Virus record (IMG/VR): IMGVR_UViG_3300029219_000015
DNA from: a virus
Lineage: Duplodnaviria; Heunggongvirae; Uroviricota; Caudoviricetes
Direction: 5' to 3' (one strand)
DNA length: 36,605 bases
The translations under genes and the position numbers were made by a program. This document shows positions 1 to 36,605 of this stretch, piece by piece. Numbering within the stretch: position 1 is the first letter of the stretch; every line of letters begins with the position of its first letter. A model generated the notes under the pieces. The model made no database searches. It had not been told where the DNA came from and saw nothing but the letters and a program-made list of their open reading frames with translations.

Positions 1-90
1 GGGGGAACTGAGAGAACTAAATTTCAATTTAAACAATGAATTAACTTCTTAGCGTACGTTTTCGTTCCATTGGCCCTCAAACCCCATTTA

Positions 91-177
91 GGGGAGTTAG
101 TCCGTAGAGGTAGCGGTGTAGACTGTAAATCTACTGTCATGGCGACTCGGGTGGTTCGACTCCATCACTCCCCACCA
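91..177 (+). tRNA. tRNA-Tyr (anticodon GTA), long variable arm, CCA encoded
   Basis: Acceptor stem GGGGAGT/ACTCCCC; anticodon stem GTAGA/TCTAC with loop CTGTAAA; about 15-nt variable arm; T-loop TTCGACT; 3' A-CCA. Confidence 0.8.
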
Positions 178-181
178 AATT

Positions 182-257
182 GCCGGTTTAGCTCAGTTGG
201 TAGAGCAGTCGCTTTGTAAGCGAATGGCCAGCGGTTCAAGTCCGTTAACCGGCACCA
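182..257 (+). tRNA. tRNA-Thr (anticodon TGT), CCA encoded
   Basis: Acceptor stem GCCGGTT/AACCGGC; D-arm GCTC-AGTTGGTA-GAGC; anticodon loop TTTGTAA; T-arm AGCGG-TTCAAGT-CCGTT; 3' A-CCA. Anticodon stem has one mismatch. Confidence 0.7.
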
Positions 258-577
258 ACACAACAGGTAAGAGCATTGGGCGAATCGGCGATACTGACCC
301 ACAAGGCCGTAAATCGATAGAGTCAGACCAGTGCTCTTACCGTTGTGAGGAAGTGCAGCTCTTTGAAGCAACCAGAAGATAAGCATCTGGCTTCACAACA
401 CAACGATAATATCATTACGGTTAATCGTCGTTCATGTGCACAATGACTGGTCGAAAGGTAGTGATCTTACCGTTGTGATGAATGCACAGGCTGATGTGCC
501 GCAACTACAGTAGTGCGCGCTTTGCGGGGCTTGCTACAACCCTGTGTCGGAGTTCAGTACCGACCATCACAATAGCT

Positions 578-664
578 GGAGAGTAGGGAGCATGGTGCTC
601 AAGCGGTCTTGAAAACCGTCCCATTGTGCAAACGATGATGGTTCGATTCCATTACTCTCCGCCA
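578..664 (+). tRNA. tRNA-Ser (anticodon TGA), long variable arm, CCA encoded
   Basis: Acceptor stem GGAGAGT/ACTCTCC; anticodon stem GCGGT/ACCGT with loop CTTGAAA; long variable arm; T-loop TTCGATT; discriminator G then CCA. Confidence 0.8.
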
Positions 665-666
665 GA

Positions 667-744
667 CACAGCGTTGAGCGGTTTGGCCTTTTAATCAACT
701 CGATTAAGACTCCGCTAACATAAACCAGACCGCTCAACGCTGTG
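667..744. repeat. Perfect 16-bp inverted repeat (CACAGCGTTGAGCGGT / ACCGCTCAACGCTGTG) around a 46-nt loop that itself contains TTAATC-AACTC-GATTAA
   Basis: Read directly from sequence immediately 3' of tRNA-Ser; possible processed stable RNA or structured element. Confidence 0.6.
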
Positions 745-823
745 ATAGACAATTACGGCAGACGTTCTTAACCATATAGCTTGCTAACATCCTAGCAACA
801 CTTTTTTAAGCGCAAAATCCAAA

Positions 824-843
824 GGGGCTTCGGCCCCTTTTTT
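824..843. terminator. Rho-independent terminator, usable in both directions
   Basis: GGGGC-TTCG-GCCCC followed by TTTTTT; an A-run precedes it on the + strand; sits between the tRNA cluster and the end of the minus-strand gene 845..1753. Confidence 0.75.
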
Positions 844-844
844 G

Positions 845-1753
845 TTAATGATTGCCTAGATATGATTTTAGTTCTTCTTTAATGATTAGTGAGTATTCTA
901 AAATATCACTTAGTAAAAATTTTGCTCTGTTAAAATACCCACCAAAAGAACCTAAAATTTCAGATGGTCTTTCTAAGAGCATCACAATATCATCTTCTTG
1001 CACTTTAGTAATGTAACTTCTAACAGCTCTTTCTCCAATAACTCTTTTCTTACCGTTTATTTCAGATTCATCTAAAACCTTATTTATAAATTTTTCTGTA
1101 TCATTGAATCGTCCACTATTGTGTACTATTGTATGTCTTAGTAGTTCAATTAGCTTGATGTTAAAGCGATAGTTTTTGCCAATCTTGTTGTTTGTTTCTA
1201 TCTCTTTGAAGCCAGGTATTTTATTTCTGAAAATTTTAGTTATTTTTTTCGATGGGTTACTTTTTGCTTTTAATAATCTGTAATAAACTTCCCTTTTCCC
1301 AATTTCATCATCTTCAACCTTACCAAAATCACTTGAGGACCATAAATCATTTCGAACACATACAGTATAGACATATATTGCCTCAATATAGTCTTCCAGT
1401 AACTCATAGGCTTCAGTAATAACCCACTGATATTGTTTATTTTTCAAAGTATTACACAATCTTATCTTTTCTTCTAAATCAATGGCGCTGTTACCTATCT
1501 CTAATGTTGAACCTGTATATGGGTTTGAACATAAATGGCGAGCTAACGTTGTGCCACACTTAATCTTAATAGTTTCATTAATATTAATAATAGTATCTGG
1601 ATTCTGTGCATACTCCACTTCTTTAAGAAGACGTTTTATATTTTTCTTTGTTGTATCATTTATCTGATTTAAATAATCAAAAAGTAAAGATATTTCTTCT
1701 CTAAATTCGTTGTATTTATTTTCAATCAAAGAATCAGACAACTTACCAATCAT
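845..1753 (-). CDS. Hypothetical protein on an AT-rich island; candidate HEPN/Abi-like defence protein (R-x4-H motif RHTIVH at about residues 206-211)
   Basis: 302-aa ORF with AGAGG 5 nt before the ATG; composition visibly far more AT-rich than flanks; K/E/I/N-rich; product assignment is inference from one short motif. Confidence 0.75.
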   Translation of the reverse strand: MIGKLSDSLIENKYNEFREEISLLFDYLNQINDTTKKNIKRLLKEVEYAQNPDTIININETIKIKCGTTLARHLCSNPYTGSTLEIGNSAIDLEEKIRLCNTLKNKQYQWVITEAYELLEDYIEAIYVYTVCVRNDLWSSSDFGKVEDDEIGKREVYYRLLKAKSNPSKKITKIFRNKIPGFKEIETNNKIGKNYRFNIKLIELLRHTIVHNSGRFNDTEKFINKVLDESEINGKKRVIGERAVRSYITKVQEDDIVMLLERPSEILGSFGGYFNRAKFLLSDILEYSLIIKEELKSYLGNH

Positions 1754-1926
1754 TAAAACCTCTATAAAATGTACATTTCAAGGCAATCCTTACTGTAATC
1801 TATTGTCGTAATCACTTCAATTGTTTACTAGTCAATCAATAAGTTACTACATACTTATCAAAAAAATCTGTTTGTAGTATAGTCTGATATGTTCGAATCA
1901 ATATTTATAAAGGTATTTGTTAAGTT

Positions 1927-2172
1927 ATGACGATCACTATCTACGGACGAGATAACTGCTCATACTGCAAACGTGCGGTCGAGCTGGCGAAGCAACTAAA
2001 GGGACATGGCAACGGTGATTATGAGTACATCGACATCACCACTGCCGGTATCGACAAGGAAAAACTAAGTGAAATTGTTGGTAAACCGGTAGAGACTATC
2101 CCCCAGGTGCTGATCGATGGCCAGCCGATTGGCGGATACACAGAACTGGCTGCATACGTCAGCACCCTCTGA
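1927..2172 (+). CDS. Glutaredoxin-like small redox protein (CSYC active site)
   Basis: 81 aa; N-terminal CxxC (CSYC) in a glutaredoxin-like context, C-terminal GGY motif; followed by a terminator. Confidence 0.8.
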   Translation: MTITIYGRDNCSYCKRAVELAKQLKGHGNGDYEYIDITTAGIDKEKLSEIVGKPVETIPQVLIDGQPIGGYTELAAYVSTL

Positions 2173-2178
2173 TTTTAA

Positions 2179-2199
2179 CGGCTCACAGGAGCCGTTTTT
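2179..2199 (+). terminator. Rho-independent terminator
   Basis: CGGCTC-ACAG-GAGCCG followed by TTTTT, 7 nt after the glutaredoxin stop. Confidence 0.7.
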
Positions 2200-2254
2200 A
2201 TTCCCACCAAACTCACTCCCATTTCCCTTAAAATTCAAAAAACAACGTCAAAAT

Positions 2255-2281
2255 GATTCCATACCTACTATGTATGGAATC
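2255..2281. promoter_or_regulatory. Perfect 10-bp inverted repeat GATTCCATAC-(7 nt)-GTATGGAATC; candidate recombinase core site or operator
   Basis: Read directly; about 100 bp upstream of the tyrosine-recombinase-like gene; geometry resembles tyrosine recombinase core sites. Confidence 0.35.
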
Positions 2282-2382
2282 ATTGCTGAAAATGAGTTAC
2301 TTTTACTCTTGATCCTATAAGAATCTATGCCTAATATACTGTTTACTTATACAGTGCATCGGCGTAACTCGGTGATTGTCAT

Positions 2383-3486
2383 ATGAAAAATAGCTTTGAC
2401 AGCGCACGCGCTGCGGAGAACACCTCAAAAGAGGCGATAGAGTATCTCGAAAGAGCATCTCAAATGCAGGCCGTTATGATCTCCCAGGTCAGCAATGACA
2501 TGAGATTCTCGGACGCATTCATGTTATTCACTCGCTTATCTCTGCTGATAACCAGACGTCGGCCAGAGATCGCTGTTCATTGTATTTTGATACATGTTTT
2601 GCCGCACATTGCCGATGTAAAAGTAAGTGACATTAATAGGTTCATGGTGAACCAACTGGTCAACCCACTAATACTGGATGGCAAAATTGTTATGGGCCGC
2701 CGCGTTTTCTCTCTGATGAAGCAGTTCCTTAGCTGGTGCGCCTTCCAGGGGATGATAGACGTGTCACCGTTAAACGATATGTCACTTAACAAAGTTGCCG
2801 GTGGCGCAAAGCCCACACCTCGCGAGCGGAAGCTGACCGACGCAGAGGTATGGGTGTTCTGGAATATATGGGACTACTTCAATGTGTGTGCTGGTACAAA
2901 ATGGGCGGCCAGGCTATGTCTTGTATCCGCAAGACGACCTGACGAAGTACTGCGGGCTAAAAAAAGTGAGTTCAATCTTAAGCGTGGGGTTTGGAATCAA
3001 GGCAAGAGGAACAAATCTGCCCGTGAGCATTCTCTGCCTTTAAGCTCATTAATGCGCACTTGTATTGAAGAGTTGTTCGAATATGGTAAAGACAGCCAGT
3101 GGCTCGTGCCTTCGAATAAAAAAATCGGGAAAGACCTTCCTATGTCTAAAGTGGCAATAGCCCAGGCATTACGTCGTATTCTGGAACGACCAGAACTGAT
3201 GGAGCTTGAGCCATTTACACCCCGAGATTTGCGCCGTACTGCGCGTAGTTACTTCCCAGCATTAGGCATAAGCCAGGAGGTATCACGTAAAATCATGAAC
3301 CACAGTCTTGAGGGGATAGATCGGGTCTACGACCGGCACGATTATATGGACGAGATGCGAGACGCCTTAGAAAGTTTCTCGACGTACATCGCATCAATCG
3401 TAGAGCAACCGGATTTAGACGAAATTGACCACAAATTTAAGGGAGATCGTCTATCAACAGAGCTTATTCGTGTAAATTTTTCATAG
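2383..3486 (+). CDS. Tyrosine recombinase/integrase-like protein, P4-integrase-type C-terminus, apparently lacking an N-terminal arm-binding domain
   Basis: C-terminal motifs ARRPDEV...HSLPLS...FTPRDLRRT...NHSLEGIDRVYDRHDY match the R/K/H-x-x-R/Y pattern of tyrosine recombinases; the box II position that I recall as His is Arg here. Start codon uncertain. Confidence 0.7.
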   Translation: MKNSFDSARAAENTSKEAIEYLERASQMQAVMISQVSNDMRFSDAFMLFTRLSLLITRRRPEIAVHCILIHVLPHIADVKVSDINRFMVNQLVNPLILDGKIVMGRRVFSLMKQFLSWCAFQGMIDVSPLNDMSLNKVAGGAKPTPRERKLTDAEVWVFWNIWDYFNVCAGTKWAARLCLVSARRPDEVLRAKKSEFNLKRGVWNQGKRNKSAREHSLPLSSLMRTCIEELFEYGKDSQWLVPSNKKIGKDLPMSKVAIAQALRRILERPELMELEPFTPRDLRRTARSYFPALGISQEVSRKIMNHSLEGIDRVYDRHDYMDEMRDALESFSTYIASIVEQPDLDEIDHKFKGDRLSTELIRVNFS

Positions 3487-3867
3487 AGACTTTATGGCCT
3501 CAACAACCTTTTGTGATGCGCCTTTCTCTTTACCGAATCGCTCGTTATATGCAGCAAGAACCTGTTTTTCGTCCTCGTTAAGAGGAGCAGTGCCTTCTTT
3601 GTATAAAAATGCTGCGAGTTCGGGTTGGCGTTCTTCCAGCACCATCATCATAAGACGACTTGGCTCAATGCCCAGTGCCAGCGCCAGCGGACGAACCTTA
3701 TCGATAGGCAAAGGAATTTTGCCGCTTTTAATTAAAGAAAGGTTGTTGGCGTTTTTATACCCAATTGTTTTGGCTATCTGGGCCTGGCTCATAGGTGAGG
3801 ATTCAATCAACCCTGCGATAAAAGCAGCGTAGCGACTTTCTATAAATTCAATCTTGTTATCAGACAT
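3481..3867 (-). CDS. Helix-turn-helix (XRE/Cro-CI-like) DNA-binding protein
   Basis: 128 aa; HTH-like segment SQAQIAKTIGYKNANNLSLIKSG; AAAGG 8 nt before the ATG; convergent with and overlapping the recombinase-like gene by 6 nt. Confidence 0.7.
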   Translation of the reverse strand: MSDNKIEFIESRYAAFIAGLIESSPMSQAQIAKTIGYKNANNLSLIKSGKIPLPIDKVRPLALALGIEPSRLMMMVLEERQPELAAFLYKEGTAPLNEDEKQVLAAYNERFGKEKGASQKVVEAIKSL

Positions 3868-4118
3868 GGTTACAACCTTTGCGCGTTCAATTCTCTCTGG
3901 TAAGTGCTTACCGATATTACATCAAAGGTTAGGGTTGTAAAGCTATTATCATTTTTTTCGATAGGCACTTAAAAGACCGGTTAAAGGCCATTGCACGGAG
4001 AAAAATTAGCCCAAAACAGGTAAGAAAATCAACTTGCATATGATATGAATGTATTCAGTATTGATACAAATTTTAGTAGTATTCCTTACCATAGTATAAG
4101 TTAGAATGGATTGATTGA

Positions 4119-4331
4119 ATGAACACCACTATTTCCAGCCTAATCGCTCTTGAGATCGGACACGTACAGAAATTAGCTGATGAGTGTGTAGCTGACATCC
4201 TCACCGATCTACCGAATGAGCAGATTCAGGTTGGTGTGAATGACACAACTGGCTTTATATTCGAACTTAACAACAAACGCTTCACGCTTCTCAATACCGG
4301 CTCCTGGTCTTTAGCCGTCAGAATCTGTTAA
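4119..4331 (+). CDS. Hypothetical small protein
   Basis: 70-aa ORF divergent from the HTH gene; weak RBS. Confidence 0.4.
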   Translation: MNTTISSLIALEIGHVQKLADECVADILTDLPNEQIQVGVNDTTGFIFELNNKRFTLLNTGSWSLAVRIC

Positions 4332-4429
4332 CCCCTCTTCTCCCTGCGCGAATGGCTTAGTTCCCTGTTCGCGCAGTGCTACATTAAACACACTAGTAAA
4401 TAATTTGTTTTCATAACAAAGGATTAGCC

Positions 4430-6538
4430 ATGTCTAAAAAACGTTCCATCAAAGAGGTTCAGGACTTCCGTGACAGTGTAAAACGAGTAGTCGCTCTCCT
4501 TTCAGGTAAAAACATCCCTGTTGCAGAACGAGGGGACGACGCTTATGTACGCTATAACGATGATGGAGAGCCAATTCTCGTAAACATCCCATCAATCCCG
4601 GATAACGCAACACCGGCATTGATGAATGCTGTGCGCGGATTTCTCGATCATGAGGTTGCTCACATTTTGTTTACCGATATTCGTGTGTCCAACAAAATGA
4701 GAGAAAAAGGACGCGTTCCTTCCTGGTCGCTATGGAATGCCTTAGAAGACGTGTTCATCGAGCGAAAAATGGGTCAGGTCTTTAACGGAACAAGACGTAA
4801 TCTGATGGCAACTCAGCGCCTTATAATCGAAAAAGTCTTTAAACCAAAGGCTTCAGAGGCTATTGCTTATTGTGGCAAAGATCAGCGCGCGCTTTTTCTA
4901 AACTTCTTTCTCTGTCCGGTTGTAAGAGCCTGGGATGGCCAAGCACCGTTCGTAGATTTCATGGATGAATATTGGCCTGTCATTGAGAAACCAATTTCAT
5001 TATTAAAAGAACATGGTATCGATGTGGCCGTGCGTAACATGTCTTGCACCGAGGATTGTGTAAAGGTGGCTGCGACCATAGCTAAGATCCTCAAAGACAC
5101 TGAAAGTGAAAGCAAAGGTAAGGAGTCAGCTCCGGGAAAAACTTCCGATCCTTCAGACGCTGACCAGACGGATGCCTCTGGAGAAAACAATGAAGACAAC
5201 GAAGATCATGAGACACCCTCAGCGTTAGATAATCACAAATCTATCAAATCAGAATCACACAGTAAGCACAAACATGATAATAACGACAGTGATGATTCAG
5301 ATAATTCTGAATCATCAGAAACAATATTCGATGATACAGAAAATGATAAAGAGGTATCAGATTCTGGTGCTTCTGATAACGCGGCGTCAGAATCATTTAC
5401 CACTGACCACGAAAAAAGAAAATCGACAGAAGACGGCTCTTCAGACATTCCAACTCCGTCAAAAATGAGTCTGGAAGAGGCTTTAGAGGAGTTGGATAGC
5501 ATGGAAGATGAAGTCGGAGGCATGACAGAAGATGCGCTATCCGAAACGATTAAAAGCGAGTTAACAGAAAGCTCGAAAAGCGAATACAGGCCATACAATC
5601 GCTCATACGACTTCATCGGCTCGATTGATCAGGCAGAAGCCCATATCAAACGGCTTATTAAAACATTCTCCGATATTGATTTAGGTGGATATCCAATCAG
5701 CCGTTATCGCATCGTTCCTGAAGGCAACCAACTCTTCGACAAATATATTGAAAAGCACCTTTCGTCAGGTGTTTCGTCGACGCTGGCAAAAGACCTGGAA
5801 CGTGCAATAGCAAGCAGAAACAGAGTTCAGTTTATACCTGGCCAGCGTCGGGGGCGCATTCATGGTTCAAGTATCTACAGATTAACAATGAATGATGATC
5901 GCGTGTTTCGTAAAAAAGAAGAATCTAAAGCCGTTAACGCCTGTGTTCAACAAGTGATTGATTTATCGGGTTCAATGAGTGGCGAAACGATAAAACTAGC
6001 TCTTGCAAGTGCATATACCATCGCCGATGCACTTGATCGAATAAATGTTCCCAACATTATCACCGGCTTCACTACATTTGGTAGTCATATGGCGGCAGGA
6101 GAACTTAAGGCTGTCAAGTATGAGTTCTCTCGCTTTGAATCTTTAATGCTACCTATCATCAAAAATTGGAATGAAAAGGTAAATTCTCGCGAAGTTCGCT
6201 CACGTATGGGGTGCGTAGGCTACACATTCCCACTTCTTAATAACGTGGATGGTGAAAGCATAGCCAGCCTTGCATCGTTATTTTCCGGTCGCATGGAGGA
6301 CAGGAAGATCATGCTTGTTCTGAGTGATGGCGCGCCGTGGGCTGTTGGGAGAGGTTTTGACGCTCATTTGCGTTCAGTTGCGAAGCAAATTGAAACGCAG
6401 ACTGATATTGATTTGATGGCAATTGGCATCATGACTGACGCACCGGAGAGATTTTACTCAAATCATGCCCTGGTAACGAGCGTTGATAGTCTTGGTTCAT
6501 CTGTAGTTACTGAACTATCTCGTATCATTTTAAAGTGA
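4430..6538 (+). CDS. CobT-like protein with C-terminal von Willebrand A (vWA) domain and long acidic S/D/E-rich linker
   Basis: 702 aa; AAAGGA RBS; MIDAS-like DLSGSMSG motif in the C-terminal third; roughly 160-aa acidic low-complexity region; HEVAH (HExxH-like) near the N-terminus; immediately followed by an AAA+ ATPase gene. Confidence 0.7.
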   Translation: MSKKRSIKEVQDFRDSVKRVVALLSGKNIPVAERGDDAYVRYNDDGEPILVNIPSIPDNATPALMNAVRGFLDHEVAHILFTDIRVSNKMREKGRVPSWSLWNALEDVFIERKMGQVFNGTRRNLMATQRLIIEKVFKPKASEAIAYCGKDQRALFLNFFLCPVVRAWDGQAPFVDFMDEYWPVIEKPISLLKEHGIDVAVRNMSCTEDCVKVAATIAKILKDTESESKGKESAPGKTSDPSDADQTDASGENNEDNEDHETPSALDNHKSIKSESHSKHKHDNNDSDDSDNSESSETIFDDTENDKEVSDSGASDNAASESFTTDHEKRKSTEDGSSDIPTPSKMSLEEALEELDSMEDEVGGMTEDALSETIKSELTESSKSEYRPYNRSYDFIGSIDQAEAHIKRLIKTFSDIDLGGYPISRYRIVPEGNQLFDKYIEKHLSSGVSSTLAKDLERAIASRNRVQFIPGQRRGRIHGSSIYRLTMNDDRVFRKKEESKAVNACVQQVIDLSGSMSGETIKLALASAYTIADALDRINVPNIITGFTTFGSHMAAGELKAVKYEFSRFESLMLPIIKNWNEKVNSREVRSRMGCVGYTFPLLNNVDGESIASLASLFSGRMEDRKIMLVLSDGAPWAVGRGFDAHLRSVAKQIETQTDIDLMAIGIMTDAPERFYSNHALVTSVDSLGSSVVTELSRIILK

Positions 6539-6633
6539 ACAAAACAGCCTTAACGATAAGTAACCACTTACGATAGATAATGATATATTTATATAAGAAG
6601 TTGAACGCTCATTAGAAAACAAAGGAAAAACGC

Positions 6634-7869
6634 ATGACTACTACTGCACTGCAAAATGAAAAAAATCCTTCTGATTACCTTGTTTGCAAGTGGTGCGGAA
6701 AATCATTTCACTATTTTAAGTCCCATGTAGCCAATGGTAATTGCGAGGGCATTCCTGAGTCAGTAAAAGATGCCGATCCTGACACCGTACTGAAAATGTA
6801 CACAACACAGTTTCCAGATGAGCCAACGCTATCGAAAAAGGCACTTGATGCAATTCAAGCTAAACGTGCCGAGCAAAAAAGCGAAATGGCCAAATCATCT
6901 GGCGTGACCAGTAGCCCAGGCTACACAGGCACAGTTGAGTACAAGACAGATCTGGTCGCAGCTCACGAACTGCTAAATGTAACGGTGAAAGAACTCGGAA
7001 CAAAACGTGGGACGCCGCTCATGGTTAGCGTCAACGTCAATACGCCGTTTCCAGAGTTCGTTCCAGAAGTGAAGAAGGGATACGTATATGGCGACTTCGA
7101 ACTGATCAAAGACATTTTCATGATGCTTGAACTTGGCATACCTGGCTATTTGTGGGGTCATGCAGGAACAGGCAAATCTTCATTGCCTACACAACTATGT
7201 GCTTTGCTCAATCGTCCGTTAATCCGTGCCCAACATACAGCATCAATGGAAGAGGCTCATGTTACGGGACAAATTCTGGCGCGTGATGGCTCTACGTATT
7301 TCGAGCCTGGCTTGCTTGCGCTCGCAATGAAGCATGGCTGGGTTTACCTCGCGGATGAATACGACTTTGCGTTTCCACAGATTCTTGGCGTGTATCAGCC
7401 AGTGCTGGAAGGTGAAGCGTTGGTCATCAAAGAGGCGACTCCAGAATGGCGTCGCATTACTCCGCATGAACGGTTTGCTTTCATTGGCACTGGCAACACG
7501 AACGGATCTGGTGATGAAACCGGCTTGTACCAGGGTACAAACATCCAGAACGCCGCGAACTTTTCGCGTTTTGGCATCGTTTCGAATGTGAAATACATGA
7601 GCAAAGAGGCAGAGATCAACATGTTGATAAATGCCGGTATCGTGGATGAATACGCAGAAAAGATGGTTAAGTTTGCCGGTATCGTTCGCGATGGATACGA
7701 AGAACACCTTATCAGTCAGCCAATTGGCCCTCGTGAACTTTTGTTGTCGGCCAAGATTGGAATGATGCGAGGCGACTTTGTGACAGGTATTGAGCGTTCT
7801 TTCATTAACAAACTCCCTTCAGCTTCTGCACAAGCGGCTCGTGAAGTTGTTCAAAAAATATTTGGTTAA
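6634..7869 (+). CDS. CobS-like / MoxR-type AAA+ ATPase with N-terminal Cys-rich zinc-ribbon-like segment
   Basis: 411 aa; Walker A GHAGTGKSS; Walker B VYLADEYDFA; N-terminal CKWCG...C...C; AAAGGAAAAACGC-ATG initiation region. Confidence 0.75.
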   Translation: MTTTALQNEKNPSDYLVCKWCGKSFHYFKSHVANGNCEGIPESVKDADPDTVLKMYTTQFPDEPTLSKKALDAIQAKRAEQKSEMAKSSGVTSSPGYTGTVEYKTDLVAAHELLNVTVKELGTKRGTPLMVSVNVNTPFPEFVPEVKKGYVYGDFELIKDIFMMLELGIPGYLWGHAGTGKSSLPTQLCALLNRPLIRAQHTASMEEAHVTGQILARDGSTYFEPGLLALAMKHGWVYLADEYDFAFPQILGVYQPVLEGEALVIKEATPEWRRITPHERFAFIGTGNTNGSGDETGLYQGTNIQNAANFSRFGIVSNVKYMSKEAEINMLINAGIVDEYAEKMVKFAGIVRDGYEEHLISQPIGPRELLLSAKIGMMRGDFVTGIERSFINKLPSASAQAAREVVQKIFG

Positions 7870-8049
7870 TCGTGCGTAAAGGATGTTTCGGCTCTCTTAT
7901 CGCTGCTTCTGAAACTGGTAAGGCTTGTCTGGTGTGTCCAGACAAGCCCGATTGTCACCAATCAGCAAAAGAAGTTGCGATTTCGATGCATGGGAAGTTC
8001 GTAGGCTTCCCCAATGACAAAATCAAAAAAACCAGAAAGGTAAAAACAC

Positions 8050-11000
8050 ATGAAGGCACTGATGGTTCGAACTGACTTCTCACTTGGGGAGTCGGCTCTA
8101 AAAGCAGAAAACGCGGTGAAGATTGCCAGAGAAGCTGGCTACACCGCTGTAATTTCAGCAGATAGCATGAATATTGCGAGCGTTATTCCACTACAACGTG
8201 CCGCTGGTGACGACATGGCGGTTATTTGTGGTGTGAAACTAAACATTGTTGATGATCCCACATACGAGCACCGGGCTAAACTTGCTAAAGAATCTATGAG
8301 ATGTATGGAATCATTAGAGCGGGGACGTAACTACTCGTTTACCGCTCTAATTAAAAATGAGCAAGGATATCGCGACATCTGCGAACTAATGACGGCGGCC
8401 AACACACGAGAACAGTTCTACTTTGTACCGCGTCTCTCGCTCGAACAGTTGGTTTCTACATATGCCAAAGGCAACATCATCCTGCTTACTTCCGACATCG
8501 GTAGCGTGTTCCAACGCAACGATTTTGCAAAAATCATAAGCACACTGATTACAGCGGGTGGAAAAGACAACTTCTATAGTGTGGTTTATCCGCACCCTAC
8601 CCCATTCTACGACCAGATTAACGTCCGGGCGATGAAAGTCGCCAGCGCATTGAAAATAGAGCCAGTGGCGTTCTATCCCGCTTATTACGAATCGATCGAC
8701 GATGCAGACATTAAAGACATTGCGCACATGGTTACGAACAACATCAAAATCGACCAGCCGCATCGTCTGCGTATCCCCCACCAGCGAGATAACGCCGTCA
8801 ATGGTCGCCGCCATCTCCTTGAGGCGCTTAAAGCCTTCTCCGTTCGCATGGATGTGCCGGTAACAGCTGCAATGGCCTCAACAACGCAGGATACCATTAT
8901 CGATGCCTGCACATGGCGCTGGCATGAATTGCCACCAGCACTGCCCAAGATGGCAGACGACGAACCTGCAACGCTGATGAAACTGGCTGTTGCAGGGCTG
9001 CGTAAACGTCTTACCACAAAAGAGTTTGGATACACACCACCTGCTTCTGAGAACAGGGTTTATGTTGAGCGGCTAAAGTACGAAATGGACACGCTGACTC
9101 GCCTGGGATTCTGTGGTTACTTCCTGATGGTACGCGATCTGATGAATCACAGCCGTGAAACTGGCATTCCTGTCGGGCCTGGTCGTGGTTCCTCTGCCGG
9201 TTCTCTGGTGGCGTGGTGCATAGGCATAACCAACGTCGACCCAATCCGTCACGGTCTTCTGTTTGAGCGTTTCATCAACCCTGAGCGTCTCGACTTGCCG
9301 GATGCGGACTTGGACTTCAGCCAGGCACGTCGCCATGAGGTGATCGAGTATCTGAATGAACGCTACGGCGAAGATTACGTTGCAGGCATTCCGAACTTCA
9401 CCTATCTGGGCGCGGCATCTGCGCTGCGTGACACTGCACGTATTTACGGTGTCGATGCTGCGGATATGGCGGTATCCAAAGAGTTCAAGAATATGGAGGA
9501 CGACAGCCTGTCTCTGGAAGAGCTGCGCGAGCAACTGGCCAGCCTGGACAAATACGCCACGAAAAACCCGGAAGCGTTCAAAGCGGCGTGTAAGCTGCAA
9601 AGCCTGATGCGTGGTTTTGGTCGTCACGCTGCGGGGATGATCGTCGCTGGCGTTCCATTAGTAGAGCGCACGCCCGTCGAGCTGCGTGGCAATGCTCGAT
9701 GTATTGCGTTCGATAAACGTTACTGCGAGGCGATGGGGCTGATTAAGTTGGACGTTCTCGGTCTGGCAACACTCGATCTTCTGGATAGCGCGAAACGCTA
9801 CATCAAAGAGAGTACCGGTGAAGACATCAATCTCGACGCTATCCCACTGGACGATCGCAAGGTTCTGGATGGGTTCGCTGCAGGGTACACGCAGGGCGTA
9901 TTCCAGCTGGAGTCCGGCCCCATGCGTAAGCTGCTTAAAGATCTGGGCGGTGGCATCGAGCCAATGAGTTTCAAAACCGTTGTCGCAACTACCGCCCTCT
10001 TCCGACCGGGACCGATTCAATCCGGCATGTTGGATGACTATGTTTCCGTTGCGAAAGGATTTATGACGCCTACATCACTACATCCTGTCTTGGATGAACT
10101 GACCTCTGAAACAAATGGAGTGATTCTCTATCAGGAACAAACGATGAACGCAACAAGGCTTCTTGCTGGTTTCACAATGGCCGAGGCGGATGGTGTGCGT
10201 TCAGCAATCGGTAAGAAGAACATGGAAAAGATGAGGAGCATGGGTGAGAAATTTGTCATTCAGGCTCAAGCTGGGTGGATCGACGTAGAGCTTGAAAATG
10301 GCGCAATACAACGGATTCATCGCGCAGAACATTTTAAATGCGAGGACGGTACTCTGAGGACAGTTGAAGAGGCGTTGGAGCATGGAGTGAAGCTGCCAAT
10401 GCCAGTTGTGCGCGTTACAACGTCACATCCAGGTCTGTCTGAGACGAAGGCAAAAGAGATATGGACTGCATTTGAGAAAAACGGAGCCTATCAGTTCAAT
10501 AAATCACACTCCGTTGCTTATTCTTTAATCAGTTATCAGTCTATGTGGCTAAAGACGCACTACCCTGCTGAGTTCTTCGCAGCTGCGCTCACCATTCTGG
10601 GCGAGGATAAGCATCAGGGGCTGGTGAAGGATGCGCTGACCTATGGCATTCGCGTATTGCCACCAGACGTTAATGTGTCATCTAACCGAATTGAGATCCG
10701 CACACTCGAAGACGGCAGTCAGGCACTGTATGCGCCATTCTCTGCTGTGAAAGGCTGTTCTGAAAATGGTTGTCAGGCAATTATGCGTGCGCGTGAGAAA
10801 GTTGGTGGCAAATTCGAGTCAGTGGCACAATTCGATGAAGCGGTCGAGAAGCGTGCATGTAACAGTCGTGTACGCGAGTCGCTTCATAAAGTAGGGGCTT
10901 TTGCGTCAATTGAGCCAGGCAGTCTGCCAGCAACTGATCCTGAACGACTGCGCGACCAGGCTGAGCTGATGGGCAATCTCATCATTGACGCTGTTAAAGC

Positions 11001-11568
11001 ATCACGTCCGTTCGAAATGAATCCTAAGCGTTCTGCCGAAATCAACGTACTCATGACACGTATGGCGGCTGAAATGGGCTTGGGTGAGGAGTTGATACGC
11101 CCGACTATTGGTATTAAACCCAAAATCATGATCATTCTGGACAATGCGAACGGCAATGACGCTCGTACCGGCTACTTCATGGAGAACGGATACGACGACT
11201 TTAAGGCAAAACTACTGACAGTTGGAGATCTGCGCATGGGCGATCTTTATGTCACGGGTGTTTGTAAGAAGGTTAAGGACAAAGAGAAAGACTATACCAA
11301 AGACGAGATAGGCCAGTTCACAGACTTTATGCGGGAAGAAATTAATCTTGTACGACCAACCTACATTTTGACGTGTGGTAGTCGTTCAACCGCACTATTT
11401 AACAATAAGAGTAAACCATCAGATCTGATTGGTTGTAAGGAGTACTTCCCAGAGCTTGATGCAACCGTCTTCTACGGATTTAACCCGAATATCCTGTACT
11501 TCCGACCGGAAGAAGGAGAGCGACTGGAGGCCATTCTGGCTGATATCGCGGAGACAATAAATAAGTAA
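8050..11568 (+). CDS. dnaE: DNA polymerase III alpha-subunit homolog (DnaE-type replicative polymerase)
   Basis: 1172 aa; catalytic-core motifs GIPVGPGRGSSAGSLVAWCIGIT...LLFERFINPER...LPDADLDF and FNKSHSVAYSLISYQSMWLKTHYPAEFFAA match DnaE from memory; N-terminal PHP-like region lacks the usual His pair. Confidence 0.85.
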   Translation: MKALMVRTDFSLGESALKAENAVKIAREAGYTAVISADSMNIASVIPLQRAAGDDMAVICGVKLNIVDDPTYEHRAKLAKESMRCMESLERGRNYSFTALIKNEQGYRDICELMTAANTREQFYFVPRLSLEQLVSTYAKGNIILLTSDIGSVFQRNDFAKIISTLITAGGKDNFYSVVYPHPTPFYDQINVRAMKVASALKIEPVAFYPAYYESIDDADIKDIAHMVTNNIKIDQPHRLRIPHQRDNAVNGRRHLLEALKAFSVRMDVPVTAAMASTTQDTIIDACTWRWHELPPALPKMADDEPATLMKLAVAGLRKRLTTKEFGYTPPASENRVYVERLKYEMDTLTRLGFCGYFLMVRDLMNHSRETGIPVGPGRGSSAGSLVAWCIGITNVDPIRHGLLFERFINPERLDLPDADLDFSQARRHEVIEYLNERYGEDYVAGIPNFTYLGAASALRDTARIYGVDAADMAVSKEFKNMEDDSLSLEELREQLASLDKYATKNPEAFKAACKLQSLMRGFGRHAAGMIVAGVPLVERTPVELRGNARCIAFDKRYCEAMGLIKLDVLGLATLDLLDSAKRYIKESTGEDINLDAIPLDDRKVLDGFAAGYTQGVFQLESGPMRKLLKDLGGGIEPMSFKTVVATTALFRPGPIQSGMLDDYVSVAKGFMTPTSLHPVLDELTSETNGVILYQEQTMNATRLLAGFTMAEADGVRSAIGKKNMEKMRSMGEKFVIQAQAGWIDVELENGAIQRIHRAEHFKCEDGTLRTVEEALEHGVKLPMPVVRVTTSHPGLSETKAKEIWTAFEKNGAYQFNKSHSVAYSLISYQSMWLKTHYPAEFFAAALTILGEDKHQGLVKDALTYGIRVLPPDVNVSSNRIEIRTLEDGSQALYAPFSAVKGCSENGCQAIMRAREKVGGKFESVAQFDEAVEKRACNSRVRESLHKVGAFASIEPGSLPATDPERLRDQAELMGNLIIDAVKASRPFEMNPKRSAEINVLMTRMAAEMGLGEELIRPTIGIKPKIMIILDNANGNDARTGYFMENGYDDFKAKLLTVGDLRMGDLYVTGVCKKVKDKEKDYTKDEIGQFTDFMREEINLVRPTYILTCGSRSTALFNNKSKPSDLIGCKEYFPELDATVFYGFNPNILYFRPEEGERLEAILADIAETINK

Positions 11569-11575
11569 TAAAGAA

Positions 11576-11597
11576 AACCCGCCTGTTGGCGGGTTTA
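11576..11597 (+). terminator. Rho-independent terminator after dnaE
   Basis: AACCCGCC-TGTT-GGCGGGTT then TTTAT; an A-run precedes it. Confidence 0.6.
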
Positions 11598-11871
11598 TAA
11601 AGAATTATGGCGCTTGTTGAGGAAGTCACTCCTCTTACGCACTTTGTTTTGCCATGCCGGCAGTTAGCTTCTGCCTTTGACTATTCATGCGGCAACCCCG
11701 CATTTCGCCACAATGGGCAATTCACTTTTATGGAATAAACTGGCCGTTGTGTCGATTTAATTAGCATGGCCTTACCATGCTAATTTATTCAACTTGTACA
11801 ATCCTACAAATCTATCCACTCAGGCTTACACCGTCTTCGTTATTGTAGAAATGAGGATCATCAGCGTTGAA

Positions 11872-12087
11872 TCAGCTTAGAGCAACGACATTTGCTGCTG
11901 CTGGGCCTTTAGCCCCATTCTCGATAGAGAATTCGACCTGCTGGCCTTCTTCCAAAGTGCGGAAATTATTACTCTGAATTGCCGAAAAATGTACAAAAAC
12001 ATCTTTACTGCCATCAGCAGGAGAAATAAAGCCAAAGCCTTTATCAGAGTTAAACCATTTTACTAAACCAGTCATTTTATTAGACAT
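11872..12087 (-). CDS. Cold-shock protein, CspA family
   Basis: 71 aa [38 protein letters not shown]... closely matches CspA (RNP1 KGFGFI and RNP2 VFVHF motifs); AAGAAGG 8 nt before the internal ATG at 12087. The ORF-track start at 12183 is rejected. Confidence 0.85.
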
Positions 12088-12416
12088 AGATATTACCTTC
12101 TTAATTTTGTGAGCCACATAGTGCGGCGAGAATTTGATCTGTATAGATTGGGACTTACTTAGGCACTTAAGGAGGAGACTCACGAAGAAGGGAAATCAGA
12201 AGATAACACTGAACTGAGACTGCTTTACTAAAACTGCTTACATAAGGTCTGTCTTGCAAACCAACGATGCTATTAACGCATACCCCTTCTTTTCATGCAA
12301 CCTTTATTTTTCAAAGATAACTAATTTTTGTCACCATTGGTTTAGTAAACGTTAACGAACCAGACGATGCCAGACACCTTTACAGAGAACAGATGCCCGC
12401 CAATTGGCGGGCATCA

Positions 12417-12980
12417 TTATGCGCATTTCGCAATATCTTTGCGGCGTTTAATCAGTTTCTCCGCAATTTGCTCTATTTCGTTGAAATCTTTCGAGACGCT
12501 GTTTCGAAGCGCCAGATTCCATTTACTCAAAGTTCGGGCATTTTGGACAATTTGATCGCCCTCTTTAAGTCGTCCGTTATTCATGAGCCATTCAGCCACA
12601 TCAGCCCAATCCCAGAGAGGAGACTGGCCTTTTATGCGTTGTACAGGGCAAGGGAAGTCGCCGCTTCCGCGCTTACCGTCTTTGAGCAACGCCACTGCCT
12701 GGCGAGACAGGTCTGTCAGTTCCGCGATATCGCTTAAGCCCACAAGAGCCGAGTCGACGGATTCAACAATTGCACCGATACCGGCTGATTCAATATTGTC
12801 GACCGCAGATGCGATAGCTGCATCAAGTGATTGTGCTTCGCGGTCAAATTCTACATAGACGGAGTTTCCATATGCGCAAATTAGCGCATCGTCACAGCCG
12901 TTTTGGTACAGCGCGTCTTCCAGTCCTTCCGTCTCATACGATACGCCTGAGAGCGTCAGAGTGAAGTTATAAAGCGCCAT
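12417..12980 (-). CDS. HicB-like antitoxin candidate with HTH-like segment
   Basis: 187 aa from the ATG at 12980 (AAGGA RBS); central LSDIAELTDLSRQAVALL HTH-like stretch; follows a HicA-like gene in the same orientation; perfect hairpin GCCCGCC-AATT-GGCGGGC just 3' of the stop. Confidence 0.5.
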   Translation of the reverse strand: MALYNFTLTLSGVSYETEGLEDALYQNGCDDALICAYGNSVYVEFDREAQSLDAAIASAVDNIESAGIGAIVESVDSALVGLSDIAELTDLSRQAVALLKDGKRGSGDFPCPVQRIKGQSPLWDWADVAEWLMNNGRLKEGDQIVQNARTLSKWNLALRNSVSKDFNEIEQIAEKLIKRRKDIAKCA

Positions 12981-13040
12981 AGTTTTCCTTTGAAGATAGT
13001 TGGACAGTTTCTGCAAAAGGCGGCTAATGCCGCCTTGAAA

Positions 13041-13265
13041 TCATTTACAACGATCAACCATTCGTTTGATCTGTTTGGCATGGTTTTCGGGATTACCCGG
13101 AGTCGACCATACGCTCATTTGGTGAGTTTTGTGTTCACCTTCTGGATTACCGCATCGCAGTCTGCAAAAACAATGTGCAGCACCACCAGCTGCTACCCAG
13201 ATCCAGCCTTTACTTAATGCATAGTCAATGGCTGCTTGAATATGCTTATTCGGATGTTGCTTCAT
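13041..13265 (-). CDS. HicA-like toxin candidate (small mRNA-interferase-like protein)
   Basis: 74 aa; MKQ...SKGWIWVAAGGAAHCFCRLRC...STPGNPENHAKQIKRMV resembles the HicA pattern (G-x-x-V-x-x-G-x-x-H...LR then a basic C-terminus) from memory; GGAGG RBS; canonical promoter upstream. Confidence 0.5.
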   Translation of the reverse strand: MKQHPNKHIQAAIDYALSKGWIWVAAGGAAHCFCRLRCGNPEGEHKTHQMSVWSTPGNPENHAKQIKRMVDRCK

Positions 13266-13282
13266 TCGCCTCCGATAATAGT

Positions 13283-13311
13283 ATTCTATTCACAGTGTTG
13301 ACATCTGTCAA
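13283..13311 (-). promoter_or_regulatory. Sigma70-like promoter for the HicA-like operon, with a palindromic operator over the -35
   Basis: Minus strand: TTGACA, 17-nt spacer, TAGAAT, then GGAGG and ATG; the -35 lies inside the perfect palindrome GTTGACA-TC-TGTCAAC (13297-13312). Confidence 0.5.
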
Positions 13312-13519
13312 CGGCGACTGAATTTCATCCGTTCATGCCACACCCCCATCCATCTCATGTATGTGACCTAAAGATGGTCAGCACAGCTTACCAAAATAAG
13401 ACAACTAATTATCTTCGGTGATCTCAATATTTTCCCCTGAACAAAGTTGACATGACGCCATAAACCCATTCTCTGTTTGATATAATTGATACAGATTTTA
13501 TAAGTAGGAACCTATTAGA

Positions 13520-13951
13520 GTGAACACTGATATTTTTTCTAAAATCATGGCCGATCTGGAGTTCGACCGCGACAACCTTGAGGAAGTATGGCGTAAACAG
13601 CCACGGCTTTTAATGGAGTATGGGTCAAAACTAGCGCAGGCAGATCGAGATGTCGCAGAGGCAAAACTTAACCTTGAAGCTGTTGAAGCAAAGCTATACG
13701 ACACAGAGCGTAAGAACTTGAGTATGAACGGCATTAAGTTCAACGAGTCTGTACTGGACGCTAAGGTTAAAACAAACCCACAGTATCTGTCTAAACGGCA
13801 GAAGTTGGATGAAGCACGGCACATCGCAGACATATACAAACATGCTGTCGCCGCCTTTTCGCATCGCCGAGACATGATCGTTCAGGCGTCAAAGATGGCC
13901 ATCGTTGAATTAGAGCGATTAGGCTCTGAACGCTTTATTACTCCCCGTTGA
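13520..13951 (+). CDS. Hypothetical protein, likely alpha-helical
   Basis: 143-aa ORF with GTG start after AGGAA; a TG-extended -10 (TGATATAAT, 13478-13486) lies upstream; function unknown. Confidence 0.55.
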   Translation: MNTDIFSKIMADLEFDRDNLEEVWRKQPRLLMEYGSKLAQADRDVAEAKLNLEAVEAKLYDTERKNLSMNGIKFNESVLDAKVKTNPQYLSKRQKLDEARHIADIYKHAVAAFSHRRDMIVQASKMAIVELERLGSERFITPR

Positions 13952-14068
13952 TTTTTGATAGATAATAAGTAAGTACTGATCTATCATTTAACAGCTCGAA
14001 AGAGCCACGAATGAACGAAAGCCCAACGCGCATAGCGCCATCGGCCAAATCACAACAAGGAGAAACAC

Positions 14069-15097
14069 ATGTCTAAGACATTACTTGATTTGCTTAACAA
14101 AACTCGTGAAGACATTGCCGCCAAACGTGGCAACAACGTTGATCTGACTCGCTTAAAAGACGGCGTCAACTATATCCGCATCTTCCCGAATAAAGACGAC
14201 CCAAACGGTAAGTTCTTCCAGACTTTCGGTATGCACTACGTTAAGTATCAGAACGAGGAAGGTAAAGAAGCAACCAACGCTTATATTTGTGAGCAACATA
14301 CTCACGGTCGCGCTTGTCAGCTATGCGAAATGGTTATGGAAGGTCGCGCTCGTCACAAGGGTAACAAAGCAATGGAAGAACGCATCGGTCAAATGCGTGC
14401 CACTCCTCGCTACCTGGTCAACGGCATTCTTTCTGCTCGTGAGGATTTCGCAGATGCTGAGAAATGCCAGTTAATCGAGCTGCCGTCTACTGTATTCGAT
14501 GATATCTGCAAAGCAATCACCGAAGACATCGCTGATGATATCGGCAATCCACTGAGCAAAGAGGAAGGCTACGCATTCCTGATTAAACGTACTGGCTCTG
14601 GTCGCGATACCAAATATGACGTCTCGCCTAAGCGTAAAGTCTACAAAGGCGATATCGAAGATAAATTCTGGAACACCCAGCATGATCTGATCGCATACGC
14701 AAATCAGGCTGATGAAACTCGTCTTCTGTCGACAGTTCGCACTATGGGTCGTCTGATTGGCATCGCTGCACCAACTGCCGCAGCATCTGCACCAGCAATT
14801 TCCTCAACCGCGAAAACATCGGCTGCGGCACTACCTGGATTTGGCTCTGTCACTGGTCATACAGAAGGTGCGACGGCTGTAGCAACCGCGCACACACCGG
14901 CTTCTGAACCAACCAGTCTGGTTGATGAAGAAATCCTCCGTGCCGTTGAAACTGAATTTAAACCAGAAGCAAGCTCCGCTGCCGTTGCCGTATCAGTCAA
15001 AGAGTCTGAAGCAGTCGCAGCGACATCTGTAGCAACCGCATCTGCGACGGAAGATGAAGGTCTGGATGACCTACTGAGAGAGCTGGACTCTCTGTAA
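14069..15097 (+). CDS. Single-stranded DNA-binding protein, T4 gp32-like
   Basis: 342 aa; IRIFPNKDD... N-terminal region, Zn-binding-like C-x2-H...C-x2-C (CEQHTHGRACQLCE), Ala/Ser-rich linker and acidic tail DEGLDDLLRELDSL resemble gp32; AAGGAGAAACAC-ATG. Confidence 0.75.
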   Translation: MSKTLLDLLNKTREDIAAKRGNNVDLTRLKDGVNYIRIFPNKDDPNGKFFQTFGMHYVKYQNEEGKEATNAYICEQHTHGRACQLCEMVMEGRARHKGNKAMEERIGQMRATPRYLVNGILSAREDFADAEKCQLIELPSTVFDDICKAITEDIADDIGNPLSKEEGYAFLIKRTGSGRDTKYDVSPKRKVYKGDIEDKFWNTQHDLIAYANQADETRLLSTVRTMGRLIGIAAPTAAASAPAISSTAKTSAAALPGFGSVTGHTEGATAVATAHTPASEPTSLVDEEILRAVETEFKPEASSAAVAVSVKESEAVAATSVATASATEDEGLDDLLRELDSL

Positions 15098-15115
15098 TCC
15101 CATTACGTGACCAGT

Positions 15116-15142
15116 AAGGCGTCTACGGACGCCTTACTTTTT
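15116..15142 (+). terminator. Rho-independent terminator/attenuator after the SSB gene
   Basis: AAGGCGTC-TACG-GACGCCTT followed by a T-run; same stem family as the 18715 and 19854 terminators. Confidence 0.65.
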
Positions 15143-15157
15143 GGAAGGAATGTACCG

Positions 15158-16102
15158 GTGAATTATCTCTTCGTAGATGGCAATAGCCTGGGTTATTACC
15201 ACCAACAATCTGACAAATTGCACAACGGCGAAATGGAAGTACAGGCTGCTTTCGGCTTTGTTAAGAACGTCCGTCGTTATGCCTCCATCCTCCATGCCCG
15301 ACCTATGATTCTTTGGGATGGATTTAGTGACAAGCGTCGCGACTTTTACCCGGACTACAAAGCAAATCGCGACGACGATCCTGATATGAAAAAGATGAAG
15401 GAAGGCTTTGCTATCCAGAAGCCATACATCCTCAAAATGATGACCGCGCTTGGAGTTACCCAACTCATTGCAAAAGATGCAGAAGCGGATGATCTGGCCG
15501 GGCTGCTGGTATCCCGCATGGCACCGCAGCCAACCGTTGAACACATCTATCTGTTAACAGGCGATAGCGACTGGCTTCAGTTAGTTCGCGAAAACGTAAG
15601 CTGGGTAAGCCTGCGCGAAGACGCCAAAAACAAGCAGGTTAATTTTGAGCAATTTGCGGAGCTGACAGGATTCGCTACTCCTCGCGCATTTTTGGAAGCA
15701 AAAGCATTACAAGGCGATAAATCGGACAACATTAGCGGTGTTGGTGGCATTGGTGCTGGCGGTGCGAAAGAGCTGCTGCATGAATGGGGAAGTGTCGCAA
15801 CGATGGTACGCGGCATCAACGACGGCTCAATCGTGGTTGACAAAGGACGCCATAAGACCGCCTTCAACAAACTAGCGAAGAATGCCTTCAACGAGAAAAC
15901 AGGCTGTCGAATGCTCGAAGCGTTCAAGAGAAACATCACGCTAATGAACCTGATTGAGACGAAGTTTCCGCCTACCGAAATCGAAACAATCAAAGGCAAT
16001 CGTGACGTGAAAGCATTCGAGCAACTGTGCTACGAGCTGAATTTCCGTTCGTTCCTTGAAGACCTTGAAGTGTTTGTTCTTCCATTCGAAAGGTATTGCT
16101 AA
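15158..16102 (+). CDS. 5'-3' exonuclease / flap endonuclease (RNase H-like, FEN family)
   Basis: H3TH-type motif ALQGDKSDNISGVGGIGAGGAKELL and acidic residues in GDSDWLQL; start taken at the GTG at 15158 (GGAAGGA 8 nt upstream); an in-frame GTG at 15107 is the alternative. Confidence 0.75.
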   Translation: MNYLFVDGNSLGYYHQQSDKLHNGEMEVQAAFGFVKNVRRYASILHARPMILWDGFSDKRRDFYPDYKANRDDDPDMKKMKEGFAIQKPYILKMMTALGVTQLIAKDAEADDLAGLLVSRMAPQPTVEHIYLLTGDSDWLQLVRENVSWVSLREDAKNKQVNFEQFAELTGFATPRAFLEAKALQGDKSDNISGVGGIGAGGAKELLHEWGSVATMVRGINDGSIVVDKGRHKTAFNKLAKNAFNEKTGCRMLEAFKRNITLMNLIETKFPPTEIETIKGNRDVKAFEQLCYELNFRSFLEDLEVFVLPFERYC

Positions 16103-16368
16103 TGCTTAAATCGATTATCAATGGCGCTACAACCACCCCTGCCCAACTGGCAAAAGAGATTGTCTTTTATCACGGTGAGTACGCTGTCATCGCACTGCCG
16201 TCAATTCTAGGCGCTGCCGGAATGAAAGCGACAGATCGCGAGTTTGGATTAGTCAGCGAGCAGGTCGTAAAAATCCTCGCTCGTGTATCCAGACTCCTTA
16301 ACCACGATGCGATTGTATTCGATGAATCCGCCGCTTTAAAACGAATCAACGAAACAAAAGGAGCCTGA
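16102..16368 (+). CDS. Hypothetical small protein
   Basis: 88 aa from the ATG at 16102, which overlaps the FEN stop (TAATG); sits between FEN and recA. Confidence 0.5.
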   Translation: MLKSIINGATTTPAQLAKEIVFYHGEYAVIALPSILGAAGMKATDREFGLVSEQVVKILARVSRLLNHDAIVFDESAALKRINETKGA

Positions 16369-16370
16369 TC

Positions 16371-18710
16371 ATGGCAAAAGGAAAATCCGCACTGGCACTT
16401 GCTCTGAAAAAGAAAATCGGTAGCAACGACGAAATTCAGAAAGTAACTCATTGGATTGATACAGGCTTTCCACCGTTAAACAAAGCTATTTCTGGTCGTT
16501 ACGATGGCGGCTTCCCATGTGGTCGTATCGTCGAAGTATTCGGGCCACCAAGCGCGGGGAAATGTGTTACCGCAGACACCATGCTGCTGACGGAGCGTGG
16601 AATGGTAACAGTGAAAGAGTTGTTTGAGATTGAAGGGTACAAAGCGACATGCACTACTCGCGATGTAGAGCATAACGTTGGACTCATCAATGAAAATGGC
16701 GTGATAGAGAAGACCTCACACCTGACATGGAACAACCGTCGCAAATTCAAGCGTATTAAGCTGGCATCAGGCGGTTATATCGAGGCTACGTTCCGTCACC
16801 CAATCCGTGTGGTTGACGACTTAGGTAATGTCGTCTGGCGACATGCTGAAAAAATCAGTGTAGGCGACACGATTCCTTCAATGGTTGGCACACATCAATT
16901 CGGCGATCAGCACCTGGATGCCAATATCGCACAACTGATGGGCTATTTAATTGCTGACGGATACGTGGCCTCTGAAAATTCAGTGAATTTTTCTAACACA
17001 GATCCTTTCATCAAGGATGAGTACTACCGCCTCATTTCGCTGGTATCAGACAAGATGCCAGTTACGAGAAAACATAACGGCTCGGAAGACCATGTGCTGT
17101 TTAGCAAAGAGGTGCGTTCGCTGCTTTTTAAAGAATATGGTCTGGAGTATGAGAAAGCTGCTGGCAAGCAGGTTCCGTTGAGTGTGCGTCGCGCCAATAG
17201 CGAGGCTCAAATTGCATTCCTTCGCGGCTACTTTGAGCTGGAATGCCACGTCAATGATGGTCGCTGCATTGAGGTTGTGAGCGCGAGTGGGCTGCTGCTA
17301 CAGCAAATTCGCCTCATGCTCCTGAATCTGGGGATTACGTCAACTATCTCTGAAAAACACGTCGCGGGTTATGAAAATACATATTACCGGCTGTCATTCA
17401 GTGGCTCTAATTACGACCTTTTTCTGTCAACGATTGGTTTCGAATCTCCGGCACGTTTATCAGTGGCAACCAAACGGGACATTGGTTTTGACCGCACTTA
17501 CTCAGGCTATGTTCCGCACATCAGCGGCTTAGTGAAATCACTCTACGAGTCGCTCACCAAGACCACCCGTGAAGACTACGCTCTGGTAGACCACGTTATT
17601 GGCCGCGGCGATCGTGTCGGAATAGACAAACTGCGAGAAATCTATGTCTCCTTCATTGGCAGAAAGAATCGTTTTAACGAGCATCTGTTTGCACAACTGG
17701 CAGCGGTAATTGGCTCTAACTTGTTCTACGACGAAGTCGTGGCTATTGAGGAAGGTGAAGCACCAACGTTCGACGTAGCGATGCCGGAAACACACTCTTT
17801 CTGGTCTAACGGGATTATCAGCCACAACACATTCCTTGCAACAGCAGCGATGATCTCCGCTCAAAAACAAGATGGTCTGGCGGTATTCCTCGATCATGAA
17901 AACAGTTTTGACGTTGGCCTGGCTGTAGCCAATGGCCTGAACGCAGATGAGGATGACGGTCAGTGGGTATACAAGCAGCCAGATACCTTCGAAGACTCTG
18001 TAGAGTTGATCGGCACAATACTTAAATTGGTTCGTGATGAAGAGCTTATCCCCGAATCAGCACCTATCTGTATCGTGGCTGACTCTCTTGCGTCTATGGT
18101 TCCGAACTCCAAAGCCGAGAAGTTCGAAAAGATGGCTGAAGGCACAGCCAAAGACAAAGATCAGCTAAACATGAACGACAATACGGCACTGGCTCGTGCG
18201 ACGAGTGCGAACTTCCCTACTCTGGCTTTGTGGGCACGCAAATACAACGCCTGCATCATCTTCTTGAATCAGGTTCGCACAAAAATCGGTGTAATGTTTG
18301 GCGACCCTACTACGTCGCCAGGTGGAGATTCACCGAAGTTCTACGCTTCTGTACGTATCCGTCTTGGTGCATCGGTGATGAAGGATGGTAAAGAGAAGAT
18401 CGGCCAGGACGTAGGCGCAGAATGCATCAAAAACAAAGTTGCACCACCGTATGGCAAATGCACCTGGAAATTCTACTTCGATCCTACTCGTGGCCTCGAC
18501 GTTATCGAGTCGCTCGTCGAGTACATGCTGGAAGAAGGATACCTGCCAAAGAACGCCAGCGGTCGAGTAGAAATTGGTGACAAGAAATACACCAAATCAC
18601 AGATCGTCGAGATGTATCGGGAGAAGCCACTAGCTGAAATCATTGCGGCTTTACAGGCAATCGACGACCGGAGATCAAAAGACAATCCCACCGAGTCAGT
18701 AGAAGAGTAA
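16371..18710 (+). CDS. recA: RecA-family recombinase interrupted by an in-frame intein (precursor 779 aa; predicted mature protein about 357 aa)
   Basis: N-extein ends GRIVEVFGPPSAGK and the C-extein starts T, reconstituting Walker A GPPSAGKT; C-extein FLNQVRTKIGVMFGDPTTSPGGDSPKFYASVRIRLG matches the RecA core; AAAGGAG RBS. Confidence 0.85.
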   Translation: MAKGKSALALALKKKIGSNDEIQKVTHWIDTGFPPLNKAISGRYDGGFPCGRIVEVFGPPSAGKCVTADTMLLTERGMVTVKELFEIEGYKATCTTRDVEHNVGLINENGVIEKTSHLTWNNRRKFKRIKLASGGYIEATFRHPIRVVDDLGNVVWRHAEKISVGDTIPSMVGTHQFGDQHLDANIAQLMGYLIADGYVASENSVNFSNTDPFIKDEYYRLISLVSDKMPVTRKHNGSEDHVLFSKEVRSLLFKEYGLEYEKAAGKQVPLSVRRANSEAQIAFLRGYFELECHVNDGRCIEVVSASGLLLQQIRLMLLNLGITSTISEKHVAGYENTYYRLSFSGSNYDLFLSTIGFESPARLSVATKRDIGFDRTYSGYVPHISGLVKSLYESLTKTTREDYALVDHVIGRGDRVGIDKLREIYVSFIGRKNRFNEHLFAQLAAVIGSNLFYDEVVAIEEGEAPTFDVAMPETHSFWSNGIISHNTFLATAAMISAQKQDGLAVFLDHENSFDVGLAVANGLNADEDDGQWVYKQPDTFEDSVELIGTILKLVRDEELIPESAPICIVADSLASMVPNSKAEKFEKMAEGTAKDKDQLNMNDNTALARATSANFPTLALWARKYNACIIFLNQVRTKIGVMFGDPTTSPGGDSPKFYASVRIRLGASVMKDGKEKIGQDVGAECIKNKVAPPYGKCTWKFYFDPTRGLDVIESLVEYMLEEGYLPKNASGRVEIGDKKYTKSQIVEMYREKPLAEIIAALQAIDDRRSKDNPTESVEE
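16563..17828 (+). mobile_element. Intein (422 aa) with LAGLIDADG-type homing endonuclease motifs, inserted in the RecA P-loop
   Basis: Begins with Cys (CVTADTMLL), ends IISHN followed by extein Thr; internal LMGYLIADGYV and FLRGYFELECHV resemble LAGLIDADG motifs; boundaries inferred from extein continuity. Confidence 0.8.
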
Positions 18711-18714
18711 ACAC

Positions 18715-18740
18715 AAGGCGTCCACAGGACGCCTTTTTTA
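18715..18740 (+). terminator. Rho-independent terminator after recA
   Basis: GGCGTCC-ACA-GGACGCC followed by TTTTTT. Confidence 0.8.
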
Positions 18741-18802
18741 TCTCTTGAAAATATATAAGTGCTTACTTATCATTTTCACATAACAACCACATAGGAAAAC
18801 AC

Positions 18803-19003
18803 ATGATCAAAATCTATCTATTGGCAGTAGCCACAGGCCTTTCAGTGGCTCTCATCTACGGATTACTGGTTCCGTCGCTGATTTCTGCAAAGAGTGATTT
18901 GGCCGTCATGCTTGGAGTTCTCGTTGGTTTTGGAGCTCCAGTAATCGGTCTTATTGGTGGTCGTAAGTTTATTAACTCATTAATCAAAGCAAAGGGGAAA
19001 TAA
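18803..19003 (+). CDS. Small two-helix membrane protein
   Basis: 66 aa with two hydrophobic segments; AGGAAAACAC-ATG; stop is 3 nt before the next gene. Confidence 0.6.
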   Translation: MIKIYLLAVATGLSVALIYGLLVPSLISAKSDLAVMLGVLVGFGAPVIGLIGGRKFINSLIKAKGK

Positions 19004-19006
19004 GTA

Positions 19007-19837
19007 ATGAAGAAAGGTTTACTTGCAGTTGCTCTGGCGGCTATTTGCACAATGGGTCTTACTGGCTGTGATCGCGTGGAGCCTGGATACGTTGGCATCA
19101 AAGTAAACAAATTAGGTGAAGACAAAGGGATTGGTGAAGTGGTTGGCGTTGGTCGCCAATGGACAGGTCTTAACACCGAACTTTACGTATTCCCGACCTT
19201 CAAACAAATGAAGACCTACGACGAACCGTTCACATTCCAGATGAGTGACGGTACTGCTATTGGTCACAAAATTGGCGTTGCGTATCTGGTTAATCGTGAC
19301 AAGGTAACGACGGTGTTCCAGACCTATCGCAAAGGCGTAGACGATATCACCGAATCAGATCTGCGTCAGAAAATTGCCGACTCTCTAAACCGTTTGGCCA
19401 GCCGTATGACCACTGACTCATTTATCGACGGTGGTAAGGCACAATTGCTGGACAACGCACTGAAAGATATTCAGAAAGAGATGTCTCCGGTTGGTATTGA
19501 GGTACTGAGCCTGTCATGGGTTGGAAAGCCTGATTACCCAAAAACCGTCATTGAATCTATTAACGCCAAAGTAACGGCTAACCAGCGTACTCTGCAACGT
19601 CAGCAGGAAGTTGAACAGCGTAAAGCTGAGGCGAATATGCTACGTGAACAGGCTAATGGTGAAGCTGATGCTATCCGTGCTCGTGCGCAAGCAGAAGCAG
19701 ACGCCATTCGTCTGCGCGGTGAAGCTCTGCGTCAAAACCCGAACGTTATGGAACTGGAAGCCATCAATAAATGGAATGGCCAGTTACCGCAGTACATGAC
19801 TCAAGGGGCTAACACTCCTTTCATTACAGTGAAATAA
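19007..19837 (+). CDS. SPFH/band-7 (prohibitin-like) domain lipoprotein
   Basis: 276 aa; signal peptide ending in lipobox LTGC; coiled-coil-like Ala/Glu/Arg/Gln-rich C-terminal region typical of SPFH proteins. Confidence 0.65.
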   Translation: MKKGLLAVALAAICTMGLTGCDRVEPGYVGIKVNKLGEDKGIGEVVGVGRQWTGLNTELYVFPTFKQMKTYDEPFTFQMSDGTAIGHKIGVAYLVNRDKVTTVFQTYRKGVDDITESDLRQKIADSLNRLASRMTTDSFIDGGKAQLLDNALKDIQKEMSPVGIEVLSLSWVGKPDYPKTVIESINAKVTANQRTLQRQQEVEQRKAEANMLREQANGEADAIRARAQAEADAIRLRGEALRQNPNVMELEAINKWNGQLPQYMTQGANTPFITVK

Positions 19838-19853
19838 CTCCCCTAAAAAGTTC

Positions 19854-19878
19854 AGGCGTCCAGTTGGACGCCTTTTTT
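19854..19878 (+). terminator. Rho-independent terminator
   Basis: AGGCGTCCA-GT-TGGACGCCT followed by TTTTTT. Confidence 0.8.
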
Positions 19879-19928
19879 ATCGCAATTATCTTATTAAGAA
19901 AACAATTTGTTTAAAAGGATAAGAAAAC

Positions 19929-20354
19929 ATGACAGCTATTAAGAAACTCTACGATGCCGCAAACGTGGCTCTGGATGTTATTGATGATGAAGTAGCAAAA
20001 GGCTTTCCTGAACCTGATTGGGCGCATCAGCTACGAAACGCTATCGCAGAAATGACCCCACCAGATCCAACCCCCGACGAGACAGACTGGCAGCGATTCA
20101 TCCGTATGTACGCTCAGGAAATAGGTCCAACGCCAACGGCAGAGCAGGCAATGCTGCTGAAATACTTCAAAGAGGCGGGAGAGGATTTACCAATTGATGA
20201 CTCAGCATATTGGTTCCACTGCGCATGGCGTAAGTATGACGTGATATTCACACAAGGCATGGGAAGCAAAGATATGGTTGTGTGGCATCTACTCCATATA
20301 GACACAGCCGTTGACAGAGTTATTGAACAGTTTTTCCCTAAACAAGAAGATTGA
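19929..20354 (+). CDS. Hypothetical protein
   Basis: 141-aa ORF with AAAGGA RBS; no recognisable motif. Confidence 0.6.
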   Translation: MTAIKKLYDAANVALDVIDDEVAKGFPEPDWAHQLRNAIAEMTPPDPTPDETDWQRFIRMYAQEIGPTPTAEQAMLLKYFKEAGEDLPIDDSAYWFHCAWRKYDVIFTQGMGSKDMVVWHLLHIDTAVDRVIEQFFPKQED

Positions 20355-20409
20355 TCGCCTATTCATAACTAACAAAATAAGTAAACACTAACCACAAAAG
20401 GAAAAACAC

Positions 20410-20685
20410 ATGAGAGTTTTAGTTCGAATCGTTACCAGCACTGTCTATGACGTGTTTCCACTTTTTATGATCAAAGTCGATGGCCTTAACGACGAAGAAA
20501 CTGACGCGCTGATCCAGCGTACTCTTGTTGAATATACAGGTCATGACGCTGATTCAGTGATGGTTGATGATGATGGTGTTTGTTGGCATAACGGCAACTG
20601 TTGGTACGTAGAAGAGACTCAACAAATCAGTGATGAAGATGCCGAACATCTTGAGCGTATTTTAAGCATCAGCACTTTTGAGTGA
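20410..20685 (+). CDS. Hypothetical acidic small protein
   Basis: 91-aa ORF with AAAGGAAAAACAC-ATG. Confidence 0.6.
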   Translation: MRVLVRIVTSTVYDVFPLFMIKVDGLNDEETDALIQRTLVEYTGHDADSVMVDDDGVCWHNGNCWYVEETQQISDEDAEHLERILSISTFE

Positions 20686-20724
20686 GTTTACAGTAAAATT
20701 TATATAAGTTAGTATCTACCTATC

Positions 20725-20904
20725 ATGAAGATTTTTATTGAATACTTGTTACTCATCGTTTCAATAGCTTTTGTCATCGACTGCATTTTCACCGGTGTCA
20801 TTCGTAAAGTCTTTTCCCCGGTGAACGACGTAGTCATAAACGCTTTGGCTATCGTGCTCGTATTTAATTCAGCATTTGATGTAATCAAAGAGGTGGCAGC
20901 ATGA
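20725..20904 (+). CDS. Hypothetical small hydrophobic (membrane) protein
   Basis: 59-aa ORF below the ORF-track cutoff; hydrophobic; its stop overlaps the next start (ATGA). Confidence 0.35.
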   Translation: MKIFIEYLLLIVSIAFVIDCIFTGVIRKVFSPVNDVVINALAIVLVFNSAFDVIKEVAA

Positions 20905-21236
20905 AGGCCATCCCATTCACTCTGTTGTTCCTTTCCTCGATCGTTGTGGCCGACACCACTGTTTATCAGTGTGAAATGTCTGTAGCCGACGTTAAGAATG
21001 GCGCTCTTACCGACGTCATAAAAGCACCATATGGAGCGATGGTCGTAGACAGCGGCGACCAGTTCTATGTTGTGCGTGACGATCGAGTGTTGTCATCCCC
21101 ATATCTCACAAACCGTAATGGTAAATTAACCGGCGTCGGAGAAGACCACTTCGTATACAACAAATACAAGGGCTTCTATGGCGTTCACGCTTCTCAGCAA
21201 AGCTACCTTTTCGATGACTGCAAGGAGGTTGGATAA
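20901..21236 (+). CDS. Hypothetical secreted protein
   Basis: 111 aa; N-terminal signal peptide MKAIPFTLLFLSSIVVA; GAGG RBS. Confidence 0.6.
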   Translation: MKAIPFTLLFLSSIVVADTTVYQCEMSVADVKNGALTDVIKAPYGAMVVDSGDQFYVVRDDRVLSSPYLTNRNGKLTGVGEDHFVYNKYKGFYGVHASQQSYLFDDCKEVG

Positions 21237-21448
21237 TGGCATTAACACTGGCAGGTCTGGAAATCGAGAAAACAAGCGGATACTGGCGTGCTAAGGGTTT
21301 CAAGCAGCCTGGCATTCTTGAGCGTCTGGAACGTGAAGATGGGTATATCGTCCACCAGCGGCGTGAATGGCGTATGTACGATCCAGAAACAGGAAAACTG
21401 ACTACAAAAGCCGGAACACTTTGGGGTCTGTTGAAGAAAATACACTAA
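21236..21448 (+). CDS. Hypothetical small basic protein
   Basis: 70 aa; GGAGG RBS; start overlaps the previous stop. Confidence 0.55.
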   Translation: MALTLAGLEIEKTSGYWRAKGFKQPGILERLEREDGYIVHQRREWRMYDPETGKLTTKAGTLWGLLKKIH

Positions 21449-21495
21449 ATGCAAACTGACTGCGGCACGTTCCGCAGTCATATTTCATAGTCGTC

Positions 21496-22028
21496 ACCGC
21501 TGACAGCATACACAATCAACTGCCGCTGATAGCATATCGAGAGTCTATCTCACCGCTCACAGCATACTTTACTCGATTTTTTACCGCTGACAGCATACTT
21601 AAGACATTGCATGAATAATGTGTACCGGTATGGGTATAACCAGAACAAAATTACCGCTGGCAGCATACGAAGGTCTGACATATGCCATTAATTACCGCTG
21701 ATAGCATATCCAAACAAAAATTCCTCAATAAAACACCGCTGACAGCATACGTTCTATCAGGGAGCAGCAGGCAATAAATACCTTTCACTACAAGTAATCA
21801 GCGCAATGGGAATAGAATGTTAGTGAGCGCAAACCTATATGGAATGCACTCTTCGAGGTTAGTAACCACTGGGGAGGTATAAAAGAGCATTGAGTGGTGA
21901 TAGATGATTTACCGCTCACAGCATACGTTCATCTCACTATACCGCTGGTAGCATATCTTTAACCGTTCACAGCATACTTTTCAGAAAAATAGCCGCTGAT
22001 GGCATACATTTCACCGCTGACAGCATAT
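21496..22028 (+). repeat. Iteron array: 12 direct copies of a 16-17 bp repeat (consensus ACCGCTGACAGCATAC) in two groups (21496-21750, 21910-22028), immediately 3' of the rep-like gene
   Basis: Copies start near 21496, 21522, 21551, 21582, 21652, 21693, 21734, 21910, 21940, 21961, 21991 and 22012; all in one orientation, spaced 21-70 bp. Confidence 0.85.
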
Positions 22029-23122
22029 CAAAGCAGTTTGAGACTATTGGAAAGGATCTCAATCATCTTGATATTTTCAGGCGTCAAATTCTGCGAAAGT
22101 TCAGTTATCTTGTTGATAATGTTCTGTTTAGCATCAATTTCCCCGGCTTTCTCATCTGGTTTTTTGGGTTCGATGTCTTCAGGTTTTGGCGGTGCGACTT
22201 TAAGTTTTGGATTGCGGCTGTGAATCTGGATATAGATCGACCGCCCTCGCTTAATCTCGCTGTATTCGAGATAGCCCAAATCTTGGAGAGCTTTTAAGCC
22301 GTTACGTATAGTCTGATTCTGCGAGCTGACATTCCTGCTACTCAAATTGAGTCGCGCACGCAATCGAGCAAGCGATACCGGCGCAGGCTTGGTTGGAAGA
22401 CTTTCGATGAAGGTGTACAGAGCCTGTGCTGTTTCTTTGCGTGGTAGCTTATTGATAACCTTTAACTGCAAAAGAACCTTATGGTCAAAGCGATATAGTT
22501 CGGCCAGCTTCGGTTCTGCATAGAACACCACCGTATCTTTCTGCTCGTTGTAGTCCACGCTATTGATGAGGTGCACCATCAGAAGCGAGATCTTGTTAGA
22601 GCCGTCGACGTTCTTTTCTTCATACGTTCTCTGGAAAGACAGAGTTGTACGCATGATCTTCAAAAGACTGTTTGTAAGCCGGTCGCGGAGTGTTTTGCGG
22701 ATCTGTGACGATGGATAGCCACAAAACTTCGCAAATTTCGTGATGCTTAACTCGACACGACCGTTAGGTTCGCCGTATTCTGCCAGCGAACGCACAACGC
22801 CCACCCACGTTTTGAAATCATGATCCATGTCGAGACGAGGACCGGTTATCTTGATATCGGAATAGCCTTCAGAACGGGCTACTTCGAGCTGAACAAGCTC
22901 CTTTGAAGCATCGATCTCATTTGGCTTGTTACGCTTGCTGTATTTTGTCCCCTTGAGCGTGGGCACGAACAATCCCAGCCGCATCAACGCAATTGGTTGG
23001 ACTGTATTGTTGCTATTAGGGACAAGTTCCCCTGTGTACAATTCAAGGGAACCTTCTTCAAAGTTGTCGAGATTATCTTCTACTTCTTTGTTATTTTTAC
23101 CTTTTTTATTTTTTGTGGACAT
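22028..23122 (-). CDS. Candidate iteron-binding replication initiator (RepA-like)
   Basis: 364 aa from the ATG at 23122 (AAAGGTG RBS); flanked on both sides by the same direct repeats; basic C-terminal half; family assignment is inferred from context, not a recognised motif. Confidence 0.6.
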   Translation of the reverse strand: MSTKNKKGKNNKEVEDNLDNFEEGSLELYTGELVPNSNNTVQPIALMRLGLFVPTLKGTKYSKRNKPNEIDASKELVQLEVARSEGYSDIKITGPRLDMDHDFKTWVGVVRSLAEYGEPNGRVELSITKFAKFCGYPSSQIRKTLRDRLTNSLLKIMRTTLSFQRTYEEKNVDGSNKISLLMVHLINSVDYNEQKDTVVFYAEPKLAELYRFDHKVLLQLKVINKLPRKETAQALYTFIESLPTKPAPVSLARLRARLNLSSRNVSSQNQTIRNGLKALQDLGYLEYSEIKRGRSIYIQIHSRNPKLKVAPPKPEDIEPKKPDEKAGEIDAKQNIINKITELSQNLTPENIKMIEILSNSLKLL

Positions 23123-23142
23123 GTGGACACCTTTGTCATTCA

Positions 23143-23244
23143 ACCGCTGACAGCATACTTGATTTGCCGCTGGCAGCATACCAAAAACAGTTGGCAGCAT
23201 ACGGCGAACCGTTGACAGACTATCAATTACCGCTGACAGCATAC
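23143..23244 (+). repeat. Upstream iteron group: 3 full and 2 partial copies of the same repeat in the rep promoter region
   Basis: Full copies near 23143, 23165 and 23228; partial copies near 23190 and 23208. Confidence 0.8.
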
Positions 23245-23284
23245 ATGAACATGGCTTCAGACCAGTCGTGGCGCGGCTTACAGC

Positions 23285-23357
23285 GATCGGGGATCTTATT
23301 TGATCTATACAAGGATCTATCTATGGATCTCTTTATTAGGATCTATCCTGTGGATAT
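23285..23357. promoter_or_regulatory. oriC-like segment: six GATC sites in 13-mer-like AT-rich units plus a DnaA-box-like 9-mer
   Basis: GATCTTATTTGAT, GATCTATACAAGG, GATCTATCTATGG, GATCTCTTTATTAG (close to the oriC R 13-mer), GATCTATCC, then TGTGGATAT (8/9 to TGTGGATAA) at 23349-23357. Confidence 0.6.
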
Positions 23358-23443
23358 GTGAATAATTAAAACAGGCATTTACTACCTTCGGCGCACCTGG
23401 TGGGTTATCGTTGCCTCGGCTAACAATCACAGAAAAATGACAT

Positions 23444-24088
23444 ATGGATCTAAAACGCACGCGCTGGGTTCGTCGTCTTGAAGACGGCTCATACACTATC
23501 GAATCAAATTCCAACCTGAATAAGCAGAAGTTGCTTTGTGACATCTGCGGTATAGCGGCGAAGTGCCCGATCTACGAAACCAGAATTAAACTTGATAAGG
23601 CTGGTGTGAATTTTCATTTAAACAGTTGCATCAGGTACGTTCCATTACTCGCATTTCGTAAACCGATCATCGGATTGGATGCTCCCTACTTCAACACACT
23701 CCGTTCAGGTGTGACGTGGCGAGATCGTTTATCACCAGACAAGCTGATTTGCCTCGTATCCGCAGACACAGGGAAAATCATCCGTTTTGGGAAAGTAGAC
23801 AAGGTTTACTCAGGCCCAGTAGACGAAATGTTGCGGAAACACAGCCGGTTTAATCATCTCTGTATGGGTGGTGAGAAAATCGAGAAGGTAGAAGAAGTGA
23901 TCCGCAAATCCTACGGACACTTTCTGACCAAAGATAGCCTGCTCACAGCAATCTACATCAGACATGTAAAACGTGAGTTCGACCTCGAATACCACAGCGA
24001 AGAAGAGCTTAACCTTGTTGACCCACGTCCAAAAGCTGGCGTCATAAGCATAAACGCAGCGCGTAAAAAGCCCACTGACGCGCTGTAA
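23444..24088 (+). CDS. Hypothetical protein with Cys-x2-Cys pair
   Basis: 214-aa ORF; no convincing RBS; function unknown. Confidence 0.5.
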   Translation: MDLKRTRWVRRLEDGSYTIESNSNLNKQKLLCDICGIAAKCPIYETRIKLDKAGVNFHLNSCIRYVPLLAFRKPIIGLDAPYFNTLRSGVTWRDRLSPDKLICLVSADTGKIIRFGKVDKVYSGPVDEMLRKHSRFNHLCMGGEKIEKVEEVIRKSYGHFLTKDSLLTAIYIRHVKREFDLEYHSEEELNLVDPRPKAGVISINAARKKPTDAL

Positions 24089-24342
24089 CCCTCCAGATCG
24101 TATATTGGCGTAGATAGAATCTACGCCCCCTCAAAATAGCTCTCATAGCGTTCTACAGTGATCCTGTCTTATTTTTAGTCATACAGACAAGCAAAGTTGC
24201 GCCACGATAAATAGGTATATACTTACTTATAAATTTTGTATATTAAGGCGCTCGTTTCATTCCTAACATACCGTTATGCATAGTTGTTTACCTTCTCATT
24301 GCTCTTAGAATTTGTATCAAAATAATCACAAAGGAAAAACAC

Positions 24343-25428
24343 ATGACTTTGCCATACGGCGTCATTTCTGACTGCCACTACCACAAATGGGATGCGTTCT
24401 CCACGACGAACGCTGAGGGGCTTAACTCCAGACTTGAAATACAGTTGGAAGCAACGAAAGAAGCAGCCATCGCCATGAAGAAGGCCGGTTGTAAGTACAT
24501 GTTGGTTGCCGGTGATACATTTCACGTCCGAGGAACTGTGTCCCCTTCTGTTTTGCATTACGTAACTGAAACGTACAAGTGGATTATCAACGAGCTTGAT
24601 CTGACAGTAGTAATGCTGGCCGGTAATCACGATCTTGAAACCAACGATTCAGTATATAGCGCCAACGCAGCAGCATCGCTGAGTTCTATCGGCGTGGTAA
24701 TCGTATGTGGCAAGCGCCCACACTCAATAAAAATTGGTGATGTGACTGTCCACCTGATTAGCTGGCGTAACAATCATGCGGAGCTTATCAGCGATCTGAA
24801 AGCATTACGTAAGAGCGTAGAAGGTGATAATCATGACGTTGTTATCCATACATCCATTAACAAAGCCATTCCAACAATGCCTGACGTCGGTATCGATGCG
24901 CAGGAGTTAAAGGATATCGGCTTTCGTCTCGTGCTTAGTGGGCATTACCACAACCACAAAGAGGTCATTCCTGGAGTTATCAGTGTTGGTGCACTGACTC
25001 ATCAAAATTGGGGAGATGTTGGATCTCTGGCTGGCTACATGATCGTAAACCCGGACGGCAGTTTCAGTCACTACGAAACCAGTGCGCCTAAATTCATTAA
25101 CCTGGAAGATGATGTTGCTGATGACCAAATTCGCGGCAACTACGTGCGTTTCCGCGCCGTAATTGAGAACGATGAAGAAGGCATTAAGTACCAGAACATC
25201 CTCAAAACAATGGGTGCAAAAGGTGTCGTGTGCAACTTCATCCGTAAGTCATCAATGATGGAAGGGACAGCCAGCACAACTGAAACCAGCAAAATCGATA
25301 GCCTGGGAGAGTCGGTATCTGCTTATTGCAAGATTGTCCACGATACTGACGGCGGATTTGATCTGAGCAAATTGGATATTTTGTGTCAGGAAATCCTCAC
25401 CGAAGCGGAGAGTTCGGAGGCTGTGTGA
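24343..25428 (+). CDS. SbcD/Mre11-like nuclease (calcineurin-like phosphoesterase; T4 gp47-like)
   Basis: Phosphoesterase motifs DCHYH, GDTFH, GNHD, GHYH in the expected order; AAAGGAAAAACAC-ATG. Confidence 0.8.
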   Translation: MTLPYGVISDCHYHKWDAFSTTNAEGLNSRLEIQLEATKEAAIAMKKAGCKYMLVAGDTFHVRGTVSPSVLHYVTETYKWIINELDLTVVMLAGNHDLETNDSVYSANAAASLSSIGVVIVCGKRPHSIKIGDVTVHLISWRNNHAELISDLKALRKSVEGDNHDVVIHTSINKAIPTMPDVGIDAQELKDIGFRLVLSGHYHNHKEVIPGVISVGALTHQNWGDVGSLAGYMIVNPDGSFSHYETSAPKFINLEDDVADDQIRGNYVRFRAVIENDEEGIKYQNILKTMGAKGVVCNFIRKSSMMEGTASTTETSKIDSLGESVSAYCKIVHDTDGGFDLSKLDILCQEILTEAESSEAV

Positions 25429-25657
25429 AGCAAAGTCGTTATGGGAGCTTTCGAGACTTTGCCATCACGATGAAAAGACTTGAACGAGGCCAGACGGTGA
25501 TGTTTCACAAGCCCTACCCGCCACAAGGAAATCCCGTAGCGTTTTATCTTGGAAGGTTAACAAGAAAAGGCGTATTGAGGCGCAGATCCTTCCCGGCGCA
25601 TACGGAGTTCAGATTGAAAGAAGGCCAAAAGCTAACACACGGTATCAGAGGTGTTAT

Positions 25658-27574
25658 ATGAAGTTTTTAAAGCTCCAGGTTGAGAATTTTATGGCTATCG
25701 CCAGCGCGGAGGTCGAGTTAGATCAGCGTGGTTTAGTGCTCATTCAGGGTGTTAATAGTGATGATAGTTCCGCATCAAGTAATGGCTCTGGAAAGTCAAC
25801 TCTAATGAATAGCCTGATGTGGTGTCTTTATGGCGAAACAGCTTATGGTGTGAAGGGTGACGATGTGTTGTCTACCGACCATGAAAAGAACTGTCGTGTT
25901 GCAGTAACCATCGAGGATGAAGGCAAGAGATACGCAATCATTCGTCACCGTAAACACAAAGAGTTCAAAAATCGTCTTATCGTTCGTGGTGAAGATGGCG
26001 ATATGACGAAAGGCAAAGATGCGCTGACGCAGGAGTTCGTCGAGCGTCTGATCGGTGCATCTAAAGAGGTTTTCATGGCTTCCATCTATGCGAGCCAAGA
26101 AGCTATGCCAGATTTACCTGGAATGTCCGACAAAAACCTCAAAACCATCGTAGAAGAAGCCGCTGGCGTTGACAGACTGACACGCGCCTACGCTATTGCT
26201 CGTGAGCGAGCTAATGCAGCTGCCGCACGTATGGATGTGGTTAAAACCAAATTGGAGTCGACAATCTCGACCATTGAGGCAACACAGTCAGAAATTGAGT
26301 CAGCGAAAGCCTCCTCTGAATCATGGGAGCAAGAGCGTTCTAAACGTTATGACGATGCCCTGGCTGGGCTGGCCAGTGCCGAAGTTGAGTTAACGGAAGT
26401 TGAACTTGAGATCCGCACTCTTCCCGAACAGATACGTGATACCGAGAAGGCAATCGAAAGTGAGCGCAAAAAGTTAGCCTCAAAAGAAGAACATGACGCC
26501 AAGTTGCTCAAAGTTCGTGGTGCGATAACTGATATTCGGGCAAGCATCAAAGCTACAGAAAATAGTCAGGCTGATGCAATGAACCGCGCGCGTAATTTTA
26601 AGACCAAAGCAGAAGAGGTTGGTACTAAAGTGGGATCACCATGCCCTACTTGTGGCAAAGCCTACTGCGAAGAAGATCTATCAACGGTGAAGGAGAATTT
26701 CATTGAACAAGCACGTCAGGAAATTGGTCAGGCGAAGACACTTGCAGAGGCAATGGCTAAACACAAAACGAATCTTGAGAAAGCGTTAAGCATTGAGTCT
26801 GCCCTTGTTAAAACGACACCTGATGTAACGGCTATCATTGCCCGGATTGAAGAGCTTACGAAACAACTCTCATCTTTGCGTCATCGTGAGAAGGAGGTTG
26901 TTGCTATTGAGTCTCTTGTGACTCGTGCTCGTACTGAGGTCGATCGTATATCAAAAGAGATTAATCCGTTTATTGCTCTTATCGCCAGACACGAAGATAA
27001 CTTGGTATCCAGTAAGTCTACCTTCAAGTCCTTAAAAGATGAGTTGAAGGCTATTCAGGAACAAACGTTGCTATTGGAAAAAGCTCGTCAGGTCTACTCT
27101 CCTGCCGGGGTGCGTTCTCATATTTTGACGTCTGTTACGCCTTTCCTGAATACACGCACTGCCGAGTATCTCAATACGTTGTCTGACGGGAATATTACTG
27201 CTGAGTGGTCGACGATGGATGTCACTAAAAAAGGTGAGTATCGCGACAAATTCAACATTAGTGTGCAGAAGAAAGGTTCAAGTAAGTCGTTCCAGACCCT
27301 CTCTGGTGGTGAGAAGCGGAAGGTTCGCATTGCGTGTTCTTTGGCATTGCAGGATCTGGTTAGTAACCGGGCGAGTAAAAACATCGATTTGTTTATCGGC
27401 GACGAAATTGACGATGCACTCGATACAGCCGGTCTTGAACGCCTCATGGGTATTCTGGAGTCCAAAGCTCGCGAGCGAGGTACTGTGCTGATTATCTCCC
27501 ATAAAGAGATGAAGTCATGGTTCCGGGAAACTATTACGCTGGAAGTTAAAGAGGGGCGCAGCTATGTCGTTTAA
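25658..27574 (+). CDS. SbcC/Rad50-like ATPase (T4 gp46-like)
   Basis: Walker A NGSGKST; long coiled-coil region with CPTCG zinc-hook-like motif; signature LSGGEKRKV; Walker B LFIGDEID; GAGGTG RBS. Confidence 0.85.
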   Translation: MKFLKLQVENFMAIASAEVELDQRGLVLIQGVNSDDSSASSNGSGKSTLMNSLMWCLYGETAYGVKGDDVLSTDHEKNCRVAVTIEDEGKRYAIIRHRKHKEFKNRLIVRGEDGDMTKGKDALTQEFVERLIGASKEVFMASIYASQEAMPDLPGMSDKNLKTIVEEAAGVDRLTRAYAIARERANAAAARMDVVKTKLESTISTIEATQSEIESAKASSESWEQERSKRYDDALAGLASAEVELTEVELEIRTLPEQIRDTEKAIESERKKLASKEEHDAKLLKVRGAITDIRASIKATENSQADAMNRARNFKTKAEEVGTKVGSPCPTCGKAYCEEDLSTVKENFIEQARQEIGQAKTLAEAMAKHKTNLEKALSIESALVKTTPDVTAIIARIEELTKQLSSLRHREKEVVAIESLVTRARTEVDRISKEINPFIALIARHEDNLVSSKSTFKSLKDELKAIQEQTLLLEKARQVYSPAGVRSHILTSVTPFLNTRTAEYLNTLSDGNITAEWSTMDVTKKGEYRDKFNISVQKKGSSKSFQTLSGGEKRKVRIACSLALQDLVSNRASKNIDLFIGDEIDDALDTAGLERLMGILESKARERGTVLIISHKEMKSWFRETITLEVKEGRSYVV

Positions 27575-28307
27575 ATTAAGCCGCTCGCAGTTTTTGCAGG
27601 TATTTGCAGTGATGCAGTCGATAAAACTGATCAATGGGCATACTTCCAATGGTGCGGCTCCACGTATTCTGTGGGGCAGCAACAATATTGACGGAGTACA
27701 ATTCGCCGCGTTGCTTGGTCTAATATCCGAGACGCCATTGATGCAAAGTTTGAAATCACTACCACCTGGATGTATTGCGCCGATCCTGATTAATCCTTTT
27801 GTTGAGGGGGGATATCTTCCCAACGTCGGGCCTGGGTTTATTGCATCCCATGAAACTGAAGATCTTAACATTAATAGCGAAGGGTTCTTTGGGGGAATGG
27901 GTGCGCATCACTGTATGGCTTTCACGAACCTTATTCGACTTGCCAATAAGCGGGTGGATAGTTTGGCATCGCCAGGTGATGCTTTTACTGGTTTCCTTAT
28001 CCAAAGGAGGGATAAAAAGTACAGTGCGGACAAACTACAGTTTGTTGGTAAGTATGGAGAAATGGTAGAAATCGAACTTCAGCTCCCTCATGTTTTAGCA
28101 AACGATAGTGCAGACAGTCGGAGGCTATTGGGCATCATGCGTCATTTCATAGCAAGTGGTGTTAAACATGCCGCAGATAAACGTGTCACGCAGGAAAATG
28201 AGTATTCAGACTTTGCAAACTATCCCCAACCAACGTTGCAAACGGCAATAGTAGCCAATTCGTTGGAGGCGAGATTATTGGAAAACCCTATATGGGGAAC
28301 ATGGTAA
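27564..28307 (+). CDS. Hypothetical protein
   Basis: 247-aa ORF overlapping the SbcC-like stop by 11 nt; GAGGGG RBS. Confidence 0.55.
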   Translation: MSFKLSRSQFLQVFAVMQSIKLINGHTSNGAAPRILWGSNNIDGVQFAALLGLISETPLMQSLKSLPPGCIAPILINPFVEGGYLPNVGPGFIASHETEDLNINSEGFFGGMGAHHCMAFTNLIRLANKRVDSLASPGDAFTGFLIQRRDKKYSADKLQFVGKYGEMVEIELQLPHVLANDSADSRRLLGIMRHFIASGVKHAADKRVTQENEYSDFANYPQPTLQTAIVANSLEARLLENPIWGTW

Positions 28308-28316
28308 GGAGACTAT

Positions 28317-28886
28317 ATGAGTAAAAAAATCAGCGTAGTTGGTGTTGATCCCTCTATGAGCAACTTTGGGCTTGCTGTGGGCACTTTAGACCTTGAAACG
28401 GACGAACTTGAGATTCACGGCCTTACTCTTGTTGAGACTAAAGCGGGGAGTAACAAAAAGACCGTTCGTGTGAACAGTGACGATCTGCGCCGCGCCAGTG
28501 AAATATGGCGTGTTGCGAAGCCAATCATTGATAAGGCAAATATGGTTTTTTGTGAGCTACCGGTTGGGAGCCAAAACTCTCGTTCGCAGACGTCTTACGG
28601 TATTTGTATCGGTGTACTTGCGTGTGTGGATAAGCCATTGATCCAGGTTACTCCAAACGAAATCAAGCATTTTGTCGGCAATAAACTTACTACATCGAAA
28701 GAAGAGATTATCCAGTGGGCTACGAAAAAACACCCTAAAGCACCGTGGCTGCGTCGTAAGCAATCTGGACAGGATGTTCTCGTGAACAAAAACGAACATT
28801 TGGCTGATGCGGTGGCTGCCATCCATACCGGTATGCAAACAGATCAGTTCCGCCAGGTGCGCGATGTTCTTAAGTCTCTCATTTGA
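28317..28886 (+). CDS. RuvC-like Holliday junction resolvase
   Basis: 189 aa; N-terminal ISVVGVDPSMSNFGLAV matches the RuvC-type IxGIDPG first acidic motif; further acidic residues in CELPVGS and EHLADAV; AAGGAG RBS. Confidence 0.65.
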   Translation: MSKKISVVGVDPSMSNFGLAVGTLDLETDELEIHGLTLVETKAGSNKKTVRVNSDDLRRASEIWRVAKPIIDKANMVFCELPVGSQNSRSQTSYGICIGVLACVDKPLIQVTPNEIKHFVGNKLTTSKEEIIQWATKKHPKAPWLRRKQSGQDVLVNKNEHLADAVAAIHTGMQTDQFRQVRDVLKSLI

Positions 28887-28920
28887 TTTCATTGATAGGT
28901 AAGTGCTTATCTATTAACAT

Positions 28921-28952
28921 GGGCCACTATATTTAGTGGCCCTCTTTATTTG
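28921..28952 (+). terminator. Rho-independent terminator
   Basis: GGGCCACT-ATATTT-AGTGGCCC followed by TCTTTATTT. Confidence 0.7.
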
Positions 28953-28959
28953 GTGATAC

Positions 28960-31275
28960 ATGATAAGCATCGTAAAACGTAACGGCCAAACAGAGCCGTT
29001 ATCCGAAGAAAAATACAACCGCGTCGTAATGTATGGCGTAGAAGGCATTCGTGGTGTAAGCGCATCCGCTGTAGCAATGGGAGCTGCGGCCAGCATTTTT
29101 GATGGGATTACCACCAGCCAGTTGCATGAGGCTTTGGTTAAATCTGCCGCTGATTTGATCTCACCAGAAGCACCAAATTACTCACAGGTGGCTGCCCGCC
29201 TGAACATTTTTAAAATCCGCAAAGATGCCTTCGGTCGTTACGACTATCCGAACTTCTACCAACACATTGTCAAGAACGTTAACAAGGGCGTTTATGACAA
29301 GGATTTGCTGACACATTATTCGTTTGAAGAGATCGAAGAACTCGGCAATTACATTAAGCCGAAACGTGACGATCTTTTTGGCTATGCAGCTACGGTGCAG
29401 TTGCAAAGCAAATACCTCGTTCAAAACCGTGTTACTGGTGAGATTCATGAGGGGCCGCAACATATCTATATGCTGGTAGGCATGTGTCTGTTCCAGAATT
29501 GGGAAGACGACTGCGCTGGCAAAACACGTATGGAGATGGTCAAAGGTTTCTATGACGTTACAAGTACGTTCAAACTGTCTCTGCCCACACCAATCATGGC
29601 CGGCGTCCGTACTCCAACCCGTCAGTTCTCCAGTTGTGTGCTGATTGAGTCTGGCGATAGTCTGAAAGGGATTAGTGCAGCTTCAGCCGCAATTATCGAC
29701 TACGTTTCACGTCGTGCTGGAATTGGTATTGGTTTTGGCCGTATCCGTGCGCTGGGCAGCGAGATCCGCAATGGTGAAGCCACCCATACCGGAGTTATTC
29801 CATTCCTGAAGCATTTCCAGACGGCTGTTAAATCTTGTTCGCAAGGTGGTGTTCGTGGTGGCGCAGCAACAGCGTTTTACCCGATCTGGCATCTTGAAGT
29901 TGAAAGTCTGCTGGTGGTGAAAAATAACCGTGGTATTGATGAAAACCGCGTTCGCCATCTTGATTACGGCGTCATGAGTAACCGTCTAATGTACCGTCGA
30001 CTCGTCAGAAGCGAGAACATCACTCTGTTCAGCCCGCATGATGTGCCTGATATGTACGAAGCCTTCTTCACAGACCAGGAGCTGTTTGAAAAGCTGTACC
30101 ATAAATACGAAGCCGATGATTCAATTCGCAAGAAGCCAGTACCTGCCATTGAGCTGTTCTCATCTCTGATGCAGGAACGAGCGTCCACGGGCCGAATTTA
30201 TATTGCGAACGTAGATCATATTAACGAGCATGGCGCTTTCATTCCTGCTCTTGCACCTGTTCGCCAGTCAAACCTGTGCATGGAGATCACTCTACCCACT
30301 CGTCCACTGGCATTTACCGACGACCCGAACGGTGAGATCGCGCTATGCACTTTATCCGCTTTTAACCTCGGAGCCATCCGTTCACTGGAGTCTCTTAAAG
30401 AGGTGGCGTTCTATGCCGTTGCTGCACTGGATTCGTTACTGGATTATCAAGACTATCCGATGGAGGCAGCCGAAGTGCCTGCCAAAGCTCGTCGTAGCTT
30501 GGGAATTGGTGTAACCAACTTTGCTTATTACCTGGCAAAGAATGGCGTTCGTTATTCTGATACCGCTGGCAATAAACTGGTGCATGAAACGTTCGAAGCT
30601 ATCCAGTATTACCTTCTTGATGCCAGCTGCCGACTTGCTGAAGCAAAAGGTGAGTGTGACTGGTTTGAGCAGACCAAGTACGCAATTGGTCAGTTGCCGA
30701 TCGACCATTACCGTTCTTCATTAGACGAAAGTGGCGAAACCAACTTTGAGTTAAAGATGCCGTGGGAAGAACTGCGTGAACGTATTGCAAAATACGGCCT
30801 TCGCAACTCCACACTGACGGCACAAATGCCATGCGAGACTTCCAGCCAGATCACTAATTCCACCAACGGCATCGAACCGCCTCGTGGCCCGGTGTCGGTG
30901 AAATCTTCTAAGGACGGCATCGTTAAGATGGTCGTGCCTGAGTTTGAAAAACTGAAGGAACAGTATGAATACCTGTGGGATATGCCGGACAACCGCGGCT
31001 ATCTGACAAAGGTGGCGATCATCCAGAAGTTCTTTGACCAGGCTATTTCAGCCAATACCAACTATGACCCTTCTCGCTTTGAAGGCGATAAAGTCCCAAT
31101 GATGACGCTACTGTCAGATTTGCTTCTCGCCTACAAGATGGGAGTTAAAACGCTTTACTACCACAACACCAGAGATGGGGCAGGAAAGCGTGATGACGAC
31201 GAACCGCAGAATCCACTGACGCAAGCTGTAGCCGTCGAGCCAGAAGATGAGTGCGACGGAGCCTGCAAAATCTGA
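28960..31275 (+). CDS. nrdA: Ribonucleoside-diphosphate reductase class Ia alpha subunit
   Basis: 771 aa; N-terminal ATP-cone-like VKRNGQTEPL; active-site NLCMEITLP; C-terminal Cys pair; length and order match NrdA. Confidence 0.85.
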   Translation: MISIVKRNGQTEPLSEEKYNRVVMYGVEGIRGVSASAVAMGAAASIFDGITTSQLHEALVKSAADLISPEAPNYSQVAARLNIFKIRKDAFGRYDYPNFYQHIVKNVNKGVYDKDLLTHYSFEEIEELGNYIKPKRDDLFGYAATVQLQSKYLVQNRVTGEIHEGPQHIYMLVGMCLFQNWEDDCAGKTRMEMVKGFYDVTSTFKLSLPTPIMAGVRTPTRQFSSCVLIESGDSLKGISAASAAIIDYVSRRAGIGIGFGRIRALGSEIRNGEATHTGVIPFLKHFQTAVKSCSQGGVRGGAATAFYPIWHLEVESLLVVKNNRGIDENRVRHLDYGVMSNRLMYRRLVRSENITLFSPHDVPDMYEAFFTDQELFEKLYHKYEADDSIRKKPVPAIELFSSLMQERASTGRIYIANVDHINEHGAFIPALAPVRQSNLCMEITLPTRPLAFTDDPNGEIALCTLSAFNLGAIRSLESLKEVAFYAVAALDSLLDYQDYPMEAAEVPAKARRSLGIGVTNFAYYLAKNGVRYSDTAGNKLVHETFEAIQYYLLDASCRLAEAKGECDWFEQTKYAIGQLPIDHYRSSLDESGETNFELKMPWEELRERIAKYGLRNSTLTAQMPCETSSQITNSTNGIEPPRGPVSVKSSKDGIVKMVVPEFEKLKEQYEYLWDMPDNRGYLTKVAIIQKFFDQAISANTNYDPSRFEGDKVPMMTLLSDLLLAYKMGVKTLYYHNTRDGAGKRDDDEPQNPLTQAVAVEPEDECDGACKI

Positions 31276-31280
31276 CATAT

Positions 31281-31313
31281 GGTGGGGGATATCCCCACCT
31301 TCTCTTTGATTTG
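31281..31313 (+). terminator. Rho-independent terminator after nrdA
   Basis: Palindrome GGTGGGGATATCCCCACC followed by TTCTCTTTGATTT. Confidence 0.7.
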
Positions 31314-31381
31314 TAAGCCTTGTTTAAACACATAAGATAACAACTTGTTTAAACGCACCAAAAAAGAAAAAGGAAAAACAC

Positions 31382-32524
31382 ATGTCATATTCAACGTTCC
31401 GTTTGGGTGCTAATGATGCAACCAAAGAGCCTATGTTCCTCGGACAATCTGTCAACGTGGCACGTTACGATCAGCAAAAATACCGTGATTTTGAAAAGTT
31501 GATTGAACGTCAATTGTCTTTCTTCTGGCGGCCGGAAGAAGTTGATATTTCGAGCGATCGTATCGACTTCAACACGAAGCTGCGGGACCACGAACGTCAC
31601 ATTTTTCTGAGCAATCTCCGTTATCAAACGTTACTCGATTCAGTTCAGGGACGTAGCCCAAATGCAACGCTGCTGCCGCTTATCTCTATTCCTGAACTGG
31701 AAACGTGGGTTGAAACATGGTCTTTCTCTGAGACTATCCATAGCCGCAGCTACACCCACATTATTCGTGGCATGGTGGACGATCCGAGCATTGTTTTTGA
31801 CGGTATTGTTACGGATGAAGAAATCATCAACCGAGCGATCAGTATCTCTGCTGAATATGACAGGCTTTATGGGATGACCTGCGAGCGCCAGTCGTTAGGT
31901 GAGAAAGAGTTTGAACGTCTGTACGTAAATGAATATGGCTGGGAGCCATACCCTTTGCATCGTCAGCTTTTCCGCACGTTGGTGTCCATTAATGCGCTTG
32001 AGGCGATCCGTTTCTATGTAAGTTTTGCATGTACGTTTGCCTTTGGCGAACGGAAGTTGCTTGAGGGTAACACCAAAATTATGCGCTTTATTGCCCGTGA
32101 TGAAGCTCTGCATTGCGAAGGAACTGAACGCATGATCCGCTTCATGCGTACCGGTCGCGAAGGTTTATTGTGGAAAGAGATTGCTGCTGATGAAGAAAAC
32201 GTCATTTACGACACCATGAAATCAGTCGCCGAACAAGAAATGAACTGGGCAGACTATCTCTTCAAAGACGGTTCGATGATTGGTTTAAACGCGGATATTC
32301 TGAAGACCTATGTAAAATACCGAACCAATCTGGCTATGAATCGTCTTGGCCTGAAGGCTTTATTTCCAGAAGTTACCACTGATCCGCTGGTCTGGATGAA
32401 CAAGTGGTTGTTAACCGACACACTGCAAATTGCACCACAAGAGGCAGAGCAAAGCACATATCTGGTAGGTCAGATCGATTCTACCGTGGATAAGGCTTCT
32501 CTAAGCCAGTTTGCAGACCTGTAA
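31382..32524 (+). CDS. nrdB: Ribonucleoside-diphosphate reductase class Ia beta subunit
   Basis: 380 aa; near-identical blocks to E. coli NrdB from memory ([74 protein letters not shown]). Confidence 0.9.
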
Positions 32525-32601
32525 ACCGATACAAAGCATTATGTGGCCTGGCAACGCTGGGCCACAATGGATCACAAGAATTAAGAAGGAACAAAACTAG
32601 C

Positions 32602-33471
32602 ATGAACTTTACCAAACTGACTGACCACCTGAAACTTGCCACCGATCGACTCATTGGATTTAAGCCAGAACCATATGAGTTGCATGAAGGCCATGGTGTA
32701 GCCACTGAAAGTATTTACAAGATGGTCGATCAGTTTCATGAACTCTTCCAGCATCCGAGACGCGTTATGCCGACACCAGAGCTGCTTCGTCTCCGTGCAA
32801 GCCTGATTCATGAAGAAGCTGTAGTGGAAGGTATTCCAGCTGCAATGAATGGGGATATTGAGCAACTGCTGGATGCAATGGCCGACTTTTTATACGTTGG
32901 TGTTGGTACGATGGTCGCCATCAAAGGTGGTATTTCTACCGGCATGACCTATTACACGCAGGAACAGAGCATTGATCGCTTTATGCAGACAATTTTTGTG
33001 CCCGGTAACACTGTTTTCGATGATATGGCAATGCCATTTCAGGAAGCTCGTGAGGCGTCATGTATGCTCGAAGAGCTGGCAGATAAACTTGAGAACAAGA
33101 CTGTTAAGGATTCTGAGCTGATTCAGGAACTGCGCCGTGTCATGAACAAAATCTATGTGGCGTGCATGATGACCTATCGACTGGCTGATTTCCTCGGTAT
33201 CAATGTAGTCGAGCTGGTTGGCGAAATTCATCGGTCTAACATGACAAAATTATGGCCTGCTGATGTAGAGGAACGTCGCCAGGCTGTGGCCAACTGCAAA
33301 TACGACTCTTCAGACCTGGGATTTCGCCATGCTGATGGTACCGATAAGATGATCGGTTTTCGAATTTCCGATGGAAAGATTCTGAAGTCTCCAACCTATA
33401 GTGATGTCGATTTATCCTCCTTTGTTGAGCAAGCTAAAGCCTCAGCAATGTACGGAATGATCAAAAAATAA
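32602..33471 (+). CDS. Hypothetical protein; possible MazG-like all-alpha NTP pyrophosphohydrolase
   Basis: 289 aa; acidic helix motif IHEEAVVEG...DIEQLLDAMADFLYV resembles the MazG-type metal-binding EExxE...D pattern; weak. Confidence 0.45.
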   Translation: MNFTKLTDHLKLATDRLIGFKPEPYELHEGHGVATESIYKMVDQFHELFQHPRRVMPTPELLRLRASLIHEEAVVEGIPAAMNGDIEQLLDAMADFLYVGVGTMVAIKGGISTGMTYYTQEQSIDRFMQTIFVPGNTVFDDMAMPFQEAREASCMLEELADKLENKTVKDSELIQELRRVMNKIYVACMMTYRLADFLGINVVELVGEIHRSNMTKLWPADVEERRQAVANCKYDSSDLGFRHADGTDKMIGFRISDGKILKSPTYSDVDLSSFVEQAKASAMYGMIKK

Positions 33472-33539
33472 TTGTAGGTAGTTATCTATCTATGTATATT
33501 GTGTTGGCGCGTTAAATTCCTGAAACAACTATTCGTTTT

Positions 33540-33565
33540 TGGTGGCCTATGGCCACCATTTTTTA
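33540..33565 (+). terminator. Rho-independent terminator
   Basis: TGGTGGCC-TAT-GGCCACCA followed by TTTTTT. Confidence 0.75.
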
Positions 33566-33641
33566 TCTATCTGGCCTTGTTCTCTCAATAAATGTAAACT
33601 CACGTAATGAATAAGTGGTTACTTATCTTTGTGAGGTTTTT

Positions 33642-34745
33642 GTGTCACTCCTTTTGAATCGTGAGCATACGAACGGTCAGGTAACAAACGCATCGTATGC
33701 AAAAGTTATTGAGACGGTGCTTAAAAGCGGCGTGCAGGCTGATGATCGCACAGGCACTGGTACTTTAAGCACCTGCTACGTTCCCTCTTACTACATGCTT
33801 ACTGGTGGGACTGTGCCGCTTATTTCTGGAAAGGCGGTAAATCTTAAGCCACTGCTTGTCGAACTTGAGTGGTATCTGAAAGGCACGGGCAACATCCAAT
33901 TTCTCAAGGATAACGGCGTTAAGATTTGGGATGCATGGGCCGATGAGAATGGCGATTTGGGGCCGGTTTACGGTAAGCAGTGGCGTCGATGGGAAGATAC
34001 CCGCATCGTGAGCCATAGTGAATATCTGAGCAAGATCGCTACTTTCCGTGAACGCGGGTACAAAGTCGAGGGATACCTGGGTATCAGTGAAGATCGCGTA
34101 GTGCTGTCCCGTGAAATCGATCAGCTACAGCGTATTGTCGATACACTGCGCACGAACCCTACCGATCGTCGCATCATGCTTAACGCATGGAACGTAGGCG
34201 AGCTTGAGGATATGAAACTGCCACCTTGCCACTTTGTCTTCTCTTTGTGGAGTCGTGAGCTGGATTTTGAAACCCGTTTAACGATGGCAACTGACATTGG
34301 TCTTCAACACAGTCGCCTCAGTTACGAGTCTATCTACACCAAGATGCTATACGATCTGGAGATGGACGGCAGTGTTACTGAAGCTGAACTGGATGAACTT
34401 GGAATCCCCAAACGCATCCTCAACTCCTGCCTCGTACAGCGTAGCGTAGACACTTTTGTTGGTATGCCATTCAATATTGCTGGCTATGGCATTCTCACTC
34501 ATTTTCTCGCGAAGATTACGGGTCACATGGCCGGTGCATTTGTGCATTTTGGCTTTGACGTGCATTTGTACAACAACCACATGGAAGGTGTGTGTGAGCT
34601 AATGAAACGACAGGCTCCAGAGCATTCAGATCCGGTCGTTATTTTCCCTCATGAATGGTCAGAGTTGGATGATTTCAAATGGGACGAGGTTTTAATTCTT
34701 GGCTATGACCCTCTATCGTGGATCAAGGTTCCAGTGGCGGTGTGA
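33642..34745 (+). CDS. thyA: Thymidylate synthase (ThyA type) with an internal insertion of about 50 aa
   Basis: DRTGTGT, WADENGDLGPVYGKQWRRW, LPPCH, GMPFNIAGYG and C-terminal KVPVAV match ThyA; start taken at the GTG at 33642 (GAGG 5 nt upstream), ORF-track start 33615 is the alternative. Confidence 0.8.
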   Translation: MSLLLNREHTNGQVTNASYAKVIETVLKSGVQADDRTGTGTLSTCYVPSYYMLTGGTVPLISGKAVNLKPLLVELEWYLKGTGNIQFLKDNGVKIWDAWADENGDLGPVYGKQWRRWEDTRIVSHSEYLSKIATFRERGYKVEGYLGISEDRVVLSREIDQLQRIVDTLRTNPTDRRIMLNAWNVGELEDMKLPPCHFVFSLWSRELDFETRLTMATDIGLQHSRLSYESIYTKMLYDLEMDGSVTEAELDELGIPKRILNSCLVQRSVDTFVGMPFNIAGYGILTHFLAKITGHMAGAFVHFGFDVHLYNNHMEGVCELMKRQAPEHSDPVVIFPHEWSELDDFKWDEVLILGYDPLSWIKVPVAV

Positions 34746-34746
34746 T

Positions 34747-35160
34747 ATGGCAAGAGGTATGTATGTCTTATGCGAAATTGAAGGTGTGCTGGCAAATGCC
34801 AGCCATCGTAAATCAGTATCTGACGCGGATGCAGGCCAGCTCATTGCCGGTGATGAACTCATTTTCCCCACCAGCCGTATGTTGCGTGGTTTTGCTCGCT
34901 CAGGGGCTGAAGTGGTGCTTATCAGTAGCCGCTCTGAAACTCTTGAAGCGCCAACTAAACGATGGCTGAAAGATTTTGGCGTTGATTATGACTGGCTTCA
35001 TCTCGTACCGAATGGCACCAGTTATGAGAAGCATATTAAGCGCACATTAGCGGAGCATAAAGGCGATCTGCTTATCGCTGCGCTGGTGCACGATCCTCGA
35101 CTCCGTGCCGCTTTAGCCGACTCTCACCATCGACCGGTCATCTATGAGGTGAGCAAATGA
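34747..35160 (+). CDS. Hypothetical protein, HAD-like layout with E-x-E in place of the nucleophile D-x-D
   Basis: 137 aa from the ATG at 34747; YVLCEIEGVL, VVLISSRS and KGDLLIAALVHD fall where HAD motifs I, II and IV would; start coupled to the thyA stop. Confidence 0.45.
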   Translation: MARGMYVLCEIEGVLANASHRKSVSDADAGQLIAGDELIFPTSRMLRGFARSGAEVVLISSRSETLEAPTKRWLKDFGVDYDWLHLVPNGTSYEKHIKRTLAEHKGDLLIAALVHDPRLRAALADSHHRPVIYEVSK

Positions 35161-35633
35161 AGATGATCGCTGCTGTTGGCCGTAACTATGAGATCGGCAT
35201 AGCGAATGAACTCCCCTGGCGTTGTTCTACCGATCTGAAGCTATTTAAGAGACTCACCAAAAACGCCACTGTCGTTATGGGGCGTAAAACGATGGAAAGT
35301 CTCAAACGCCCTCTTCCAGAGCGTCATAACCTCGTTTTGACGCGCTCTCATGGCTTTGTACCAAATGGATTCTACCCTGCTGGTGTGGATGATGTGTTGC
35401 GATTACCAGAGCCTGTGTGGGTGATTGGCGGGGAACAAATTTACTCGCTATTCATGCCGCATGTTGAAGAGATTTGGCTCTCCCACATCGGCGTTGATGT
35501 GCCAAACGCCGATGCATTCTTCCCGGCAAGCATGATGCGTAATTTAGGCTTTGTGCCTGTTGAAACAGCTTATACCCAACGAGCCAGCGAGGAAGAGCCT
35601 GGCTTTTCGCAGATCGTATACAGAAGGTCGTAA
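35157..35633 (+). CDS. folA: Dihydrofolate reductase
   Basis: 158 aa; MIAAVGRNYEIGIANELPW...VVMGRKTMESL...VWVIGGEQIY matches the DHFR signature; GAGGTG RBS; ATGA overlap with the previous gene. Confidence 0.85.
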   Translation: MKMIAAVGRNYEIGIANELPWRCSTDLKLFKRLTKNATVVMGRKTMESLKRPLPERHNLVLTRSHGFVPNGFYPAGVDDVLRLPEPVWVIGGEQIYSLFMPHVEEIWLSHIGVDVPNADAFFPASMMRNLGFVPVETAYTQRASEEEPGFSQIVYRRS

Positions 35634-36277
35634 TGGATTACCGGATTGGGATCACTGGTGCTCAGGGCAGTGGGAAAACAACCCTGGCTAAATATATCGA
35701 CAAACATTACGGAATCCCTTACGTGGATGCTGGTGTCGGAAGTTTGATGAGCCGCCTCGGTGTTCGAGTAGGTGATTCTATGCCTCTATATGAGCGGCTT
35801 CAGATTCAAATGGAAATAGCAAAGCATATAGAGCTACTTACGCGTGGTGTTGAAGGCTTTGTTATCGATCGCACACCTGCTGATGTTATGGCCTACACGT
35901 TGGATTTGGTCGGCCATACAAATGAAGATCGGTGTATTGAGTTAGCCCTCGATATCGAAAAGTTTTGCCACAAAACTGCTATTTCAAACTTTAACGCCAT
36001 TGCTGGCTTACGCCCGGGAGTCGCTCTCTCAGAGCGAGATTACTTGCGATCACAACGAGCATCATTAGACCGTCTGTATGTCGCTCGTATTGATGCGTTG
36101 ATGTGCGGGGAACTGACAAAAATTCACCTGCATCCGCAAAGGGGAGATCTGCAAACCTTCGTCGTTTCCAACCGATATCGCACGGTTGAAGCAAGAGCCA
36201 GATCAGTGATGAGAATGCTAGATAACGCTGTAGAAAAGATAGAAAACCGGTTCTGTGGCCGAGTGACCGTTCATTAG
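35633..36277 (+). CDS. P-loop NTPase, probable (deoxy)nucleotide kinase
   Basis: 214 aa; Walker A GITGAQGSGKTTLA at the N-terminus; sits in the nucleotide-metabolism operon. Confidence 0.6.
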   Translation: MDYRIGITGAQGSGKTTLAKYIDKHYGIPYVDAGVGSLMSRLGVRVGDSMPLYERLQIQMEIAKHIELLTRGVEGFVIDRTPADVMAYTLDLVGHTNEDRCIELALDIEKFCHKTAISNFNAIAGLRPGVALSERDYLRSQRASLDRLYVARIDALMCGELTKIHLHPQRGDLQTFVVSNRYRTVEARARSVMRMLDNAVEKIENRFCGRVTVH

Positions 36278-36338
36278 AAATTGTTCGCCTCTTCGACATT
36301 GCGACAATAAAACTCTCAAAATGGGTTAAGGATAAAAA

Positions 36339-36521
36339 ATGTTTAGTGAAATGTTGCTTGAAGATGAACTGGATCGGAAAACAACAGAGGCTTTGATTCG
36401 TGTAGCGGACGAACATTCCCGGTCGCTTATGAGCGATCGAGAGGCTCGTCTGGCTATTCGTGCCATATTCGAAACTGCGCAGGGGCTTGTTGGTACACAA
36501 GTGGGTGAAGCCATTAACTGA
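36339..36521 (+). CDS. Hypothetical small protein
   Basis: 60-aa ORF near the window edge; no motif. Confidence 0.35.
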   Translation: MFSEMLLEDELDRKTTEALIRVADEHSRSLMSDREARLAIRAIFETAQGLVGTQVGEAIN

Positions 36522-36605
36522 TCTTACCCAGCAATAGTGGACACGCGGCTAAGTGAGTAAACTCTCAGTCAGAGGTGACTCACATGACAAAAACAGTATC
36601 AACCA

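What the first reader, a model, noticed from the sequence alone, without database searches (positions are those of the whole stretch)
262..483. Unexplained repeats and long hairpins between tRNA genes suggest small stable RNAs
Between tRNA-Thr and tRNA-Ser there is a 20/22-identical direct repeat (GTGCTCTTACCGTTGTGAGGAA at 341-362, GTGATCTTACCGTTGTGATGAA at 461-482) and a segment (about 267-283) complementary to 338-357, which could form a long stem. After tRNA-Ser lies a perfect 16-bp inverted repeat (667-744). No protein explains these. tRNA clusters in large phages often include processed non-tRNA stable RNAs.
Basis: partly seen in the sequence, partly recalled or inferred. Interest (0 to 1): 0.45.

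Follow-up and report, generated by a model that had tools for sequence, protein, structure and literature searches.

The report
Modular phage hairpin/tRNA-like RNA array
The repeats are the arms of three long RNA hairpins that alternate with tRNAs and tRNA-shaped modules in one transcript of a phage-plasmid; they belong to a widespread, unannotated family of shuffled RNA cassettes in P1, lambda-like and other enterobacterial phages whose function is still unknown.

Summary
The two repeat copies are the 3' arms of two related hairpins, HP1 (259-347) and HP2 (399-477). HP3 (667-744) is a third hairpin, with a 20-bp stem rather than 16.

These hairpins alternate with tRNA-Tyr, Thr and Ser and with two tRNA-shaped modules (342-399 and 472-573). 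All lie on the + strand, upstream of a terminator at 821-840.

The same cassettes occur in P1, where they are annotated as the antisense CDSs plp and upl. They also occur in lambdoid prophages, SSU5-like phage-plasmids, Phapecoctavirus, Nonanavirus and Sashavirus. Each cassette has a conserved scaffold and an unrelated interior.

- **Stems:** they covary, with compensatory changes at 14 of 20 positions, and carry G·U pairs on the tRNA strand.
- **HP2:** it has a conserved core, and its apical loop stays self-complementary across phages (GUGCAC, GCGCGC, GGGCCC).
- **Annotation:** no Rfam family matches, and no conserved protein is encoded.

My best reading is a co-transcribed array that is processed into small stable RNAs, comparable to T4 RNA C and D. 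Expression and function are untested. Relatives begin the array with a tmRNA-like 10-codon tag template.

The parts
58..65 (+). GTTTTCGT motif. In relatives this motif marks the 5' start of the RNA array, so it may mark the start of the transcript here.
   Evidence: The same motif lies directly downstream of a TTGACA-17-TAGATT promoter in Pantoea locus L275. It also opens the array in P1, PJ16, L013 and L001. Its role in the window is inferred. No good promoter was found upstream.
91..177 (+). tRNA-Tyr (GTA)
   Evidence: ARAGORN; Rfam tRNA model, 41.6 bits.
182..257 (+). tRNA-Thr (TGT)
   Evidence: ARAGORN; Rfam tRNA model, 69 bits.
259..347 (+). HP1, a long-stem hairpin. The 5' arm is 259-279 (CACAAC-A-GGTAAGAGCATTGG) and the 3' arm is 328-347. 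The interior, 280-327, is private to this phage-plasmid group.
   Evidence: (MFE -39.4 kcal/mol, z = -3.5). The same stem encloses about 15 unrelated interiors in at least 120 IMG/VR contigs.
331..352 (+). Direct repeat copy 1. It is the 3' arm of HP1 plus the first bases of the next module.
342..399 (+). M2, a mini tRNA-like module. Its closing stem is GTTGTGAGG (342-350) with CTTCACAAC (391-399), and it contains an internal hairpin at 372-390. Its 5' strand overlaps the base of HP1.
   Evidence: Fold. The closing stem covaries with phage PJ16 and Sasha (GTGGTG/CACCAC). Window 329-403 hits P1, P7, D6, SJ46, Sashavirus and Nonanavirus at 83-97% identity.
399..477 (+). HP2, a long-stem hairpin with a conserved core. 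The arms are 399-418 and 458-477. The core is 419-457, and the apical hairpin is 432-446 with loop GTGCACA at 436-442.
   Evidence: z = -3.1. Consensus structure of 11 variants: 8 of 22 pairs carry compensatory changes, and the internal helix is invariant. The loop hexamer is GUGCAC, GCGCGC or GGGCCC in different phages.
461..482 (+). Direct repeat copy 2. It is the 3' arm of HP2 plus the first bases of M4.
472..573 (+). M4, a tRNA-shaped module. It has a 9-bp closing stem (472-480 with 565-573), a 5' hairpin at 484-499 with loop GGCTGA, a variable middle, and a 3' T-arm-like hairpin at 546-564.
   Evidence: Folds. Scaffold alignment of 16 variants: 95% of cells paired, 4 pairs with changes on both sides, and 0 of 500 shuffles reach the observed score. 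There are 15 different middles of 38-84 nt. ARAGORN and Rfam do not call it a tRNA.
578..664 (+). tRNA-Ser (TGA)
   Evidence: ARAGORN. PGAP annotates it in relatives. The only Rfam match is tRNA-Sec at 44.8 bits, below its cut-off of 47.
667..744 (+). HP3, a long-stem hairpin with a class B stem. The arms are 667-686 and 725-744 (19 Watson-Crick pairs plus 1 G.U). The base is CACAGC/GCTGTG, a compensatory variant of CACAAC/GTTGTG.
   Evidence: (MFE -41.2 kcal/mol, z = -8.6).
821..845 (+). Intrinsic terminator that closes the tRNA and hairpin transcription unit.
   Evidence: an 8-bp G+C-rich stem followed by a T run.

Best explanation
Window 58-845 is one sense-strand, non-coding transcription unit of a phage-plasmid. 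Three tRNAs alternate in it with five structured RNA cassettes of two scaffold types.

- Type 1 (HP1, HP2, HP3) is a helix of about 20 bp, based on CACA(A/G)C...G(T/C)TGTG, that encloses a 40-60-nt interior domain.
- Type 2 (M2, M4) is tRNA-shaped. It has an acceptor-like closing stem (GUUGUGRUG/CAYCACAAY), a hairpin at the D-arm position, a hairpin at the T-arm position, and a variable middle.

Proposed mechanism:
1. The array is transcribed together with the tRNAs.
2. RNase P cuts at the 5' side of the tRNAs and the tRNA-shaped modules.
3. The two-turn helices of the hairpins are cut by RNase III or block exonucleases.
4. The transcript is thereby resolved into tRNAs plus a set of small stable RNAs whose interiors are the payload.
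5. The HP2 payload pairs with itself through a self-complementary apical loop, forming a kissing dimer.

Shown here: the anatomy, family membership, structural covariation, orientation and absence of coding. Inferred: transcription as one unit, the processing enzymes, RNA stability, dimerisation, and any trans-acting role.
For: **Anatomy.** All elements lie on the tRNA strand and end at a terminator.

**Family.**
- The HP1 stem with unrelated interiors occurs in at least 120 IMG/VR contigs, as 35 distinct hairpins with about 15 unrelated interiors.
- It is present in the P1 ban operon, lambdoid HK629 just after the late terminator, Phapecoctavirus DE16 inside its tRNA cluster, and Nonanavirus PJ16 and Sashavirus, which have no tRNAs.
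- A lambdoid version is found in 340 of 5426 complete E. coli genomes, with nothing annotated over it.

**Structure under selection.**
- Across 19 distinct stems, 14 of 20 stem positions show Watson-Crick to Watson-Crick compensatory changes. A U.G pair at stem position 17 is kept in 12 of 19.
- Of 23 stems, 22 fold better as the tRNA-sense strand than as its complement, and each has 1-4 G.U pairs.
- M4 scaffold: 95% of cells paired, 15 cells with changes on both sides, 0 of 500 shuffles reach the observed score, and pairing collapses when partners are slid by 1-3 columns.
- HP2 type: 8 of 22 pairs are compensatory around an invariant internal helix.
- The HP2 loop hexamer keeps self-complementarity through paired changes at positions 2 and 5: U/A, C/G and G/C.

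**Not coding.** Pfam finds nothing. P1 Plp resembles the window's antisense ORF over only 13 aa, where it overlaps the tRNA-Thr end and the hairpin arm.

**Not a known RNA family.** Rfam 15 has no match at gathering thresholds or at E<10.

**Precedent.** T4 rnaC folds as a closing stem, long inserts and a GGGUUCGAAUCCC T-arm next to the 3' strand. It is a real late RNA of unknown role (PMC3014915, PMC9697503).

**From general knowledge, not tested here.** A helix of about 20 bp is the accepted minimal E. coli RNase III substrate. An acceptor-stem plus T-arm minihelix is a sufficient RNase P substrate.
Against: - No expression, end-mapping or nuclease data exist for any member. My literature searches found none.
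- In P1, CRISPRi knock-down of trnT, plp and upl gave no plating defect, so the region is dispensable in the laboratory (PMC10695390).
- For the window's own hairpins, strand asymmetry is weak. Stem-only energies are HP2 -18.1 against -17.0 and HP3 -37.3 against -37.0. The full HP3 region folds better on the minus strand, -46.6 against -41.2.
- Much of the stem covariation is between paralogous stem classes, and it was counted on each sequence's own minimum-energy fold, which favours pairing.
- The basal 6 bp of each hairpin overlap the closing stems of the neighbouring tRNA-like modules, so both cannot form in full at the same time.
- The interiors have no significant complementarity to the rest of the 36.6-kb window. 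No antisense target is therefore in view.
- Three loci carry a non-palindromic loop, GUGCCC.
Confidence: 0.55

Rival explanations
1. The elements are purely cis-acting punctuation. The hairpins and tRNA-shaped modules would exist only to help the long untranslated transcript fold, resist Rho and exonucleases, and be cut correctly around the tRNAs or ahead of late genes. The interiors would be neutral filler, and no product would act in trans.
For: - The interiors are hypervariable and unrelated between phages, while the scaffolds are kept.
- The elements always lie in untranslated stretches of strongly expressed operons: the tRNA clusters, the lambdoid late leader just after the late terminator, and the region after the major capsid gene.
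- The region is dispensable in P1.
- No antisense targets were found in the window.
Against: - The HP2 interior is strongly conserved in sequence across P1-unrelated phages, with an invariant internal helix and a loop that stays self-complementary. Filler would not behave this way.
- Some interiors carry T-arm-like hairpins (P1, L010).
- In Pantoea eucrina the cassettes form a stand-alone operon with its own promoter and terminator and with no tRNA or gene to serve.
Confidence: 0.22
2. The elements are selfish or recombinational DNA. The hairpins would be MITE-like or attC-like cassettes that are spread or exchanged at the DNA level, with CACAAC and GTTGTG acting as recombination sites. The tyrosine recombinase gene at 2383-3486 lies nearby.
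For: - The ends are conserved and inverted while the centres vary, and element length is 67-121 bp.
- The outermost AAC...GTT recalls the attC R''/R' cores.
- Cassettes are swapped exactly at these boundaries between P1 and the window.
- A Phage_integrase-family gene lies 1.6 kb away.
Against: - The ends do not fit the attC consensus RYYYAAC/GTTRRRY (read directly from the sequence).
- The elements also occur in virulent phages without an integrase (PJ16, Sasha, DE16).
- G.U pairs and the energy asymmetry favour one strand, and that strand is always the transcribed one.
- Interior cores and tRNA-like scaffolds show RNA-type covariation.
- No target-site duplications were seen.
- Exchange is equally well explained by ordinary homologous recombination in the conserved flanks.
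Confidence: 0.08
3. The elements are decayed tRNA genes and chance palindromes with no present function.
For: - M4-type modules grade from versions with true D-arm and T-arm sequences (AGCTCAATGGCGAGCT, GGTTCGATTCC) to degenerate ones like the window's.
- The region is non-essential in P1.
Against: - The cassettes keep 83-97% nucleotide identity across unrelated phage families, while the neighbouring genes differ.
- Compensatory changes are seen.
- The repeat has a chance expectation of 0.00.
- HP3 has z = -8.6.
Confidence: 0.07
4. The region encodes small proteins on the minus strand, as annotated in P1 (plp, a putative lipoprotein, and upl).
For: P1 and several P1-like records annotate plp and upl over the homologous DNA. 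The window has a 73-aa antisense ORF at 165-386.
Against: - The window ORF overlaps tRNA-Thr.
- It shares only 13 aa with Plp, over the tRNA end and hairpin arm.
- Neither has a Pfam family.
- The frame is not kept where the interiors are swapped.
- RefSeq PGAP annotates no CDS there in the 100%-identical plasmid.
Confidence: 0.02

Closest known systems
T4 stable RNAs C and D (species 1 and 2 RNAs, rnaC and rnaD)
   Same: - They are non-tRNA RNAs encoded in a phage tRNA cluster on the tRNA strand.
- rnaC folds as a terminal closing stem, long inserted hairpins and a canonical T-arm next to the 3' strand. The tRNA-shaped modules have the same plan.
- Their function has been unknown for decades (PMC3014915, PMC9697503).
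   Different: - I detected no sequence similarity.
- The T4 RNAs are single genes, not shuffled cassettes.
- T4 has no 20-bp hairpin class.
- The present family also occurs away from tRNA genes.
tRNA-miRNA units (TMERs) of murine gammaherpesvirus 68, and engineered tRNA scaffolds (from my own knowledge)
   Same: A tRNA or tRNA-like body is followed directly by a hairpin of about 20 bp, so that tRNA-processing enzymes and a double-strand-specific RNase can release small RNAs. The tRNA shape is used to stabilise an inserted cargo.
   Different: The TMER example is a eukaryotic virus using RNase Z and Dicer. It is only an analogy. Nothing here shows that the hairpins yield short guide RNAs.
RNase III processing hairpins (T7 R1.1 and related sites, the stems flanking 16S and 23S rRNA, lambda sib)
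   Same: The helices are about two turns long with a bulge or wobble, placed between functional units of a polycistronic phage transcript.
   Different: - Known sites do not enclose conserved structured interiors.
- They are not a sequence family shared across phage families.
- Cleavage was not tested here.
Bacterial Y RNA-like RNAs (YrlA, Rfam RF02553)
   Same: A long terminal stem encloses a tRNA-like domain. The P1 version of HP1 contains GGGTTCGAATCCC.
   Different: The Rfam YrlA model does not match any hairpin. It aligns only to tRNA sequence, at 15-26 bits against a cut-off of 69. No Ro/Rsr gene is in view, and most interiors are not tRNA-like.
Kissing-loop dimerisation sites such as the HIV-1 DIS (from my own knowledge)
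   Same: A short stem is capped by a loop whose central six bases are self-complementary. The same hexamers, GUGCAC and GCGCGC, occur as natural alternatives.
   Different: There is no relation in origin, and dimerisation of HP2 is untested.
tmRNA (SsrA)
   Same: - Relatives start the array with a 10-codon template, AN[DE][DN]xx[LM]x[AV]A followed by a stop and with no start codon. This resembles the E. coli tag ANDENYALAA.
- Rfam tmRNA models align to the tag region (26 bits, E = 0.005) and to the T-arm and 3' end of one tRNA-like module.
   Different: - The module is absent from the window itself.
- ARAGORN finds no tmRNA.
- No G3.U70 pair and no contiguous tRNA-like domain were found.
- All scores are below the gathering thresholds.

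Membership tests
tRNA | A cloverleaf recognised by ARAGORN or the Rfam RF00005 model, with an anticodon arm and a 7-bp acceptor stem followed by NCCA. | tested here: not met
   ARAGORN calls only Tyr, Thr and Ser. Rfam at E<10 gives no tRNA hit over 258-577 or 665-750. M4 and M2 have 9-bp closing stems, no anticodon arm and no CCA.
T4-type stable RNAs of tRNA clusters (rnaC, rnaD) | Encoded within a phage tRNA cluster on the tRNA strand. | tested here: met
T4-type stable RNAs of tRNA clusters (rnaC, rnaD) | A tRNA-like 3' domain: a closing stem with a T-arm adjacent to the 3' strand. | tested here: met
   Window M4 has a T-arm-position hairpin at 546-564 next to the 3' strand at 565-573. Relatives have a true GGTTCGATTCC T-arm. 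T4 rnaC folds the same way.
T4-type stable RNAs of tRNA clusters (rnaC, rnaD) | Accumulates as a discrete stable RNA, processed from the tRNA precursor. | not testable with these tools
   No transcript data are available. This needs northern blots or small-RNA sequencing.
T4-type stable RNAs of tRNA clusters (rnaC, rnaD) | Sequence homology to T4 rnaC or rnaD. | not tested
   No direct comparison was made, so common ancestry is not claimed. The database searches do not bear on it: no T4-like record appears in the distant search, which lists 40 of its 49 records, and neither search identifies what its unlisted hits matched.
YrlA / Y RNA-like (RF02553) | A match to the covariance model: a Ro-binding stem plus a tRNA-like domain. 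| tested here: not met
   The only hits are to tRNA sequence, 15.1 bits in the window and 25.6 bits in P1, against a gathering score of 69.
RNase III processing site | A helix of about 20 bp or more, roughly two turns. | tested here: met
   HP1 has 20 pairs with a bulged A. HP2 has 18 pairs over 20 positions. HP3 has 20 pairs.
RNase III processing site | Cleavage by RNase III in vivo or in vitro. | not testable with these tools
   This requires an rnc mutant or the purified enzyme.
Integron attC site | R''/R' cores RYYYAAC and GTTRRRY, extrahelical bases, and an IntI integrase with cassette ORFs. | tested here: not met
   The ends are CACAAC/GTTGTG, which match only AAC/GTT. There are no cassette ORFs. 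The family occurs in phages without an integrase.
tmRNA | A tRNA-like domain with G3.U70 and a CCA end, together with a tag reading frame, in one or two pieces. | tested here: inconclusive
   The window has none. Relatives have a convincing tag frame. ARAGORN makes no tmRNA call, and Rfam scores are below threshold.
Protein-coding gene (P1 plp, upl) | A conserved reading frame and protein-level similarity. | tested here: not met
Self-cleaving ribozymes and other curated RNA families | A match to any Rfam 15 model. | tested here: not met
   Nothing reaches gathering thresholds. At E<10 there are only weak miRNA or snoRNA-type chance hits.

The most novel reading that the evidence does not exclude
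The hairpins and tRNA-shaped modules could be parts of a horizontally shuffled phage RNA toolkit aimed at the host's tRNA and ribosome machinery. tRNA-like scaffolds would display hypervariable inserts as decoys or guides, for example against anticodon nucleases or other tRNA-directed defences. One cassette would multimerise through a kissing loop. In many relatives the same array opens with a tmRNA-like 10-codon degradation-tag template, which would amount to a phage-encoded, split, trans-translation-like device.
Probability: 0.15. Interest if true: 0.9.

Novelty: new variant of a known kind. Interest (0 to 1): 0.6.

Why it matters
- **A blind spot in model phages.** A sizeable, structured, unannotated RNA family sits in some of the best-studied phages (P1 and lambda-like phages) and in common E. 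coli phage-plasmids and prophages. In P1 it is currently annotated as two doubtful proteins.
- **A link to an old puzzle.** It connects the 50-year-old question of T4 RNA C and D to a much wider class: tRNA-shaped scaffolds and two-turn hairpins carrying exchangeable interiors.
- **Testable handles.** The study gives predicted processing sites, a predicted RNA dimer, and a cassette structure suited to swap experiments.
- **The tag template.** If the associated tmRNA-like tag template is real, phages may tamper with ribosome rescue or protein tagging.
- **Annotation.** Genome annotators should stop calling ORFs across these elements.

Tried and rejected
- **Rfam, window.** I searched at gathering thresholds and at E<10. 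The only hits were tRNAs, cspA and sub-threshold noise.
- **Rfam, relatives.** I searched P1 and 14 related loci. Nothing covers the cassettes.
- **Ribozymes and YrlA.** I considered hammerhead, twister and pistol cores for the HP2 core by eye. They do not fit, and Rfam agrees. YrlA is rejected by its covariance model.
- **Loose pattern search.** A loose pattern for the HP2 core in IMG/VR returned almost only chance matches. A tighter pattern worked.
- **Antisense targets.** The longest complementary runs between the five interiors or loops and the rest of the window are 9-11 nt, no better than shuffles. An earlier version of that script timed out.
- **Hairpin covariance model.** I planned one for the hairpin stems but abandoned it. 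MAFFT cannot place the one-base bulge that separates stem classes, so the alignment (A4) is out of register for class B. I counted pairs per sequence instead.
- **Literature.** I searched for the stem sequences, for P1 plp and upl, for phage tRNA-like RNAs, for phage tmRNA, and for P1 transcriptomes. No description of these elements turned up. The Pas sRNA preprint concerns neighbouring but different Hfq-type sRNAs.
- **Similarities dismissed as chance.** A resemblance of window 446-464 to the 5' end of human Y1 RNA, and of AAGTGCAGCT to ToxI, were both recalled from memory. I set them aside because homologues do not keep those bases.
- **Genome collection scan.** It gave only Escherichia and Pantoea, plus four hits in unrelated MAGs. 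By my own estimate, about four chance hits are expected for that pattern.

Full report
**Origin of the window.** Window 86-900 is 100% identical to a 113-kb E. coli plasmid, pEcoFMU073332c, and 99% identical to several other plasmids of about 110 kb. The nearest phage records are Escherichia phage CMS-2020a and P1-type phages. In those relatives the order is DNA ligase, small ORFs, tRNA-Asn, Tyr, Thr, a 320-bp gap, tRNA-Ser, a variable ORF, grxA and a tyrosine recombinase. The window therefore comes from a phage-plasmid. ARAGORN finds tRNA-Tyr at 91-177, tRNA-Thr at 182-257 and tRNA-Ser at 578-664.

**Checking the observation.** The second copy is at 461-482 with two mismatches. No other copy exists in the 36.6 kb, and shuffles give none. 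Bases 259-279 pair with 328-347, giving 19 Watson-Crick pairs, one G.U and one bulged A. Bases 399-418 pair with 458-477. Bases 667-686 pair with 725-744 over 20 positions, not 16.

The direct repeat is thus the 3' arm of two related hairpins, HP1 and HP2, and HP3 is a third. All three start with CACA(A/G)C and end with G(T/C)TGTG. Folding z-scores against shuffles are -3.5, -3.1 and -8.6. A strong intrinsic terminator follows at 821-840. A scan of the whole window finds no further hairpins of this kind.

**What lies between the hairpins.**
- Bases 342-399 (M2) fold as a 9-bp closing stem, an unpaired stretch and a hairpin next to the 3' strand.
- Bases 472-573 (M4) fold as a 9-bp closing stem (GUUGUGAUG/CAUCACAAU), a 5' hairpin with loop GGCUGA, a middle part, and a 3' hairpin with loop AGUUCAGUA next to the 3' strand.

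This is the layout of a tRNA without its anticodon arm. Neither ARAGORN nor Rfam accepts these as tRNAs.

**Relatives.**
- P1 carries the same cassettes downstream of its C1-controlled ban promoters: at least four hairpins, M2 and M4. There the DNA is annotated as two antisense CDSs, plp and upl.
- Pieces of the window (329-403 and 460-499) also hit P7, D6, SJ46, Klebsiella phage-plasmids, Sashavirus, Nonanavirus, Phapecoctavirus and lambdoid phages at 77-97% identity.
- In HK629 the hairpin and an M4-type module follow the late-promoter terminator and precede the holin gene.
- In PJ16 and Sasha they fill a 700-bp gap after the capsid genes, and no tRNA is present.
- In DE16 they lie inside the tRNA cluster.
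It gave 35 distinct hairpins with about 15 unrelated interiors inside the same stem.
- One-genome-per-species bacterial genomes gave Escherichia and Pantoea, plus four hits that match my estimate of chance.
- A lambdoid version is present in 340 of 5426 complete E. coli genomes, with no feature annotated.
- In Pantoea eucrina the cassettes form a compact operon with its own TTGACA-17-TAGATT promoter and terminator.

**Evidence for selected RNA structure.**
- Among 19 distinct stems, 14 of 20 stem positions show Watson-Crick to Watson-Crick replacement. A U.G at position 17 is kept in 12 of them. The base pair CACAAC/GTTGTG becomes CACAGC/GCTGTG in HP3.
- Of 23 stems, 22 are more stable as the tRNA-sense strand than as the complement, and each has 1-4 G.U pairs.
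- The sense strand is always the strand of the tRNAs or of the surrounding late genes.
- For M4, 16 scaffold variants keep 95% of cells paired, with four pairs changed on both sides. No shuffle reaches the observed score, and sliding the partners destroys pairing. The 15 middles differ in sequence and length, 38-84 nt.
- Some M4 relatives have authentic D-arm and T-arm sequences, and a few end in NCCA.

Caveats: the stem counts use each sequence's own minimum-energy fold, and they mix paralogous classes. For the window's HP2 and HP3 the strand difference is negligible.

**HP2 in detail.** HP2 is the opposite of HP1, with a diverged stem and a conserved interior. Eleven variants from four phage groups share the following:
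- an invariant internal helix (UUGA.CG with UG.UCG.A);
- a 3-4-bp apical stem that covaries (UCAU/AUGA, CUU/AAG, CCU/AGG);
- a 7-nt loop, GNGCNCA.

The loop hexamer is GUGCAC, GCGCGC or GGGCCC. Positions 2 and 5 therefore change together so that the hexamer stays self-complementary. Three loci have the intermediate GUGCCC. A six-base palindrome cannot pair within a 7-nt loop. The simplest reading is loop-loop pairing between two copies of the RNA, but this is an inference. In lambdoid phages this core sits inside the HP1-type stem, which ties HP1 and HP2 into one family.

**Coding and known families excluded.**
- The antisense ORFs are short, overlap the tRNA genes, have no Pfam match, and share with P1 Plp only 13 residues over the tRNA end and hairpin arm.
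- PGAP annotates nothing in the 100%-identical plasmid.
- Rfam 15 has no family for any cassette.
- YrlA is rejected by its model.
- The attC consensus is not met.

**How it most likely works.** The array is best read as a co-transcribed string of tRNAs, tRNA-shaped RNAs and two-turn hairpins that is cut into small stable RNAs.
- From established knowledge, RNase P needs only an acceptor stem stacked on a T-arm. M2 and M4 offer this.
- From established knowledge, E. coli RNase III needs about 20 bp. HP1-3 offer this.
- The base of each hairpin overlaps the closing stems of its neighbours. Either the helices stack end to end or they compete, and I cannot tell which.

The nearest known objects are T4 RNA C and D. 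T4 rnaC folds into a closing stem, long inserts and a canonical T-arm at the 3' side. Both are genuine late RNAs of unknown role (PMC3014915, PMC9697503). The arrangement of a tRNA followed by a 20-bp hairpin also recalls the gammaherpesvirus tRNA-miRNA units, which I cite from my own knowledge.

Against a vital role, CRISPRi of trnT, plp and upl in P1 had no effect on plating (PMC10695390). I also found no complementarity of the interiors to the rest of the window. The pattern of conserved scaffolds, exchangeable interiors and spread across unrelated phages fits an accessory function. It could reflect an arms race, but this is speculation.

**An unexpected companion.** In at least 55 of the fetched loci, including P1, PJ16, the Pantoea operon and the window's closest relative L001, the array begins with a module holding a start-codon-less frame. 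It is always ten codons followed by a stop: ANDDLMMVAA, ANDDVVLMAA, ANEEVYLAVA, ANEERFLMAA and four more variants. This is close to the E. coli SsrA tag ANDENYALAA.
- Rfam's permuted-tmRNA model aligns to it (24-26 bits, E = 0.005).
- The tmRNA model aligns to the T-arm and 3' end of one tRNA-like module.
- ARAGORN calls no tmRNA.
- I found no G3.U70.

The window lacks this module. Its first 85 bases differ from all relatives, and the leader motif GTTTTCGT (58-65) sits directly before tRNA-Tyr. I did not follow this further.

**Verdict.** The elements belong to a widespread, undescribed, modular RNA family. It is a new variant of the known kind represented by T4 RNA C and D.

Noticed in passing
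L001 1123-1200; L003 (P1) 2484-2600; L004 (PJ16) 1671-1760; L013 921-1020; L275 3428-3520: A tmRNA-like tag-template module opens the RNA array in relatives. It has no start codon and is always 10 codons plus a stop. Eight peptide variants occur, such as ANDDLMMVAA and ANEEVYLAVA, compared with ANDENYALAA for E. coli SsrA. It is present in at least 55 fetched loci and absent from the window. Rfam tmRNA models give sub-threshold hits, and ARAGORN gives none.
   Followed up: partly
window 1-90: The first 85 bases match none of the close relatives, which carry tRNA-Asn there. The array's usual 5' leader motif, GTTTTCGT, lies at 58-65, directly before tRNA-Tyr. This suggests a deletion or replacement of the upstream cassettes in this genome.
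   Followed up: partly
window 11847-12265 (-): There is a full-length match to the cspA 5'-UTR thermoregulator (Rfam RF01766, 185.7 bits). The phage-plasmid apparently carries a cold-shock-type gene together with its RNA thermosensor.
   Followed up: no
window 578-664: tRNA-Ser (TGA) is called by ARAGORN and by PGAP in relatives, but it fails the Rfam tRNA model. It scores only 44.8 bits on the tRNA-Sec model, whose cut-off is 47. It is an unusual class II tRNA.
   Followed up: no
window 845-1753 (-): An AT-rich 302-aa ORF converges on the array's terminator and has no Pfam or PADLOC match. The 99%-identical relative L002 has a different 420-aa ORF at the same place. This looks like a variable accessory slot between the RNA array and grxA.
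   Followed up: partly
L003 (P1) 3075-3644 (-): The P1 genes plp (putative lipoprotein) and upl are annotated across hairpins and tRNA-like modules, and plp overlaps trnT. These CDS calls are probably spurious.
   Followed up: yes
L003 3683-3802; L027 2206-2415, 2691-2884 and 6553-6740 (-): Known prophage sRNAs lie next to the cassettes. P1 has an STnc100-like hit (33 bits, below threshold) right after its last hairpin. In a lambdoid prophage, two full STnc100 copies lie downstream of the array, and isrK and C4 lie upstream.
   Followed up: no
L275 3768-3832; also L042, L079 and L087 downstream of their modules: A second conserved long hairpin has a different stem (CTTAATATCCAGC...GCTGGATATTAAG, 13 bp). 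It encloses ATTATCGCAATCATATGTAGGGGTATGTATGGGTTACGG and follows the tRNA-like module in several prophages.
   Followed up: no
window 280-327: The private interior of HP1 contains the six-base palindrome ATCGAT in its predicted apical loop (313-318), and AATCGGCGAT on the 5' side. It may be another self-pairing loop, but too few variants exist to test this.
   Followed up: no

What the first reader, a model, noticed from the sequence alone, without database searches (positions are those of the whole stretch)
845..1926. Sharply AT-rich single-gene island beside the tRNA cluster encoding a possible HEPN/Abi-like protein
The 845-1926 segment is visibly much more AT-rich than both flanks and holds one minus-strand gene (302 aa, K/E/I/N-rich) bracketed by a bidirectional terminator and an AT-rich divergent promoter region. 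This looks like a recently acquired moron. The protein has an R-x4-H motif (RHTIVH, about residues 206-211) of the type that forms HEPN RNase active sites in abortive-infection proteins. It could be a defence, anti-defence or phage-exclusion gene.
Basis: partly seen in the sequence, partly recalled or inferred. Interest (0 to 1): 0.7.

Follow-up and report, generated by a model that had tools for sequence, protein, structure and literature searches.

The report
Solo HEPN-like gene in phage-plasmid hotspot
An AT-rich, self-contained gene cassette sits beside the tRNA genes of an E. coli phage-plasmid and encodes the first examined member of an unannotated protein family that looks like a stand-alone HEPN RNase, so it is a good but untested candidate for a single-gene phage-exclusion system.

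Summary
Window 845-1926 has 28.7% GC against 46.5% ± 2.5% elsewhere (z = -7). It holds one minus-strand gene of 302 aa (845-1753), and RHTIVH lies at residues 206-211. The window is an SSU5-like phage-plasmid of E. coli.

The segment is a cassette with sharp borders, running from the tRNA-operon terminator to the glutaredoxin ATG. About 9% of related plasmids carry it, always in this slot. Its protein diverges far faster than the backbone (38-59% identity against 74-99%).

No Pfam, NCBIfam, PADLOC or PDB sequence match exists. A profile search found 453 cluster representatives of about 290-300 aa across many phyla. They are almost always AT-richer than their flanks, have no conserved partner gene, and often lie next to recombinases and defence genes.

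Best reading: a new family of solo HEPN-like RNase working in abortive infection, analogous to HepS. Membership in Abi_2/AbiD/AbiF is not supported. The function is untested.

The parts
578..664 (+). tRNA-Ser(TGA), the last gene of the phage-plasmid tRNA array. It is the conserved left flank of the slot.
   Evidence: ARAGORN. It is conserved in Cyrano and in Klebsiella phage-plasmids.
821..840 (.). G+C-rich hairpin AAAGGGGCTTCGGCCCCTTT followed by a T-run. It is the terminator of the tRNA array and probably also ends the convergent 302-aa gene. It forms the left border of the cassette.
   Evidence: Terminator scan. It is identical in relatives whether or not they carry the gene, and homology ends at about 844/845.
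845..1753 (-). CDS of 302 aa encoding a HEPN-like protein of an unannotated family (PHROG 35492, unknown function).
   Evidence: ORF list. PHROG match of 3e-211 with no function assigned. 453 family representatives. AF2 model with pLDDT 94 and pTM 0.90.
1121..1138 (-). Codons for R206-H-T-I-V-H211, the candidate HEPN R-x4-H catalytic motif.
   Evidence: Direct translation. R206 and H211 are invariant, and H207, V210 and G214 are at least 90% conserved, in 98 homologs. The motif lies at the C-terminal end of helix 195-212.
1403..1405 (-). Codon for the invariant E117, inside the block KNKQYQWxxxEAYExxED of helix 93-133. It is the candidate second (acidic) active-site residue.
   Evidence: Alignment A2 and secondary structure of the model.
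1754..1926 (.). AT-rich (26% GC) upstream spacer that belongs to the cassette. It has the RBS GAGG at 1759-1762 (minus strand) and weak promoter-like hexamers. It holds no conserved small ORF and no significant RNA structure.
   Evidence: fold z = -1.8. The spacer is homologous but about 70% identical in the 59% allele, and it is absent from Cyrano. Homology to all relatives resumes exactly at the grx ATG.
1927..2172 (+). GrxA-type glutaredoxin gene, the conserved right flank of the slot.
   Evidence: Pfam PF00462 at 9e-11. Annotated in relatives.

Best explanation
The segment is a mobile single-gene cassette. It consists of the gene, its own AT-rich upstream region and a shared terminator, and it sits in the variable slot just downstream of the tRNA array of an SSU5-like phage-plasmid. 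Its product founds an unannotated family of about 300-aa proteins built around a divergent HEPN-type helical bundle.

Proposed mechanism (inferred):
- The protein is made from its own promoter while the element resides as a plasmid.
- It is held inactive as an oligomer, without a partner protein.
- A component of a superinfecting phage switches it on.
- The R206/H207/H211 motif, together with E117, then cuts RNA without a metal ion. By analogy the target is most likely tRNA anticodon loops or mRNA.
- Translation stops and the infection aborts, which protects the clonal host population and the resident element.

Shown here: the cassette structure, its variable presence, the family and its conserved residues, the fold resemblance, the absence of a partner gene, and the mobile-element and defence neighbourhood.

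Inferred only: RNase activity, the substrate, the trigger and the phenotype.
For: 1. Cassette. Borders are sharp at 844/845 and 1926/1927. The family is present in 58 of about 630 related plasmids and in 19 of 5426 complete E. coli genomes, always on plasmids of about 110 kb. The gene runs antisense to the surrounding + strand operons.

2. Conflict-gene style evolution. The protein is 38.5% identical between the window and a Klebsiella phage-plasmid, while Grx is 74% and integrase 79%. Against a second E. coli allele it is 58.6%, while Grx is 98.8%.

3. A real, constrained family. There are 453 representatives at E <= 1e-3 and 142 at <= 1e-30, nearly all 285-310 aa. E117, R206 and H211 are invariant.

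4. HEPN features as defined in PMC3710099.
- R-x4-H with a polar residue (H) after the R.
- The motif lies at the end of a helix and is followed by a loop.
- An invariant acidic residue lies in the preceding long helix.
- A 60-residue insert separates the two helices.

6. Weak sequence signals. Sub-threshold hits of family members fall on HEPN models: DUF3644 (3 members), HEPN_Apea, HEPN_RnaseLS and Csx1/Csm6 (2 members). The single best hhalign segment against HepT/DUF86 aligns LRHxIVH with MRNAIIH.

7. No partner. No conserved neighbouring gene was found in about 45 independent loci.

8. Neighbourhood. Neighbours include 7 serine recombinases, 3 integrases, phage genes, type IIG and type I R-M, MADS, PD-T7-5, PDC-S13/S15, Avs4, AbiEi, ToxN and nSTAND NTPases.

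9. Composition. The gene is AT-richer than its flanks in nearly all loci.

10. Circumstantial phenotype. Curing K. pneumoniae Kp1604 of plasmid p2 (CP085480/OK644452) raised the plating efficiency of three lytic phages 10-100-fold (PMC8969562). That plasmid carries the Klebsiella homolog (H101/H102).

Against: - No profile method gives a significant link to any HEPN family. Pfam, NCBIfam and PADLOC returned nothing for the window protein. The PDB profile search found nothing relevant. hhalign against HepT gave P = 0.066 over 8 columns.
- Foldseek against the PDB returned only generic helical bundles with E > 0.03.
- I could not superpose coordinates, so the spatial proximity of E117, R206 and H211 is unverified.
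- The acidic residue is not in the usual E-x3-[KR] context.
- H207-x3-H211 plus E117 could instead be a metal site.
- No strong promoter was found.
- The Kp1604 phenotype was attributed by its authors to an R-M system, and it concerns a plasmid of about 110 genes.
- No experiment addresses this gene.
Confidence: 0.45

Rival explanations
1. The fold is a generic helical bundle and the protein is not a HEPN RNase. The invariant E117, H207 and H211 could form a metal-binding or other catalytic or regulatory site, and the biochemical function is something else.
Confidence: 0.2
2. It is the toxin of an addiction or toxin-antitoxin module that stabilises the phage-plasmid. Its antitoxin would be unrecognised, for example an RNA from the upstream spacer as in some AbiF loci, or a gene located elsewhere.
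For: Many HEPN proteins are TA toxins (HepT/MntA; annotations). Phage-plasmids need maintenance functions, and relatives carry a YafO TA pair 1 kb away. A phage AbiF regulated by RNA is known (PMC12373285, listed).
Against: No conserved neighbouring gene was found in about 45 loci. The spacer has no conserved small ORF, no repeats and no significant structure. The spacer is no better conserved than the coding region between alleles. About 91% of related plasmids do without the gene. Family members also sit in chromosomes.
Confidence: 0.12
3. It serves the phage-plasmid's own lytic cycle or acts as counter-defence. For example, it could be an RNase that shuts off host or competitor transcripts or destroys a host immune RNA, rather than host-protective abortive infection.
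For: It is phage-borne and lies next to nucleotide-metabolism and tRNA genes. Phage-encoded tRNAs are linked to tRNA-targeting conflicts (PMC12409363 abstract).
Against: Most family members are in bacterial chromosomes or islands next to recombinases and defence genes, not in phage early operons. The gene is antisense to the phage operons and has its own control region. At about 300 aa with strong cross-phylum conservation, it is unlike typical small anti-defence proteins.
Confidence: 0.12

Closest known systems
HepS (STM14_3211) of Salmonella prophage Gifsy-1: 'HEPN solo' abortive-infection protein (PMC13043305)
   Different: There is no detectable sequence similarity. The protein here is 302 aa against 218 aa. 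It has an N-terminal 50-residue helix, two beta-hairpins and a 60-residue insert. Its trigger, oligomeric state, substrate and phenotype are unknown. HepS is a tetramer activated by siphovirus tail-tip protein J, and it cleaves tRNA-Thr, tRNA-Ile and tRNA-Ser anticodon loops.
HepT (DUF86, PF01934) and HEPN (PF05168, e.g. [quoted passage not shown]
   Different: The profile comparison is not significant (P = 0.066). No MNT nucleotidyltransferase antitoxin is adjacent. The H-x-Y extension is absent. The protein is twice the size.
Abi_2 / AbiD / AbiD1 / AbiF (PF07751) lactococcal-type abortive-infection proteins
   Same: Both are single-gene systems of similar length (about 300-350 aa) with a predicted HEPN core, carried on mobile elements.
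   Different: No Pfam or PADLOC match was found, even at E = 1-10 for the window protein and E = 0.1 for 98 relatives. The protein cannot be filed as a member.
PrrC / RloC anticodon nucleases and RnlA/LsoA (RNase LS)
   Same: These are HEPN RNases used in phage exclusion with R-x4-6-H active sites (PMC3710099). One family member gives a marginal HEPN_RnaseLS hit (E = 0.033).
   Different: Those proteins carry ABC-ATPase or other regulatory domains, or dedicated antitoxins or R-M partners. None of these is present here.

Membership tests
HEPN superfamily (Anantharaman et al. 2013, PMC3710099) | Conserved R-x4-6-H motif, typically with N, D or H immediately after the R | tested here: met
   R206 and H211 are invariant and H207 is at least 90% conserved across 98 homologs of 16-60% identity.
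HEPN superfamily (Anantharaman et al. 2013, PMC3710099) | Motif located at the end of core helix 3 and the start of the following loop | tested here: met
   In the pLDDT-94 model, R206-H211 lie at the C-terminal end of helix 195-212. A loop follows at 213-218, then helix 219-229.
HEPN superfamily (Anantharaman et al. 2013, PMC3710099) | [quoted passage not shown] | tested here: inconclusive
   The invariant E117 lies in helix 93-133 and is followed by an insert of about 60 residues (134-194). The context is E-x2-E-D, not E-x3-[KR]. Its 3-D proximity to the motif could not be measured because no coordinates are available.
HEPN superfamily (Anantharaman et al. 2013, PMC3710099) | Four-helix up-down bundle fold similar to solved HEPN domains | tested here: inconclusive
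HEPN superfamily (Anantharaman et al. 2013, PMC3710099) | Significant profile or profile-profile match to an established HEPN family | tested here: not met
   Pfam gave no hit for the window protein. Among 98 relatives there were only marginal hits: DUF3644 at 0.0065 (3 members), HEPN_Apea at 0.022 and HEPN_RnaseLS at 0.033. PADLOC Csx1/Csm6 gave 0.0033 for 2 members. hhalign against DUF86 gave P = 0.066. Only one HEPN family could be tested by hhalign.
HEPN superfamily (Anantharaman et al. 2013, PMC3710099) | Metal-independent RNase activity dependent on the R and H residues | not testable with these tools
   This needs biochemistry.
Abi_2 / AbiD / AbiF (PF07751) | Match to the Abi_2 profile | tested here: not met
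   There was no Pfam or PADLOC hit for the window protein, and Abi_2 is not among the families hit by 98 relatives.
[quoted passage not shown] | Adjacent MNT nucleotidyltransferase antitoxin and a DUF86 profile match | tested here: not met
   No conserved neighbour was found, and no NTP_transf family appears among recurrent neighbours. The DUF86 comparison is not significant.
Known anti-phage defence systems (PADLOC-DB v2.0.0) | Match to any defence-protein model | tested here: not met
   There were 0 families at E <= 10 for the window protein and only scattered marginal hits among 98 relatives.
Defence-island / mobile accessory gene (guilt by association) | Recurrent location next to defence and mobility genes, variable presence, atypical composition | tested here: met
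   Of 147 neighbours in about 45 loci, 7 are resolvases and 3 are integrases. Others include R-M IIG and type I, MADS, PD-T7-5, PDC-S13/S15, Avs4, AbiEi and ToxN. The gene is AT-richer than its flank in nearly all loci. It is present in about 9% of related plasmids. No formal enrichment statistic was computed.

The most novel reading that the evidence does not exclude
The gene is a new solo anticodon nuclease that is functionally coupled to the tRNA array beside it. In this reading the phage-plasmid carries both a tRNA-cutting abortive-infection enzyme and its own, possibly cleavage-resistant, tRNAs (Tyr, Thr, Ser). The resident element could then keep translating, or recover, when the nuclease fires against a competitor. 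That would be a 'toxin plus tRNA antidote' arrangement.

Hints:
- In every phage-plasmid that carries the family, the gene abuts the tRNA array.
- Unrelated members lie 360-525 nt from a tRNA-Ser in Pseudomonas and in Desulfocapsa.
- HepS targets include tRNA-Thr(TGT) and a tRNA-Ser.

Against:
- The tRNA array is present in relatives that lack the gene.
- Most family loci have no tRNA nearby.
- tRNA genes are ordinary island integration sites.
Probability: 0.06. Interest if true: 0.85.

Novelty: new variant of a known kind. Interest (0 to 1): 0.5.

Why it matters
If confirmed, this would add a widespread family (453 clusters at 50% identity, across several phyla) to the short list of single-protein HEPN abortive-infection systems that both sense and kill. 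No current annotation resource detects this family: it is absent from Pfam 2025, NCBIfam 2026 and PADLOC 2023.

It would also mark the slot downstream of the tRNA array in SSU5-like phage-plasmids as a defence hotspot. These elements are common in clinical E. coli and Klebsiella, so the gene could affect phage-therapy host range. The gene is small, has no partner and has clear catalytic-residue candidates, so it is cheap to test.

Tried and rejected
1. Direct family assignment. Pfam, NCBIfam, PADLOC and PDB sequence searches of the window protein gave nothing. PHROGs gave only its own unknown-function family, plus a marginal N-terminal coiled-coil hit to 'anti-restriction nuclease' (E = 0.0027), which I dismissed as low-complexity helix similarity.

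2. Profile search of the PDB with 98 sequences. It returned only CmlS halogenase (E = 0.012, a short NxxYxxAYExF...FW stretch) and SNAP-25 coiled coils. I judged both to be chance or motif-level matches.

3. NCBIfam hits of 7 relatives to TrmL (best 2e-5) and of 6 to CmlS. I fetched E. coli TrmL and compared it locally. The similarity is confined to a K/RGxPxSIL loop in the insert region and is not significant (E >= 0.27). The folds also differ, a SPOUT knot against a helical bundle, so I rejected homology.

4. Second homolog search with the 98-sequence profile, hoping for Pfam-annotated distant relatives. It returned 15 hits, none annotated.

5. hhalign against a HepT/DUF86 alignment built from a HepT gene found by chance in locus L017. 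Only the motif aligned, and the result was not significant.

6. Foldseek against the PDB gave no significant hit. The afdb50 library was unavailable.

7. Search for a partner gene, antitoxin ORF, repeats, Rfam family or structured RNA in or around the cassette. None was found.

8. Search for tRNA-derived direct repeats that would delimit a mini-island in Pseudomonas loci. None was found.

9. Literature search by protein accession WP_001755525 and by topic. No paper on this family was found.

10. The alternative gene in the same slot of an Enterobacter phage-plasmid (398 aa). It gave only a sub-threshold putAbiC hit and no PADLOC hit.

Full report
**1.

Window 845-1926 has 28.7% GC. All other 1082-bp windows of the 36.6-kb sequence average 46.5% (sd 2.5, minimum 41.2), so z = -7.1. 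The segment holds one ORF, 845..1753 on the minus strand, 302 aa, with GC3 of 0.22. The protein is rich in I, K, L, E and N. RHTIVH lies at residues 206-211, which is window 1121-1138.

Upstream on the + strand lie tRNA-Tyr (91-177), tRNA-Thr (182-257) and tRNA-Ser (578-664). A G+C-rich hairpin at 821-840 with a T-run is scored as a + strand terminator. On the minus strand the same stem is followed by a weaker U-tract, so 'bidirectional' is plausible but not fully supported.

The 173-bp spacer 1754-1926 (26% GC) carries a GAGG ribosome-binding site. Only weak promoter-like hexamers face the gene.

**2. Genomic setting**

The window is an SSU5-like phage-plasmid of E. coli. It is 94-98% identical to 'Escherichia phage CMS-2020a' and phage Cyrano, and to many non-mobilizable plasmids of about 110 kb.

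The genes to the right are a GrxA glutaredoxin (1927-2172), a tyrosine integrase (2383-3486) and an HTH repressor-like gene (3481-3867, minus strand). Almost all other long ORFs in the window are on the + strand. The 302-aa gene is therefore an antisense insert between two co-directional units.

**3. It is a cassette in a variable slot**

Alignment with relatives shows that homology stops exactly after the terminator T-run (844/845). It resumes exactly at the grx ATG (1927).
- Phage Cyrano has a Gp49-family gene in that place.
- An Enterobacter phage-plasmid has an unrelated 398-aa minus-strand gene there.

Of about 630 plasmids that match the flanks, 58 encode a homolog. One of those 58 is an unrelated Pseudomonas veronii plasmid. 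Among 5426 complete E. coli genomes, 19 carry this allele, always on a plasmid.

Homologs in a second E. coli allele group, in Citrobacter and in Klebsiella phage-plasmids occupy the same slot next to the tRNA array. They are only 59%, 43% and 38% identical. The adjacent Grx and integrase are 74-99% identical.

The slot gene therefore evolves, or is exchanged, much faster than the backbone. That is typical of conflict genes, and it qualifies the phrase 'recently acquired'. Occasional truncated or frameshifted copies exist.

**4. The protein family**

Single-sequence searches found only eight relatives and no annotation. A profile search of 1.84 billion representatives found 453 proteins at E <= 1e-3, and 142 at <= 1e-30. 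Nearly all are 285-310 aa.

Genome and virome scans place members in Pseudomonas, Lonsdalea, Oceanospirillum, Undibacterium, Sulfurimonas, Desulfobacterota, Bacteroidota, Treponema, Nitrospira and in IMG/VR prophage contigs.

In 98 aligned members of 16-60% identity, the conserved positions are:
- invariant: E117, R206 and H211;
- at least 90% conserved: N105, Q107, W110, Y116, Y127, W138, E186, N189, H207, V210 and G214.

The gene is AT-richer than its flanks in nearly every locus (typically by 0.05-0.20, up to 0.33). Low GC is therefore a family trait rather than only a sign of recent arrival.

**5. Fold and HEPN question**

With the 98-sequence alignment, AlphaFold2 gave pLDDT 94 and pTM 0.90. 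The model has these elements in order:
- a 50-residue N-terminal helix;
- a beta-hairpin (69-91);
- a long helix (93-133) carrying E117;
- a helical insert (134-194);
- a helix (195-212) ending in R206-H211;
- further helices, a second hairpin and a C-terminal helix (276-300).

Anantharaman et al. define HEPN by five features (PMC3710099). These are an R-x4-6-H motif, a polar N/D/H after the R, the motif at the end of helix 3, an acidic residue in helix 2, and frequent inserts between helices 2 and 3. The model and the alignment fit all of these, except that the acidic residue is not in an E-x3-[KR] context.

The negative results are:
- Foldseek against the PDB found nothing significant.
- Pfam and PADLOC scans of 98 members gave only marginal hits, though several fall on HEPN models: DUF3644, Apea, RnaseLS and Csx1/Csm6.
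- hhalign against a HepT/DUF86 alignment aligned only LRHxIVH with MRNAIIH (P = 0.066).

I put HEPN-superfamily membership at about 0.75. It rests on motif, topology and fold enrichment, not on profile statistics. Membership in Abi_2/AbiD/AbiF was tested and not met.

**6. Stand-alone, mobile, defence-associated**

In about 45 non-redundant loci no neighbouring gene is conserved. The cassette has no small conserved ORF, repeat array, Rfam match or significant RNA structure.

Among 147 genes within two positions of family members, the recurrent or notable ones are:
- 7 serine recombinases, four of them a convergent resolvase in Pseudomonas;
- 3 tyrosine integrases, plus P2 tail and BRO genes;
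- type IIG and type I R-M, MADS components, PD-T7-5, PDC-S13/S15, Avs4, AbiEi, ToxN and nSTAND NTPases.

This is the context expected of a defence-island gene, although I did not compute a formal enrichment.

There is one circumstantial phenotype. K. pneumoniae Kp1604 cured of its SSU5-like plasmid p2 became 10-100-fold more permissive to three lytic phages (PMC8969562). That plasmid (CP085480/OK644452) carries the Klebsiella homolog. The authors credited an R-M system, so this is weak evidence.

**7. Mechanism proposed**

The closest analogue is HepS, a solo prophage HEPN protein. It is constitutively made and inactive as a tetramer. A phage tail-tip protein opens it, and it then cleaves tRNA anticodon loops (PMC13043305).

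By analogy, the most likely reading is a self-contained sensor-effector RNase that aborts infection by competing phages. R206, H207, H211 and E117 would be the catalytic residues. The N-terminal helix, the hairpins or the insert would serve for oligomerisation and trigger sensing. All of these steps are inferred.

The rivals are a non-HEPN helical protein with a metal site, an addiction toxin with a hidden antitoxin, and a lytic-cycle or counter-defence RNase. None is excluded, but context disfavours each.

**8. Novelty and verdict**

The family is absent from Pfam (2025), NCBIfam (2026) and PADLOC (2023). It is 'unknown function' in PHROGs. I found no paper on it.

It is best described as a new variant of a known kind: solo HEPN-type abortive-infection candidates on temperate elements. 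A specialist would find it plausible rather than startling. Its value lies in being a large, undetected family with an easy experimental test.

Interest is 0.5. Confidence in the full mechanistic reading is about 0.45.

Noticed in passing
window 2173-2382: A second variable slot lies between grx and the integrase, and it is empty here (210 bp). Close relatives (pGD31-F25 and the Klebsiella, Citrobacter and Enterobacter phage-plasmids) carry a gene of about 201 aa plus a YafO-family toxin there. Phage Cyrano carries an unrelated 184-aa minus-strand gene.
   Followed up: partly
window 2252-2284: A near-perfect palindrome with 16-nt arms (AATGATTCCATACCTA / TATGTATGGAATCATT) lies about 100 bp upstream of the integrase start. 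It could be an operator or a recombination site.
   Followed up: no
window 667-744: A 20-nt inverted repeat, 95% complementary with a 38-nt loop, lies immediately after tRNA-Ser and upstream of the terminator hairpin. Its function is unknown.
   Followed up: no
window 1-664: The tRNA array differs between related phage-plasmids. Here it is Tyr(GTA), Thr(TGT), a 320-bp gap, then Ser(TGA). Cyrano has Asn-Thr-Ser, and the Klebsiella elements have Asn and Ser. The Tyr-Thr part is about 88% identical to the array of a P1-like phage (vB_EcoM-Ro157c2YLVW). This suggests exchange of tRNA modules between phage-plasmid groups.
   Followed up: partly
L031 4194-5681; L043 4303-5672; L027 1706-5909; L011 50-1404: Family members lie 360-525 nt downstream of a tRNA-Ser in Pseudomonas (Ser-CGA; 3.2 kb away in L027) and in a Desulfocapsa MAG (Ser-GCT). 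This echoes the tRNA-Ser(TGA) neighbour in the phage-plasmids. In four Pseudomonas loci (L027, L031, L042, L043) a 190-228-aa serine recombinase sits convergent just downstream; L042 has no tRNA within the locus. No tRNA-derived direct repeat was found. This is probably island integration at tRNA genes, but the repeated Ser identity is unexplained.
   Followed up: partly
L064 4068-5264 (Enterobacter hormaechei p1_020038): The same slot downstream of the tRNA terminator holds a different minus-strand gene of 398 aa. It has only a sub-threshold putAbiC (PF16872) hit (E = 0.0044) and no PADLOC hit. It is another uncharacterised candidate in the hotspot.
   Followed up: partly
family alignment A2, window residues about 165-176: A short conserved K/R-x-x-P-x-S-I-L-x3-R stretch in the insert gives repeated weak NCBIfam hits to the TrmL tRNA methyltransferase (7 of 98 members, best 2e-5). 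The N105-Y127 block resembles a stretch of the CmlS halogenase. Both were judged motif-level similarities, not homology.
   Followed up: yes
CP012114.1 42849-43752; proteins P0005 and P0006: Some copies of the gene are frameshifted or truncated to about 172 aa. This is consistent with occasional inactivation of a costly accessory gene.
   Followed up: no
L017 1980-2531: A HepT (DUF86) toxin gene lies about 2.3 kb upstream of the family member in Oceanospirillum linum. It was used as the seed for the HEPN reference alignment.
   Followed up: yes

What the first reader, a model, noticed from the sequence alone, without database searches (positions are those of the whole stretch)
2255..3867. P4-type tyrosine-recombinase-like gene with a variant box II, a perfect inverted repeat upstream and a convergent HTH gene
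The 367-aa protein has the tyrosine recombinase C-terminal motifs including YDRHDY, but the box II position that I recall as His in P4-type integrases is Arg (RDLRRT), and the N-terminal arm-binding region looks absent. About 100 bp upstream is a perfect 10-bp inverted repeat with a 7-nt spacer (GATTCCATAC-ctactat-GTATGGAATC), the geometry of a recombinase core site. It may be an integrase for a tRNA-targeting island, a dimer-resolution recombinase for a plasmid state, or a decayed remnant.
Basis: partly seen in the sequence, partly recalled or inferred. Interest (0 to 1): 0.5.

Follow-up and report, generated by a model that had tools for sequence, protein, structure and literature searches.

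The report
Lox-like recombinase module of a phage-plasmid
The "integrase" of this plasmid-like prophage, together with the perfect palindrome just upstream of it, looks like a self-contained Cre/lox-style recombination unit that most likely keeps the plasmid in single copies rather than inserting it into the chromosome; the pair has not been described, but it belongs to a familiar kind of system.

Summary
The window is an SSU5/pHCM2-type phage-plasmid. ORF 2383-3486 is an intact 367-aa tyrosine recombinase of P4-like lineage. It lacks the arm-binding domain and has Arg at the first box II His. That Arg is invariant across the whole clade, so it is not decay. The repeat is really 13-7-13 (2252-2284). 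About 250 related loci each carry exactly one such palindrome upstream of the gene, always with a 7-nt spacer. The arms change with the recombinase clade (TGATTCCATAC versus TGACTCCAGAC). The spacer varies freely and is found exactly inverted, once between two otherwise near-identical genomes. The gene-plus-palindrome pair also sits alone on Pantoea, Rahnella and Erwinia megaplasmids. In 5,426 complete E. coli genomes all 255 copies are on plasmids and none on a chromosome. The best reading is a lox-like site with its recombinase, used for multimer resolution. The palindrome overlaps the gene's own promoter. In this clade a conserved LexA box adds SOS control. tRNA-island integration and a decayed remnant are rejected. 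The convergent HTH gene is the putative lysogeny repressor, not part of the recombination module. Oriented lone copies of the arm, one inside dnaE, remain unexplained. No activity was tested.

The parts
2229..2234 (+). TAAAAT, a -10-like hexamer 19 nt left of the 11-nt arm core (family consensus TAgATT). Its function is unknown; it could be a promoter reading through the palindrome or an accessory-factor site.
   Evidence: Its position is conserved among 99 non-redundant relatives although the rest of the left flank is unrelated.
2252..2264 (.). Left arm of the palindrome, AATGATTCCATAC; proposed recombinase-binding element.
   Evidence: The arm core TGATTCCATAC is invariant in about 180 relatives with Int at least 56% identical, and is replaced on both arms by TGACTCCAGAC in the 45-52% clade.
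2265..2271 (.). 7-nt asymmetric AT-rich spacer, CTACTAT; proposed strand-exchange region.
   Evidence: The length is always 7 nt. The sequence varies by lineage, and five exact reverse-complement pairs are seen. These include an exact flip between L033 and PhiR41_1, which are otherwise identical at 798 of 800 flanking bases.
2272..2284 (.). Right arm, GTATGGAATCATT. It overlaps the -35 region of the ancestral int promoter.
2298..2303 (+). TACTTT, a -10-like hexamer 15 nt after the palindrome core (family consensus TAnnnT); the proposed ancestral int promoter, which would be occluded when the right arm is occupied.
   Evidence: It lies at a fixed distance in all clades, megaplasmids included. 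Assigning it as a promoter is an inference.
2309..2337 (+). Second promoter-like element, TTGATC-17 nt-TAATAT.
   Evidence: Read directly from the sequence; conserved in the SSU5-like clade. It scores 8 of 12 and so falls below the scanner's threshold.
2337..2356 (.). LexA (SOS) box TACTGTTTACTTATACAGTG, 16 of 20 to the consensus, abutting the -10.
   Evidence: It is the only CTGT-N8-ACAG in the window. It stays 55-57 nt after the palindrome in about 70 relatives, with CTGT and ACAG fixed and the interior varying. Whole-genome scans of PhiR41_1 and Cyrano find strong boxes only here and at the umuD/S24-like gene.
2383..3486 (+). int: a 367-aa tyrosine recombinase with a core-binding and a catalytic domain and no arm-binding domain. 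Active-site residues are R185, K211, R281 (at the His-I position), R284, H307 and Y316.
2989..2999 (-). Arm-like sequence inside int, degenerate here (TTGATTCCAAAC) but intact as TTGATTCCATACATC in other clades; it encodes VWNQG.
   Evidence: Its significance is uncertain.
3481..3867 (-). Convergent 128-aa HTH gene, the putative lysogeny repressor (CYRAN_45 homologue). It is a neighbour, not part of the recombination module.
   Evidence: It is expressed in the Cyrano lysogen and is called the putative repressor in PMC9928086. Synteny and the 3' overlap with int are conserved only in phage-plasmids.
8301..8315 (-). Lone oriented copy of the arm, ATGATTCCATACATC on the minus strand, inside dnaE (codons CMESL).
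   Evidence: It is an exact 15-mer. Its synonymous positions are frozen in nine diverged relatives while neighbouring codons vary, and the peptide is not conserved in distant DnaE proteins.

Best explanation
The palindrome at 2252-2284 and the adjacent gene form a two-part, self-contained site-specific recombination module of the Cre/loxP type. Two recombinase monomers bind the two 11-13-bp arms. Cleavage and strand exchange take place across the 7-bp spacer. Recombination between the two directly repeated sites of a plasmid dimer returns the ~108-kb plasmid-prophage to monomers. Because the right arm overlaps the -35 region of the gene's ancestral promoter, occupancy of the site should also repress int. 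In the SSU5-like clade a second promoter is gated by LexA, so recombinase supply should rise during the SOS response, when recombination and prophage induction both increase. Shown here: the anatomy, the one-site-per-replicon rule, the arm/recombinase co-variation, the free and invertible spacer, the exclusively plasmid location, and the conservation of the catalytic residues and of the LexA box. Inferred: binding, cleavage positions, multimer resolution as the physiological role, autorepression, and LexA binding.
For: (1) The element is an SSU5-type phage-plasmid. Int is the only site-specific recombinase annotated in the fully re-annotated relative Cyrano, which is kept at about 5.5 copies per cell and encodes its own RecA, UvsY and UvsW homologues. 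(2) Every intact family member has exactly one palindrome 45-290 nt upstream of the gene, always with a 7-nt spacer: 69 of 71 viral loci, 63 of 64 genomic loci, and 113 further viral contigs with one site each. (3) The arms are invariant within a clade although 91 distinct left flanks were seen. They switch symmetrically at two positions between clades (TGAtTCCAtAC to TGAcTCCAgAC). A few sites have hybrid, asymmetric arms (L100, L126, L130, L135). That pattern fits readout of each half-site by a protein and does not fit a base-paired hairpin. (4) The spacer is AT-rich and lineage-specific. It occurs as five exact reverse-complement pairs, and once as an exact flip between genomes identical at 798 of 800 flanking bases. 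So orientation relative to the flanks is not constrained, as for a simple site without accessory arms. (5) Int plus the palindrome travel without any of the window's neighbouring phage genes on Pantoea, Rahnella, Erwinia and Ewingella megaplasmids. (6) All 255 copies in 5,426 complete E. coli genomes are plasmid-borne, and 927 of 933 PLSDB copies are full length. (7) The catalytic residues are conserved. The fold is a core-binding plus catalytic domain like lambda Int, Tn1549 Int and Xer, without an arm-binding domain. (8) Breaks in similarity to relatives fall exactly at the left edge of the palindrome.
Against: No recombination, binding or cleavage was tested. No natural dimer, cointegrate or deletion product bounded by two sites was examined. 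A palindrome that overlaps a promoter would look the same if it were only an operator. The spacer flips could come from template switching at a palindrome without any recombinase. SOS control of a resolvase has, to my knowledge, no well-known precedent. Lone oriented copies of the arm up to 6 kb away are not predicted by a pure lox-like model. A crude search found no dif- or cer-like site in Cyrano, but use of host XerCD is not excluded. The effect of Arg at the His-I position on recombination chemistry is untested.
Confidence: 0.6

Rival explanations
1. The palindrome is only a transcriptional operator. It would be bound by Int acting as an autoregulator, or by another dimeric protein, and the recombinase would act on some other site or not at all.
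For: The right arm overlaps the -35 region of a conserved -10-like element 15 nt downstream, and another conserved -10-like hexamer lies 19 nt to the left. Dimeric-regulator operators also show conserved arms with a free centre.
Against: All the catalytic residues, including the Tyr nucleophile, are conserved over 43-100% identity, so catalysis is under selection, and no other candidate site accompanies the gene. The 11-13-bp arms and fixed 7-bp AT-rich spacer match recombinase core sites. The module persists where no neighbouring regulator is conserved. Autoregulation and recombination at one site are compatible, so this is a true rival only in its exclusive form.
Confidence: 0.12
2. It is an SOS trigger of the lysis-lysogeny switch; this reading does not exclude the best explanation. 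LexA-derepressed transcription of int runs head-on into the overlapping repressor (HTH) gene and lowers repressor expression. Int bound at the palindrome and the lone half-sites might also remodel the immunity and replication region.
For: Cyrano is induced 39-fold by ciprofloxacin. The 128-aa repressor candidate shows no match to a self-cleaving peptidase domain. Strong LexA boxes in two complete relatives lie only at int and at a umuD/S24-like gene. The int and HTH 3' ends overlap, or lie at most 9 nt apart with no terminator, in all phage-plasmid clades. A terminator-like hairpin on the int strand lies inside the HTH gene at 3707-3723.
Against: The 3' overlap is also present in clades that lack the LexA box. 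Megaplasmid members have neither the HTH gene nor the LexA box. No transcript data were examined. The identity of the repressor is itself only an annotation plus expression data.
Confidence: 0.15
3. It is a tyrosine-recombinase-like relaxase or nickase with its oriT or nick site upstream of the gene, as for MobK of pIGRK, MpsA of SGI1 and TcpM. It would serve mobilisation or the start of rolling-circle replication.
For: There is precedent for recombinase-like relaxases whose oriT lies just upstream of the gene and overlaps its promoter (PMC8152469, PMC9299015). Known-relaxase typing of 933 host plasmids non-mobilizable, and such typing may well miss a relaxase of this type. The SOS link would suit replication initiation.
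Against: Those oriTs contain several imperfect repeats, not one perfectly symmetric two-arm site with a fixed 7-bp spacer. The protein here keeps a full core-binding plus catalytic architecture and the full recombination residue set. Exact spacer inversion implies events at both arm borders.
Confidence: 0.07
4. It is a true integrase (attP plus int) that inserts the element into a chromosomal or tRNA target.
For: The lineage is P4-like (remote homologues carry PF13356; weak NCBIfam PRK09692 hit). tRNA genes lie 1.6 kb upstream. Public annotation says 'integrase'.
Against: None of the 255 E. coli copies is chromosomal. The palindrome is intact in essentially all of about 250 loci and is never split. 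There is no arm-binding domain. The spacer differs between close relatives and flips, which does not fit matching a conserved attB. The tRNAs are part of the phage's own cluster and share no sequence with the arms.
Confidence: 0.04
5. The repeat is a structural hairpin (an RNA 5'-UTR element or a terminator of the upstream gene), or the gene is a decaying remnant.
For: A -10-like hexamer to the left could place the palindrome in a transcript. Loop inversion is typical of hairpins.
Against: The glutaredoxin gene already has its own terminator at 2177-2196, and no T-run follows the palindrome. The arm sequence is conserved base for base without free compensatory change, and the asymmetric hybrid arms would mispair. 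The gene is intact in 99% of 933 plasmids.
Confidence: 0.02

Closest known systems
Cre/loxP of phage-plasmid P1 (and engineered relatives such as Dre/rox and Vika/vox)
   Same: A plasmid-prophage carries one tyrosine recombinase without an arm-binding domain. There is one simple site per genome, next to the gene: two 13-bp inverted binding elements around a short asymmetric AT-rich spacer. The presumed role is monomerisation of the plasmid; Cre's role is stated in PMC7969092.
   Different: There is no detectable sequence relationship to Cre, and the structural match is weaker than to lambda Int (Foldseek E about 0.02 against 4e-6). The spacer is 7 bp, not 8. Arg replaces the first box II His. 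The site overlaps the gene's promoter. The gene carries a LexA box. Extra lone half-sites exist. Activity is untested.
P4 / CP4-57 / SXT-type integrases (PF13356 arm-binding domain plus PF22022 plus PF00589; NCBIfam PRK09692)
   Same: These are the closest sequence relatives outside the clade (25-34% identity). They share the central domain (PF22022, weak) and the C-terminal motifs xDLRRT and YDRHDY.
   Different: The N-terminal arm-binding domain is missing and replaced by about 60 helical residues. His-I is Arg. PRK09692 scores 33.9 bits against a cut-off of 434. The site is a symmetric palindrome, not an attP with arm sites. No chromosomal or tRNA integration is seen.
Integron integrase IntI with attI
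   Same: A tyrosine recombinase gene has a LexA box in its promoter (LexA control of intI is from my own knowledge). Its primary site lies immediately upstream of the gene, and a highly variable cargo region lies on the far side of the site.
   Different: No attC-like cassette boundaries were found. The lone half-sites do not share the spacer of the palindrome, so they are not cassette junctions. The site is a perfect palindrome. No relationship specific to IntI was seen: in the fold search the integron-integrase structure ranked below lambda Int, Tn1549 Int and Xer.
Rci/sfx shufflon recombinase of IncI plasmids (from my own knowledge)
   Same: The geometry is a 7-bp spacer with a conserved 12-bp arm, and there are sites with only one conserved arm.
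   Different: No inversion between lone sites and the palindrome is seen in any relative. The lone sites lie in or at the start of essential genes and do not share spacers.
Tyrosine-recombinase-like relaxases MobK, MpsA and TcpM
   Same: A recombinase-fold protein is encoded just downstream of its DNA target, and the target overlaps the gene's promoter.
   Different: Their oriTs hold several imperfect repeats, whereas the target here is a single symmetric palindrome; the protein here also keeps a complete core-binding plus catalytic fold and the full catalytic residue set.

Membership tests
Tyrosine recombinase superfamily (PF00589) | Profile match above the curated threshold | tested here: met
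   PF00589 at 40.6 bits against a cut-off of 27.1, E=3e-10; phrog_1 integrase at 5e-47.
Tyrosine recombinase superfamily (PF00589) | Catalytic set Arg-I, Lys, His-I, Arg-II, His/Trp-II and the Tyr nucleophile | tested here: inconclusive
   R185, K211, R284, H307 and Y316 are present and conserved. His-I is Arg (R281), invariant in 18 clade members of 43-100% identity. A basic residue at this position is chemically plausible; type IB topoisomerases carry Lys there (from my own knowledge). Its competence for recombination was not tested.
Tyrosine recombinase superfamily (PF00589) | Two-domain fold: core-binding plus catalytic | tested here: met
   AlphaFold model with mean pLDDT 82. The top Foldseek hits are lambda Int bound to its core site, Tn1549 Int and Xer proteins, E 4e-6 to 1e-3.
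P4/CP4-57/SXT-type integrases | N-terminal arm-type DNA-binding domain (PF13356/DUF4102) | tested here: not met
   No PF13356 hit in the query or in the 113 clade members listed, whereas the remote homologues P0114-P0120 have it.
P4/CP4-57/SXT-type integrases | Curated family model (NCBIfam PRK09692) | tested here: not met
   33.9 bits against a cut-off of 434.
P4/CP4-57/SXT-type integrases | Integration into a chromosomal (often tRNA) attB, leaving split attL and attR | tested here: not met
   0 chromosomal and 255 plasmid places in 5,426 complete E. coli genomes. The palindrome is intact in about 250 loci.
Cre/loxP-type simple recombination modules of plasmids and phage-plasmids | Recombinase without an arm-binding domain, and no requirement for neighbouring accessory genes | tested here: met
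   Domain content. The gene plus site occur alone on megaplasmids.
Cre/loxP-type simple recombination modules of plasmids and phage-plasmids | A single site per replicon, made of two inverted 11-14-bp binding elements around a 6-8-bp asymmetric spacer | tested here: met
   The site is 13-7-13. There is one full site in the whole genomes of PhiR41_1 and Cyrano and one per contig in 113 viral contigs.
Cre/loxP-type simple recombination modules of plasmids and phage-plasmids | Binding elements specific to the cognate recombinase | tested here: met
   The arms switch from TGATTCCATAC to TGACTCCAGAC along with the recombinase clade. This is co-variation only; binding was not measured.
Cre/loxP-type simple recombination modules of plasmids and phage-plasmids | Recombination between two sites; resolution of dimers | not testable with these tools
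   The only indirect sign is the exact spacer inversion between near-identical genomes.
Cre/loxP-type simple recombination modules of plasmids and phage-plasmids | Homology to Cre itself | tested here: not met
   No PDB sequence hit at E<0.01. The Cre structures rank 35th and below in the fold search. The module may work like Cre/lox but is not a Cre-family member.
LexA (SOS) regulon promoter | CTGT-N8-ACAG palindrome close to the consensus, overlapping the promoter | tested here: met
   TACTGTTTACTTATACAGTG at 2337-2356, 16 of 20 to the consensus, directly after TAATAT.
LexA (SOS) regulon promoter | Conservation of the half-sites with a free interior across relatives | tested here: met
   About 70 relatives keep CTGT and ACAG at the same offset, with eight or more different interiors. 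The same scan finds the expected box at the umuD/S24-like gene.
LexA (SOS) regulon promoter | LexA binding and SOS induction of the gene | not testable with these tools
   The only related fact is that the relative Cyrano is induced by ciprofloxacin.
Rci/sfx-type shufflon | Several inverted sites sharing a spacer, with natural inversion variants between them | tested here: not met
   The lone half-sites do not share spacers across clades, and no relative shows an inverted segment bounded by them.

The most novel reading that the evidence does not exclude
The recombinase gene doubles as the SOS input of the phage-plasmid's lysis-lysogeny switch. LexA release fires a promoter whose transcript runs antisense into the 3'-overlapping repressor gene. 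The burst of Int then occupies the palindrome and a set of oriented lone half-sites that converge on it from both sides: two upstream on the + strand, and one in int and one in dnaE on the - strand. This would reorganise or nick the immunity and replication region. In that case a domesticated integrase would be a regulatory or architectural DNA-binding factor as well as a resolvase.
Probability: 0.12. Interest if true: 0.75.

Novelty: new member of a known kind. Interest (0 to 1): 0.45.

Why it matters
This clade of phage-plasmids includes S. Typhi pHCM2, Y. pestis pMT1 and hundreds of Klebsiella, E. coli and Enterobacter plasmids (933 PLSDB records). Reviews of the field state that phage-plasmids typically lack integrases, yet these carry a universally annotated 'integrase' with no assigned job. 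Assigning it a defined 33-bp target and a plasmid-maintenance role explains why it is a persistent gene. It predicts a stability determinant that could be targeted. It also offers two natural, probably orthogonal recombinase/site pairs (TGATTCCATAC and TGACTCCAGAC arms, with many natural spacers) as candidate genome-engineering tools. The module shows an arm-type integrase lineage that appears to have been simplified into a Cre-like enzyme, with Arg in place of a 'catalytic' His. The LexA box and the overlap with the repressor gene give a testable handle on how SOS induces these elements.

Tried and rejected
(1) tRNA-linked att sites. The three tRNAs (91-664) belong to the phage's own cluster and share nothing with the arms. 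No chromosomal copies exist. (2) An integron-like cassette array. The + strand lone half-sites left of the palindrome looked like cassette junctions. Their 'spacers' all begin ATC and never match the spacer of the palindrome, and - strand copies lie in int and dnaE. Rejected. (3) Shufflon-type inversion between lone sites. No inverted variants were found, and the A-to-B distance is constant at about 1.0 kb. Rejected. (4) A large inversion to explain the flipped spacer in PhiR41_1. Both flanks are collinear, and L033 shows the same flanks with the other spacer orientation. The flip is local. (5) The HTH protein as the binder of the palindrome. Megaplasmids keep the palindrome without the HTH gene. 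(6) A correlation between the int/HTH overlap and the LexA box. The overlap is present in clades without the box, so there is no correlation. (7) Known RNA families around the upstream lone sites: only tRNAs. (8) Defence-system or Pfam identity for the variable left-flank genes (the 302-aa ORF at 845-1753 and CYRAN_43): no hits. (9) A sequence match to solved structures: none. (10) A literature search for the site sequence and for a described function of the SSU5-group integrase: nothing relevant. (11) A crude search for dif- or cer-like Xer sites in Cyrano: none within 7 mismatches.
Full report
**Context.** The window is part of an SSU5/pHCM2-type phage-plasmid. The region 1800-4300 is 92-98% identical to the ~108-kb Escherichia phages Cyrano (pLF82), PhiR41_1 and CMS-2020a, and about 74% identical to Klebsiella phage-plasmids. 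The gene order is tRNAs, glutaredoxin, int, HTH, a small ORF, CobT-like, CobS-like, DnaE. This order is the one annotated in those relatives.

- ORF 2383-3486 encodes 367 aa and matches Pfam Phage_integrase above threshold. It has a weak central-domain hit and no arm-binding domain.
- I aligned it with clade members of 43-87% identity and with remote P4-type integrases. The active-site positions are R185, K211, R281, R284, H307 and Y316.
- R281 sits where arm-domain P4-type integrases have His (HDLRRT). It is invariant in all 18 clade members aligned, and it also occurs in one arm-domain integrase (P0120). It is therefore a fixed family trait and not decay.
- The nucleophile is the first Tyr of YDRHDY.
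- An AlphaFold model (mean pLDDT 82) has a helical N-terminus followed by core-binding and catalytic domains. Its best structural matches are lambda Int bound to its core site, Tn1549 Int and Xer proteins; Cre ranks lower. No solved structure is detectable by sequence.
- The repeat is longer than reported: AATGATTCCATAC-CTACTAT-GTATGGAATCATT, at 2252-2284. It is the longest perfect short-spacer inverted repeat in the window, and none of 200 simulated sequences reached 13-nt arms.
- The HTH ORF (3481-3867, minus strand) overlaps the end of int by 6 nt.

**The palindrome is tied to the recombinase.**
- I collected 71 viral loci, 64 genomic loci from other species and 113 further viral contigs found with the site pattern alone.
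- Every intact family member carries exactly one perfect or near-perfect palindrome 45-290 nt upstream of the gene, always with a 7-nt spacer.
- Wherever the fetched DNA reaches far enough, every palindrome has the gene beside it.
- The whole genomes of PhiR41_1 and Cyrano contain one full site each.
- Members with Int at least 56% identical to the query (Escherichia, Salmonella, Klebsiella, Kluyvera, Yersinia, Chimaeribacter) share the arm core TGATTCCATAC. This holds although I counted 91 different left flanks among 129 loci.
- In the 45-52% clade (Pantoea, Rahnella, Erwinia, Ewingella, Xenorhabdus, Photorhabdus, Morganella) both arms read TGACTCCAGAC instead.
- A few sites have hybrid arms that are not symmetric (L100, L126, L130, L135). 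Conservation base by base, a clade-linked switch, and tolerance of asymmetry are what protein readout of two half-sites predicts. A base-paired hairpin does not predict them.

**The spacer behaves like a strand-exchange region.**
- It is AT-rich and fixed at 7 nt, but its sequence is lineage-specific. Examples are CTACTAT, CTATTAA, TTGTAAG, TTGGTAG, TCCTTAG, TTATATA and GTAGTTA.
- Five spacers occur in both orientations relative to int as exact reverse complements: CTACTAT/ATAGTAG, CTATTAA/TTAATAG, CTGTTAA/TTAACAG, TCTATAG/CTATAGA and TTATATA/TATATAA.
- The clearest case is L033 against PhiR41_1. There are 0 mismatches in the 400 nt to the left and 2 in the 400 nt to the right, yet the spacer is precisely inverted. 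Three point mutations that happen to produce the exact reverse complement, against 0.25% background divergence, are not credible. The 7 nt between the arms, or the whole symmetric site, physically flipped.
- Two routes could do this. One is recombinase-mediated exchange between wrongly aligned sister sites. The other is template switching at the palindrome. I cannot tell them apart.
- Either way, the orientation of the site relative to its flanks is unconstrained. That argues for a simple site like loxP or FRT. It argues against an attP with arm sites or a res/cer-type site with one-sided accessory sequences.

**It is a plasmid module, not an integration module.**
- In 5,426 complete E. coli genomes the int region occurs in 252 genomes at 255 places. 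All are on plasmids and none on a chromosome.
- PLSDB holds 933 plasmids with a family member, 927 of them full length. They include Klebsiella (348), Escherichia (229), Enterobacter (92), Pantoea (74), Yersinia (63) and Salmonella (49).
- The synteny int-HTH-CobT-CobS-DnaE is kept only in phage-plasmids. On Pantoea, Rahnella, Erwinia and Ewingella megaplasmids only Int and its palindrome are conserved, among unrelated metabolic genes.
- In the carefully re-annotated Cyrano genome, Int is the only site-specific recombinase; the annotated 'RuvC resolvase' is a Holliday-junction enzyme. Cyrano is kept at about 5.5 copies per cell and encodes RecA-, UvsY- and UvsW-like recombination proteins, so dimers should form readily.
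- The published overview of phage-plasmids lists tyrosine recombinases among the persistent genes of the SSU5 supergroup and notes that phage-plasmids may use recombinases to resolve dimers. It assigns no site or function to this one.
- I found no description of the site sequence in the searchable literature.

**Regulation.**
- A -10-like hexamer (TAnnnT) lies at a fixed 15 nt after the palindrome in all clades. The right arm therefore covers the -35 region of that putative promoter. A second conserved -10-like hexamer (TAgATT; TAAAAT at 2229-2234 here) lies 19 nt to the left. Autorepression by site occupancy is a reasonable inference but is not shown.
- The SSU5-like clade has an additional promoter-like element (TTGATC-17-TAATAT, 2309-2337). 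It is followed directly by TACTGTTTACTTATACAGTG (2337-2356), a 16-of-20 match to the LexA box consensus and the only CTGT-N8-ACAG in the window.
- About 70 relatives keep CTGT and ACAG at the same offset while the interior varies. Megaplasmid and Xenorhabdus-type members lack the box.
- Whole-genome scans of PhiR41_1 and Cyrano find strong boxes at only two places: int and the umuD/S24-like gene. The second is the expected positive control.
- Cyrano is induced 39-fold by ciprofloxacin. Its HTH gene (CYRAN_45) is expressed in the lysogen and was taken as the lysogeny repressor.
- The int and HTH genes overlap tail to tail, or lie at most 9 nt apart, in every phage-plasmid clade examined. SOS-driven int transcription must therefore enter the repressor gene in antisense. 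This suggests, but does not show, a second role in induction.

**Most likely mechanism (confidence about 0.6).** Int dimers bind the two arms. Two occupied sites in a plasmid dimer synapse. Cleavage by Y316 at the arm/spacer borders and exchange across the 7-bp spacer resolve the dimer. The same binding throttles int transcription, and LexA adds SOS control in this clade. Everything beyond the sequence anatomy and the comparative patterns is inference.

**Rivals.**
- Operator only (0.12).
- SOS-switch role, not exclusive of the best explanation (0.15).
- Recombinase-like relaxase or nickase in the manner of MobK, MpsA and TcpM, whose oriTs also lie upstream of the gene (0.07).
- True chromosomal integrase (0.04).
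- Hairpin or decayed remnant (0.02).

**What remains unexplained.**
- The SSU5-like clade carries lone, oriented copies of the arm extended by ATC (ATGATTCCATACATC).
- Two lie on the + strand, about 2-4 kb left of the palindrome and outside this window. One forms the start codon and first codons of a small ORF (CYRAN_38, MIPYI...). The other is about 200 nt upstream of the tRNA cluster.
- One lies on the - strand inside int. It encodes VWNQG, is degenerate in this window at 2989-2999, and is intact in other clades.
- One lies on the - strand inside dnaE, at 8301-8315 in this window.
- In Cyrano and PhiR41_1 these are the only copies in 108 kb.
- The dnaE copy keeps its synonymous positions frozen in nine diverged relatives while neighbouring codons vary. 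The peptide it encodes is not conserved in distant DnaE proteins. The constraint therefore appears to act on the DNA.
- Sites left of the palindrome point right and sites right of it point left.
- They are not cassette junctions, because their spacers never match that of the palindrome. They are not shufflon sites, because no inversion variants exist.
- They are absent from the TGACTCCAGAC clade.
- A single recombinase monomer would be expected to contact about this much DNA (from my knowledge of Cre). Int is therefore the obvious candidate binder, but the purpose of the sites is unknown.

**Verdict.** The finding is real. The system is an uncharacterised member of a known kind: a simple tyrosine recombinase with a lox-like site on a plasmid-prophage. 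It has some unusual features: descent from arm-type integrases, Arg at the His-I position, a site overlapping its own promoter, SOS control, and lone half-sites. It is moderately interesting, and mainly so as a widespread maintenance function of clinically common plasmids and as a possible new recombinase/site tool pair.

Noticed in passing
window 8301-8315 (-); L001 2965-2979 (+) and 3977-3991 (+); L076 (PhiR41_1) record position 80620-80634 (+): Lone oriented copies of the palindrome arm extended by ATC (ATGATTCCATACATC) flank the palindrome and converge on it. There are two on the + strand to the left, and one in int and one in dnaE on the - strand to the right. They are the only copies in two complete 108-kb genomes. 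The dnaE copy has frozen synonymous sites. Function unknown.
   Followed up: partly
The only other strong box in complete relatives is at the umuD/S24-like gene.
   Followed up: yes
window 2989-2999 (-); L093, L096 and L097 at +582 from the int start: The codons for the conserved Int motif VW(N/R)QG resemble the arm of the same clade: GTATGGAATCA in SSU5-like members and GTCTGGAGGCA in Rahnella. This may be coincidence or a relic; it was not resolved.
   Followed up: partly
window 1-2251; L001 5431-5985; L002 567-4599: The DNA immediately left of the palindrome is a cargo hot spot, and similarity to relatives breaks exactly at the palindrome edge. Cyrano has an extra, very highly expressed gene there (CYRAN_43, 723-fold above background in PMC9928086). 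PhiR41_1 and L033 carry a chaperone-usher fimbrial operon with an AraC regulator and an IS remnant. The window has none of these.
   Followed up: partly
window 845-1753 (-): An AT-rich 302-aa ORF between the tRNAs and the glutaredoxin gene matches only phrog_35492 (unknown function). It has no Pfam, NCBIfam or PADLOC hit and looks like an accessory gene acquired by horizontal transfer.
   Followed up: partly
window 3481-3486 and the equivalent positions in L072, L087, L099, L119 and L123: The tail-to-tail overlap, or a gap of at most 9 nt, between int and the HTH repressor-like gene is conserved from Escherichia to Xenorhabdus and Morganella phage-plasmids. This leaves no room for a terminator between them. 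A terminator-like hairpin on the int strand lies inside the HTH gene (3707-3723).
   Followed up: partly
window 3899-3912 and 3958-3976: GGTAAG-TG-CTTACC and a related GGCACTTA element lie in the divergent region upstream of the HTH gene. They are candidate operators of the repressor.
   Followed up: no
L001 3405-4183 (outside the window, upstream of the tRNA cluster): An ~780-nt non-coding stretch has long internal inverted repeats (for example AACGTTGAGGCC...GGCCTCAACGTT). It has no significant Rfam match other than the tRNAs that follow it.
   Followed up: no
window 91-664 versus L001 4184-4431: The tRNA cluster differs between close relatives: Tyr, Thr, Ser in the window and Asn, Thr, Ser in Cyrano.
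   Followed up: no
window 5290-5317, 7922-7948, 11759-11785, 15113-15138: Other perfect inverted repeats with 11-12-nt arms and 4-5-nt loops. None shares sequence with the int palindrome. The window has more of them than simulations give (about 0.3 hits expected in simulations).
   Followed up: no

What the first reader, a model, noticed from the sequence alone, without database searches (positions are those of the whole stretch)
4430..7869. CobT-like vWA protein plus CobS-like AAA+ ATPase pair
Adjacent genes encode a 702-aa protein (N-terminal domain with an HEVAH motif, a roughly 160-residue acidic Ser/Asp/Glu linker, C-terminal vWA with DxSGS MIDAS-like motif) and a 411-aa MoxR-type AAA+ ATPase with an N-terminal Cys cluster. 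This matches the CobT/CobS architecture but no other cobalamin genes are present, so the pair probably acts as an ATPase-vWA chaperone or conflict module. The HExxH-like motif could be coincidental.
Basis: partly seen in the sequence, partly recalled or inferred. Interest (0 to 1): 0.55.

Follow-up and report, generated by a model that had tools for sequence, protein, structure and literature searches.

The report
Phage CobS/CobT-like motor and protease-adaptor
Two adjacent genes of an E. coli phage-plasmid encode relatives of the cobalt-chelatase motor (CobS) and adaptor (CobT); they keep an intact protease-type zinc site, sit among DNA-replication genes and have no chelatase partner, so they are probably a protein-remodelling machine of phage replication rather than vitamin B12 genes.

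Summary
The window is an SSU5-like phage-plasmid, 97% identical to Escherichia phage Cyrano. The pair occurs in 219 of 5426 complete E. coli genomes, always on plasmids. Both proteins are true but distant relatives of the aerobic cobaltochelatase subunits CobT and CobS, scoring about a tenth of the NCBIfam equivalog cut-offs. The MIDAS site, the 'shaft' that enters the CobS ring, and the ATPase motifs are conserved. The HExxH is not a coincidence: H74, E75, H78, E106, D107 and E111 are invariant in 128 diverse homologs. The domain models as an M48-like zincin. Genuine CobT has the same fold but reads S-M-x-x-R there. The CobS-like protein carries an extra N-terminal Ros/MucR-type zinc finger (a weak, profile-level hit). 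No CobN or other B12 gene is in the phage. In five unrelated element lineages the pair lies inside the DNA replication or recombination cluster; here the order is CobT, CobS, 4-Cys protein, DnaE. Best reading: an ATP-driven remodelling and proteolysis machine of the replication phase, client unknown. It is a known, annotated family whose function is untested and which is probably mislabelled as a B12 gene.

The parts
4430..6538 (+). CobT-like adaptor gene (702 aa): zincin N-domain, acidic linker, shaft, vWA/MIDAS
4430..5125 (+). N-terminal M48-like zincin domain (aa 1-232): helix a1, three beta strands, then helices
4649..4663 (+). HEVAH (aa 74-78), predicted zinc-binding and catalytic motif
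   Evidence: Invariant in 128 sequences; present in 127 of 127 full-length representatives
4745..4762 (+). E106-D107-x3-E111 on the next long helix, candidate third zinc ligand ('glutamate helix')
   Evidence: Invariant; helix 97-117 in the models
5093..5584 (+). Acidic Ser/Asp/Glu-rich disordered linker (aa 222-385)
   Evidence: pLDDT below 50 for aa 243-335
5816..5935 (+). 'Shaft' (aa 463-502), counterpart of genuine CobT Q373-R413, which inserts into the CobS ring pore
   Evidence: Alignment to 9uka_G; AF2 strand 465-472, helix 479-487, strand 493-499; function described
5936..6535 (+). vWA domain with MIDAS residues D511, S513, S515, N605, D633
   Evidence: genuine MIDAS residues listed
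6634..7869 (+). CobS-like MoxR-class AAA+ ATPase gene (411 aa)
6673..6813 (+). N-terminal Ros/MucR-type zinc-finger-like module (aa 14-60; C18, C21, H31, C37)
   Evidence: Family profile against Ros87 (2jsp_A), E 4e-4. PF05443 is hit by 20 of 24 family members, but not by the window protein on its own. C18, H26 and H31 are at least 90% conserved.
7126..7866 (+). AAA+ core plus lid (aa 165-411). Walker A 175-182 and Walker B D241/E242 are identified directly; N288/N290, R312 and R367 are conserved residues assigned by position.
7872..8075 (+). 67-aa 4-Cys protein (GCFGS-x12-C-x2-C-x6-C). It starts 2 nt after the CobS-like stop and overlaps the dnaE start by 26 nt. It corresponds to the N-terminal domain of the phrog_3616 family, which lies upstream of DnaE in the lineage.
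8050..11568 (+). DnaE-type DNA polymerase III alpha (1172 aa); the conserved downstream neighbour
4119..4331 (+). 70-aa ORF (phrog_2627), conserved just upstream of the pair only in the enterobacterial group
3481..3867 (-). Divergent HTH repressor (CYRAN_45 homolog). The pair opens the rightward gene block next to it.

Best explanation
The pair is a CobST-type AAA+ motor and adaptor that does not make B12. It works in the early, replicative phase of the phage-plasmid as an ATP-driven protein remodelling and cleavage machine. Shown by sequence and models: the CobS-like protein has all the ATPase motifs of a MoxR/CobS hexameric motor. The CobT-like protein keeps the shaft that enters the CobS pore, the five MIDAS residues, and an M48-like zincin N-domain with an intact HExxH...E site. 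Inferred by analogy with the solved CobST(N) complex: the N-domain docks on the CobS lid. The MIDAS face and the N-domain hold a client protein where CobN sits in the chelatase. ATP hydrolysis pulls on the shaft to deform the client. The client, or the adaptor's own linker, can then be cut at the zinc site. Inferred from context: the client is a protein of DNA replication or a DNA-bound protein. Reasons are the Ros/MucR-like zinc finger on the motor, the conserved CobT-CobS-4Cys-DnaE block, and the position of related pairs inside replication clusters of unrelated phages. The identity of the client is not known.
For: Family and mechanism parts:
- Pfam, PDB and NCBIfam hits.
- The MIDAS and shaft residues map onto genuine CobT D422/S424/S426/N518/D546 and Q373-R413.
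- The ATPase motifs are at least 90% conserved.

Zincin domain:
- H74, E75, H78, E106, D107 and E111 are invariant in 128 sequences of 26-61% identity.
- HExxH is present in 127 of 127 representatives and in nearly all viral loci.
- Genuine CobT_N has an M48C-like fold but reads S-M-A-L-R at this position.

Not a chelatase:
- The bit scores are 74.6 against a cut-off of 759, and 84.8 against 558.
- Cyrano encodes no CobN, cob or cbi genes.
- The phage RNR is NrdAB, which does not use B12.
- E. coli has no CobN and no aerobic B12 pathway (established knowledge).

Replication link:
- The order CobT, CobS, (0.2-2.1 kb), DnaE holds in 27 loci, down to about 30% identity.
- The CobS, 67-aa and dnaE reading frames abut or overlap.
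- In S-PM2 the pair lies between gp46/47 and gp45/44/62/43.
- In Vibrio phage JSF27 it lies upstream of the helicase and PolA.
- In IMG/VR loci it lies between primase and polymerase, between SbcCD and the clamp loader, or next to RNR.
- In a Salmonella genomic island it lies beside ssb and bet.
- The zinc finger is supported.
- The genes are not listed among those expressed in the lysogen.
Against: - There is no experiment of any kind on this family in the searched literature.
- Phage early regions are mostly DNA-metabolism genes anyway, so neighbourhood is weak evidence.
- Most DnaE-encoding phages lack the pair, and most phages with the pair lack DnaE. The DnaE link may simply be inherited synteny.
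- The Nickievirus clade has lost HExxH (DSEISK) but keeps the pair. Proteolysis is therefore dispensable at least there.
- The Ros/MucR similarity is seen only at profile level and not for the window protein alone.
Confidence: 0.45

Rival explanations
1. Host-takeover or anti-defence machine. The same motor-adaptor-protease removes or degrades a host protein, such as a defence factor, a nucleoid protein or a host replisome part, early after induction or entry.
Against: No known anti-defence or defence family matches. The pair sits in the conserved replication core and not in variable accessory regions. A core gene that is stable across very different hosts is unusual for a counter-defence function.
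Confidence: 0.2
2. Metallochaperone. Like NorQ/NorD, CoxD/E or CobST itself, the pair inserts or exchanges a metal in a phage enzyme, for example class I RNR or the PHP domain of DnaE. The HExxH site would hold the metal rather than cut peptides.
For: The closest structural relatives of the vWA domain are NorD and the Midasin MIDAS domain. CobST drives metal insertion. RNR genes are adjacent in one locus and present in the window. DnaE has a PHP domain.
Against: The invariant Glu of HExxH is the general base of peptidases and is not needed merely to hold a metal. No particular metalloenzyme co-occurs in all lineages.
Confidence: 0.12
3. Virion-assembly chaperone with processing protease, as proposed for the MoxR plus metallopeptidase-vWA pair of T4-like jumbo phages and the MoxR-vWA pair of Acidianus two-tailed virus.
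For: Iyer et al. 2021 (PMC7824862) propose this for the same kind of pair.
Against: Here and in S-PM2 the genes lie in the replication cluster, far from the head and tail genes. A related pair sits in a Salmonella genomic island among ssb, bet and methylase genes, with no virion genes in the 16-kb stretch examined.
Confidence: 0.08
4. Genuine auxiliary metabolic genes. The viral CobS/CobT join a host CobN to raise cobalamin synthesis, which is the common view in the literature.
For: There is real homology to CobS and CobT, including the shaft and MIDAS. The view is stated in PMC8651126 and PMC11705849.
Against: E. coli, the host here, has no CobN and makes no B12 de novo (established knowledge). 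The scores are far below the equivalog cut-offs. The invariant HExxH is absent from genuine CobT. The motor has an extra zinc-finger domain. The phage encodes no annotated B12-dependent enzyme.
Confidence: 0.05
5. Host-protective conflict or abortive-infection module carried by the plasmid prophage.
For: MoxR-vWA pairs occur in conflict systems (Kaur et al. 2020, listed). The element carries several toxin-antitoxin pairs.
Against: The only PADLOC match is a marginal one to DrmE, E 7e-4. The genes are not among those expressed in the lysogen. The pair is core in strictly lytic phages.
Confidence: 0.04

Closest known systems
CobS/CobT motor-adaptor of aerobic cobaltochelatase CobNST (PDB 9uka and related entries; bioRxiv 10.64898/2026.07.21.739949)
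   Same: Shared features are an AAA+ motor with the GDxTGLYxGT signature and an adaptor with an M48-like N-domain. The disordered acidic linker, the shaft before the vWA domain and all five MIDAS residues are also shared. The two genes are adjacent in both cases.
   Different: Identity is about 25-30% and the scores are about a tenth of the equivalog cut-offs. The adaptor keeps HExxH where genuine CobT reads S-M-A-L-R. The motor has an added N-terminal zinc-finger region of about 105 aa and gives no CobS_N Pfam hit. There is no CobN partner. The gene order is T then S, and the setting is a replication module.
MoxR AAA+ plus metallopeptidase-vWA pair of T4-like jumbo phages and cyanophages (Iyer et al. 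2021, PMC7824862; S-PM2 'Peptidase' d119 plus CobS)
   Same: It is the same two-protein family. S-PM2 d119 has HEVGH, NVIEDARIEK and DWSGS. That pair also lies in the replication cluster.
   Different: The cyanophage motor lacks the zinc finger. The polymerase next to it is T4 gp43 with its clamp and clamp loader, not DnaE. The published proposal for that pair is virion assembly.
NorQ/NorD, CbbQ/CbbO and Rea1/Midasin (MoxR-class motor with a MIDAS-bearing vWA adaptor)
   Same: These are the best structural matches of the vWA domain (NorD and MDN1 MIDAS) and sequence matches of the motor (Midasin, CbbQ, NorQ). They share the general logic of a ring that pulls on a vWA adaptor which grips a client.
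   Different: None of them has a zincin domain on the adaptor or a zinc finger on the motor. Their clients are known (NOR, Rubisco, pre-60S factors).
M48/M56 gluzincin peptidases (Ste24/ZMPSTE24, BepA, HtpX, BlaR1)
   Different: The domain here is soluble, with no membrane segments. Sequence identity is only 8-12%. It is fused to a vWA domain. Activity is untested.
Ros/MucR prokaryotic zinc finger (Ros87, PDB 2jsp)
   Same: The C-x2-C...H...H signature and the following 'tpEeY' helix. Some family members have Asp in place of the second Cys, as some Ros homologs are reported to have (from my own knowledge, not checked here).
   Different: The match covers only about 40 residues at E 4e-4. The enterobacterial version has a 12-residue insertion, with C37 as the likely fourth ligand. 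DNA binding is not shown.
SPRTN/Wss1 with Cdc48/p97, and plasmid ArdC (DNA-associated zincin proteases); analogy only
   Different: No demonstrated homology beyond the zincin core, and different domain make-up.

Membership tests
Cobaltochelatase subunit CobT (TIGR01651 equivalog) | Whole-protein score above the curated cut-off | tested here: not met
   74.6 bits against a cut-off of 759; only the vWA half aligns
Cobaltochelatase subunit CobT | Architecture: M48-like N-domain, acidic linker, shaft, vWA with MIDAS | tested here: met
Cobaltochelatase subunit CobT | A CobN (or ChlH-type) catalytic partner is available | tested here: not met
   None is annotated in the window or in the whole 108-kb genome of the 97%-identical phage Cyrano. 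The absence of CobN from E. coli rests on established knowledge and was not searched here.
Cobaltochelatase subunit CobS (TIGR01650 equivalog) | Whole-protein score above the curated cut-off; CobS_N domain present | tested here: not met
   84.8 bits against a cut-off of 558.55. There is no PF12556 hit, whereas the genuine CobS in L069 has one.
MoxR-class AAA+ ATPase (AAA_5) | AAA_5 domain above cut-off; Walker A and B and conserved downstream polar and Arg residues; adjacent vWA partner | tested here: met
   57.4 bits against a cut-off of 22. G175-S182, D241/E242, N288/N290, R312 and R367 are at least 90% conserved. PDB relatives are CobS, Midasin, CbbQ and NorQ.
vWA domain with MIDAS | DxSxS plus a downstream Thr/Asn and Asp, conserved in homologs | tested here: met
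   D511, S513 and S515 are invariant; N605 and D633 are at least 90% conserved. The fold matches NorD and MDN1 MIDAS.
Zincin (gluzincin, M48-like) metallopeptidase | HExxH on a helix after a beta sheet, an acidic third ligand on a later helix, and the zincin fold | tested here: met
Zincin metallopeptidase | Zinc binding and peptide-bond hydrolysis | not testable with these tools
   This needs purified protein. The loss of the motif in Nickievirus shows that activity is not universally required.
Ros/MucR zinc finger (PF05443) | CCHH-type zinc site with the Ros fold; DNA binding | tested here: inconclusive
   Family profile against Ros87, E 4e-4. 20 of 24 members hit PF05443, best E 3e-5, but the window protein itself does not.
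Known anti-phage defence systems (PADLOC) | Match to a defence-system protein model | tested here: not met
   Only a marginal DrmE match, E 7e-4, on the CobT-like protein; none for the ATPase

The most novel reading that the evidence does not exclude
The 'cobS/cobT' genes of phages, including the core pair of marine cyanomyoviruses, are not B12 genes. They would instead be a replisome-associated machine: a MoxR-type motor, DNA-tethered through a zinc finger in this lineage, that drives a vWA adaptor carrying a live zincin protease. That machine would clear, mature or cut a protein at the replication fork. It would be a bacterial-virus counterpart of protease-plus-AAA+ systems such as SPRTN/Wss1 with Cdc48. 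The cobaltochelatase adaptor CobT would then be a relative of this protease-adaptor type in which the zinc site is lost; which form is ancestral was not tested.
Probability: 0.25. Interest if true: 0.75.

Novelty: new variant of a known kind. Interest (0 to 1): 0.5.

Why it matters
Viral cobS/cobT are widely listed as auxiliary metabolic genes for vitamin B12. They are core genes of T4-like cyanophages and sit on phage-plasmids in about 4% of complete E. coli genomes. If they are instead a replication-phase remodelling and protease machine, a common annotation and the ecological inferences built on it are wrong, and a new accessory activity of phage DNA replication is waiting to be defined. 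This locus is the practical place to test that. It lies in E. coli and Salmonella elements (Cyrano, SSU5) that can be induced and quantified, in hosts that have no CobN to confound the result. It also bears on how the cobaltochelatase adaptor relates to a protease-type ancestor or relative.

Tried and rejected
- Foldseek of the full model returned vWA matches only, because the CobST entries are newer than that library.
- A protein search seeded with the C-terminal half of genuine CobT returned only truncated proteins. I recovered the genuine N-domain from the DNA of one of them, where the gene is split by a frameshift in the assembly.
- General coupling of the pair to DnaE is rejected. There are 1194 DnaE-type phage records, mostly actinophages and PB1-like phages, against 494 CobS-type records, mostly cyanophages, with little overlap in genera.
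- PADLOC gave no usable hit.
- The promoter and terminator scan of 3400-8200 was no better than shuffles, with 6 promoter-like sites against 8.2 expected, so I make no promoter claim.
- Pfam on the isolated N-terminal pieces of both window proteins found nothing beyond Pfam CobT itself.
- Literature searches found no functional experiment on viral or ICE-borne CobS/CobT.
- The structure coordinates are not exposed to the script tool, so I could not measure the zinc-site geometry.
Full report
**What is there**

The two ORFs are exactly as reported: 4430-6538 (+, 702 aa) and 6634-7869 (+, 411 aa). Both are preceded by AAGGA-type ribosome-binding sites.

In the 702-aa protein:
- HEVAH lies at aa 74-78. 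Only 0.025 such motifs are expected by chance from the protein's composition.
- A 164-residue linker (aa 222-385) has 30% D+E, 27% S+T and a net charge of -35.
- DLSGS lies at 511-515 and SDG at 632-634.

In the 411-aa protein:
- Walker A is GHAGTGKS (175-182) and Walker B is D241-E242.
- The N-terminal cluster is C18, C21 and C37, with H26 and H31.

Profile searches agree. Pfam finds CobT (1.9e-27) and CobT_C/vWA (1.7e-82) in the first protein and AAA_5 (2.1e-15) in the second. PHROGs assigns phrog_1576 and phrog_249, the latter labelled 'porphyrin biosynthesis'.

**Where it comes from**

The window is an SSU5-like phage-plasmid, 97% identical over 8 kb to Escherichia phage Cyrano (pLF82). 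At 95% identity or more, the pair is found in 194 PLSDB plasmids and in 219 of 5426 complete E. coli genomes. It is never chromosomal, and the plasmids are about 100-116 kb and almost all non-mobilizable. RefSeq calls the proteins 'cobaltochelatase CobT-related protein' and 'AAA family ATPase'. The genes are therefore known and annotated; what is not known is what they do.

The genes around the pair deal with replication, recombination and nucleotide metabolism:
- upstream: an integrase and a divergent HTH repressor;
- then a 70-aa ORF, the CobT-like gene, the CobS-like gene, a 67-aa ORF and DnaE;
- downstream: HicAB, UvsY, a gp32-like SSB, RecA, RepA, SbcCD, RuvC, NrdAB, ThyX and DHFR.

**Relation to genuine CobS/CobT**

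The homology is real but distant.
- Sequence searches against solved structures return cobaltochelatase CobT (9uka_G, 4e-17; 5e-62 with a family profile) and CobS (9ujv_A, 1.8e-25).
- The NCBIfam equivalog models are missed by a wide margin: 74.6 bits against 759 for CobT, and 84.8 against 558.55 for CobS.

A July 2026 preprint on the CobSTN holoenzyme (bioRxiv 10.64898/2026.07.21.739949) gives the working parts of the genuine system:
- CobT_N has an M48C-peptidase-like fold and docks on the CobS small subdomain.
- A 'shaft' (Q373-R413) just before the vWA domain inserts into the pore of the CobS hexamer.
- CobN sits between CobT_N and the MIDAS face (D422, S424, S426, N518, D546).

These parts map onto the window protein.
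- The MIDAS residues correspond to D511, S513, S515, N605 and D633.
- The shaft corresponds to about R463-V502 (alignment).
- AlphaFold2 on 128 diverse sequences (pLDDT 85.4, pTM 0.79) predicts strand 465-472, helix 479-487 and strand 493-499 for the shaft. It predicts a disordered linker over aa 243-335. The N-domain has one helix, three strands and then helices, the same topology as described for CobT_N.
- The vWA domain is structurally closest to NorD and the Midasin MIDAS domain.
- In the CobS-like protein, the Walker A and B motifs and a set of other residues, including N288/N290, R312 and R367, are at least 90% conserved across the lineage. Their roles as sensor and arginine-finger residues are my assignment by position.

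**The HExxH is not a coincidence**

- An exhaustive search with the N-domain found 1125 cluster representatives at E of 1e-3 or better.
- All 127 full-length proteins among the best 150 have HExxH.
- In the 128-sequence alignment (26-61% identity to the query), H74, E75, H78, E106, D107 and E111 are invariant, together with D511, S513 and S515.
- The N-domain modelled alone gives pLDDT 92.9.
- Genuine CobT was recovered from a Brucellaceae genome and aligned by profile (hhalign E 3.6e-5). It reads RGLGDSMALRQARHN where the window protein reads RGFLDHEVAHILFTD. Thus H74, E75 and H78 are replaced by S, M and R, while E106 and E111 are kept.

So the mobile-element clade has a complete gluzincin signature that the chelatase adaptor lacks. 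The motif is also present in distant viral relatives, including the 'Peptidase' gene next to cobS in cyanophage S-PM2. It is lost in the Nickievirus clade, which reads DSEISK. Catalysis is therefore not indispensable everywhere. Iyer et al. 2021 (PMC7824862) had already noted a MoxR plus metallopeptidase-vWA pair in T4-like jumbo phages.

**The 'Cys cluster'**

In 24-27 lineage members, the first ~105 residues of the CobS-like protein form an addition that genuine CobS (328 aa) lacks. C18, H26 and H31 are at least 90% conserved, and the second Cys is sometimes Asp. A profile of this region hits the Ros zinc-finger structure 2jsp_A (E 4e-4), and 20 of 24 members hit Pfam ROS_MUCR. The window protein alone does not reach that hit. 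It has a 12-residue insertion in which C37 probably replaces the last His. This is a lead for DNA binding, not a demonstration. Residues ~108-155 resemble the N-terminal segment of genuine CobS, judged by eye against a sequence recalled from memory.

**Context**

- In every locus whose CobT-like N-domain is closely related (down to about 30% identity) and whose contig is long enough, the order is CobT, CobS, a gap of 0.2-2.1 kb, then DnaE. That makes 27 loci besides the window. They include Pseudomonas phage nickie, Rhizobium phage RHph_X66 and many IMG/VR contigs.
- The gap holds a sigma-70-like gene in 12 loci and a 180-230-aa phrog_3616 protein in 16 loci. The N-terminal 4-Cys domain of that protein is what the window's 67-aa ORF (7872-8075) encodes.
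- The 67-aa ORF starts 2 nt after the CobS-like stop codon and overlaps the dnaE start by 26 nt.
- The link to DnaE is not general. DnaE-type polymerases occur in 1194 phage records, mostly actinophages and PB1-like phages. CobS-like genes occur in 494 records, mostly cyanomyoviruses.
- Unrelated lineages nevertheless also place the pair inside their replication clusters:
  - S-PM2: between gp46/gp47 and gp45/gp44/gp62/gp43.
  - Vibrio phage JSF27: upstream of the helicase and PolA.
  - IMG/VR L033: between the primase and a PolA-type polymerase.
  - IMG/VR L047: between SbcCD and the clamp loader.
  - IMG/VR L042: next to RNR.
  - A Salmonella genomic island: beside ssb and bet.
- All ten neighbouring proteins I tested were DNA or nucleotide-metabolism families.

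**Against the B12 reading**

- The closest complete phage genome has no CobN or other cob/cbi gene, and its RNR is NrdAB.
- E. coli has no CobN and no de novo B12 synthesis (established knowledge, not tested here).
- The Cyrano record names the genes 'dimethylbenzimidazole phosphoribosyltransferase' and 'cobalamin synthetase'. I take these to be the unrelated Salmonella-nomenclature CobT and CobS, that is, a name mix-up.
- The genes are not listed among those expressed in the LF82 lysogen (PMC9928086).
- PADLOC finds no defence family.

**Conclusion**

The machine parts are well supported: a hexameric MoxR/CobS-type motor, a vWA/MIDAS adaptor with a pore-inserting shaft, and a zincin domain with an intact active-site signature. 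By analogy with CobSTN, the adaptor should hold a client where CobN sits, the motor should deform that client, and the zinc site could cut it. Context points to the replication phase and possibly to DNA-bound clients. The client is unknown, and no experiment exists in the searched literature. I put about 0.45 on the replication-linked remodelling and proteolysis reading. The rivals are host takeover (0.2), metallochaperone (0.12), virion assembly (0.08), true chelatase subunits (0.05) and host defence (0.04). This is a known, annotated gene family and a new variant of the CobST/MoxR-vWA kind. Its interest lies in the likely misannotation of a very common 'auxiliary metabolic gene' pair, and in the fact that this E. 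coli element makes the question testable.

Noticed in passing
window 7872-8075 (+): A 67-aa ORF with four conserved Cys (GCFGS-x12-C-x2-C-x6-C) lies between the CobS-like gene and dnaE and overlaps the dnaE start by 26 nt. It is not annotated in the Cyrano record. It corresponds to the N-terminal domain of the 180-230-aa phrog_3616 proteins found just upstream of DnaE in 16 related loci.
   Followed up: partly
window 8050-11568 (+), aa 1053-1168 of DnaE: The DnaE-type polymerase has a C-terminal extension with weak similarity to family-4 uracil-DNA glycosylases (TIGR00758, E 1e-6; also phrog_13175 and phrog_4335). Streptomyces phage DnaE hits stop at about aa 950-990, while the Stenotrophomonas phage hit runs to aa 1150, so the extension may be specific to this phage lineage.
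   Followed up: no
L006 (Cyrano OV696614.1) CYRAN_47 and CYRAN_48, equivalent to window 4430-7869: The record names the two genes 'dimethylbenzimidazole phosphoribosyltransferase' and 'cobalamin synthetase'. To my knowledge these are the unrelated Salmonella-nomenclature CobT and CobS, so this looks like a name-collision misannotation.
   Followed up: partly
L001 7974-10058 (Pseudomonas phage nickie cobT) and L025: The Nickievirus-type CobT-like proteins have lost the HExxH (DSEISK) and part of the second motif (PLESFFCEKE). They keep the MIDAS site, the CobS-like partner and the DnaE neighbour.
   Followed up: partly
L002 11734-12378 and 11 other loci, between the CobS-like gene and DnaE: A sigma-70 region-2-containing protein of about 210 aa is inserted between the CobS-like gene and the 4-Cys protein in 12 non-enterobacterial loci.
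   Followed up: no
L069 3316-5380 (Brucellaceae GCA_012103055.1): The genuine cobT of this assembly is split between two reading frames. The N-domain lies in ORF 3316-4251 and the called 459-aa product starts at 4001, which suggests a frameshift or assembly error. Here cobS and cobT are adjacent but lie among housekeeping genes, not with cobN.
   Followed up: no
L004 (Xanthomonas phage JGB6 OQ436456.1): In this record the cobT-like, cobS-like and dnaE genes are broken into many short annotated CDSs, some mislabelled (for example a cobT fragment called 'DNA polymerase III subunit alpha'). The sequence looks riddled with frameshifts.
   Followed up: no
window 91-664 (+): Three tRNA genes (Tyr-GTA, Thr-TGT, Ser-TGA) lie at the left end of the window. 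The Cyrano record annotates Asn, Thr and Ser tRNAs in a tighter cluster at the corresponding place. The first 3 kb of the window are also lower in G+C (0.38 against 0.44-0.52 elsewhere).
   Followed up: no
L005 (Salmonella Typhimurium genomic island AB571791) 1804-2772 and 8001-9797: An island carries a CobS-like AAA+ gene and, 5 kb away, an HEAAH-vWA (DMSSS) CobT-like gene. The genes ssb, bet and others lie between them, so the pair is split rather than adjacent.
   Followed up: partly

What the first reader, a model, noticed from the sequence alone, without database searches (positions are those of the whole stretch)
8050..15097. DnaE-type replicative polymerase combined with T4-like recombination and replication proteins
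The element encodes its own DnaE-like polymerase, whose N-terminal PHP-like region lacks the usual histidine pair (MVRTDFSLGES), together with a gp32-like SSB, FEN, RecA, SbcCD-like nuclease and RuvC-like resolvase. No sliding clamp, clamp loader or proofreading subunit is visible in this window, so how the polymerase achieves processivity and fidelity is open. From memory, this gene set resembles that of SSU5/pHCM2-like phage-plasmids.
Basis: inference. Interest (0 to 1): 0.45.

Follow-up and report, generated by a model that had tools for sequence, protein, structure and literature searches.

The report
Phage-plasmid DnaE polymerase with UDG-like tail
This is the ordinary replication and recombination gene block of an SSU5-type phage-plasmid of E. 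coli: its DnaE polymerase has a dead PHP domain, probably uses the host sliding clamp, and has its proofreading exonuclease gene just beyond the window edge.

Summary
Window 8050..11568 encodes a 1172-aa C-family (DnaE) polymerase. The window also holds gp32-like SSB, FEN, intein-containing RecA, SbcCD-like and RuvC-like genes. It is 99.7% identical to E. coli plasmid pRHB36-C16_2 and 97% to phage-plasmid Cyrano (SSU5 group).

The PHP domain keeps 0 of 9 canonical metal ligands, a pattern conserved across relatives. The polymerase aspartates are intact.

The "open" puzzle mostly shrinks:
- **Proofreading:** a DnaQ-type DEDDh exonuclease gene (185 aa) starts about 163 nt past the window end. 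It co-occurs with this polymerase type in 31 of 31 phage genomes.
- **Processivity:** a QAELM motif (aa 970-974) sits where E. coli alpha has QADMF and is conserved across about 120 relatives. This points to use of the host beta clamp, but that is inferred, not shown. No clamp or clamp loader was found in the element.
the OB and tau-binding domains are replaced by a family-4 UDG-like domain with altered catalytic motifs. This architecture was already noted in 2014.

Verdict: a new member of a known kind, with modest interest.

The parts
8050..11568 (+). dnaE: 1172-aa C-family polymerase with the architecture PHP(degenerate)-Pol3-HhH-clamp motif-UDG-like domain
   Evidence: Pfam and NCBIfam. 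PDB Pol III alpha matches at E 1e-109 to 1e-121. The full-length AF2 model matches Taq, E. coli and Mtb Pol III alpha (E 2.7e-48) and then family-4 UDGs.
8050..8949 (+). PHP domain, aa 1 to about 300, with 0 of 9 canonical metal ligands (M5 R7 E14 S39 K63 S96 S148 P210 Y212)
   Evidence: MAFFT alignment with E. coli DnaE, read at the nine positions of Barros 2013 Table 1. The same pattern is seen in 11 relatives down to 47% identity.
8974..10269 (+). Polymerase core (palm, thumb, fingers), aa 309-740. Catalytic aspartates D418, D420 and D568 are kept (nt 9301-9309 and 9751-9753).
   Evidence: Pfam DNA_pol3_alpha 3.6e-73 and finger 1.8e-43. The aspartates align with E. coli D401, D403 and D555.
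10270..10434 (+). Insertion of about 52 aa (aa 741 to about 795), predicted as a small beta-rich module. Related dnaE genes are split at this site by an HNH homing endonuclease gene.
   Evidence: Absent from E. coli DnaE and from relatives P0107, P0108 and P0116. AF2 predicts strands 743-793 with pLDDT 77-89. The split gene is seen in L009.
10645..10914 (+). (HhH)2 / beta-binding domain, aa 866-955
   Evidence: Pfam HHH_6, 3e-16.
10957..10971 (+). Candidate beta-clamp-binding motif QAELM, aa 970-974
   Evidence: Aligns column for column with E. coli 920-QADMF-924. Among 120 family members Q is present in 105, L in 98, and L/M/I in 113. The consensus is QL[S/D]LF with positions 1, 4 and 5 critical (PMC3919608).
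11038..11565 (+). Family-4-UDG-like domain, aa about 997-1172, replacing the OB fold and tau-binding CTD. Motif A is L-D1031-N-A-N, the uracil-recognising Asn is G1070, and motif B is N1145-P1146. There are no Fe-S cysteines.
   Evidence: TIGR00758, E 5e-8, below its cutoff. AF2 pLDDT 86; Foldseek finds 4zbx at 1e-12. The family profile against PDB finds 4zbx at 4.6e-21.
11872..12087 (-). cspG-like cold-shock gene, part of a variable islet
   Evidence: Pfam CSD 4e-33. Annotated in CP057127.1.
12417..12980 (-). HicB-like / DNA-binding regulator
   Evidence: Annotations in Cyrano and CP057127.1. PHROG 2620.
13041..13265 (-). HicA-like toxin ORF (74 aa)
   Evidence: ORF listing. Position matches Cyrano CYRAN_51.
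13520..13951 (+). Conserved 143-aa protein, called UvsY mediator by the Cyrano annotators. That function was not verified here.
   Evidence: Conserved next to dnaE and gp32 in 24 of 27 distant loci. No Pfam match, no PHROG with an assigned function and no PDB match.
14069..15097 (+). gp32-like SSB with an acidic C-terminal tail
   Evidence: Pfam gp32 1.7e-66. Sequence.
15107..16102 (+). FEN / 5'-3' exonuclease
   Evidence: Pfam 5_3_exonuc_N 2.2e-24 and 5_3_exonuc 5e-12.
16371..18710 (+). RecA interrupted by a 422-aa LAGLIDADG intein (nt 16563..17828) in the P-loop
   Evidence: Pfam RecA, Intein_splicing and LAGLIDADG_3. Boundaries GPPSAGK|C...HN|T.
4430..7869 (+). CobT-like VWA protein (4430..6538) and CobS-like AAA_5 ATPase (6634..7869), always directly upstream of dnaE
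   Evidence: Pfam. Conserved synteny.
24343..27574 (+). SbcD-like (24343..25428) and SbcC-like (25658..27574) nuclease
   Evidence: Pfam Metallophos, AAA_23, SMC_N and SbcC_Walker_B.
28317..28886 (+). RuvC-like Holliday junction resolvase
   Evidence: PHROG 159, 3e-57.
22028..23242 (-). RepA (Rep_3) plasmid initiator
   Evidence: Pfam Rep3_N 5e-9. Cyrano annotation.

Best explanation
**Shown.** The window is the replication, recombination and nucleotide-metabolism arm of an SSU5-type phage-plasmid of E. coli.
- Its polymerase belongs to a distinct phage lineage of C-family polymerases with the architecture PHP(dead)-Pol3-HhH-UDG-like.
- The three polymerase aspartates are kept, and all nine PHP metal ligands are lost.
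- The OB and tau-binding domains are replaced by a family-4-UDG fold with altered catalytic motifs.
- A DEDDh DnaQ-type exonuclease is encoded about 25 kb downstream, just past the window end. It is co-inherited with this polymerase type in every phage genome checked.
- No clamp or clamp loader is detectable in the element.

**Inferred.**
- The element probably assembles its own replisome during lytic growth: DnaB-like helicase, primase, DnaE, gp32-type SSB, FEN, RNase H and ligase.
- The polymerase probably gains processivity by binding the host beta clamp through the QAELM motif, with the clamp loaded by the host clamp loader.
- Proofreading is probably done in trans by the phage DnaQ-like exonuclease, with the PHP domain serving only as a structural or docking module.
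- Forks are probably started and rescued by recombination using RecA, gp32, the putative mediator, SbcCD and RuvC.
- In the plasmid state, RepA plus the host replisome probably suffice.
- The UDG-like domain is most likely a DNA-binding or template-scanning module rather than a canonical uracil glycosylase.

The confidence given (0.6) is for the whole package including the inferred mechanism. The identity and architecture alone are close to certain.
For: **Identity.** 99.7% to pRHB36-C16_2, 97% to Cyrano and 85% to SSU5; 880 plasmid records match.

**Domains and fold.**

**PHP.** 0 of 9 ligands, with catalytic D418, D420 and D568 kept. Loss of PHP ligands is known to co-evolve with a separate epsilon-type proofreader (PMC3666897).

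**Exonuclease.** It lies just outside the window. It has all five DEDDh residues, and its best PDB match is E. coli epsilon at 8e-11. PHROG 192 'DNA polymerase exonuclease subunit' matches at 4e-51. It co-occurs with the polymerase in 31 of 31 phage records.

**Clamp motif.** Its position and conservation are shown, and it fits the published consensus.

**No clamp or loader.** None was found in six-frame ORFs of the window, the whole Cyrano genome, or the parts of CP057127.1 fetched. None lies within 10 kb of dnaE in 27 distant loci. None is among 10 hypothetical proteins scanned against PHROGs.

**Own helicase, primase and ligase.**

**Expression.** The published list of Cyrano genes expressed during lysogeny does not include the replication genes (PMC9928086).
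Against: - No experiment on this polymerase was found in the held literature.
- Motif position 5 is M or L rather than F. The conserved block extends upstream (R966-x-[KR]-D-Q), so it could serve a structural role instead of clamp binding.
- The exonuclease lacks the epsilon C-terminal segment that binds alpha and the clamp, so how or whether it docks on the polymerase is unknown.
- A clamp with no detectable sequence similarity cannot be excluded.
- D1031, Y1067, T1069, K1073 and P1146 of the UDG-like domain are strongly conserved, so some catalytic activity is possible.
- The full-length AF2 model has only moderate confidence (pLDDT 72).
Confidence: 0.6

Rival explanations
1. The polymerase does not need a clamp. 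The UDG-like domain, perhaps with the small beta-rich insertion, grips DNA and gives intrinsic processivity. This would resemble the role of the D4 UDG in the poxvirus processivity factor, or the role proposed for inactive UDG domains in N4-like PolA enzymes.
For: No clamp or loader is found in the element. The UDG fold is kept while 2 of 3 key family-4 residues are changed across the family. The domain replaces the ssDNA-binding OB fold. The precedents are described in PMC4889955 and PMC10201439.
Against: A QxxL[LM] motif at the canonical clamp-binding position is conserved across about 120 diverged members. That is hard to explain if no clamp is used. DNA binding by this domain has not been demonstrated.
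Confidence: 0.15
2. The UDG-like domain is an active glycosylase for uracil or another base. It would couple base excision or template scanning to replication, as a second editing mode.
For: D1031 at the motif-A acidic position is present in 127 of 141 members. Y1067, T1069, K1073 and P1146 are nearly invariant. An N-P motif B also occurs in active family-2 enzymes (my own knowledge). Some distant members keep Fe-S-type cysteines.
Against: The family-4 uracil-recognising Asn is never present. The motif-B His is present in only 5 of 147 members. The window protein lacks the motif-A proline and all Fe-S cysteines.
Confidence: 0.2
3. This DnaE is not the main replicase. It would be a repair or recombination-associated polymerase, like plasmid-borne DnaE2, while host Pol III copies the element in both life-cycle modes.
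For: Plasmid-borne C-family polymerases are mostly DnaE2 (PMC3919608). RepA is present for host-driven plasmid replication. The gene sits among recombination genes.
Against: It is co-inherited with its own helicase, primase, ligase, SSB, FEN and proofreading exonuclease in a collinear module. This module is also present in Pseudomonas phage nickie and in Rhizobium phages. The clamp motif is Q-type rather than the P-rich DnaE2 type. No imuA or imuB genes were seen.
Confidence: 0.1
4. An unrecognised clamp or loader is encoded among the hypothetical proteins, or the conserved CobT-like VWA and CobS-like AAA+ pair serves as a polymerase accessory factor.
For: CobT and CobS lie directly upstream of dnaE in every relative examined. 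Clamps are hard to detect by sequence (PMC4889955).
Against: The whole module is collinear, so adjacency alone is weak evidence. The hypothetical proteins tested (the window 247-aa ORF and Cyrano CYRAN_31, 34, 35, 76 and 78) were not found, or only rarely found, within 10 kb of dnaE in distant relatives. They gave no clamp match in PHROGs, and the three also searched against PDB (the 247-aa ORF, CYRAN_31 and CYRAN_34) gave no significant match. AAA_5 is a MoxR/CobS-type ATPase, not RFC-type.
Confidence: 0.1

Closest known systems
SSU5 / pHCM2 / Cyrano group of phage-plasmids (about 100-115 kb siphoviruses kept as plasmids in Enterobacteriaceae)
   Same: Near-identical sequence and gene order. 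The shared genes are integrase, CobT, CobS, DnaE, gp32, FEN, RecA, RepA, SbcCD, RuvC, Nrd, MazG, ThyX and DHFR.
   Different: Only strain-level differences: the cspG/HicAB islet between dnaE and the uvsY-like gene, and a 12-nt length difference in dnaE compared with Cyrano.
The 'DnaEX' variant of Timinskas et al. 2014, found in Y. pestis and S. enterica plasmids, with OB and CTD replaced by an archaeal-type UDG
   Same: Same domain architecture: PHP-Pol3-(HhH)2-UDG.
   Different: Nothing in kind.
E. coli Pol III alpha (DnaE1) with epsilon and the beta clamp
   Same: The polymerase core shares about 30% identity and keeps the catalytic aspartates. The PHP domain is variant. A clamp motif follows the HhH domain. 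A separate DEDDh exonuclease is present.
   Different: There is no OB fold and no tau-binding CTD. The PHP domain has 0 of 9 ligands, against 4 of 9 in E. coli. The exonuclease lacks the alpha- and clamp-binding tail. There is an extra insertion of about 52 aa. The clamp and loader are not encoded.
UDG-PolA fusions of phages (N4-like, SPO1-like)
   Same: A family-4 UDG fold is fused to a phage replicative polymerase, often with unconserved catalytic residues (PMC10201439).
   Different: The polymerase family differs (A versus C). The UDG is N-terminal there and C-terminal here, so these are independent fusions.
T4 recombination-dependent replication system
   Same: gp32-type SSB, a RecA/UvsX-class recombinase, an SbcCD (gp46/47)-type nuclease, a junction resolvase, and UvsW annotated elsewhere in Cyrano.
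   Different: The polymerase is C-family rather than B-family gp43. There is no gp45 clamp or gp44/62 loader. The resolvase is RuvC-like rather than Endo VII. The UvsY assignment is unverified.

Membership tests
SSU5-type phage-plasmid | High nucleotide similarity and synteny with SSU5, Cyrano and pHCM2-like elements | tested here: met
   97% identity to Cyrano over 97% of the region and 85% to SSU5 over 70%. 880 matching plasmid records, mostly non-mobilizable. Collinear annotation.
SSU5-type phage-plasmid | Both plasmid maintenance genes and phage structural genes in one replicon | tested here: met
   RepA (Rep_3) is in the window. ParA/ParB, terminase, capsid and tail genes are in the rest of Cyrano and CP057127.1. 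These lie outside the window and are inferred for this copy from 99.7% identity.
C-family DNA polymerase (DnaE type) | PHP, Pol3 core with three catalytic aspartates, fingers and (HhH)2 | tested here: met
   Pfam. D418, D420 and D568. PDB and Foldseek matches.
DnaE1 (canonical replicative alpha subunit) | C-terminal OB fold and tau-binding CTD | tested here: not met
   Homology to the Taq and E. coli enzymes ends at about aa 953-956. The C-terminus is a UDG fold.
Metal-binding (exonuclease-competent) PHP domain | Nine ligands: H H D/H H E H C/H D/N H | tested here: not met
   M5 R7 E14 S39 K63 S96 S148 P210 Y212, read against Table 1 of PMC3666897.
Beta-clamp-binding proteins | A QL[S/D]LF-type pentapeptide, with positions 1, 4 and 5 critical, placed after the (HhH)2 domain | tested here: inconclusive
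   QAELM at aa 970-974 is in the right place and is conserved. Position 5 is M or L, not F. Binding itself cannot be tested with these tools.
Family-4 uracil-DNA glycosylase | The alpha/beta UDG fold | tested here: met
   Foldseek finds 4zbx at 1e-12 with TM 0.69/0.79. The family profile finds 4zbx at 4.6e-21.
Family-4 uracil-DNA glycosylase | Motif A GE[AG]PG, the uracil-recognising Asn (ITN), motif B HP[AS], and four Fe-S cysteines | tested here: not met
   The window has LDNAN, T-G1070 and N1145-P, with no cysteines at the cluster positions. It also scores below the TIGR00758 and Pfam cutoffs.
Pol III epsilon (DnaQ) proofreader (gene outside the window) | DEDDh catalytic residues | tested here: met
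   D9, E11, D99, H155 and D160 align with E. coli D12, E14, D103, H162 and D167.
Pol III epsilon (DnaQ) proofreader (gene outside the window) | C-terminal segment carrying the clamp motif and the alpha(PHP)-binding helix | tested here: not met
   The protein ends at residue 185, against 243 in E. coli epsilon. The alignment covers only the exonuclease domain. It scores below the NCBIfam epsilon cutoffs.
T4-type replisome | gp43 B-family polymerase, gp45 clamp and gp44/62 loader | tested here: not met
   phmmer with gp45, gp44 and gp62 against all six-frame ORFs gives E > 1. The polymerase is C-family.
UvsY recombination mediator | Sequence or structural similarity to T4 UvsY | tested here: inconclusive
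   No Pfam hit, only function-unknown PHROGs, and no PDB hit for a 13-sequence profile.

The most novel reading that the evidence does not exclude
The DnaE-UDG polymerases define an uncharacterised phage replicase type, found in siphophages of about 105-120 kb that infect enterobacteria, Pseudomonas, Xanthomonadales and Rhizobium. In this reading, a catalytically remodelled UDG domain has taken over the role of the OB and tau-binding domains. It would act as an intrinsic DNA-gripping or base-scanning module. The enzyme would work with a tail-less DnaQ exonuclease, and possibly with the always-adjacent CobS/CobT-like AAA+/VWA pair. The result would be a replisome organised differently from both the bacterial Pol III holoenzyme and T4.
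Probability: 0.2. Interest if true: 0.6.

Novelty: new member of a known kind. Interest (0 to 1): 0.3.

Why it matters
SSU5-type phage-plasmids are common in clinical and livestock Enterobacteriaceae: 880 plasmid records match this region. They are also known carriers of resistance genes. Their replicase has never been studied biochemically.

Two practical questions follow. If it depends on the host beta clamp and a trans-acting proofreader, that bears on host range, copy-number bursts and mutation rate of these elements. The polymerase is also a compact natural example of a C-family enzyme that has lost its tau link and gained a UDG fold.

For this scan, the main message is more modest. The apparent puzzle is largely explained by a gene just outside the window and by known biology.

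Tried and rejected
- **Hidden clamp.** Ten hypothetical proteins of Cyrano and the window were scanned against PHROGs and all came back 'unknown function'. Three were searched against PDB sequences with nothing significant. The acidic 269-aa protein next to the exonuclease is half disordered and is not clamp-like. The in-window 247-aa ORF is not conserved in distant relatives. The idea is rejected as unsupported, not excluded.
- **phmmer** with E. coli DnaN and T4 gp45, gp44 and gp62 against all six-frame ORFs gave only E > 1.
- **The search for related loci** with the diverse C-terminal alignment failed for lack of a conserved stretch. With alignment A1 it returned only relatives at 90% identity or more. 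Distant loci were obtained using P0138 and P0142 as queries instead.
- **UvsY check.** A profile against PDB found nothing.
- **Literature.** Searches for experimental work on this polymerase or on the phage CobS/CobT pair found none.
- **Not used.** One homologous-protein search and one fold search remained, because no candidate justified them.

Full report
**What the window is.** The region 8050-15097 is 99.7% identical over its full length to E. coli plasmid pRHB36-C16_2 (CP057127.1). It is 97% identical to Escherichia phage Cyrano, the phage-plasmid of strain LF82, and 85% identical to Salmonella phage SSU5 over 70% of its length. In total 880 plasmid records match, mostly non-mobilizable plasmids of about 100-115 kb from Klebsiella, Escherichia, Enterobacter, Yersinia and Salmonella. 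Curated Cyrano annotation and my own domain scans agree on the gene order:
- integrase
- CobT-like VWA protein (4430..6538) and CobS-like AAA_5 ATPase (6634..7869)
- dnaE (8050..11568)
- a small variable islet: cspG-like, HicB-like and HicA-like genes
- a 143-aa conserved protein (13520..13951)
- gp32-like SSB (14069..15097) and FEN (15107..16102)
- RecA (16371..18710) and RepA (22028..23242, minus strand)
- SbcD-like and SbcC-like genes (24343..27574) and RuvC-like resolvase (28317..28886)
- NrdAB, MazG, ThyX, a PNK-like gene and DHFR

**The polymerase.** The 1172-aa product begins MKALMVRTDFSLGES. Pfam finds PHP (aa 6-176, a weak 50 bits), the Pol III alpha catalytic domain, the fingers and the HhH domain. 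Solved Pol III alpha structures from Thermus, M. tuberculosis and E. coli match at E 1e-109 to 1e-121. Identity to E. coli DnaE is about 30% over aa 4-956. The three catalytic aspartates are kept as D418, D420 and D568.

**The PHP domain.** Barros et al. (PMC3666897) list nine metal-ligand positions with consensus H H D/H H E H C/H D/N H. E. coli has R10 H12 D19 F44 D69 H83 G134 D201 R203 at these positions. The window protein has M5 R7 E14 S39 K63 S96 S148 P210 Y212, which is none of the nine canonical ligands. The same pattern holds in eleven relatives down to 47% identity. This is an anciently inactivated PHP domain that has been retained as a structural module. The same paper shows that loss of PHP ligands co-evolves with a separate epsilon-type proofreader.

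**The proofreader lies just outside the window.** In the 99.7%-identical plasmid, the window's last complete gene is followed by a 139-aa ORF, which the window end cuts. Next comes a 185-aa '3'-5' exonuclease' gene that starts about 163 nt past the window end. Cyrano annotates it as 'Exonuclease, PolIII subunit epsilon'.
- It has all five DEDDh residues: D9, E11, D99, H155 and D160.
- Its best solved relative is E. coli epsilon, at E 8e-11.
- It matches PHROG 192, 'DNA polymerase exonuclease subunit', at 4e-51.
- It comprises only the exonuclease domain. The epsilon C-terminal segment that binds alpha and the clamp is absent, so its mode of docking is unknown.

A tblastn of the polymerase's C-terminal domain finds 31 phage records. 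These are the SSU5 group plus Pseudomonas phages of the nickie type, Stenotrophomonas, Xanthomonas and Rhizobium RHEph10-type phages, all 84-122 kb (all but one 103-122 kb). All 31 also appear among the hits for the exonuclease, at 39-45% identity outside the SSU5 group. The polymerase and the exonuclease are therefore co-inherited across the whole lineage.

**Processivity.** I found no clamp or clamp loader.
- E. coli DnaN and T4 gp45, gp44 and gp62 give only E > 1 against every six-frame ORF of the window, the entire Cyrano genome and the parts of CP057127.1 fetched.
- None lies within 10 kb of dnaE in 27 distantly related viral contigs.
- Ten hypothetical proteins match only function-unknown PHROGs.

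The polymerase does carry QAELM at aa 970-974, about 20 residues after the HhH domain. MAFFT aligns this column for column with E. coli 920-QADMF-924. Across 120 diverse family members the block reads R-x-[KR]-D-Q-[ILKMV]-E-L-[LMI]-P-G. Q is present in 105 members, L in 98, and L/M/I in 113. The published consensus is QL[S/D]LF, with positions 1, 4 and 5 critical, placed directly after (HhH)2 (PMC3919608). The region has lower AF2 confidence than its flanks (pLDDT 62-73), as expected for a linker motif. The simplest reading is that the enzyme uses the host beta clamp, loaded by the host clamp loader. This is inference. Position 5 is not F, and the upstream conserved R and D could mean the block has another role.

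Homology to cellular DnaE stops at about aa 955, and the protein has no OB fold or tau-binding domain. Several lines of evidence identify the remainder as a family-4 UDG-like domain:
- NCBIfam TIGR00758 (family-4 UDG) matches at E 5e-8, below its cutoff.
- Pfam UDG is marginal in the window protein (0.024) but reaches 4e-6 to 1e-5 in relatives.
- An AF2 model of aa 950-1172 (pLDDT 86, pTM 0.84) matches family-4 UDGs from Sulfolobus, Thermus and Thermotoga, and UdgX, at E 1e-12 to 1e-9.
- A 21-sequence family profile finds 4zbx at 4.6e-21.

This architecture is already in the literature. [quoted passage not shown]

Read against the family-4 signatures, the catalytic motifs are altered:
- Motif A, GE[AG]PG, is L-D1031-N-A-N. 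The D is present in 127 of 141 members.
- The uracil-recognising Asn of ITN is G1070 and is never N in the family.
- The motif-B His is N1145. Across 147 members it is N in 96, S in 30, T in 13 and H in 5.
- The Fe-S cysteines are absent.

The domain is therefore not a canonical family-4 enzyme. Its strongly conserved D, Y-x-T, K and N-P residues nevertheless show that it is under selection. Comparable UDG domains fused to phage family-A polymerases have been proposed to act as processivity modules or as a second editing site (PMC10201439). Poxvirus D4 UDG is part of a processivity factor (PMC4889955). I rank a DNA-binding or scanning role first and a modified glycosylase activity second.

**Breadth of the family.** An exhaustive search with the C-terminal domain found 136 clusters at 50% identity. 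They fall into two architectures: full-length proteins of about 1080-1140 aa, and C-terminal halves of about 385-400 aa. The halves exist because dnaE is recurrently split. In Klebsiella phage-plasmids a free-standing NUMOD4+HNH endonuclease gene separates a 787-aa ORF from a 389-aa ORF. Distant contigs L119 and L120 are split as well. In Klebsiella the split falls inside an insertion of about 52 aa, which in the window protein is aa 741 to about 795. That insertion is absent from E. coli DnaE and from more distant relatives. AF2 predicts it as a small beta-rich module with pLDDT 77-89.

The whole arm is collinear in the 27 IMG/VR loci and in Pseudomonas phage nickie. Its order is helicase, primase, ligase, CobT, CobS, DnaE, the 143-aa protein, gp32, FEN, RecA, SbcD, SbcC, RuvC, Nrd, Thy, DHFR and DnaQ.

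**Mechanism.** The following are shown: the identity of the element, the domain architecture, the dead PHP domain, the intact polymerase site, the presence and co-inheritance of the DnaQ-type exonuclease, and the absence of any detectable clamp or loader. The following are inferred:
- The element builds its own replisome during lytic growth. The published list of Cyrano genes expressed in lysogeny contains repressor, toxin-antitoxin and a few other genes, but no replication genes.
- It borrows the host beta clamp through the QAELM motif.
- It proofreads in trans.
- It uses the RecA, gp32, SbcCD and RuvC set for recombination-dependent initiation and fork rescue.
- RepA (Rep_3) with host enzymes maintains the plasmid state.

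The comparison with T4 holds for the recombination proteins only. The polymerase and its accessory factors are not T4-like. The 'UvsY' label for the 143-aa protein could not be verified.

**Verdict.** The element and the polymerase architecture are already known. The fidelity question is answered by a gene just beyond the window, and the processivity question has a plausible, testable answer. What remains open is biochemical: the role of the UDG-like domain, how a tail-less exonuclease is recruited, and whether the host clamp is really used.

Noticed in passing
window 16371..18710 (intein nt 16563..17828): RecA is interrupted by a 422-aa intein with a LAGLIDADG homing-endonuclease domain. It is inserted in the Walker-A P-loop (GPPSAGK|C...HN|T). 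A relative's RecA (the P0107 context) is 341 aa and has no intein.
   Followed up: partly
window 10270..10434 (DnaE aa 741 to about 795); L009 4001..8253: DnaE carries an insertion of about 52 aa between the fingers and the HhH domain, predicted as a small beta-rich module. In Klebsiella phage-plasmids dnaE is split exactly there into 787-aa and 389-aa ORFs by a free-standing NUMOD4+HNH endonuclease gene. Distant contigs L119 and L120 are also split. The insertion may be a scar or an adaptor related to homing-endonuclease invasion.
   Followed up: partly
window 4430..7869: A CobT-like VWA protein and a CobS-like AAA_5 (MoxR-type) ATPase lie directly upstream of dnaE in every relative examined. 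This covers the IMG/VR loci with upstream flank (23 of 27 show both), the P0107 and P0116 contexts, and Pseudomonas phage nickie. No CobN or other cobalamin genes accompany them. Their function in these phages is unknown.
   Followed up: partly
window 91..177, 182..257, 578..664: Three tRNA genes are present: Tyr-GTA, Thr-TGT and Ser-TGA. Cyrano annotates Asn, Thr and Ser at the equivalent place.
   Followed up: no
window 11872..13265: A variable islet lies between dnaE and the 143-aa conserved gene. It holds a cspG-like cold-shock gene, a HicB-like regulator and a HicA-like toxin. The csp segment is 75-77% identical to lambdoid phages (Tritos, 2H10), which suggests mosaic acquisition. Relatives carry other cargo at this position.
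   Followed up: no
window 14069..15097: The gp32-like SSB has a long Ala/Ser/Thr-rich linker and an acidic C-terminal tail (...EDEGLDDLLRELDSL). This resembles the protein-recruiting tail of T4 gp32.
   Followed up: no
proteins P0096, P0101 and P0118 (database relatives): Some E. coli relatives encode DnaE-RecA fusion ORFs of 879-1075 aa that carry both PHP/Pol3 and RecA Pfam domains. These are apparently deletion derivatives that have lost the region between dnaE and recA, meaning decayed phage-plasmids.
   Followed up: no
window 845..1753 (-): A 302-aa ORF sits in a low-GC segment (about 38%, against about 46% elsewhere). It has no Pfam match and may be an acquired moron or defence gene.
   Followed up: no
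window 13520..13951: The 143-aa protein annotated as UvsY in Cyrano is conserved next to dnaE and gp32 across the whole lineage. It has no Pfam match, no PHROG with an assigned function and no PDB match. Distant homologues carry long, variable N-terminal extensions of up to about 400 aa.
   Followed up: partly

What the first reader, a model, noticed from the sequence alone, without database searches (positions are those of the whole stretch)
12417..13312. HicA/HicB-like toxin-antitoxin candidate with a palindrome-overlapped promoter, next to a CspA-like gene
Two co-oriented minus-strand genes: a 74-aa protein whose pattern (GW...G-x-x-H...LR, basic C-terminus) resembles HicA mRNA interferases, then a 187-aa protein with an HTH-like segment as HicB antitoxins have. 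Upstream is a canonical promoter (TTGACA, 17 nt, TAGAAT) whose -35 sits in the perfect palindrome GTTGACATCTGTCAAC, as expected for an autorepressed operon. Such a module could stabilise a plasmid state or act in phage defence.
Basis: partly seen in the sequence, partly recalled or inferred. Interest (0 to 1): 0.55.

Follow-up and report, generated by a model that had tools for sequence, protein, structure and literature searches.

The report
Uncharacterised toxin-antitoxin-like pair with conserved operator
A two-gene cassette on an E. coli phage-plasmid looks and evolves like a self-repressing toxin-antitoxin module, but it belongs to an uncharacterised family that resembles HicA only loosely in predicted fold, and its partner is not a HicB.

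Summary
The window comes from an SSU5-like E. coli phage-plasmid, 99.7% identical here to phage Cyrano (pLF82). On the minus strand there is a near-consensus promoter whose -35 lies in the palindrome GTTGACAgaTGTCAAC. It is followed by a 74-aa gene, a hairpin, a 187-aa gene and a terminator.

The pair is tightly linked. All 60 loci found with the small protein carry the partner. In 73 of 80 loci found with the partner the small gene lies directly upstream, though three of those copies are damaged. The core GTTGAC-N4-GTCAAC is kept at the -35 in 73 of 80 species while the flanks diverge, which marks it as an operator. The small gene is deleted or frameshifted in about 10 lineages where the large gene stays intact, and the reverse was not seen. 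This is the asymmetry expected of a toxin and its antitoxin.

The parts
13297..13312 (.). Palindrome GTTGACA-TC-TGTCAAC. The conserved core is GTTGAC-N4-GTCAAC. It is the putative operator for the 187-aa winged helix-turn-helix protein.
   Evidence: It is an exact palindrome and occurs once in the window. The core is present in 73 of 80 genome loci (once each, twice in L041) and in 46 of 60 viral loci, always in the promoter position and nowhere else in about 1 Mb. Information content is near 2 bits at all 12 core positions and near 0 in the flanks. Protein binding is inferred.
13283..13311 (-). Sigma-70-type promoter: -35 TTGACA (13311..13306), 17-nt spacer, -10 TAGAAT (13288..13283). The -35 is the left arm of the palindrome.
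   Evidence: The match to consensus is 11/12. In 72 of 73 aligned loci a hexamer with A2 and T6 lies 16-18 nt after TTGACN, and 50 of 73 score at least 4/6. The identical genes in Cyrano are transcribed 30x and 14x above the local prophage background in lysogens (PMC9928086).
13041..13265 (-). 74-aa putative toxin (PADLOC PDC-M06A, phrog_5923). The predicted fold is alpha1-beta1-beta2-beta3-alpha2, like HicA, with an apparent Cys/His metal site. The Shine-Dalgarno GGAGG lies at 13273..13269.
13017..13036 (-). GC-rich hairpin AAGGCGGC-ATTA-GCCGCCTT directly after the small gene's stop, followed by TTTT. It could be a partial terminator or an RNA-stability or processing element.
   Evidence: RNAfold gives -16.1 kcal/mol for the intergenic region. 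Analogous hairpins with different stem sequences occur in many related loci but not where the genes are 9 nt apart. In Cyrano the upstream gene has about 2x the RNA level of the downstream gene. The function is inferred.
12417..12980 (-). 187-aa putative antitoxin and autorepressor (PADLOC PDC-M06B, phrog_2620). It has an N-terminal ferredoxin-like domain (1-75), a winged helix-turn-helix of the excisionase/AlpA type (about 80-135) and a C-terminal helical hairpin (143-186).
12392..12415 (-). Intrinsic-terminator-like hairpin GATGCCCGCC-AATT-GGCGGGCATC that ends the operon.
   Evidence: Terminator scan: 10-bp stem with 8 G-C pairs, tail TGTTCTCTGT. It is a perfect inverted repeat.

Best explanation
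This is a type II toxin-antitoxin-like, self-repressed two-gene cassette carried as cargo by an SSU5-like phage-plasmid.

**Proposed mechanism.** One sigma-70 promoter drives a bicistronic mRNA with the 74-aa protein first and the 187-aa protein second.
- The 187-aa protein, probably as a dimer, is inferred to bind GTTGAC-N4-GTCAAC through its winged helix-turn-helix. That site overlaps the -35, so binding would shut off the operon.
- Its ferredoxin-like N-terminal domain and/or its C-terminal helices are inferred to sequester the small protein.
- The small protein is the harmful partner. It has a HicA-like alpha-beta-beta-beta-alpha fold.
- A conserved polar set (H4, K7, H31, T55-P56, H62) is the likely active site.
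- A separate Cys/His cluster (C38, H45/H48, C73) probably holds a zinc ion.
- By analogy with HicA the most likely activity is RNA cleavage.
- When the partner stops being made, through plasmid loss or infection-induced shut-off, the toxin would be freed and growth would stop. This would stabilise the phage-plasmid and might abort infection by other phages.

**Shown here by computation or literature:** the gene pair, its linkage, the operator footprint, the promoter, the predicted folds, and expression in lysogeny.

**Inferred:** toxicity, neutralisation, DNA binding, zinc binding and RNase activity.
For: **Linkage**
- 73 of 80 loci found with the 187-aa protein have the small gene directly upstream on the same strand.
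- 60 of 60 viral loci found with the small protein have the partner directly downstream, down to 29-44% identity.
- A cyanobacterial plasmid also carries the pair, with a different palindrome upstream.

**Asymmetric decay**
- The small gene is deleted (L012, L016, L039, L040), truncated at its 5' end (L064) or frameshifted (L020, L032) while the large gene stays intact. In L012, L016, L039 and L064 the palindrome is also kept; in L040 it is degenerate. The small gene is also missing, along with the palindrome, in L017, L033 and L044.
- Among plasmid records, 286 carry the small gene and 347 carry the large one.
- No locus with the small gene alone was found.

**Operator and promoter footprint**
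- The 12 core positions of the palindrome, plus A2 and T6 of the -10, are the only conserved bases upstream.

**Folds**
- The small protein's secondary-structure order matches HicA.
- The partner has a DNA-binding winged helix-turn-helix.

**Mobility**
- It is a stand-alone cassette among housekeeping genes in Providencia.
- It lies in a P4-like island next to a RelE/MqsA-type pair in Prodigiosinella.
- It lies in an integrase island in Pseudoalteromonas.
- In E. coli it is on plasmids only, in 110 of 5,426 complete genomes.

**Catalogues and expression**
- Both proteins match PADLOC PDC-M06A and PDC-M06B.
- The identical genes are transcribed in Cyrano lysogens (PMC9928086).

**Metal site**
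- Wide-family members with Cys at position 48 mostly carry His two residues after C73.
- The window's subfamily instead has H45 and H48 and ends right after C73. This is a ligand swap.
Against: - No experiment shows toxicity or neutralisation for any member. PDC-M06 is explicitly untested, and the Cyrano 'HicA/HicB' labels came from BLASTP annotation transfer.
- Homology of the small protein to any known toxin is not established:
  - Pfam, NCBIfam and PDB sequence profiles give nothing.
  - hhalign gives 12-58% probability.
  - Foldseek gives no hit.
- If H31 is a metal ligand rather than a catalytic residue, the HicA analogy weakens.
- The operator is degenerate in Yersinia pestis pMT1 and a few other loci that still keep both genes.
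- The loci used to detect loss of the small gene were collected with the large protein, which biases that count. The reverse search covered only viral contigs.
Confidence: 0.62

Rival explanations
1. It is a genuine member of the HicA/HicB family: a HicA mRNA interferase neutralised by a HicB antitoxin. This is what the first reader proposed and what the Cyrano GenBank record states.
For: - The gene order is toxin first, as in hicAB.
- Motif-level correspondences exist: G-W at the end of helix 1, G-x-x-H before strand 2, and T-P after strand 3 (hand alignment).
- The best colinear hhalign segment covers helix 1 through the His motif.
- The Cyrano record annotates the pair this way.
Against: - Pfam HicA_toxin matches neither the protein nor any of 104 diverse relatives, even at E<=1.
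- Profile searches of PDB sequences miss all HicA entries.
- The hhalign probability is 12-14% for the colinear match, and the 55-58% match is not colinear.
- Foldseek finds no HicA.
- The family has an apparent Cys/His metal site and an invariant N-terminal H-P-N-K motif, both absent from the HicA sequences aligned here.
- The partner fails every HicB criterion tested.
Confidence: 0.15
2. It is not a toxin-antitoxin pair. It is a transcription factor with a small non-toxic accessory or payload protein, for example a zinc-binding nucleic-acid-binding moron or an anti-defence factor. The palindrome would then simply be the regulator's autoregulatory site.
For: - No toxicity data exist.
- The small protein's similarity to toxins is weak.
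- It looks like a small zinc-binding protein.
- The large protein belongs to excisionase or regulator-type PHROG families.
- The pair is expressed as a moron in lysogeny.
Against: - The small gene is lost one way only, with the regulator and usually its operator retained, and the reverse was never seen.
- The cassette stands alone in chromosomes with no phage context.
- It sits beside another toxin-antitoxin pair in a P4-like island.
- It is embedded in defence loci, which is the basis of PDC-M06.
- The gene order and sizes are typical of toxin-first type II modules.
Confidence: 0.18
3. This concerns the biological role and does not exclude the toxin-antitoxin mechanism. The cassette's main function would be anti-phage defence by abortive infection (PADLOC candidate PDC-M06), protecting the lysogen from other phages, rather than stabilising the plasmid.
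For: - Both proteins match the PDC-M06 models.
- PDC systems were defined because such cassettes are found embedded in BREX, DISARM or type I restriction-modification loci. PDC-M06 had 497 RefSeq occurrences.
- One copy is carried in a P4-like satellite island.
- The pair is expressed in the lysogen.
Against: - PDC-M06 has not been tested.
- Toxin-antitoxin modules commonly hitch-hike in defence islands without defending.
- In E. coli the cassette is only on low-copy phage-plasmids, about 5.5 copies per cell for Cyrano, where post-segregational killing is the simplest benefit.
- The same phage-plasmid already carries other toxin-antitoxin pairs (KacT, RelE).
Confidence: 0.25

Closest known systems
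HicAB type II toxin-antitoxin systems (E. coli HicAB 6HPB, Burkholderia pseudomallei HicAB 6G26, Yersinia pestis HicA3B3 4P78, Streptococcus pneumoniae HicBA 5YRZ)
   Same: - The toxin gene comes first and the DNA-binding antitoxin second.
- A conserved His lies just before strand 2, after a glycine-rich turn.
- The antitoxin has an N-terminal alpha/beta domain followed by a C-terminal DNA-binding domain.
- A palindromic site lies at the promoter.
   Different: - No sequence-profile similarity to HicA or HicB.
- No Foldseek support.
- The toxin is longer (74 aa against 58-66), with a 10-residue insert between strands 2 and 3.
- The toxin has an apparent Cys/His zinc site and an invariant N-terminal His-Pro-Asn-Lys motif.
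- The antitoxin's N-terminal domain is ferredoxin-like, not a partial RNase H fold.
- Its DNA-binding domain is an excisionase/AlpA-type winged helix, not RHH or Xre.
- It has an extra C-terminal helical hairpin.
MqsRA and HigBA (other 'reverse-order' type II systems with helix-turn-helix antitoxins)
   Same: - The toxin is encoded upstream of a larger two-domain antitoxin that carries the DNA-binding domain and represses its own promoter through a palindrome (general knowledge of these families).
- A RelE/MqsA-like pair lies next to this cassette in one island.
   Different: - The toxin here does not have the RelE fold.
- In MqsA the zinc site is in the antitoxin, whereas here the apparent metal site is in the small protein.
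- There is no sequence similarity.
PADLOC phage defence candidate PDC-M06 (Payne et al., bioRxiv 10.1101/2024.01.29.577857)
   Same: It is the same two protein families in the same order. The HMM matches are 1.2e-19 (A) and 1.3e-32 (B).
   Different: PDC-M06 is only a catalogue entry derived from guilt-by-embedding. It has no assigned fold, mechanism, operator or tested phenotype.

Membership tests
HicA toxin (Pfam PF07927 HicA_toxin) | Significant match to the family's sequence profile | tested here: not met
   There is no PF07927 hit for the window protein at E<=1, and none in any of 104 diverse relatives. NCBIfam gives none. A profile search of PDB sequences misses all HicA chains. hhalign against two HicA alignments gives 12-58% probability over 19-25 columns.
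HicA toxin (Pfam PF07927 HicA_toxin) | dsRBD-like alpha1-beta1-beta2-beta3-alpha2 fold | tested here: met
HicA toxin (Pfam PF07927 HicA_toxin) | Catalytic histidine in the Gly-x-His turn before strand 2 | tested here: inconclusive
   H31 is 95% conserved across the wide family, follows G28 and sits immediately before strand 2, as H24 does in B. pseudomallei HicA. The correspondence rests on secondary-structure register only. No residue-level superposition was available, and H31 could instead be a metal ligand.
HicA toxin (Pfam PF07927 HicA_toxin) | Ribosome-independent mRNA cleavage and growth arrest | not testable with these tools
   This needs expression and RNase assays.
HicB antitoxin (Pfam HicB / HicB_lk_antitox) | Significant match to the family's sequence profile | tested here: not met
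   There is no Pfam family at E<=1 apart from a spurious CagE hit. None of the 120 listed homologues has any precomputed Pfam domain. No PDB sequence hit.
HicB antitoxin (Pfam HicB / HicB_lk_antitox) | N-terminal partial RNase H-like beta-beta-beta-alpha-beta domain | tested here: not met
HicB antitoxin (Pfam HicB / HicB_lk_antitox) | C-terminal RHH or Xre-type helix-turn-helix DNA-binding domain | tested here: not met
Type II toxin-antitoxin module (generic) | Two small adjacent co-oriented genes inherited as a unit, one of them encoding a DNA-binding protein | tested here: met
   73 of 80 loci and 60 of 60 loci show the pairing in searches from either partner. The second protein has a winged helix-turn-helix.
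Type II toxin-antitoxin module (generic) | Autoregulation through a palindromic operator at the promoter | tested here: inconclusive
   The palindrome overlapping the -35 is conserved across 73 of 80 species while the flanks diverge. This is strong indirect evidence, but binding and repression were not testable.
Type II toxin-antitoxin module (generic) | The antitoxin can persist without the toxin, but not the reverse | tested here: met
   The small gene is deleted, truncated or frameshifted in 7 loci and missing in 3 more where the partner is intact. Among plasmid records, 286 carry the small gene and 347 the large one. 0 of 60 toxin-seeded loci lack the partner.
Type II toxin-antitoxin module (generic) | Toxicity of one product, neutralised by direct binding of the other | not testable with these tools
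   There are no experimental data in the searchable literature.
PADLOC PDC-M06 (candidate defence system) | Adjacent genes matching the PDC-M06A and PDC-M06B models | tested here: met
   1.2e-19 for A and 1.3e-32 for B. The genes are 60 nt apart on the same strand.
PADLOC PDC-M06 (candidate defence system) | Protection against phage infection | not testable with these tools
   The source paper lists it among 145 untested candidates.

The most novel reading that the evidence does not exclude
The 74-aa protein would found a distinct, widespread toxin family (about 740 clusters at 50% identity, from enterobacteria to cyanobacteria). In this reading a HicA-like RNA-binding fold is clasped by a zinc site whose ligands swap between subfamilies (Cys38/Cys48/Cys73/His75 against Cys38/His45/His48/Cys73). 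Its antitoxin is built from parts not used by HicB: a ferredoxin-like domain and an excisionase-type winged helix. The antitoxin would recognise one nearly universal operator, GTTGAC-N4-GTCAAC. Carried by phage-plasmids and satellites, the module would act as an abortive-infection defence as well as an addiction system.
Probability: 0.3. Interest if true: 0.6.

Novelty: new variant of a known kind. Interest (0 to 1): 0.42.

Why it matters
If the small protein is toxic, this would be an uncharacterised toxin-antitoxin family found in several settings:
- It is on SSU5-like phage-plasmids in about 2% of complete E. coli genomes.
- It is present in all 63 Yersinia pestis plasmid records that matched (pMT1-like).
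- It occurs in many Enterobacterales chromosomes and islands.

It would help explain how these low-copy phage-plasmids are maintained. It is also already listed, untested, as a candidate anti-phage system.

The near-invariant 12-bp operator across dozens of genera gives a ready handle for regulation studies. It also predicts cross-talk between copies in one cell. The apparent zinc site on a HicA-like scaffold would be a new structural variant of a known toxin fold.

The work also corrects a public annotation. 'HicB' is not justified for the large protein, and 'HicA' is justified at most as 'HicA-like fold'.

Tried and rejected
- **Frame error.** Searches failed because I gave the wrong frame for the csp gene. 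I repeated them.
- **Sequence searches against solved structures.** Profiles of both families found no relevant PDB hits.
- **hhalign against an E. coli-type HicA alignment.** It gave a 55-58% match, but the match pairs the N-terminal HPNK helix with HicA's C-terminal PRHP helix. It is not colinear, so I treated it as spurious.
- **hhalign against a more diverse HicA set.** A PDB-verified alignment gave a colinear match at only 12-14% probability.
- **Foldseek against PDB.** No significant hit.
- **Unavailable or failed searches.** The AlphaFold-database library was not available. The wide alignment A3 was too diverse for a locus search, so I used A1 instead.
- **Literature.**
  - 'PDC-M06' appears in no main text, only in a supplement table.
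  - A search for zinc-containing HicA-like toxins found nothing relevant.
  - The SSU5 phage-plasmid surveys do not discuss this pair.
- **cspG as part of the module.** Rejected. It is adjacent only in this E. coli lineage.
- **The 187-aa protein as the lysogeny regulator of the phage-plasmid.** Rejected. The cassette stands alone in chromosomes without phage genes, and Cyrano has a separate putative repressor.
- **An internal promoter for the second gene.** The consensus scan found none.
- **The intergenic hairpin as a universal feature.** Rejected. It is absent where the genes are 9 nt apart.
Full report
**What the window is.** The region 12300-13400 is 100% identical to many E. coli plasmids of about 110 kb and 99.7% identical to Escherichia phage Cyrano, the pLF82 phage-plasmid related to Salmonella phage SSU5. 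The neighbouring genes are typical of that group:
- DnaE at 8050-11568.
- A gene annotated in Cyrano as a UvsY recombination mediator (no Pfam hit).
- A gp32-like single-strand DNA-binding protein and a 5'-3' exonuclease.
- A RecA homologue.

In complete E. coli genomes the cassette occurs in 110 of 5,426 genomes, always on a plasmid and never on the chromosome.

**The observation.** On the minus strand the order is:
- -35 TTGACA (13311-13306), a 17-nt spacer and -10 TAGAAT (13288-13283).
- Shine-Dalgarno GGAGG (13273-13269).
- A 74-aa ORF (13265-13041).
- A GC-rich hairpin (13036-13017).
- A 187-aa ORF (12980-12417).
- A strong terminator-like hairpin (12415-12392).

The -35 is the left arm of the perfect palindrome GTTGACA-TC-TGTCAAC (13297-13312). 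Taken alone, neither the palindrome nor the promoter is beyond chance. In 19% of shuffles the palindrome pattern matched with up to 2 mismatches, and the number of promoter-like sites equals the shuffle mean. The adjacent gene is a true CspG/CspA-type cold-shock protein.

**Family searches.**
- Neither protein matches any Pfam or NCBIfam family, including the HicA and HicB models.
- Both belong to PHROG families: phrog_5923 (unknown function) and phrog_2620 ('excisionase and transcriptional regulator').
- Both match PADLOC's two-gene candidate PDC-M06 (A at 1.2e-19, B at 1.3e-32).
- PDC systems are 145 untested 'phage defence candidates', chosen because such cassettes occur embedded in BREX, DISARM or type I restriction-modification loci.
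- PDC-M06 is cassette CAS_00046, with 497 RefSeq occurrences (bioRxiv 10.1101/2024.01.29.577857).

**Existing annotation.** The Cyrano record labels the genes 'HicA toxin protein' and 'putative antitoxin HicB'. The paper's methods show that these labels came from BLASTP annotation transfer and Pfam, not from experiment (PMC9928086). The same paper reports that both genes are transcribed in lysogens at 30x (small gene) and 14x (large gene) the local prophage background. RefSeq calls them 'hypothetical protein' and 'helix-turn-helix / AlpA family transcriptional regulator'.

**The pair is a unit.**
- I scanned one genome per species with the 187-aa alignment and obtained 80 loci.
- In 73 of them a homologue of the 74-aa protein lies directly upstream on the same strand.
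- I ran the reverse test by scanning viral contigs with the 74-aa alignment and obtained 60 loci.
- All 60 have the 187-aa homologue directly downstream, even where it is only 29-44% identical.
- A cyanobacterial plasmid (Gloeothece) also carries the pair.
- A profile search of 1.84 billion cluster representatives finds 740 clusters of the small protein at E<=0.001.

**Asymmetric decay.**
- Seven of the 80 genome loci lack the small gene.
- In four of these (L012, L016, L039, L040) the sequence shows a deletion that leaves the promoter region directly in front of the intact large gene.
- L012 keeps only 'ATGAAGAAA' of the small ORF.
- L040 keeps its first 10 codons fused to the intergenic hairpin.
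- In L064 the 5' half of the small gene is gone.
- In L020 and L032 the small gene is frameshifted.
- In the plasmid collection 286 records hold the small gene and 347 hold the large one.
- The excess includes 34 E. coli SSU5-like plasmids that keep only an N-terminally truncated copy of the large gene.
- I found no locus with the small gene alone.

This one-way loss is what is expected if the small product is harmful without its partner. The genome loci were collected with the large protein, so the count of small-gene losses is biased. The reverse test covered only viral contigs.

**The palindrome is a phylogenetic footprint.**
- I aligned the 140 nt upstream of the small gene from all loci. 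Almost nothing is conserved except GTTGAC-N4-GTCAAC.
- The exact core occurs in 73 of the 80 genome loci, once in each except L041, which has two adjacent copies.
- It always lies 45-55 nt before the start codon or its remnant, and nowhere else in 997 kb, where about 0.06 matches are expected by chance.
- It is also present in 46 of the 60 viral loci, including some whose partner protein is only about 40% identical.
- Information content is close to 2 bits at the 12 core positions and close to 0 on either side, apart from the A2 and T6 positions of a -10 hexamer placed 16-18 nt after TTGACN.
- That hexamer is present in 72 of 73 loci, and 50 of 73 score at least 4/6.
- The promoter-plus-operator architecture is therefore conserved, with the -35 inside the left half-site.
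- The core is degenerate in Yersinia pestis pMT1 and a few other loci.
- The cyanobacterial pair has a different palindrome, GGTTGTCA-GT-TGACAACC, in the same place.

That the 187-aa protein binds this site is an inference, but it is the obvious one.

**The 74-aa protein.**
- AlphaFold2 with 53 homologues gives a confident model (pLDDT 87.9). The order is helix 7-18, strand 22-25, strand 32-37, a short helix at 43-47, strand 49-53 and helix 59-72. This is the order found in HicA.
- The support stops there:
  - Foldseek finds nothing significant and no HicA.
  - Pfam HicA_toxin matches none of 104 diverse family members.
  - hhalign against an E. coli-type HicA alignment gives only a non-colinear 22-25-column match.
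  - hhalign against a diverse, PDB-verified HicA alignment gives a colinear helix1-GW-strand1-His match at 12-14% probability.
- By hand, three HicA signatures have counterparts: G20-W21, G28-x-x-H31 just before strand 2, and T55-P56 after strand 3.

Across the wide family the conserved residues fall into two groups:
- H4 (100%), K7, H31 (95%), T55, P56 (100%) and H62. From the topology I infer that these lie at the end of the sheet where HicA has its active site.
- C38 (98%), position 48 (Cys 83%, His 13%) and C73 (98%).

Members with Cys48 usually have His two residues after C73. The window's subfamily instead has His45 and His48 and ends right after C73. A ligand swap of this kind points to a tetrahedral metal site, probably zinc, which the HicA sequences aligned here lack. 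I could not inspect coordinates, so the spatial clustering is inferred.

**The 187-aa protein.**
- The AlphaFold2 model is confident (pLDDT 89.9).
- It shows an N-terminal beta-alpha-beta-beta-alpha-beta domain (1-75), a helix-turn-helix with a wing (about 80-135) and two long C-terminal helices (143-186).
- No HicB appears among the 60 best hits.
- PHROG side-hits are excisionase or regulator families.

It therefore shares HicB's general plan, a neutralising alpha/beta domain followed by a DNA-binding domain, but not its folds.

**Context and role.**
- In Providencia the cassette sits alone between housekeeping genes.
- In Prodigiosinella it lies in a P4-like integrative island beside a RelE/MqsA-type pair.
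- In Pseudoalteromonas it lies in an integrase-flanked island.
- The cspG neighbour is specific to this E. coli lineage.
- The GC-rich hairpin after the small gene recurs with different stem sequences in many loci but is missing where the genes are 9 nt apart. It may attenuate or process the transcript, which would fit the roughly 2:1 RNA ratio in Cyrano.

**Conclusion.** The best-supported reading is a type II toxin-antitoxin-like, self-repressed cassette. Its toxin has a HicA-like fold but belongs to a separate, uncharacterised family that probably binds zinc. Its antitoxin is a ferredoxin-like/winged-helix protein that recognises GTTGAC-N4-GTCAAC. On a phage-plasmid with about five copies per cell, the simplest benefit is post-segregational killing. 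Anti-phage abortive infection is possible and untested. Toxicity, neutralisation, DNA binding, metal binding and RNase activity are all inferred. I rate it a new variant of a known kind, of moderate interest.

Noticed in passing
window 16371-18710 (+): The RecA-like gene (779 aa) contains an intein with a LAGLIDADG homing endonuclease (Pfam Intein_splicing 73-486, LAGLIDADG_3 279-356, RecA 484-703). A sibling plasmid, CP099286, has a 357-aa gene at the same place, so the intein is polymorphic among these phage-plasmids.
   Followed up: partly
window 13017-13036 (-), and the intergenic regions of L003-L082: A GC-rich hairpin directly after the small gene's stop recurs in many species with different stem sequences (up to 15 bp). 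It is absent in loci where the two genes are 9 nt apart. It could be a partial terminator or an RNA-processing or stability element that sets the toxin:antitoxin ratio.
   Followed up: partly
window 11872-12087 (-), upstream region to about 12340: This cspG-type cold-shock gene has a long leader and its own weak promoter-like site (12334-12306). It is adjacent to the cassette only in this E. coli phage-plasmid lineage.
   Followed up: partly
L085 (CP095457.1, E. coli pJH51-3) 2346-3016: A second lineage of E. coli SSU5-like plasmids (34 more Escherichia records match the large protein than the small one) has lost the promoter, the small gene, cspG and the first 21 codons of the large gene. It keeps a 186-aa remnant with a new start between the uvsY-like gene and dnaE.
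   Followed up: partly
L006 (Yersinia pestis pMT1-like contig) and L040, L038, L029: The operator is degenerate (for example GTTGACACGCGCTCAC) in all pMT1-type copies although both genes look intact. The same variant sequence appears in Cedecea, where the small gene is deleted. Regulation may differ there.
   Followed up: no
L086 (Gloeothece citriformis plasmid pP742401) 2440-3300: The cyanobacterial homologue of the pair has a different perfect palindrome (GGTTGTCA-GT-TGACAACC) upstream. Its small protein has extra cysteines in the loop between strands 2 and 3 (CPYNDADCRCGEFC).
   Followed up: no
L041 (Enterobacter pulveris) about 5651-5690: Two tandem copies of the operator, GTTGACATCCGTCAAC and GTTGACAGGCGTCAAC, lie 6 nt apart upstream of the small gene.
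   Followed up: no
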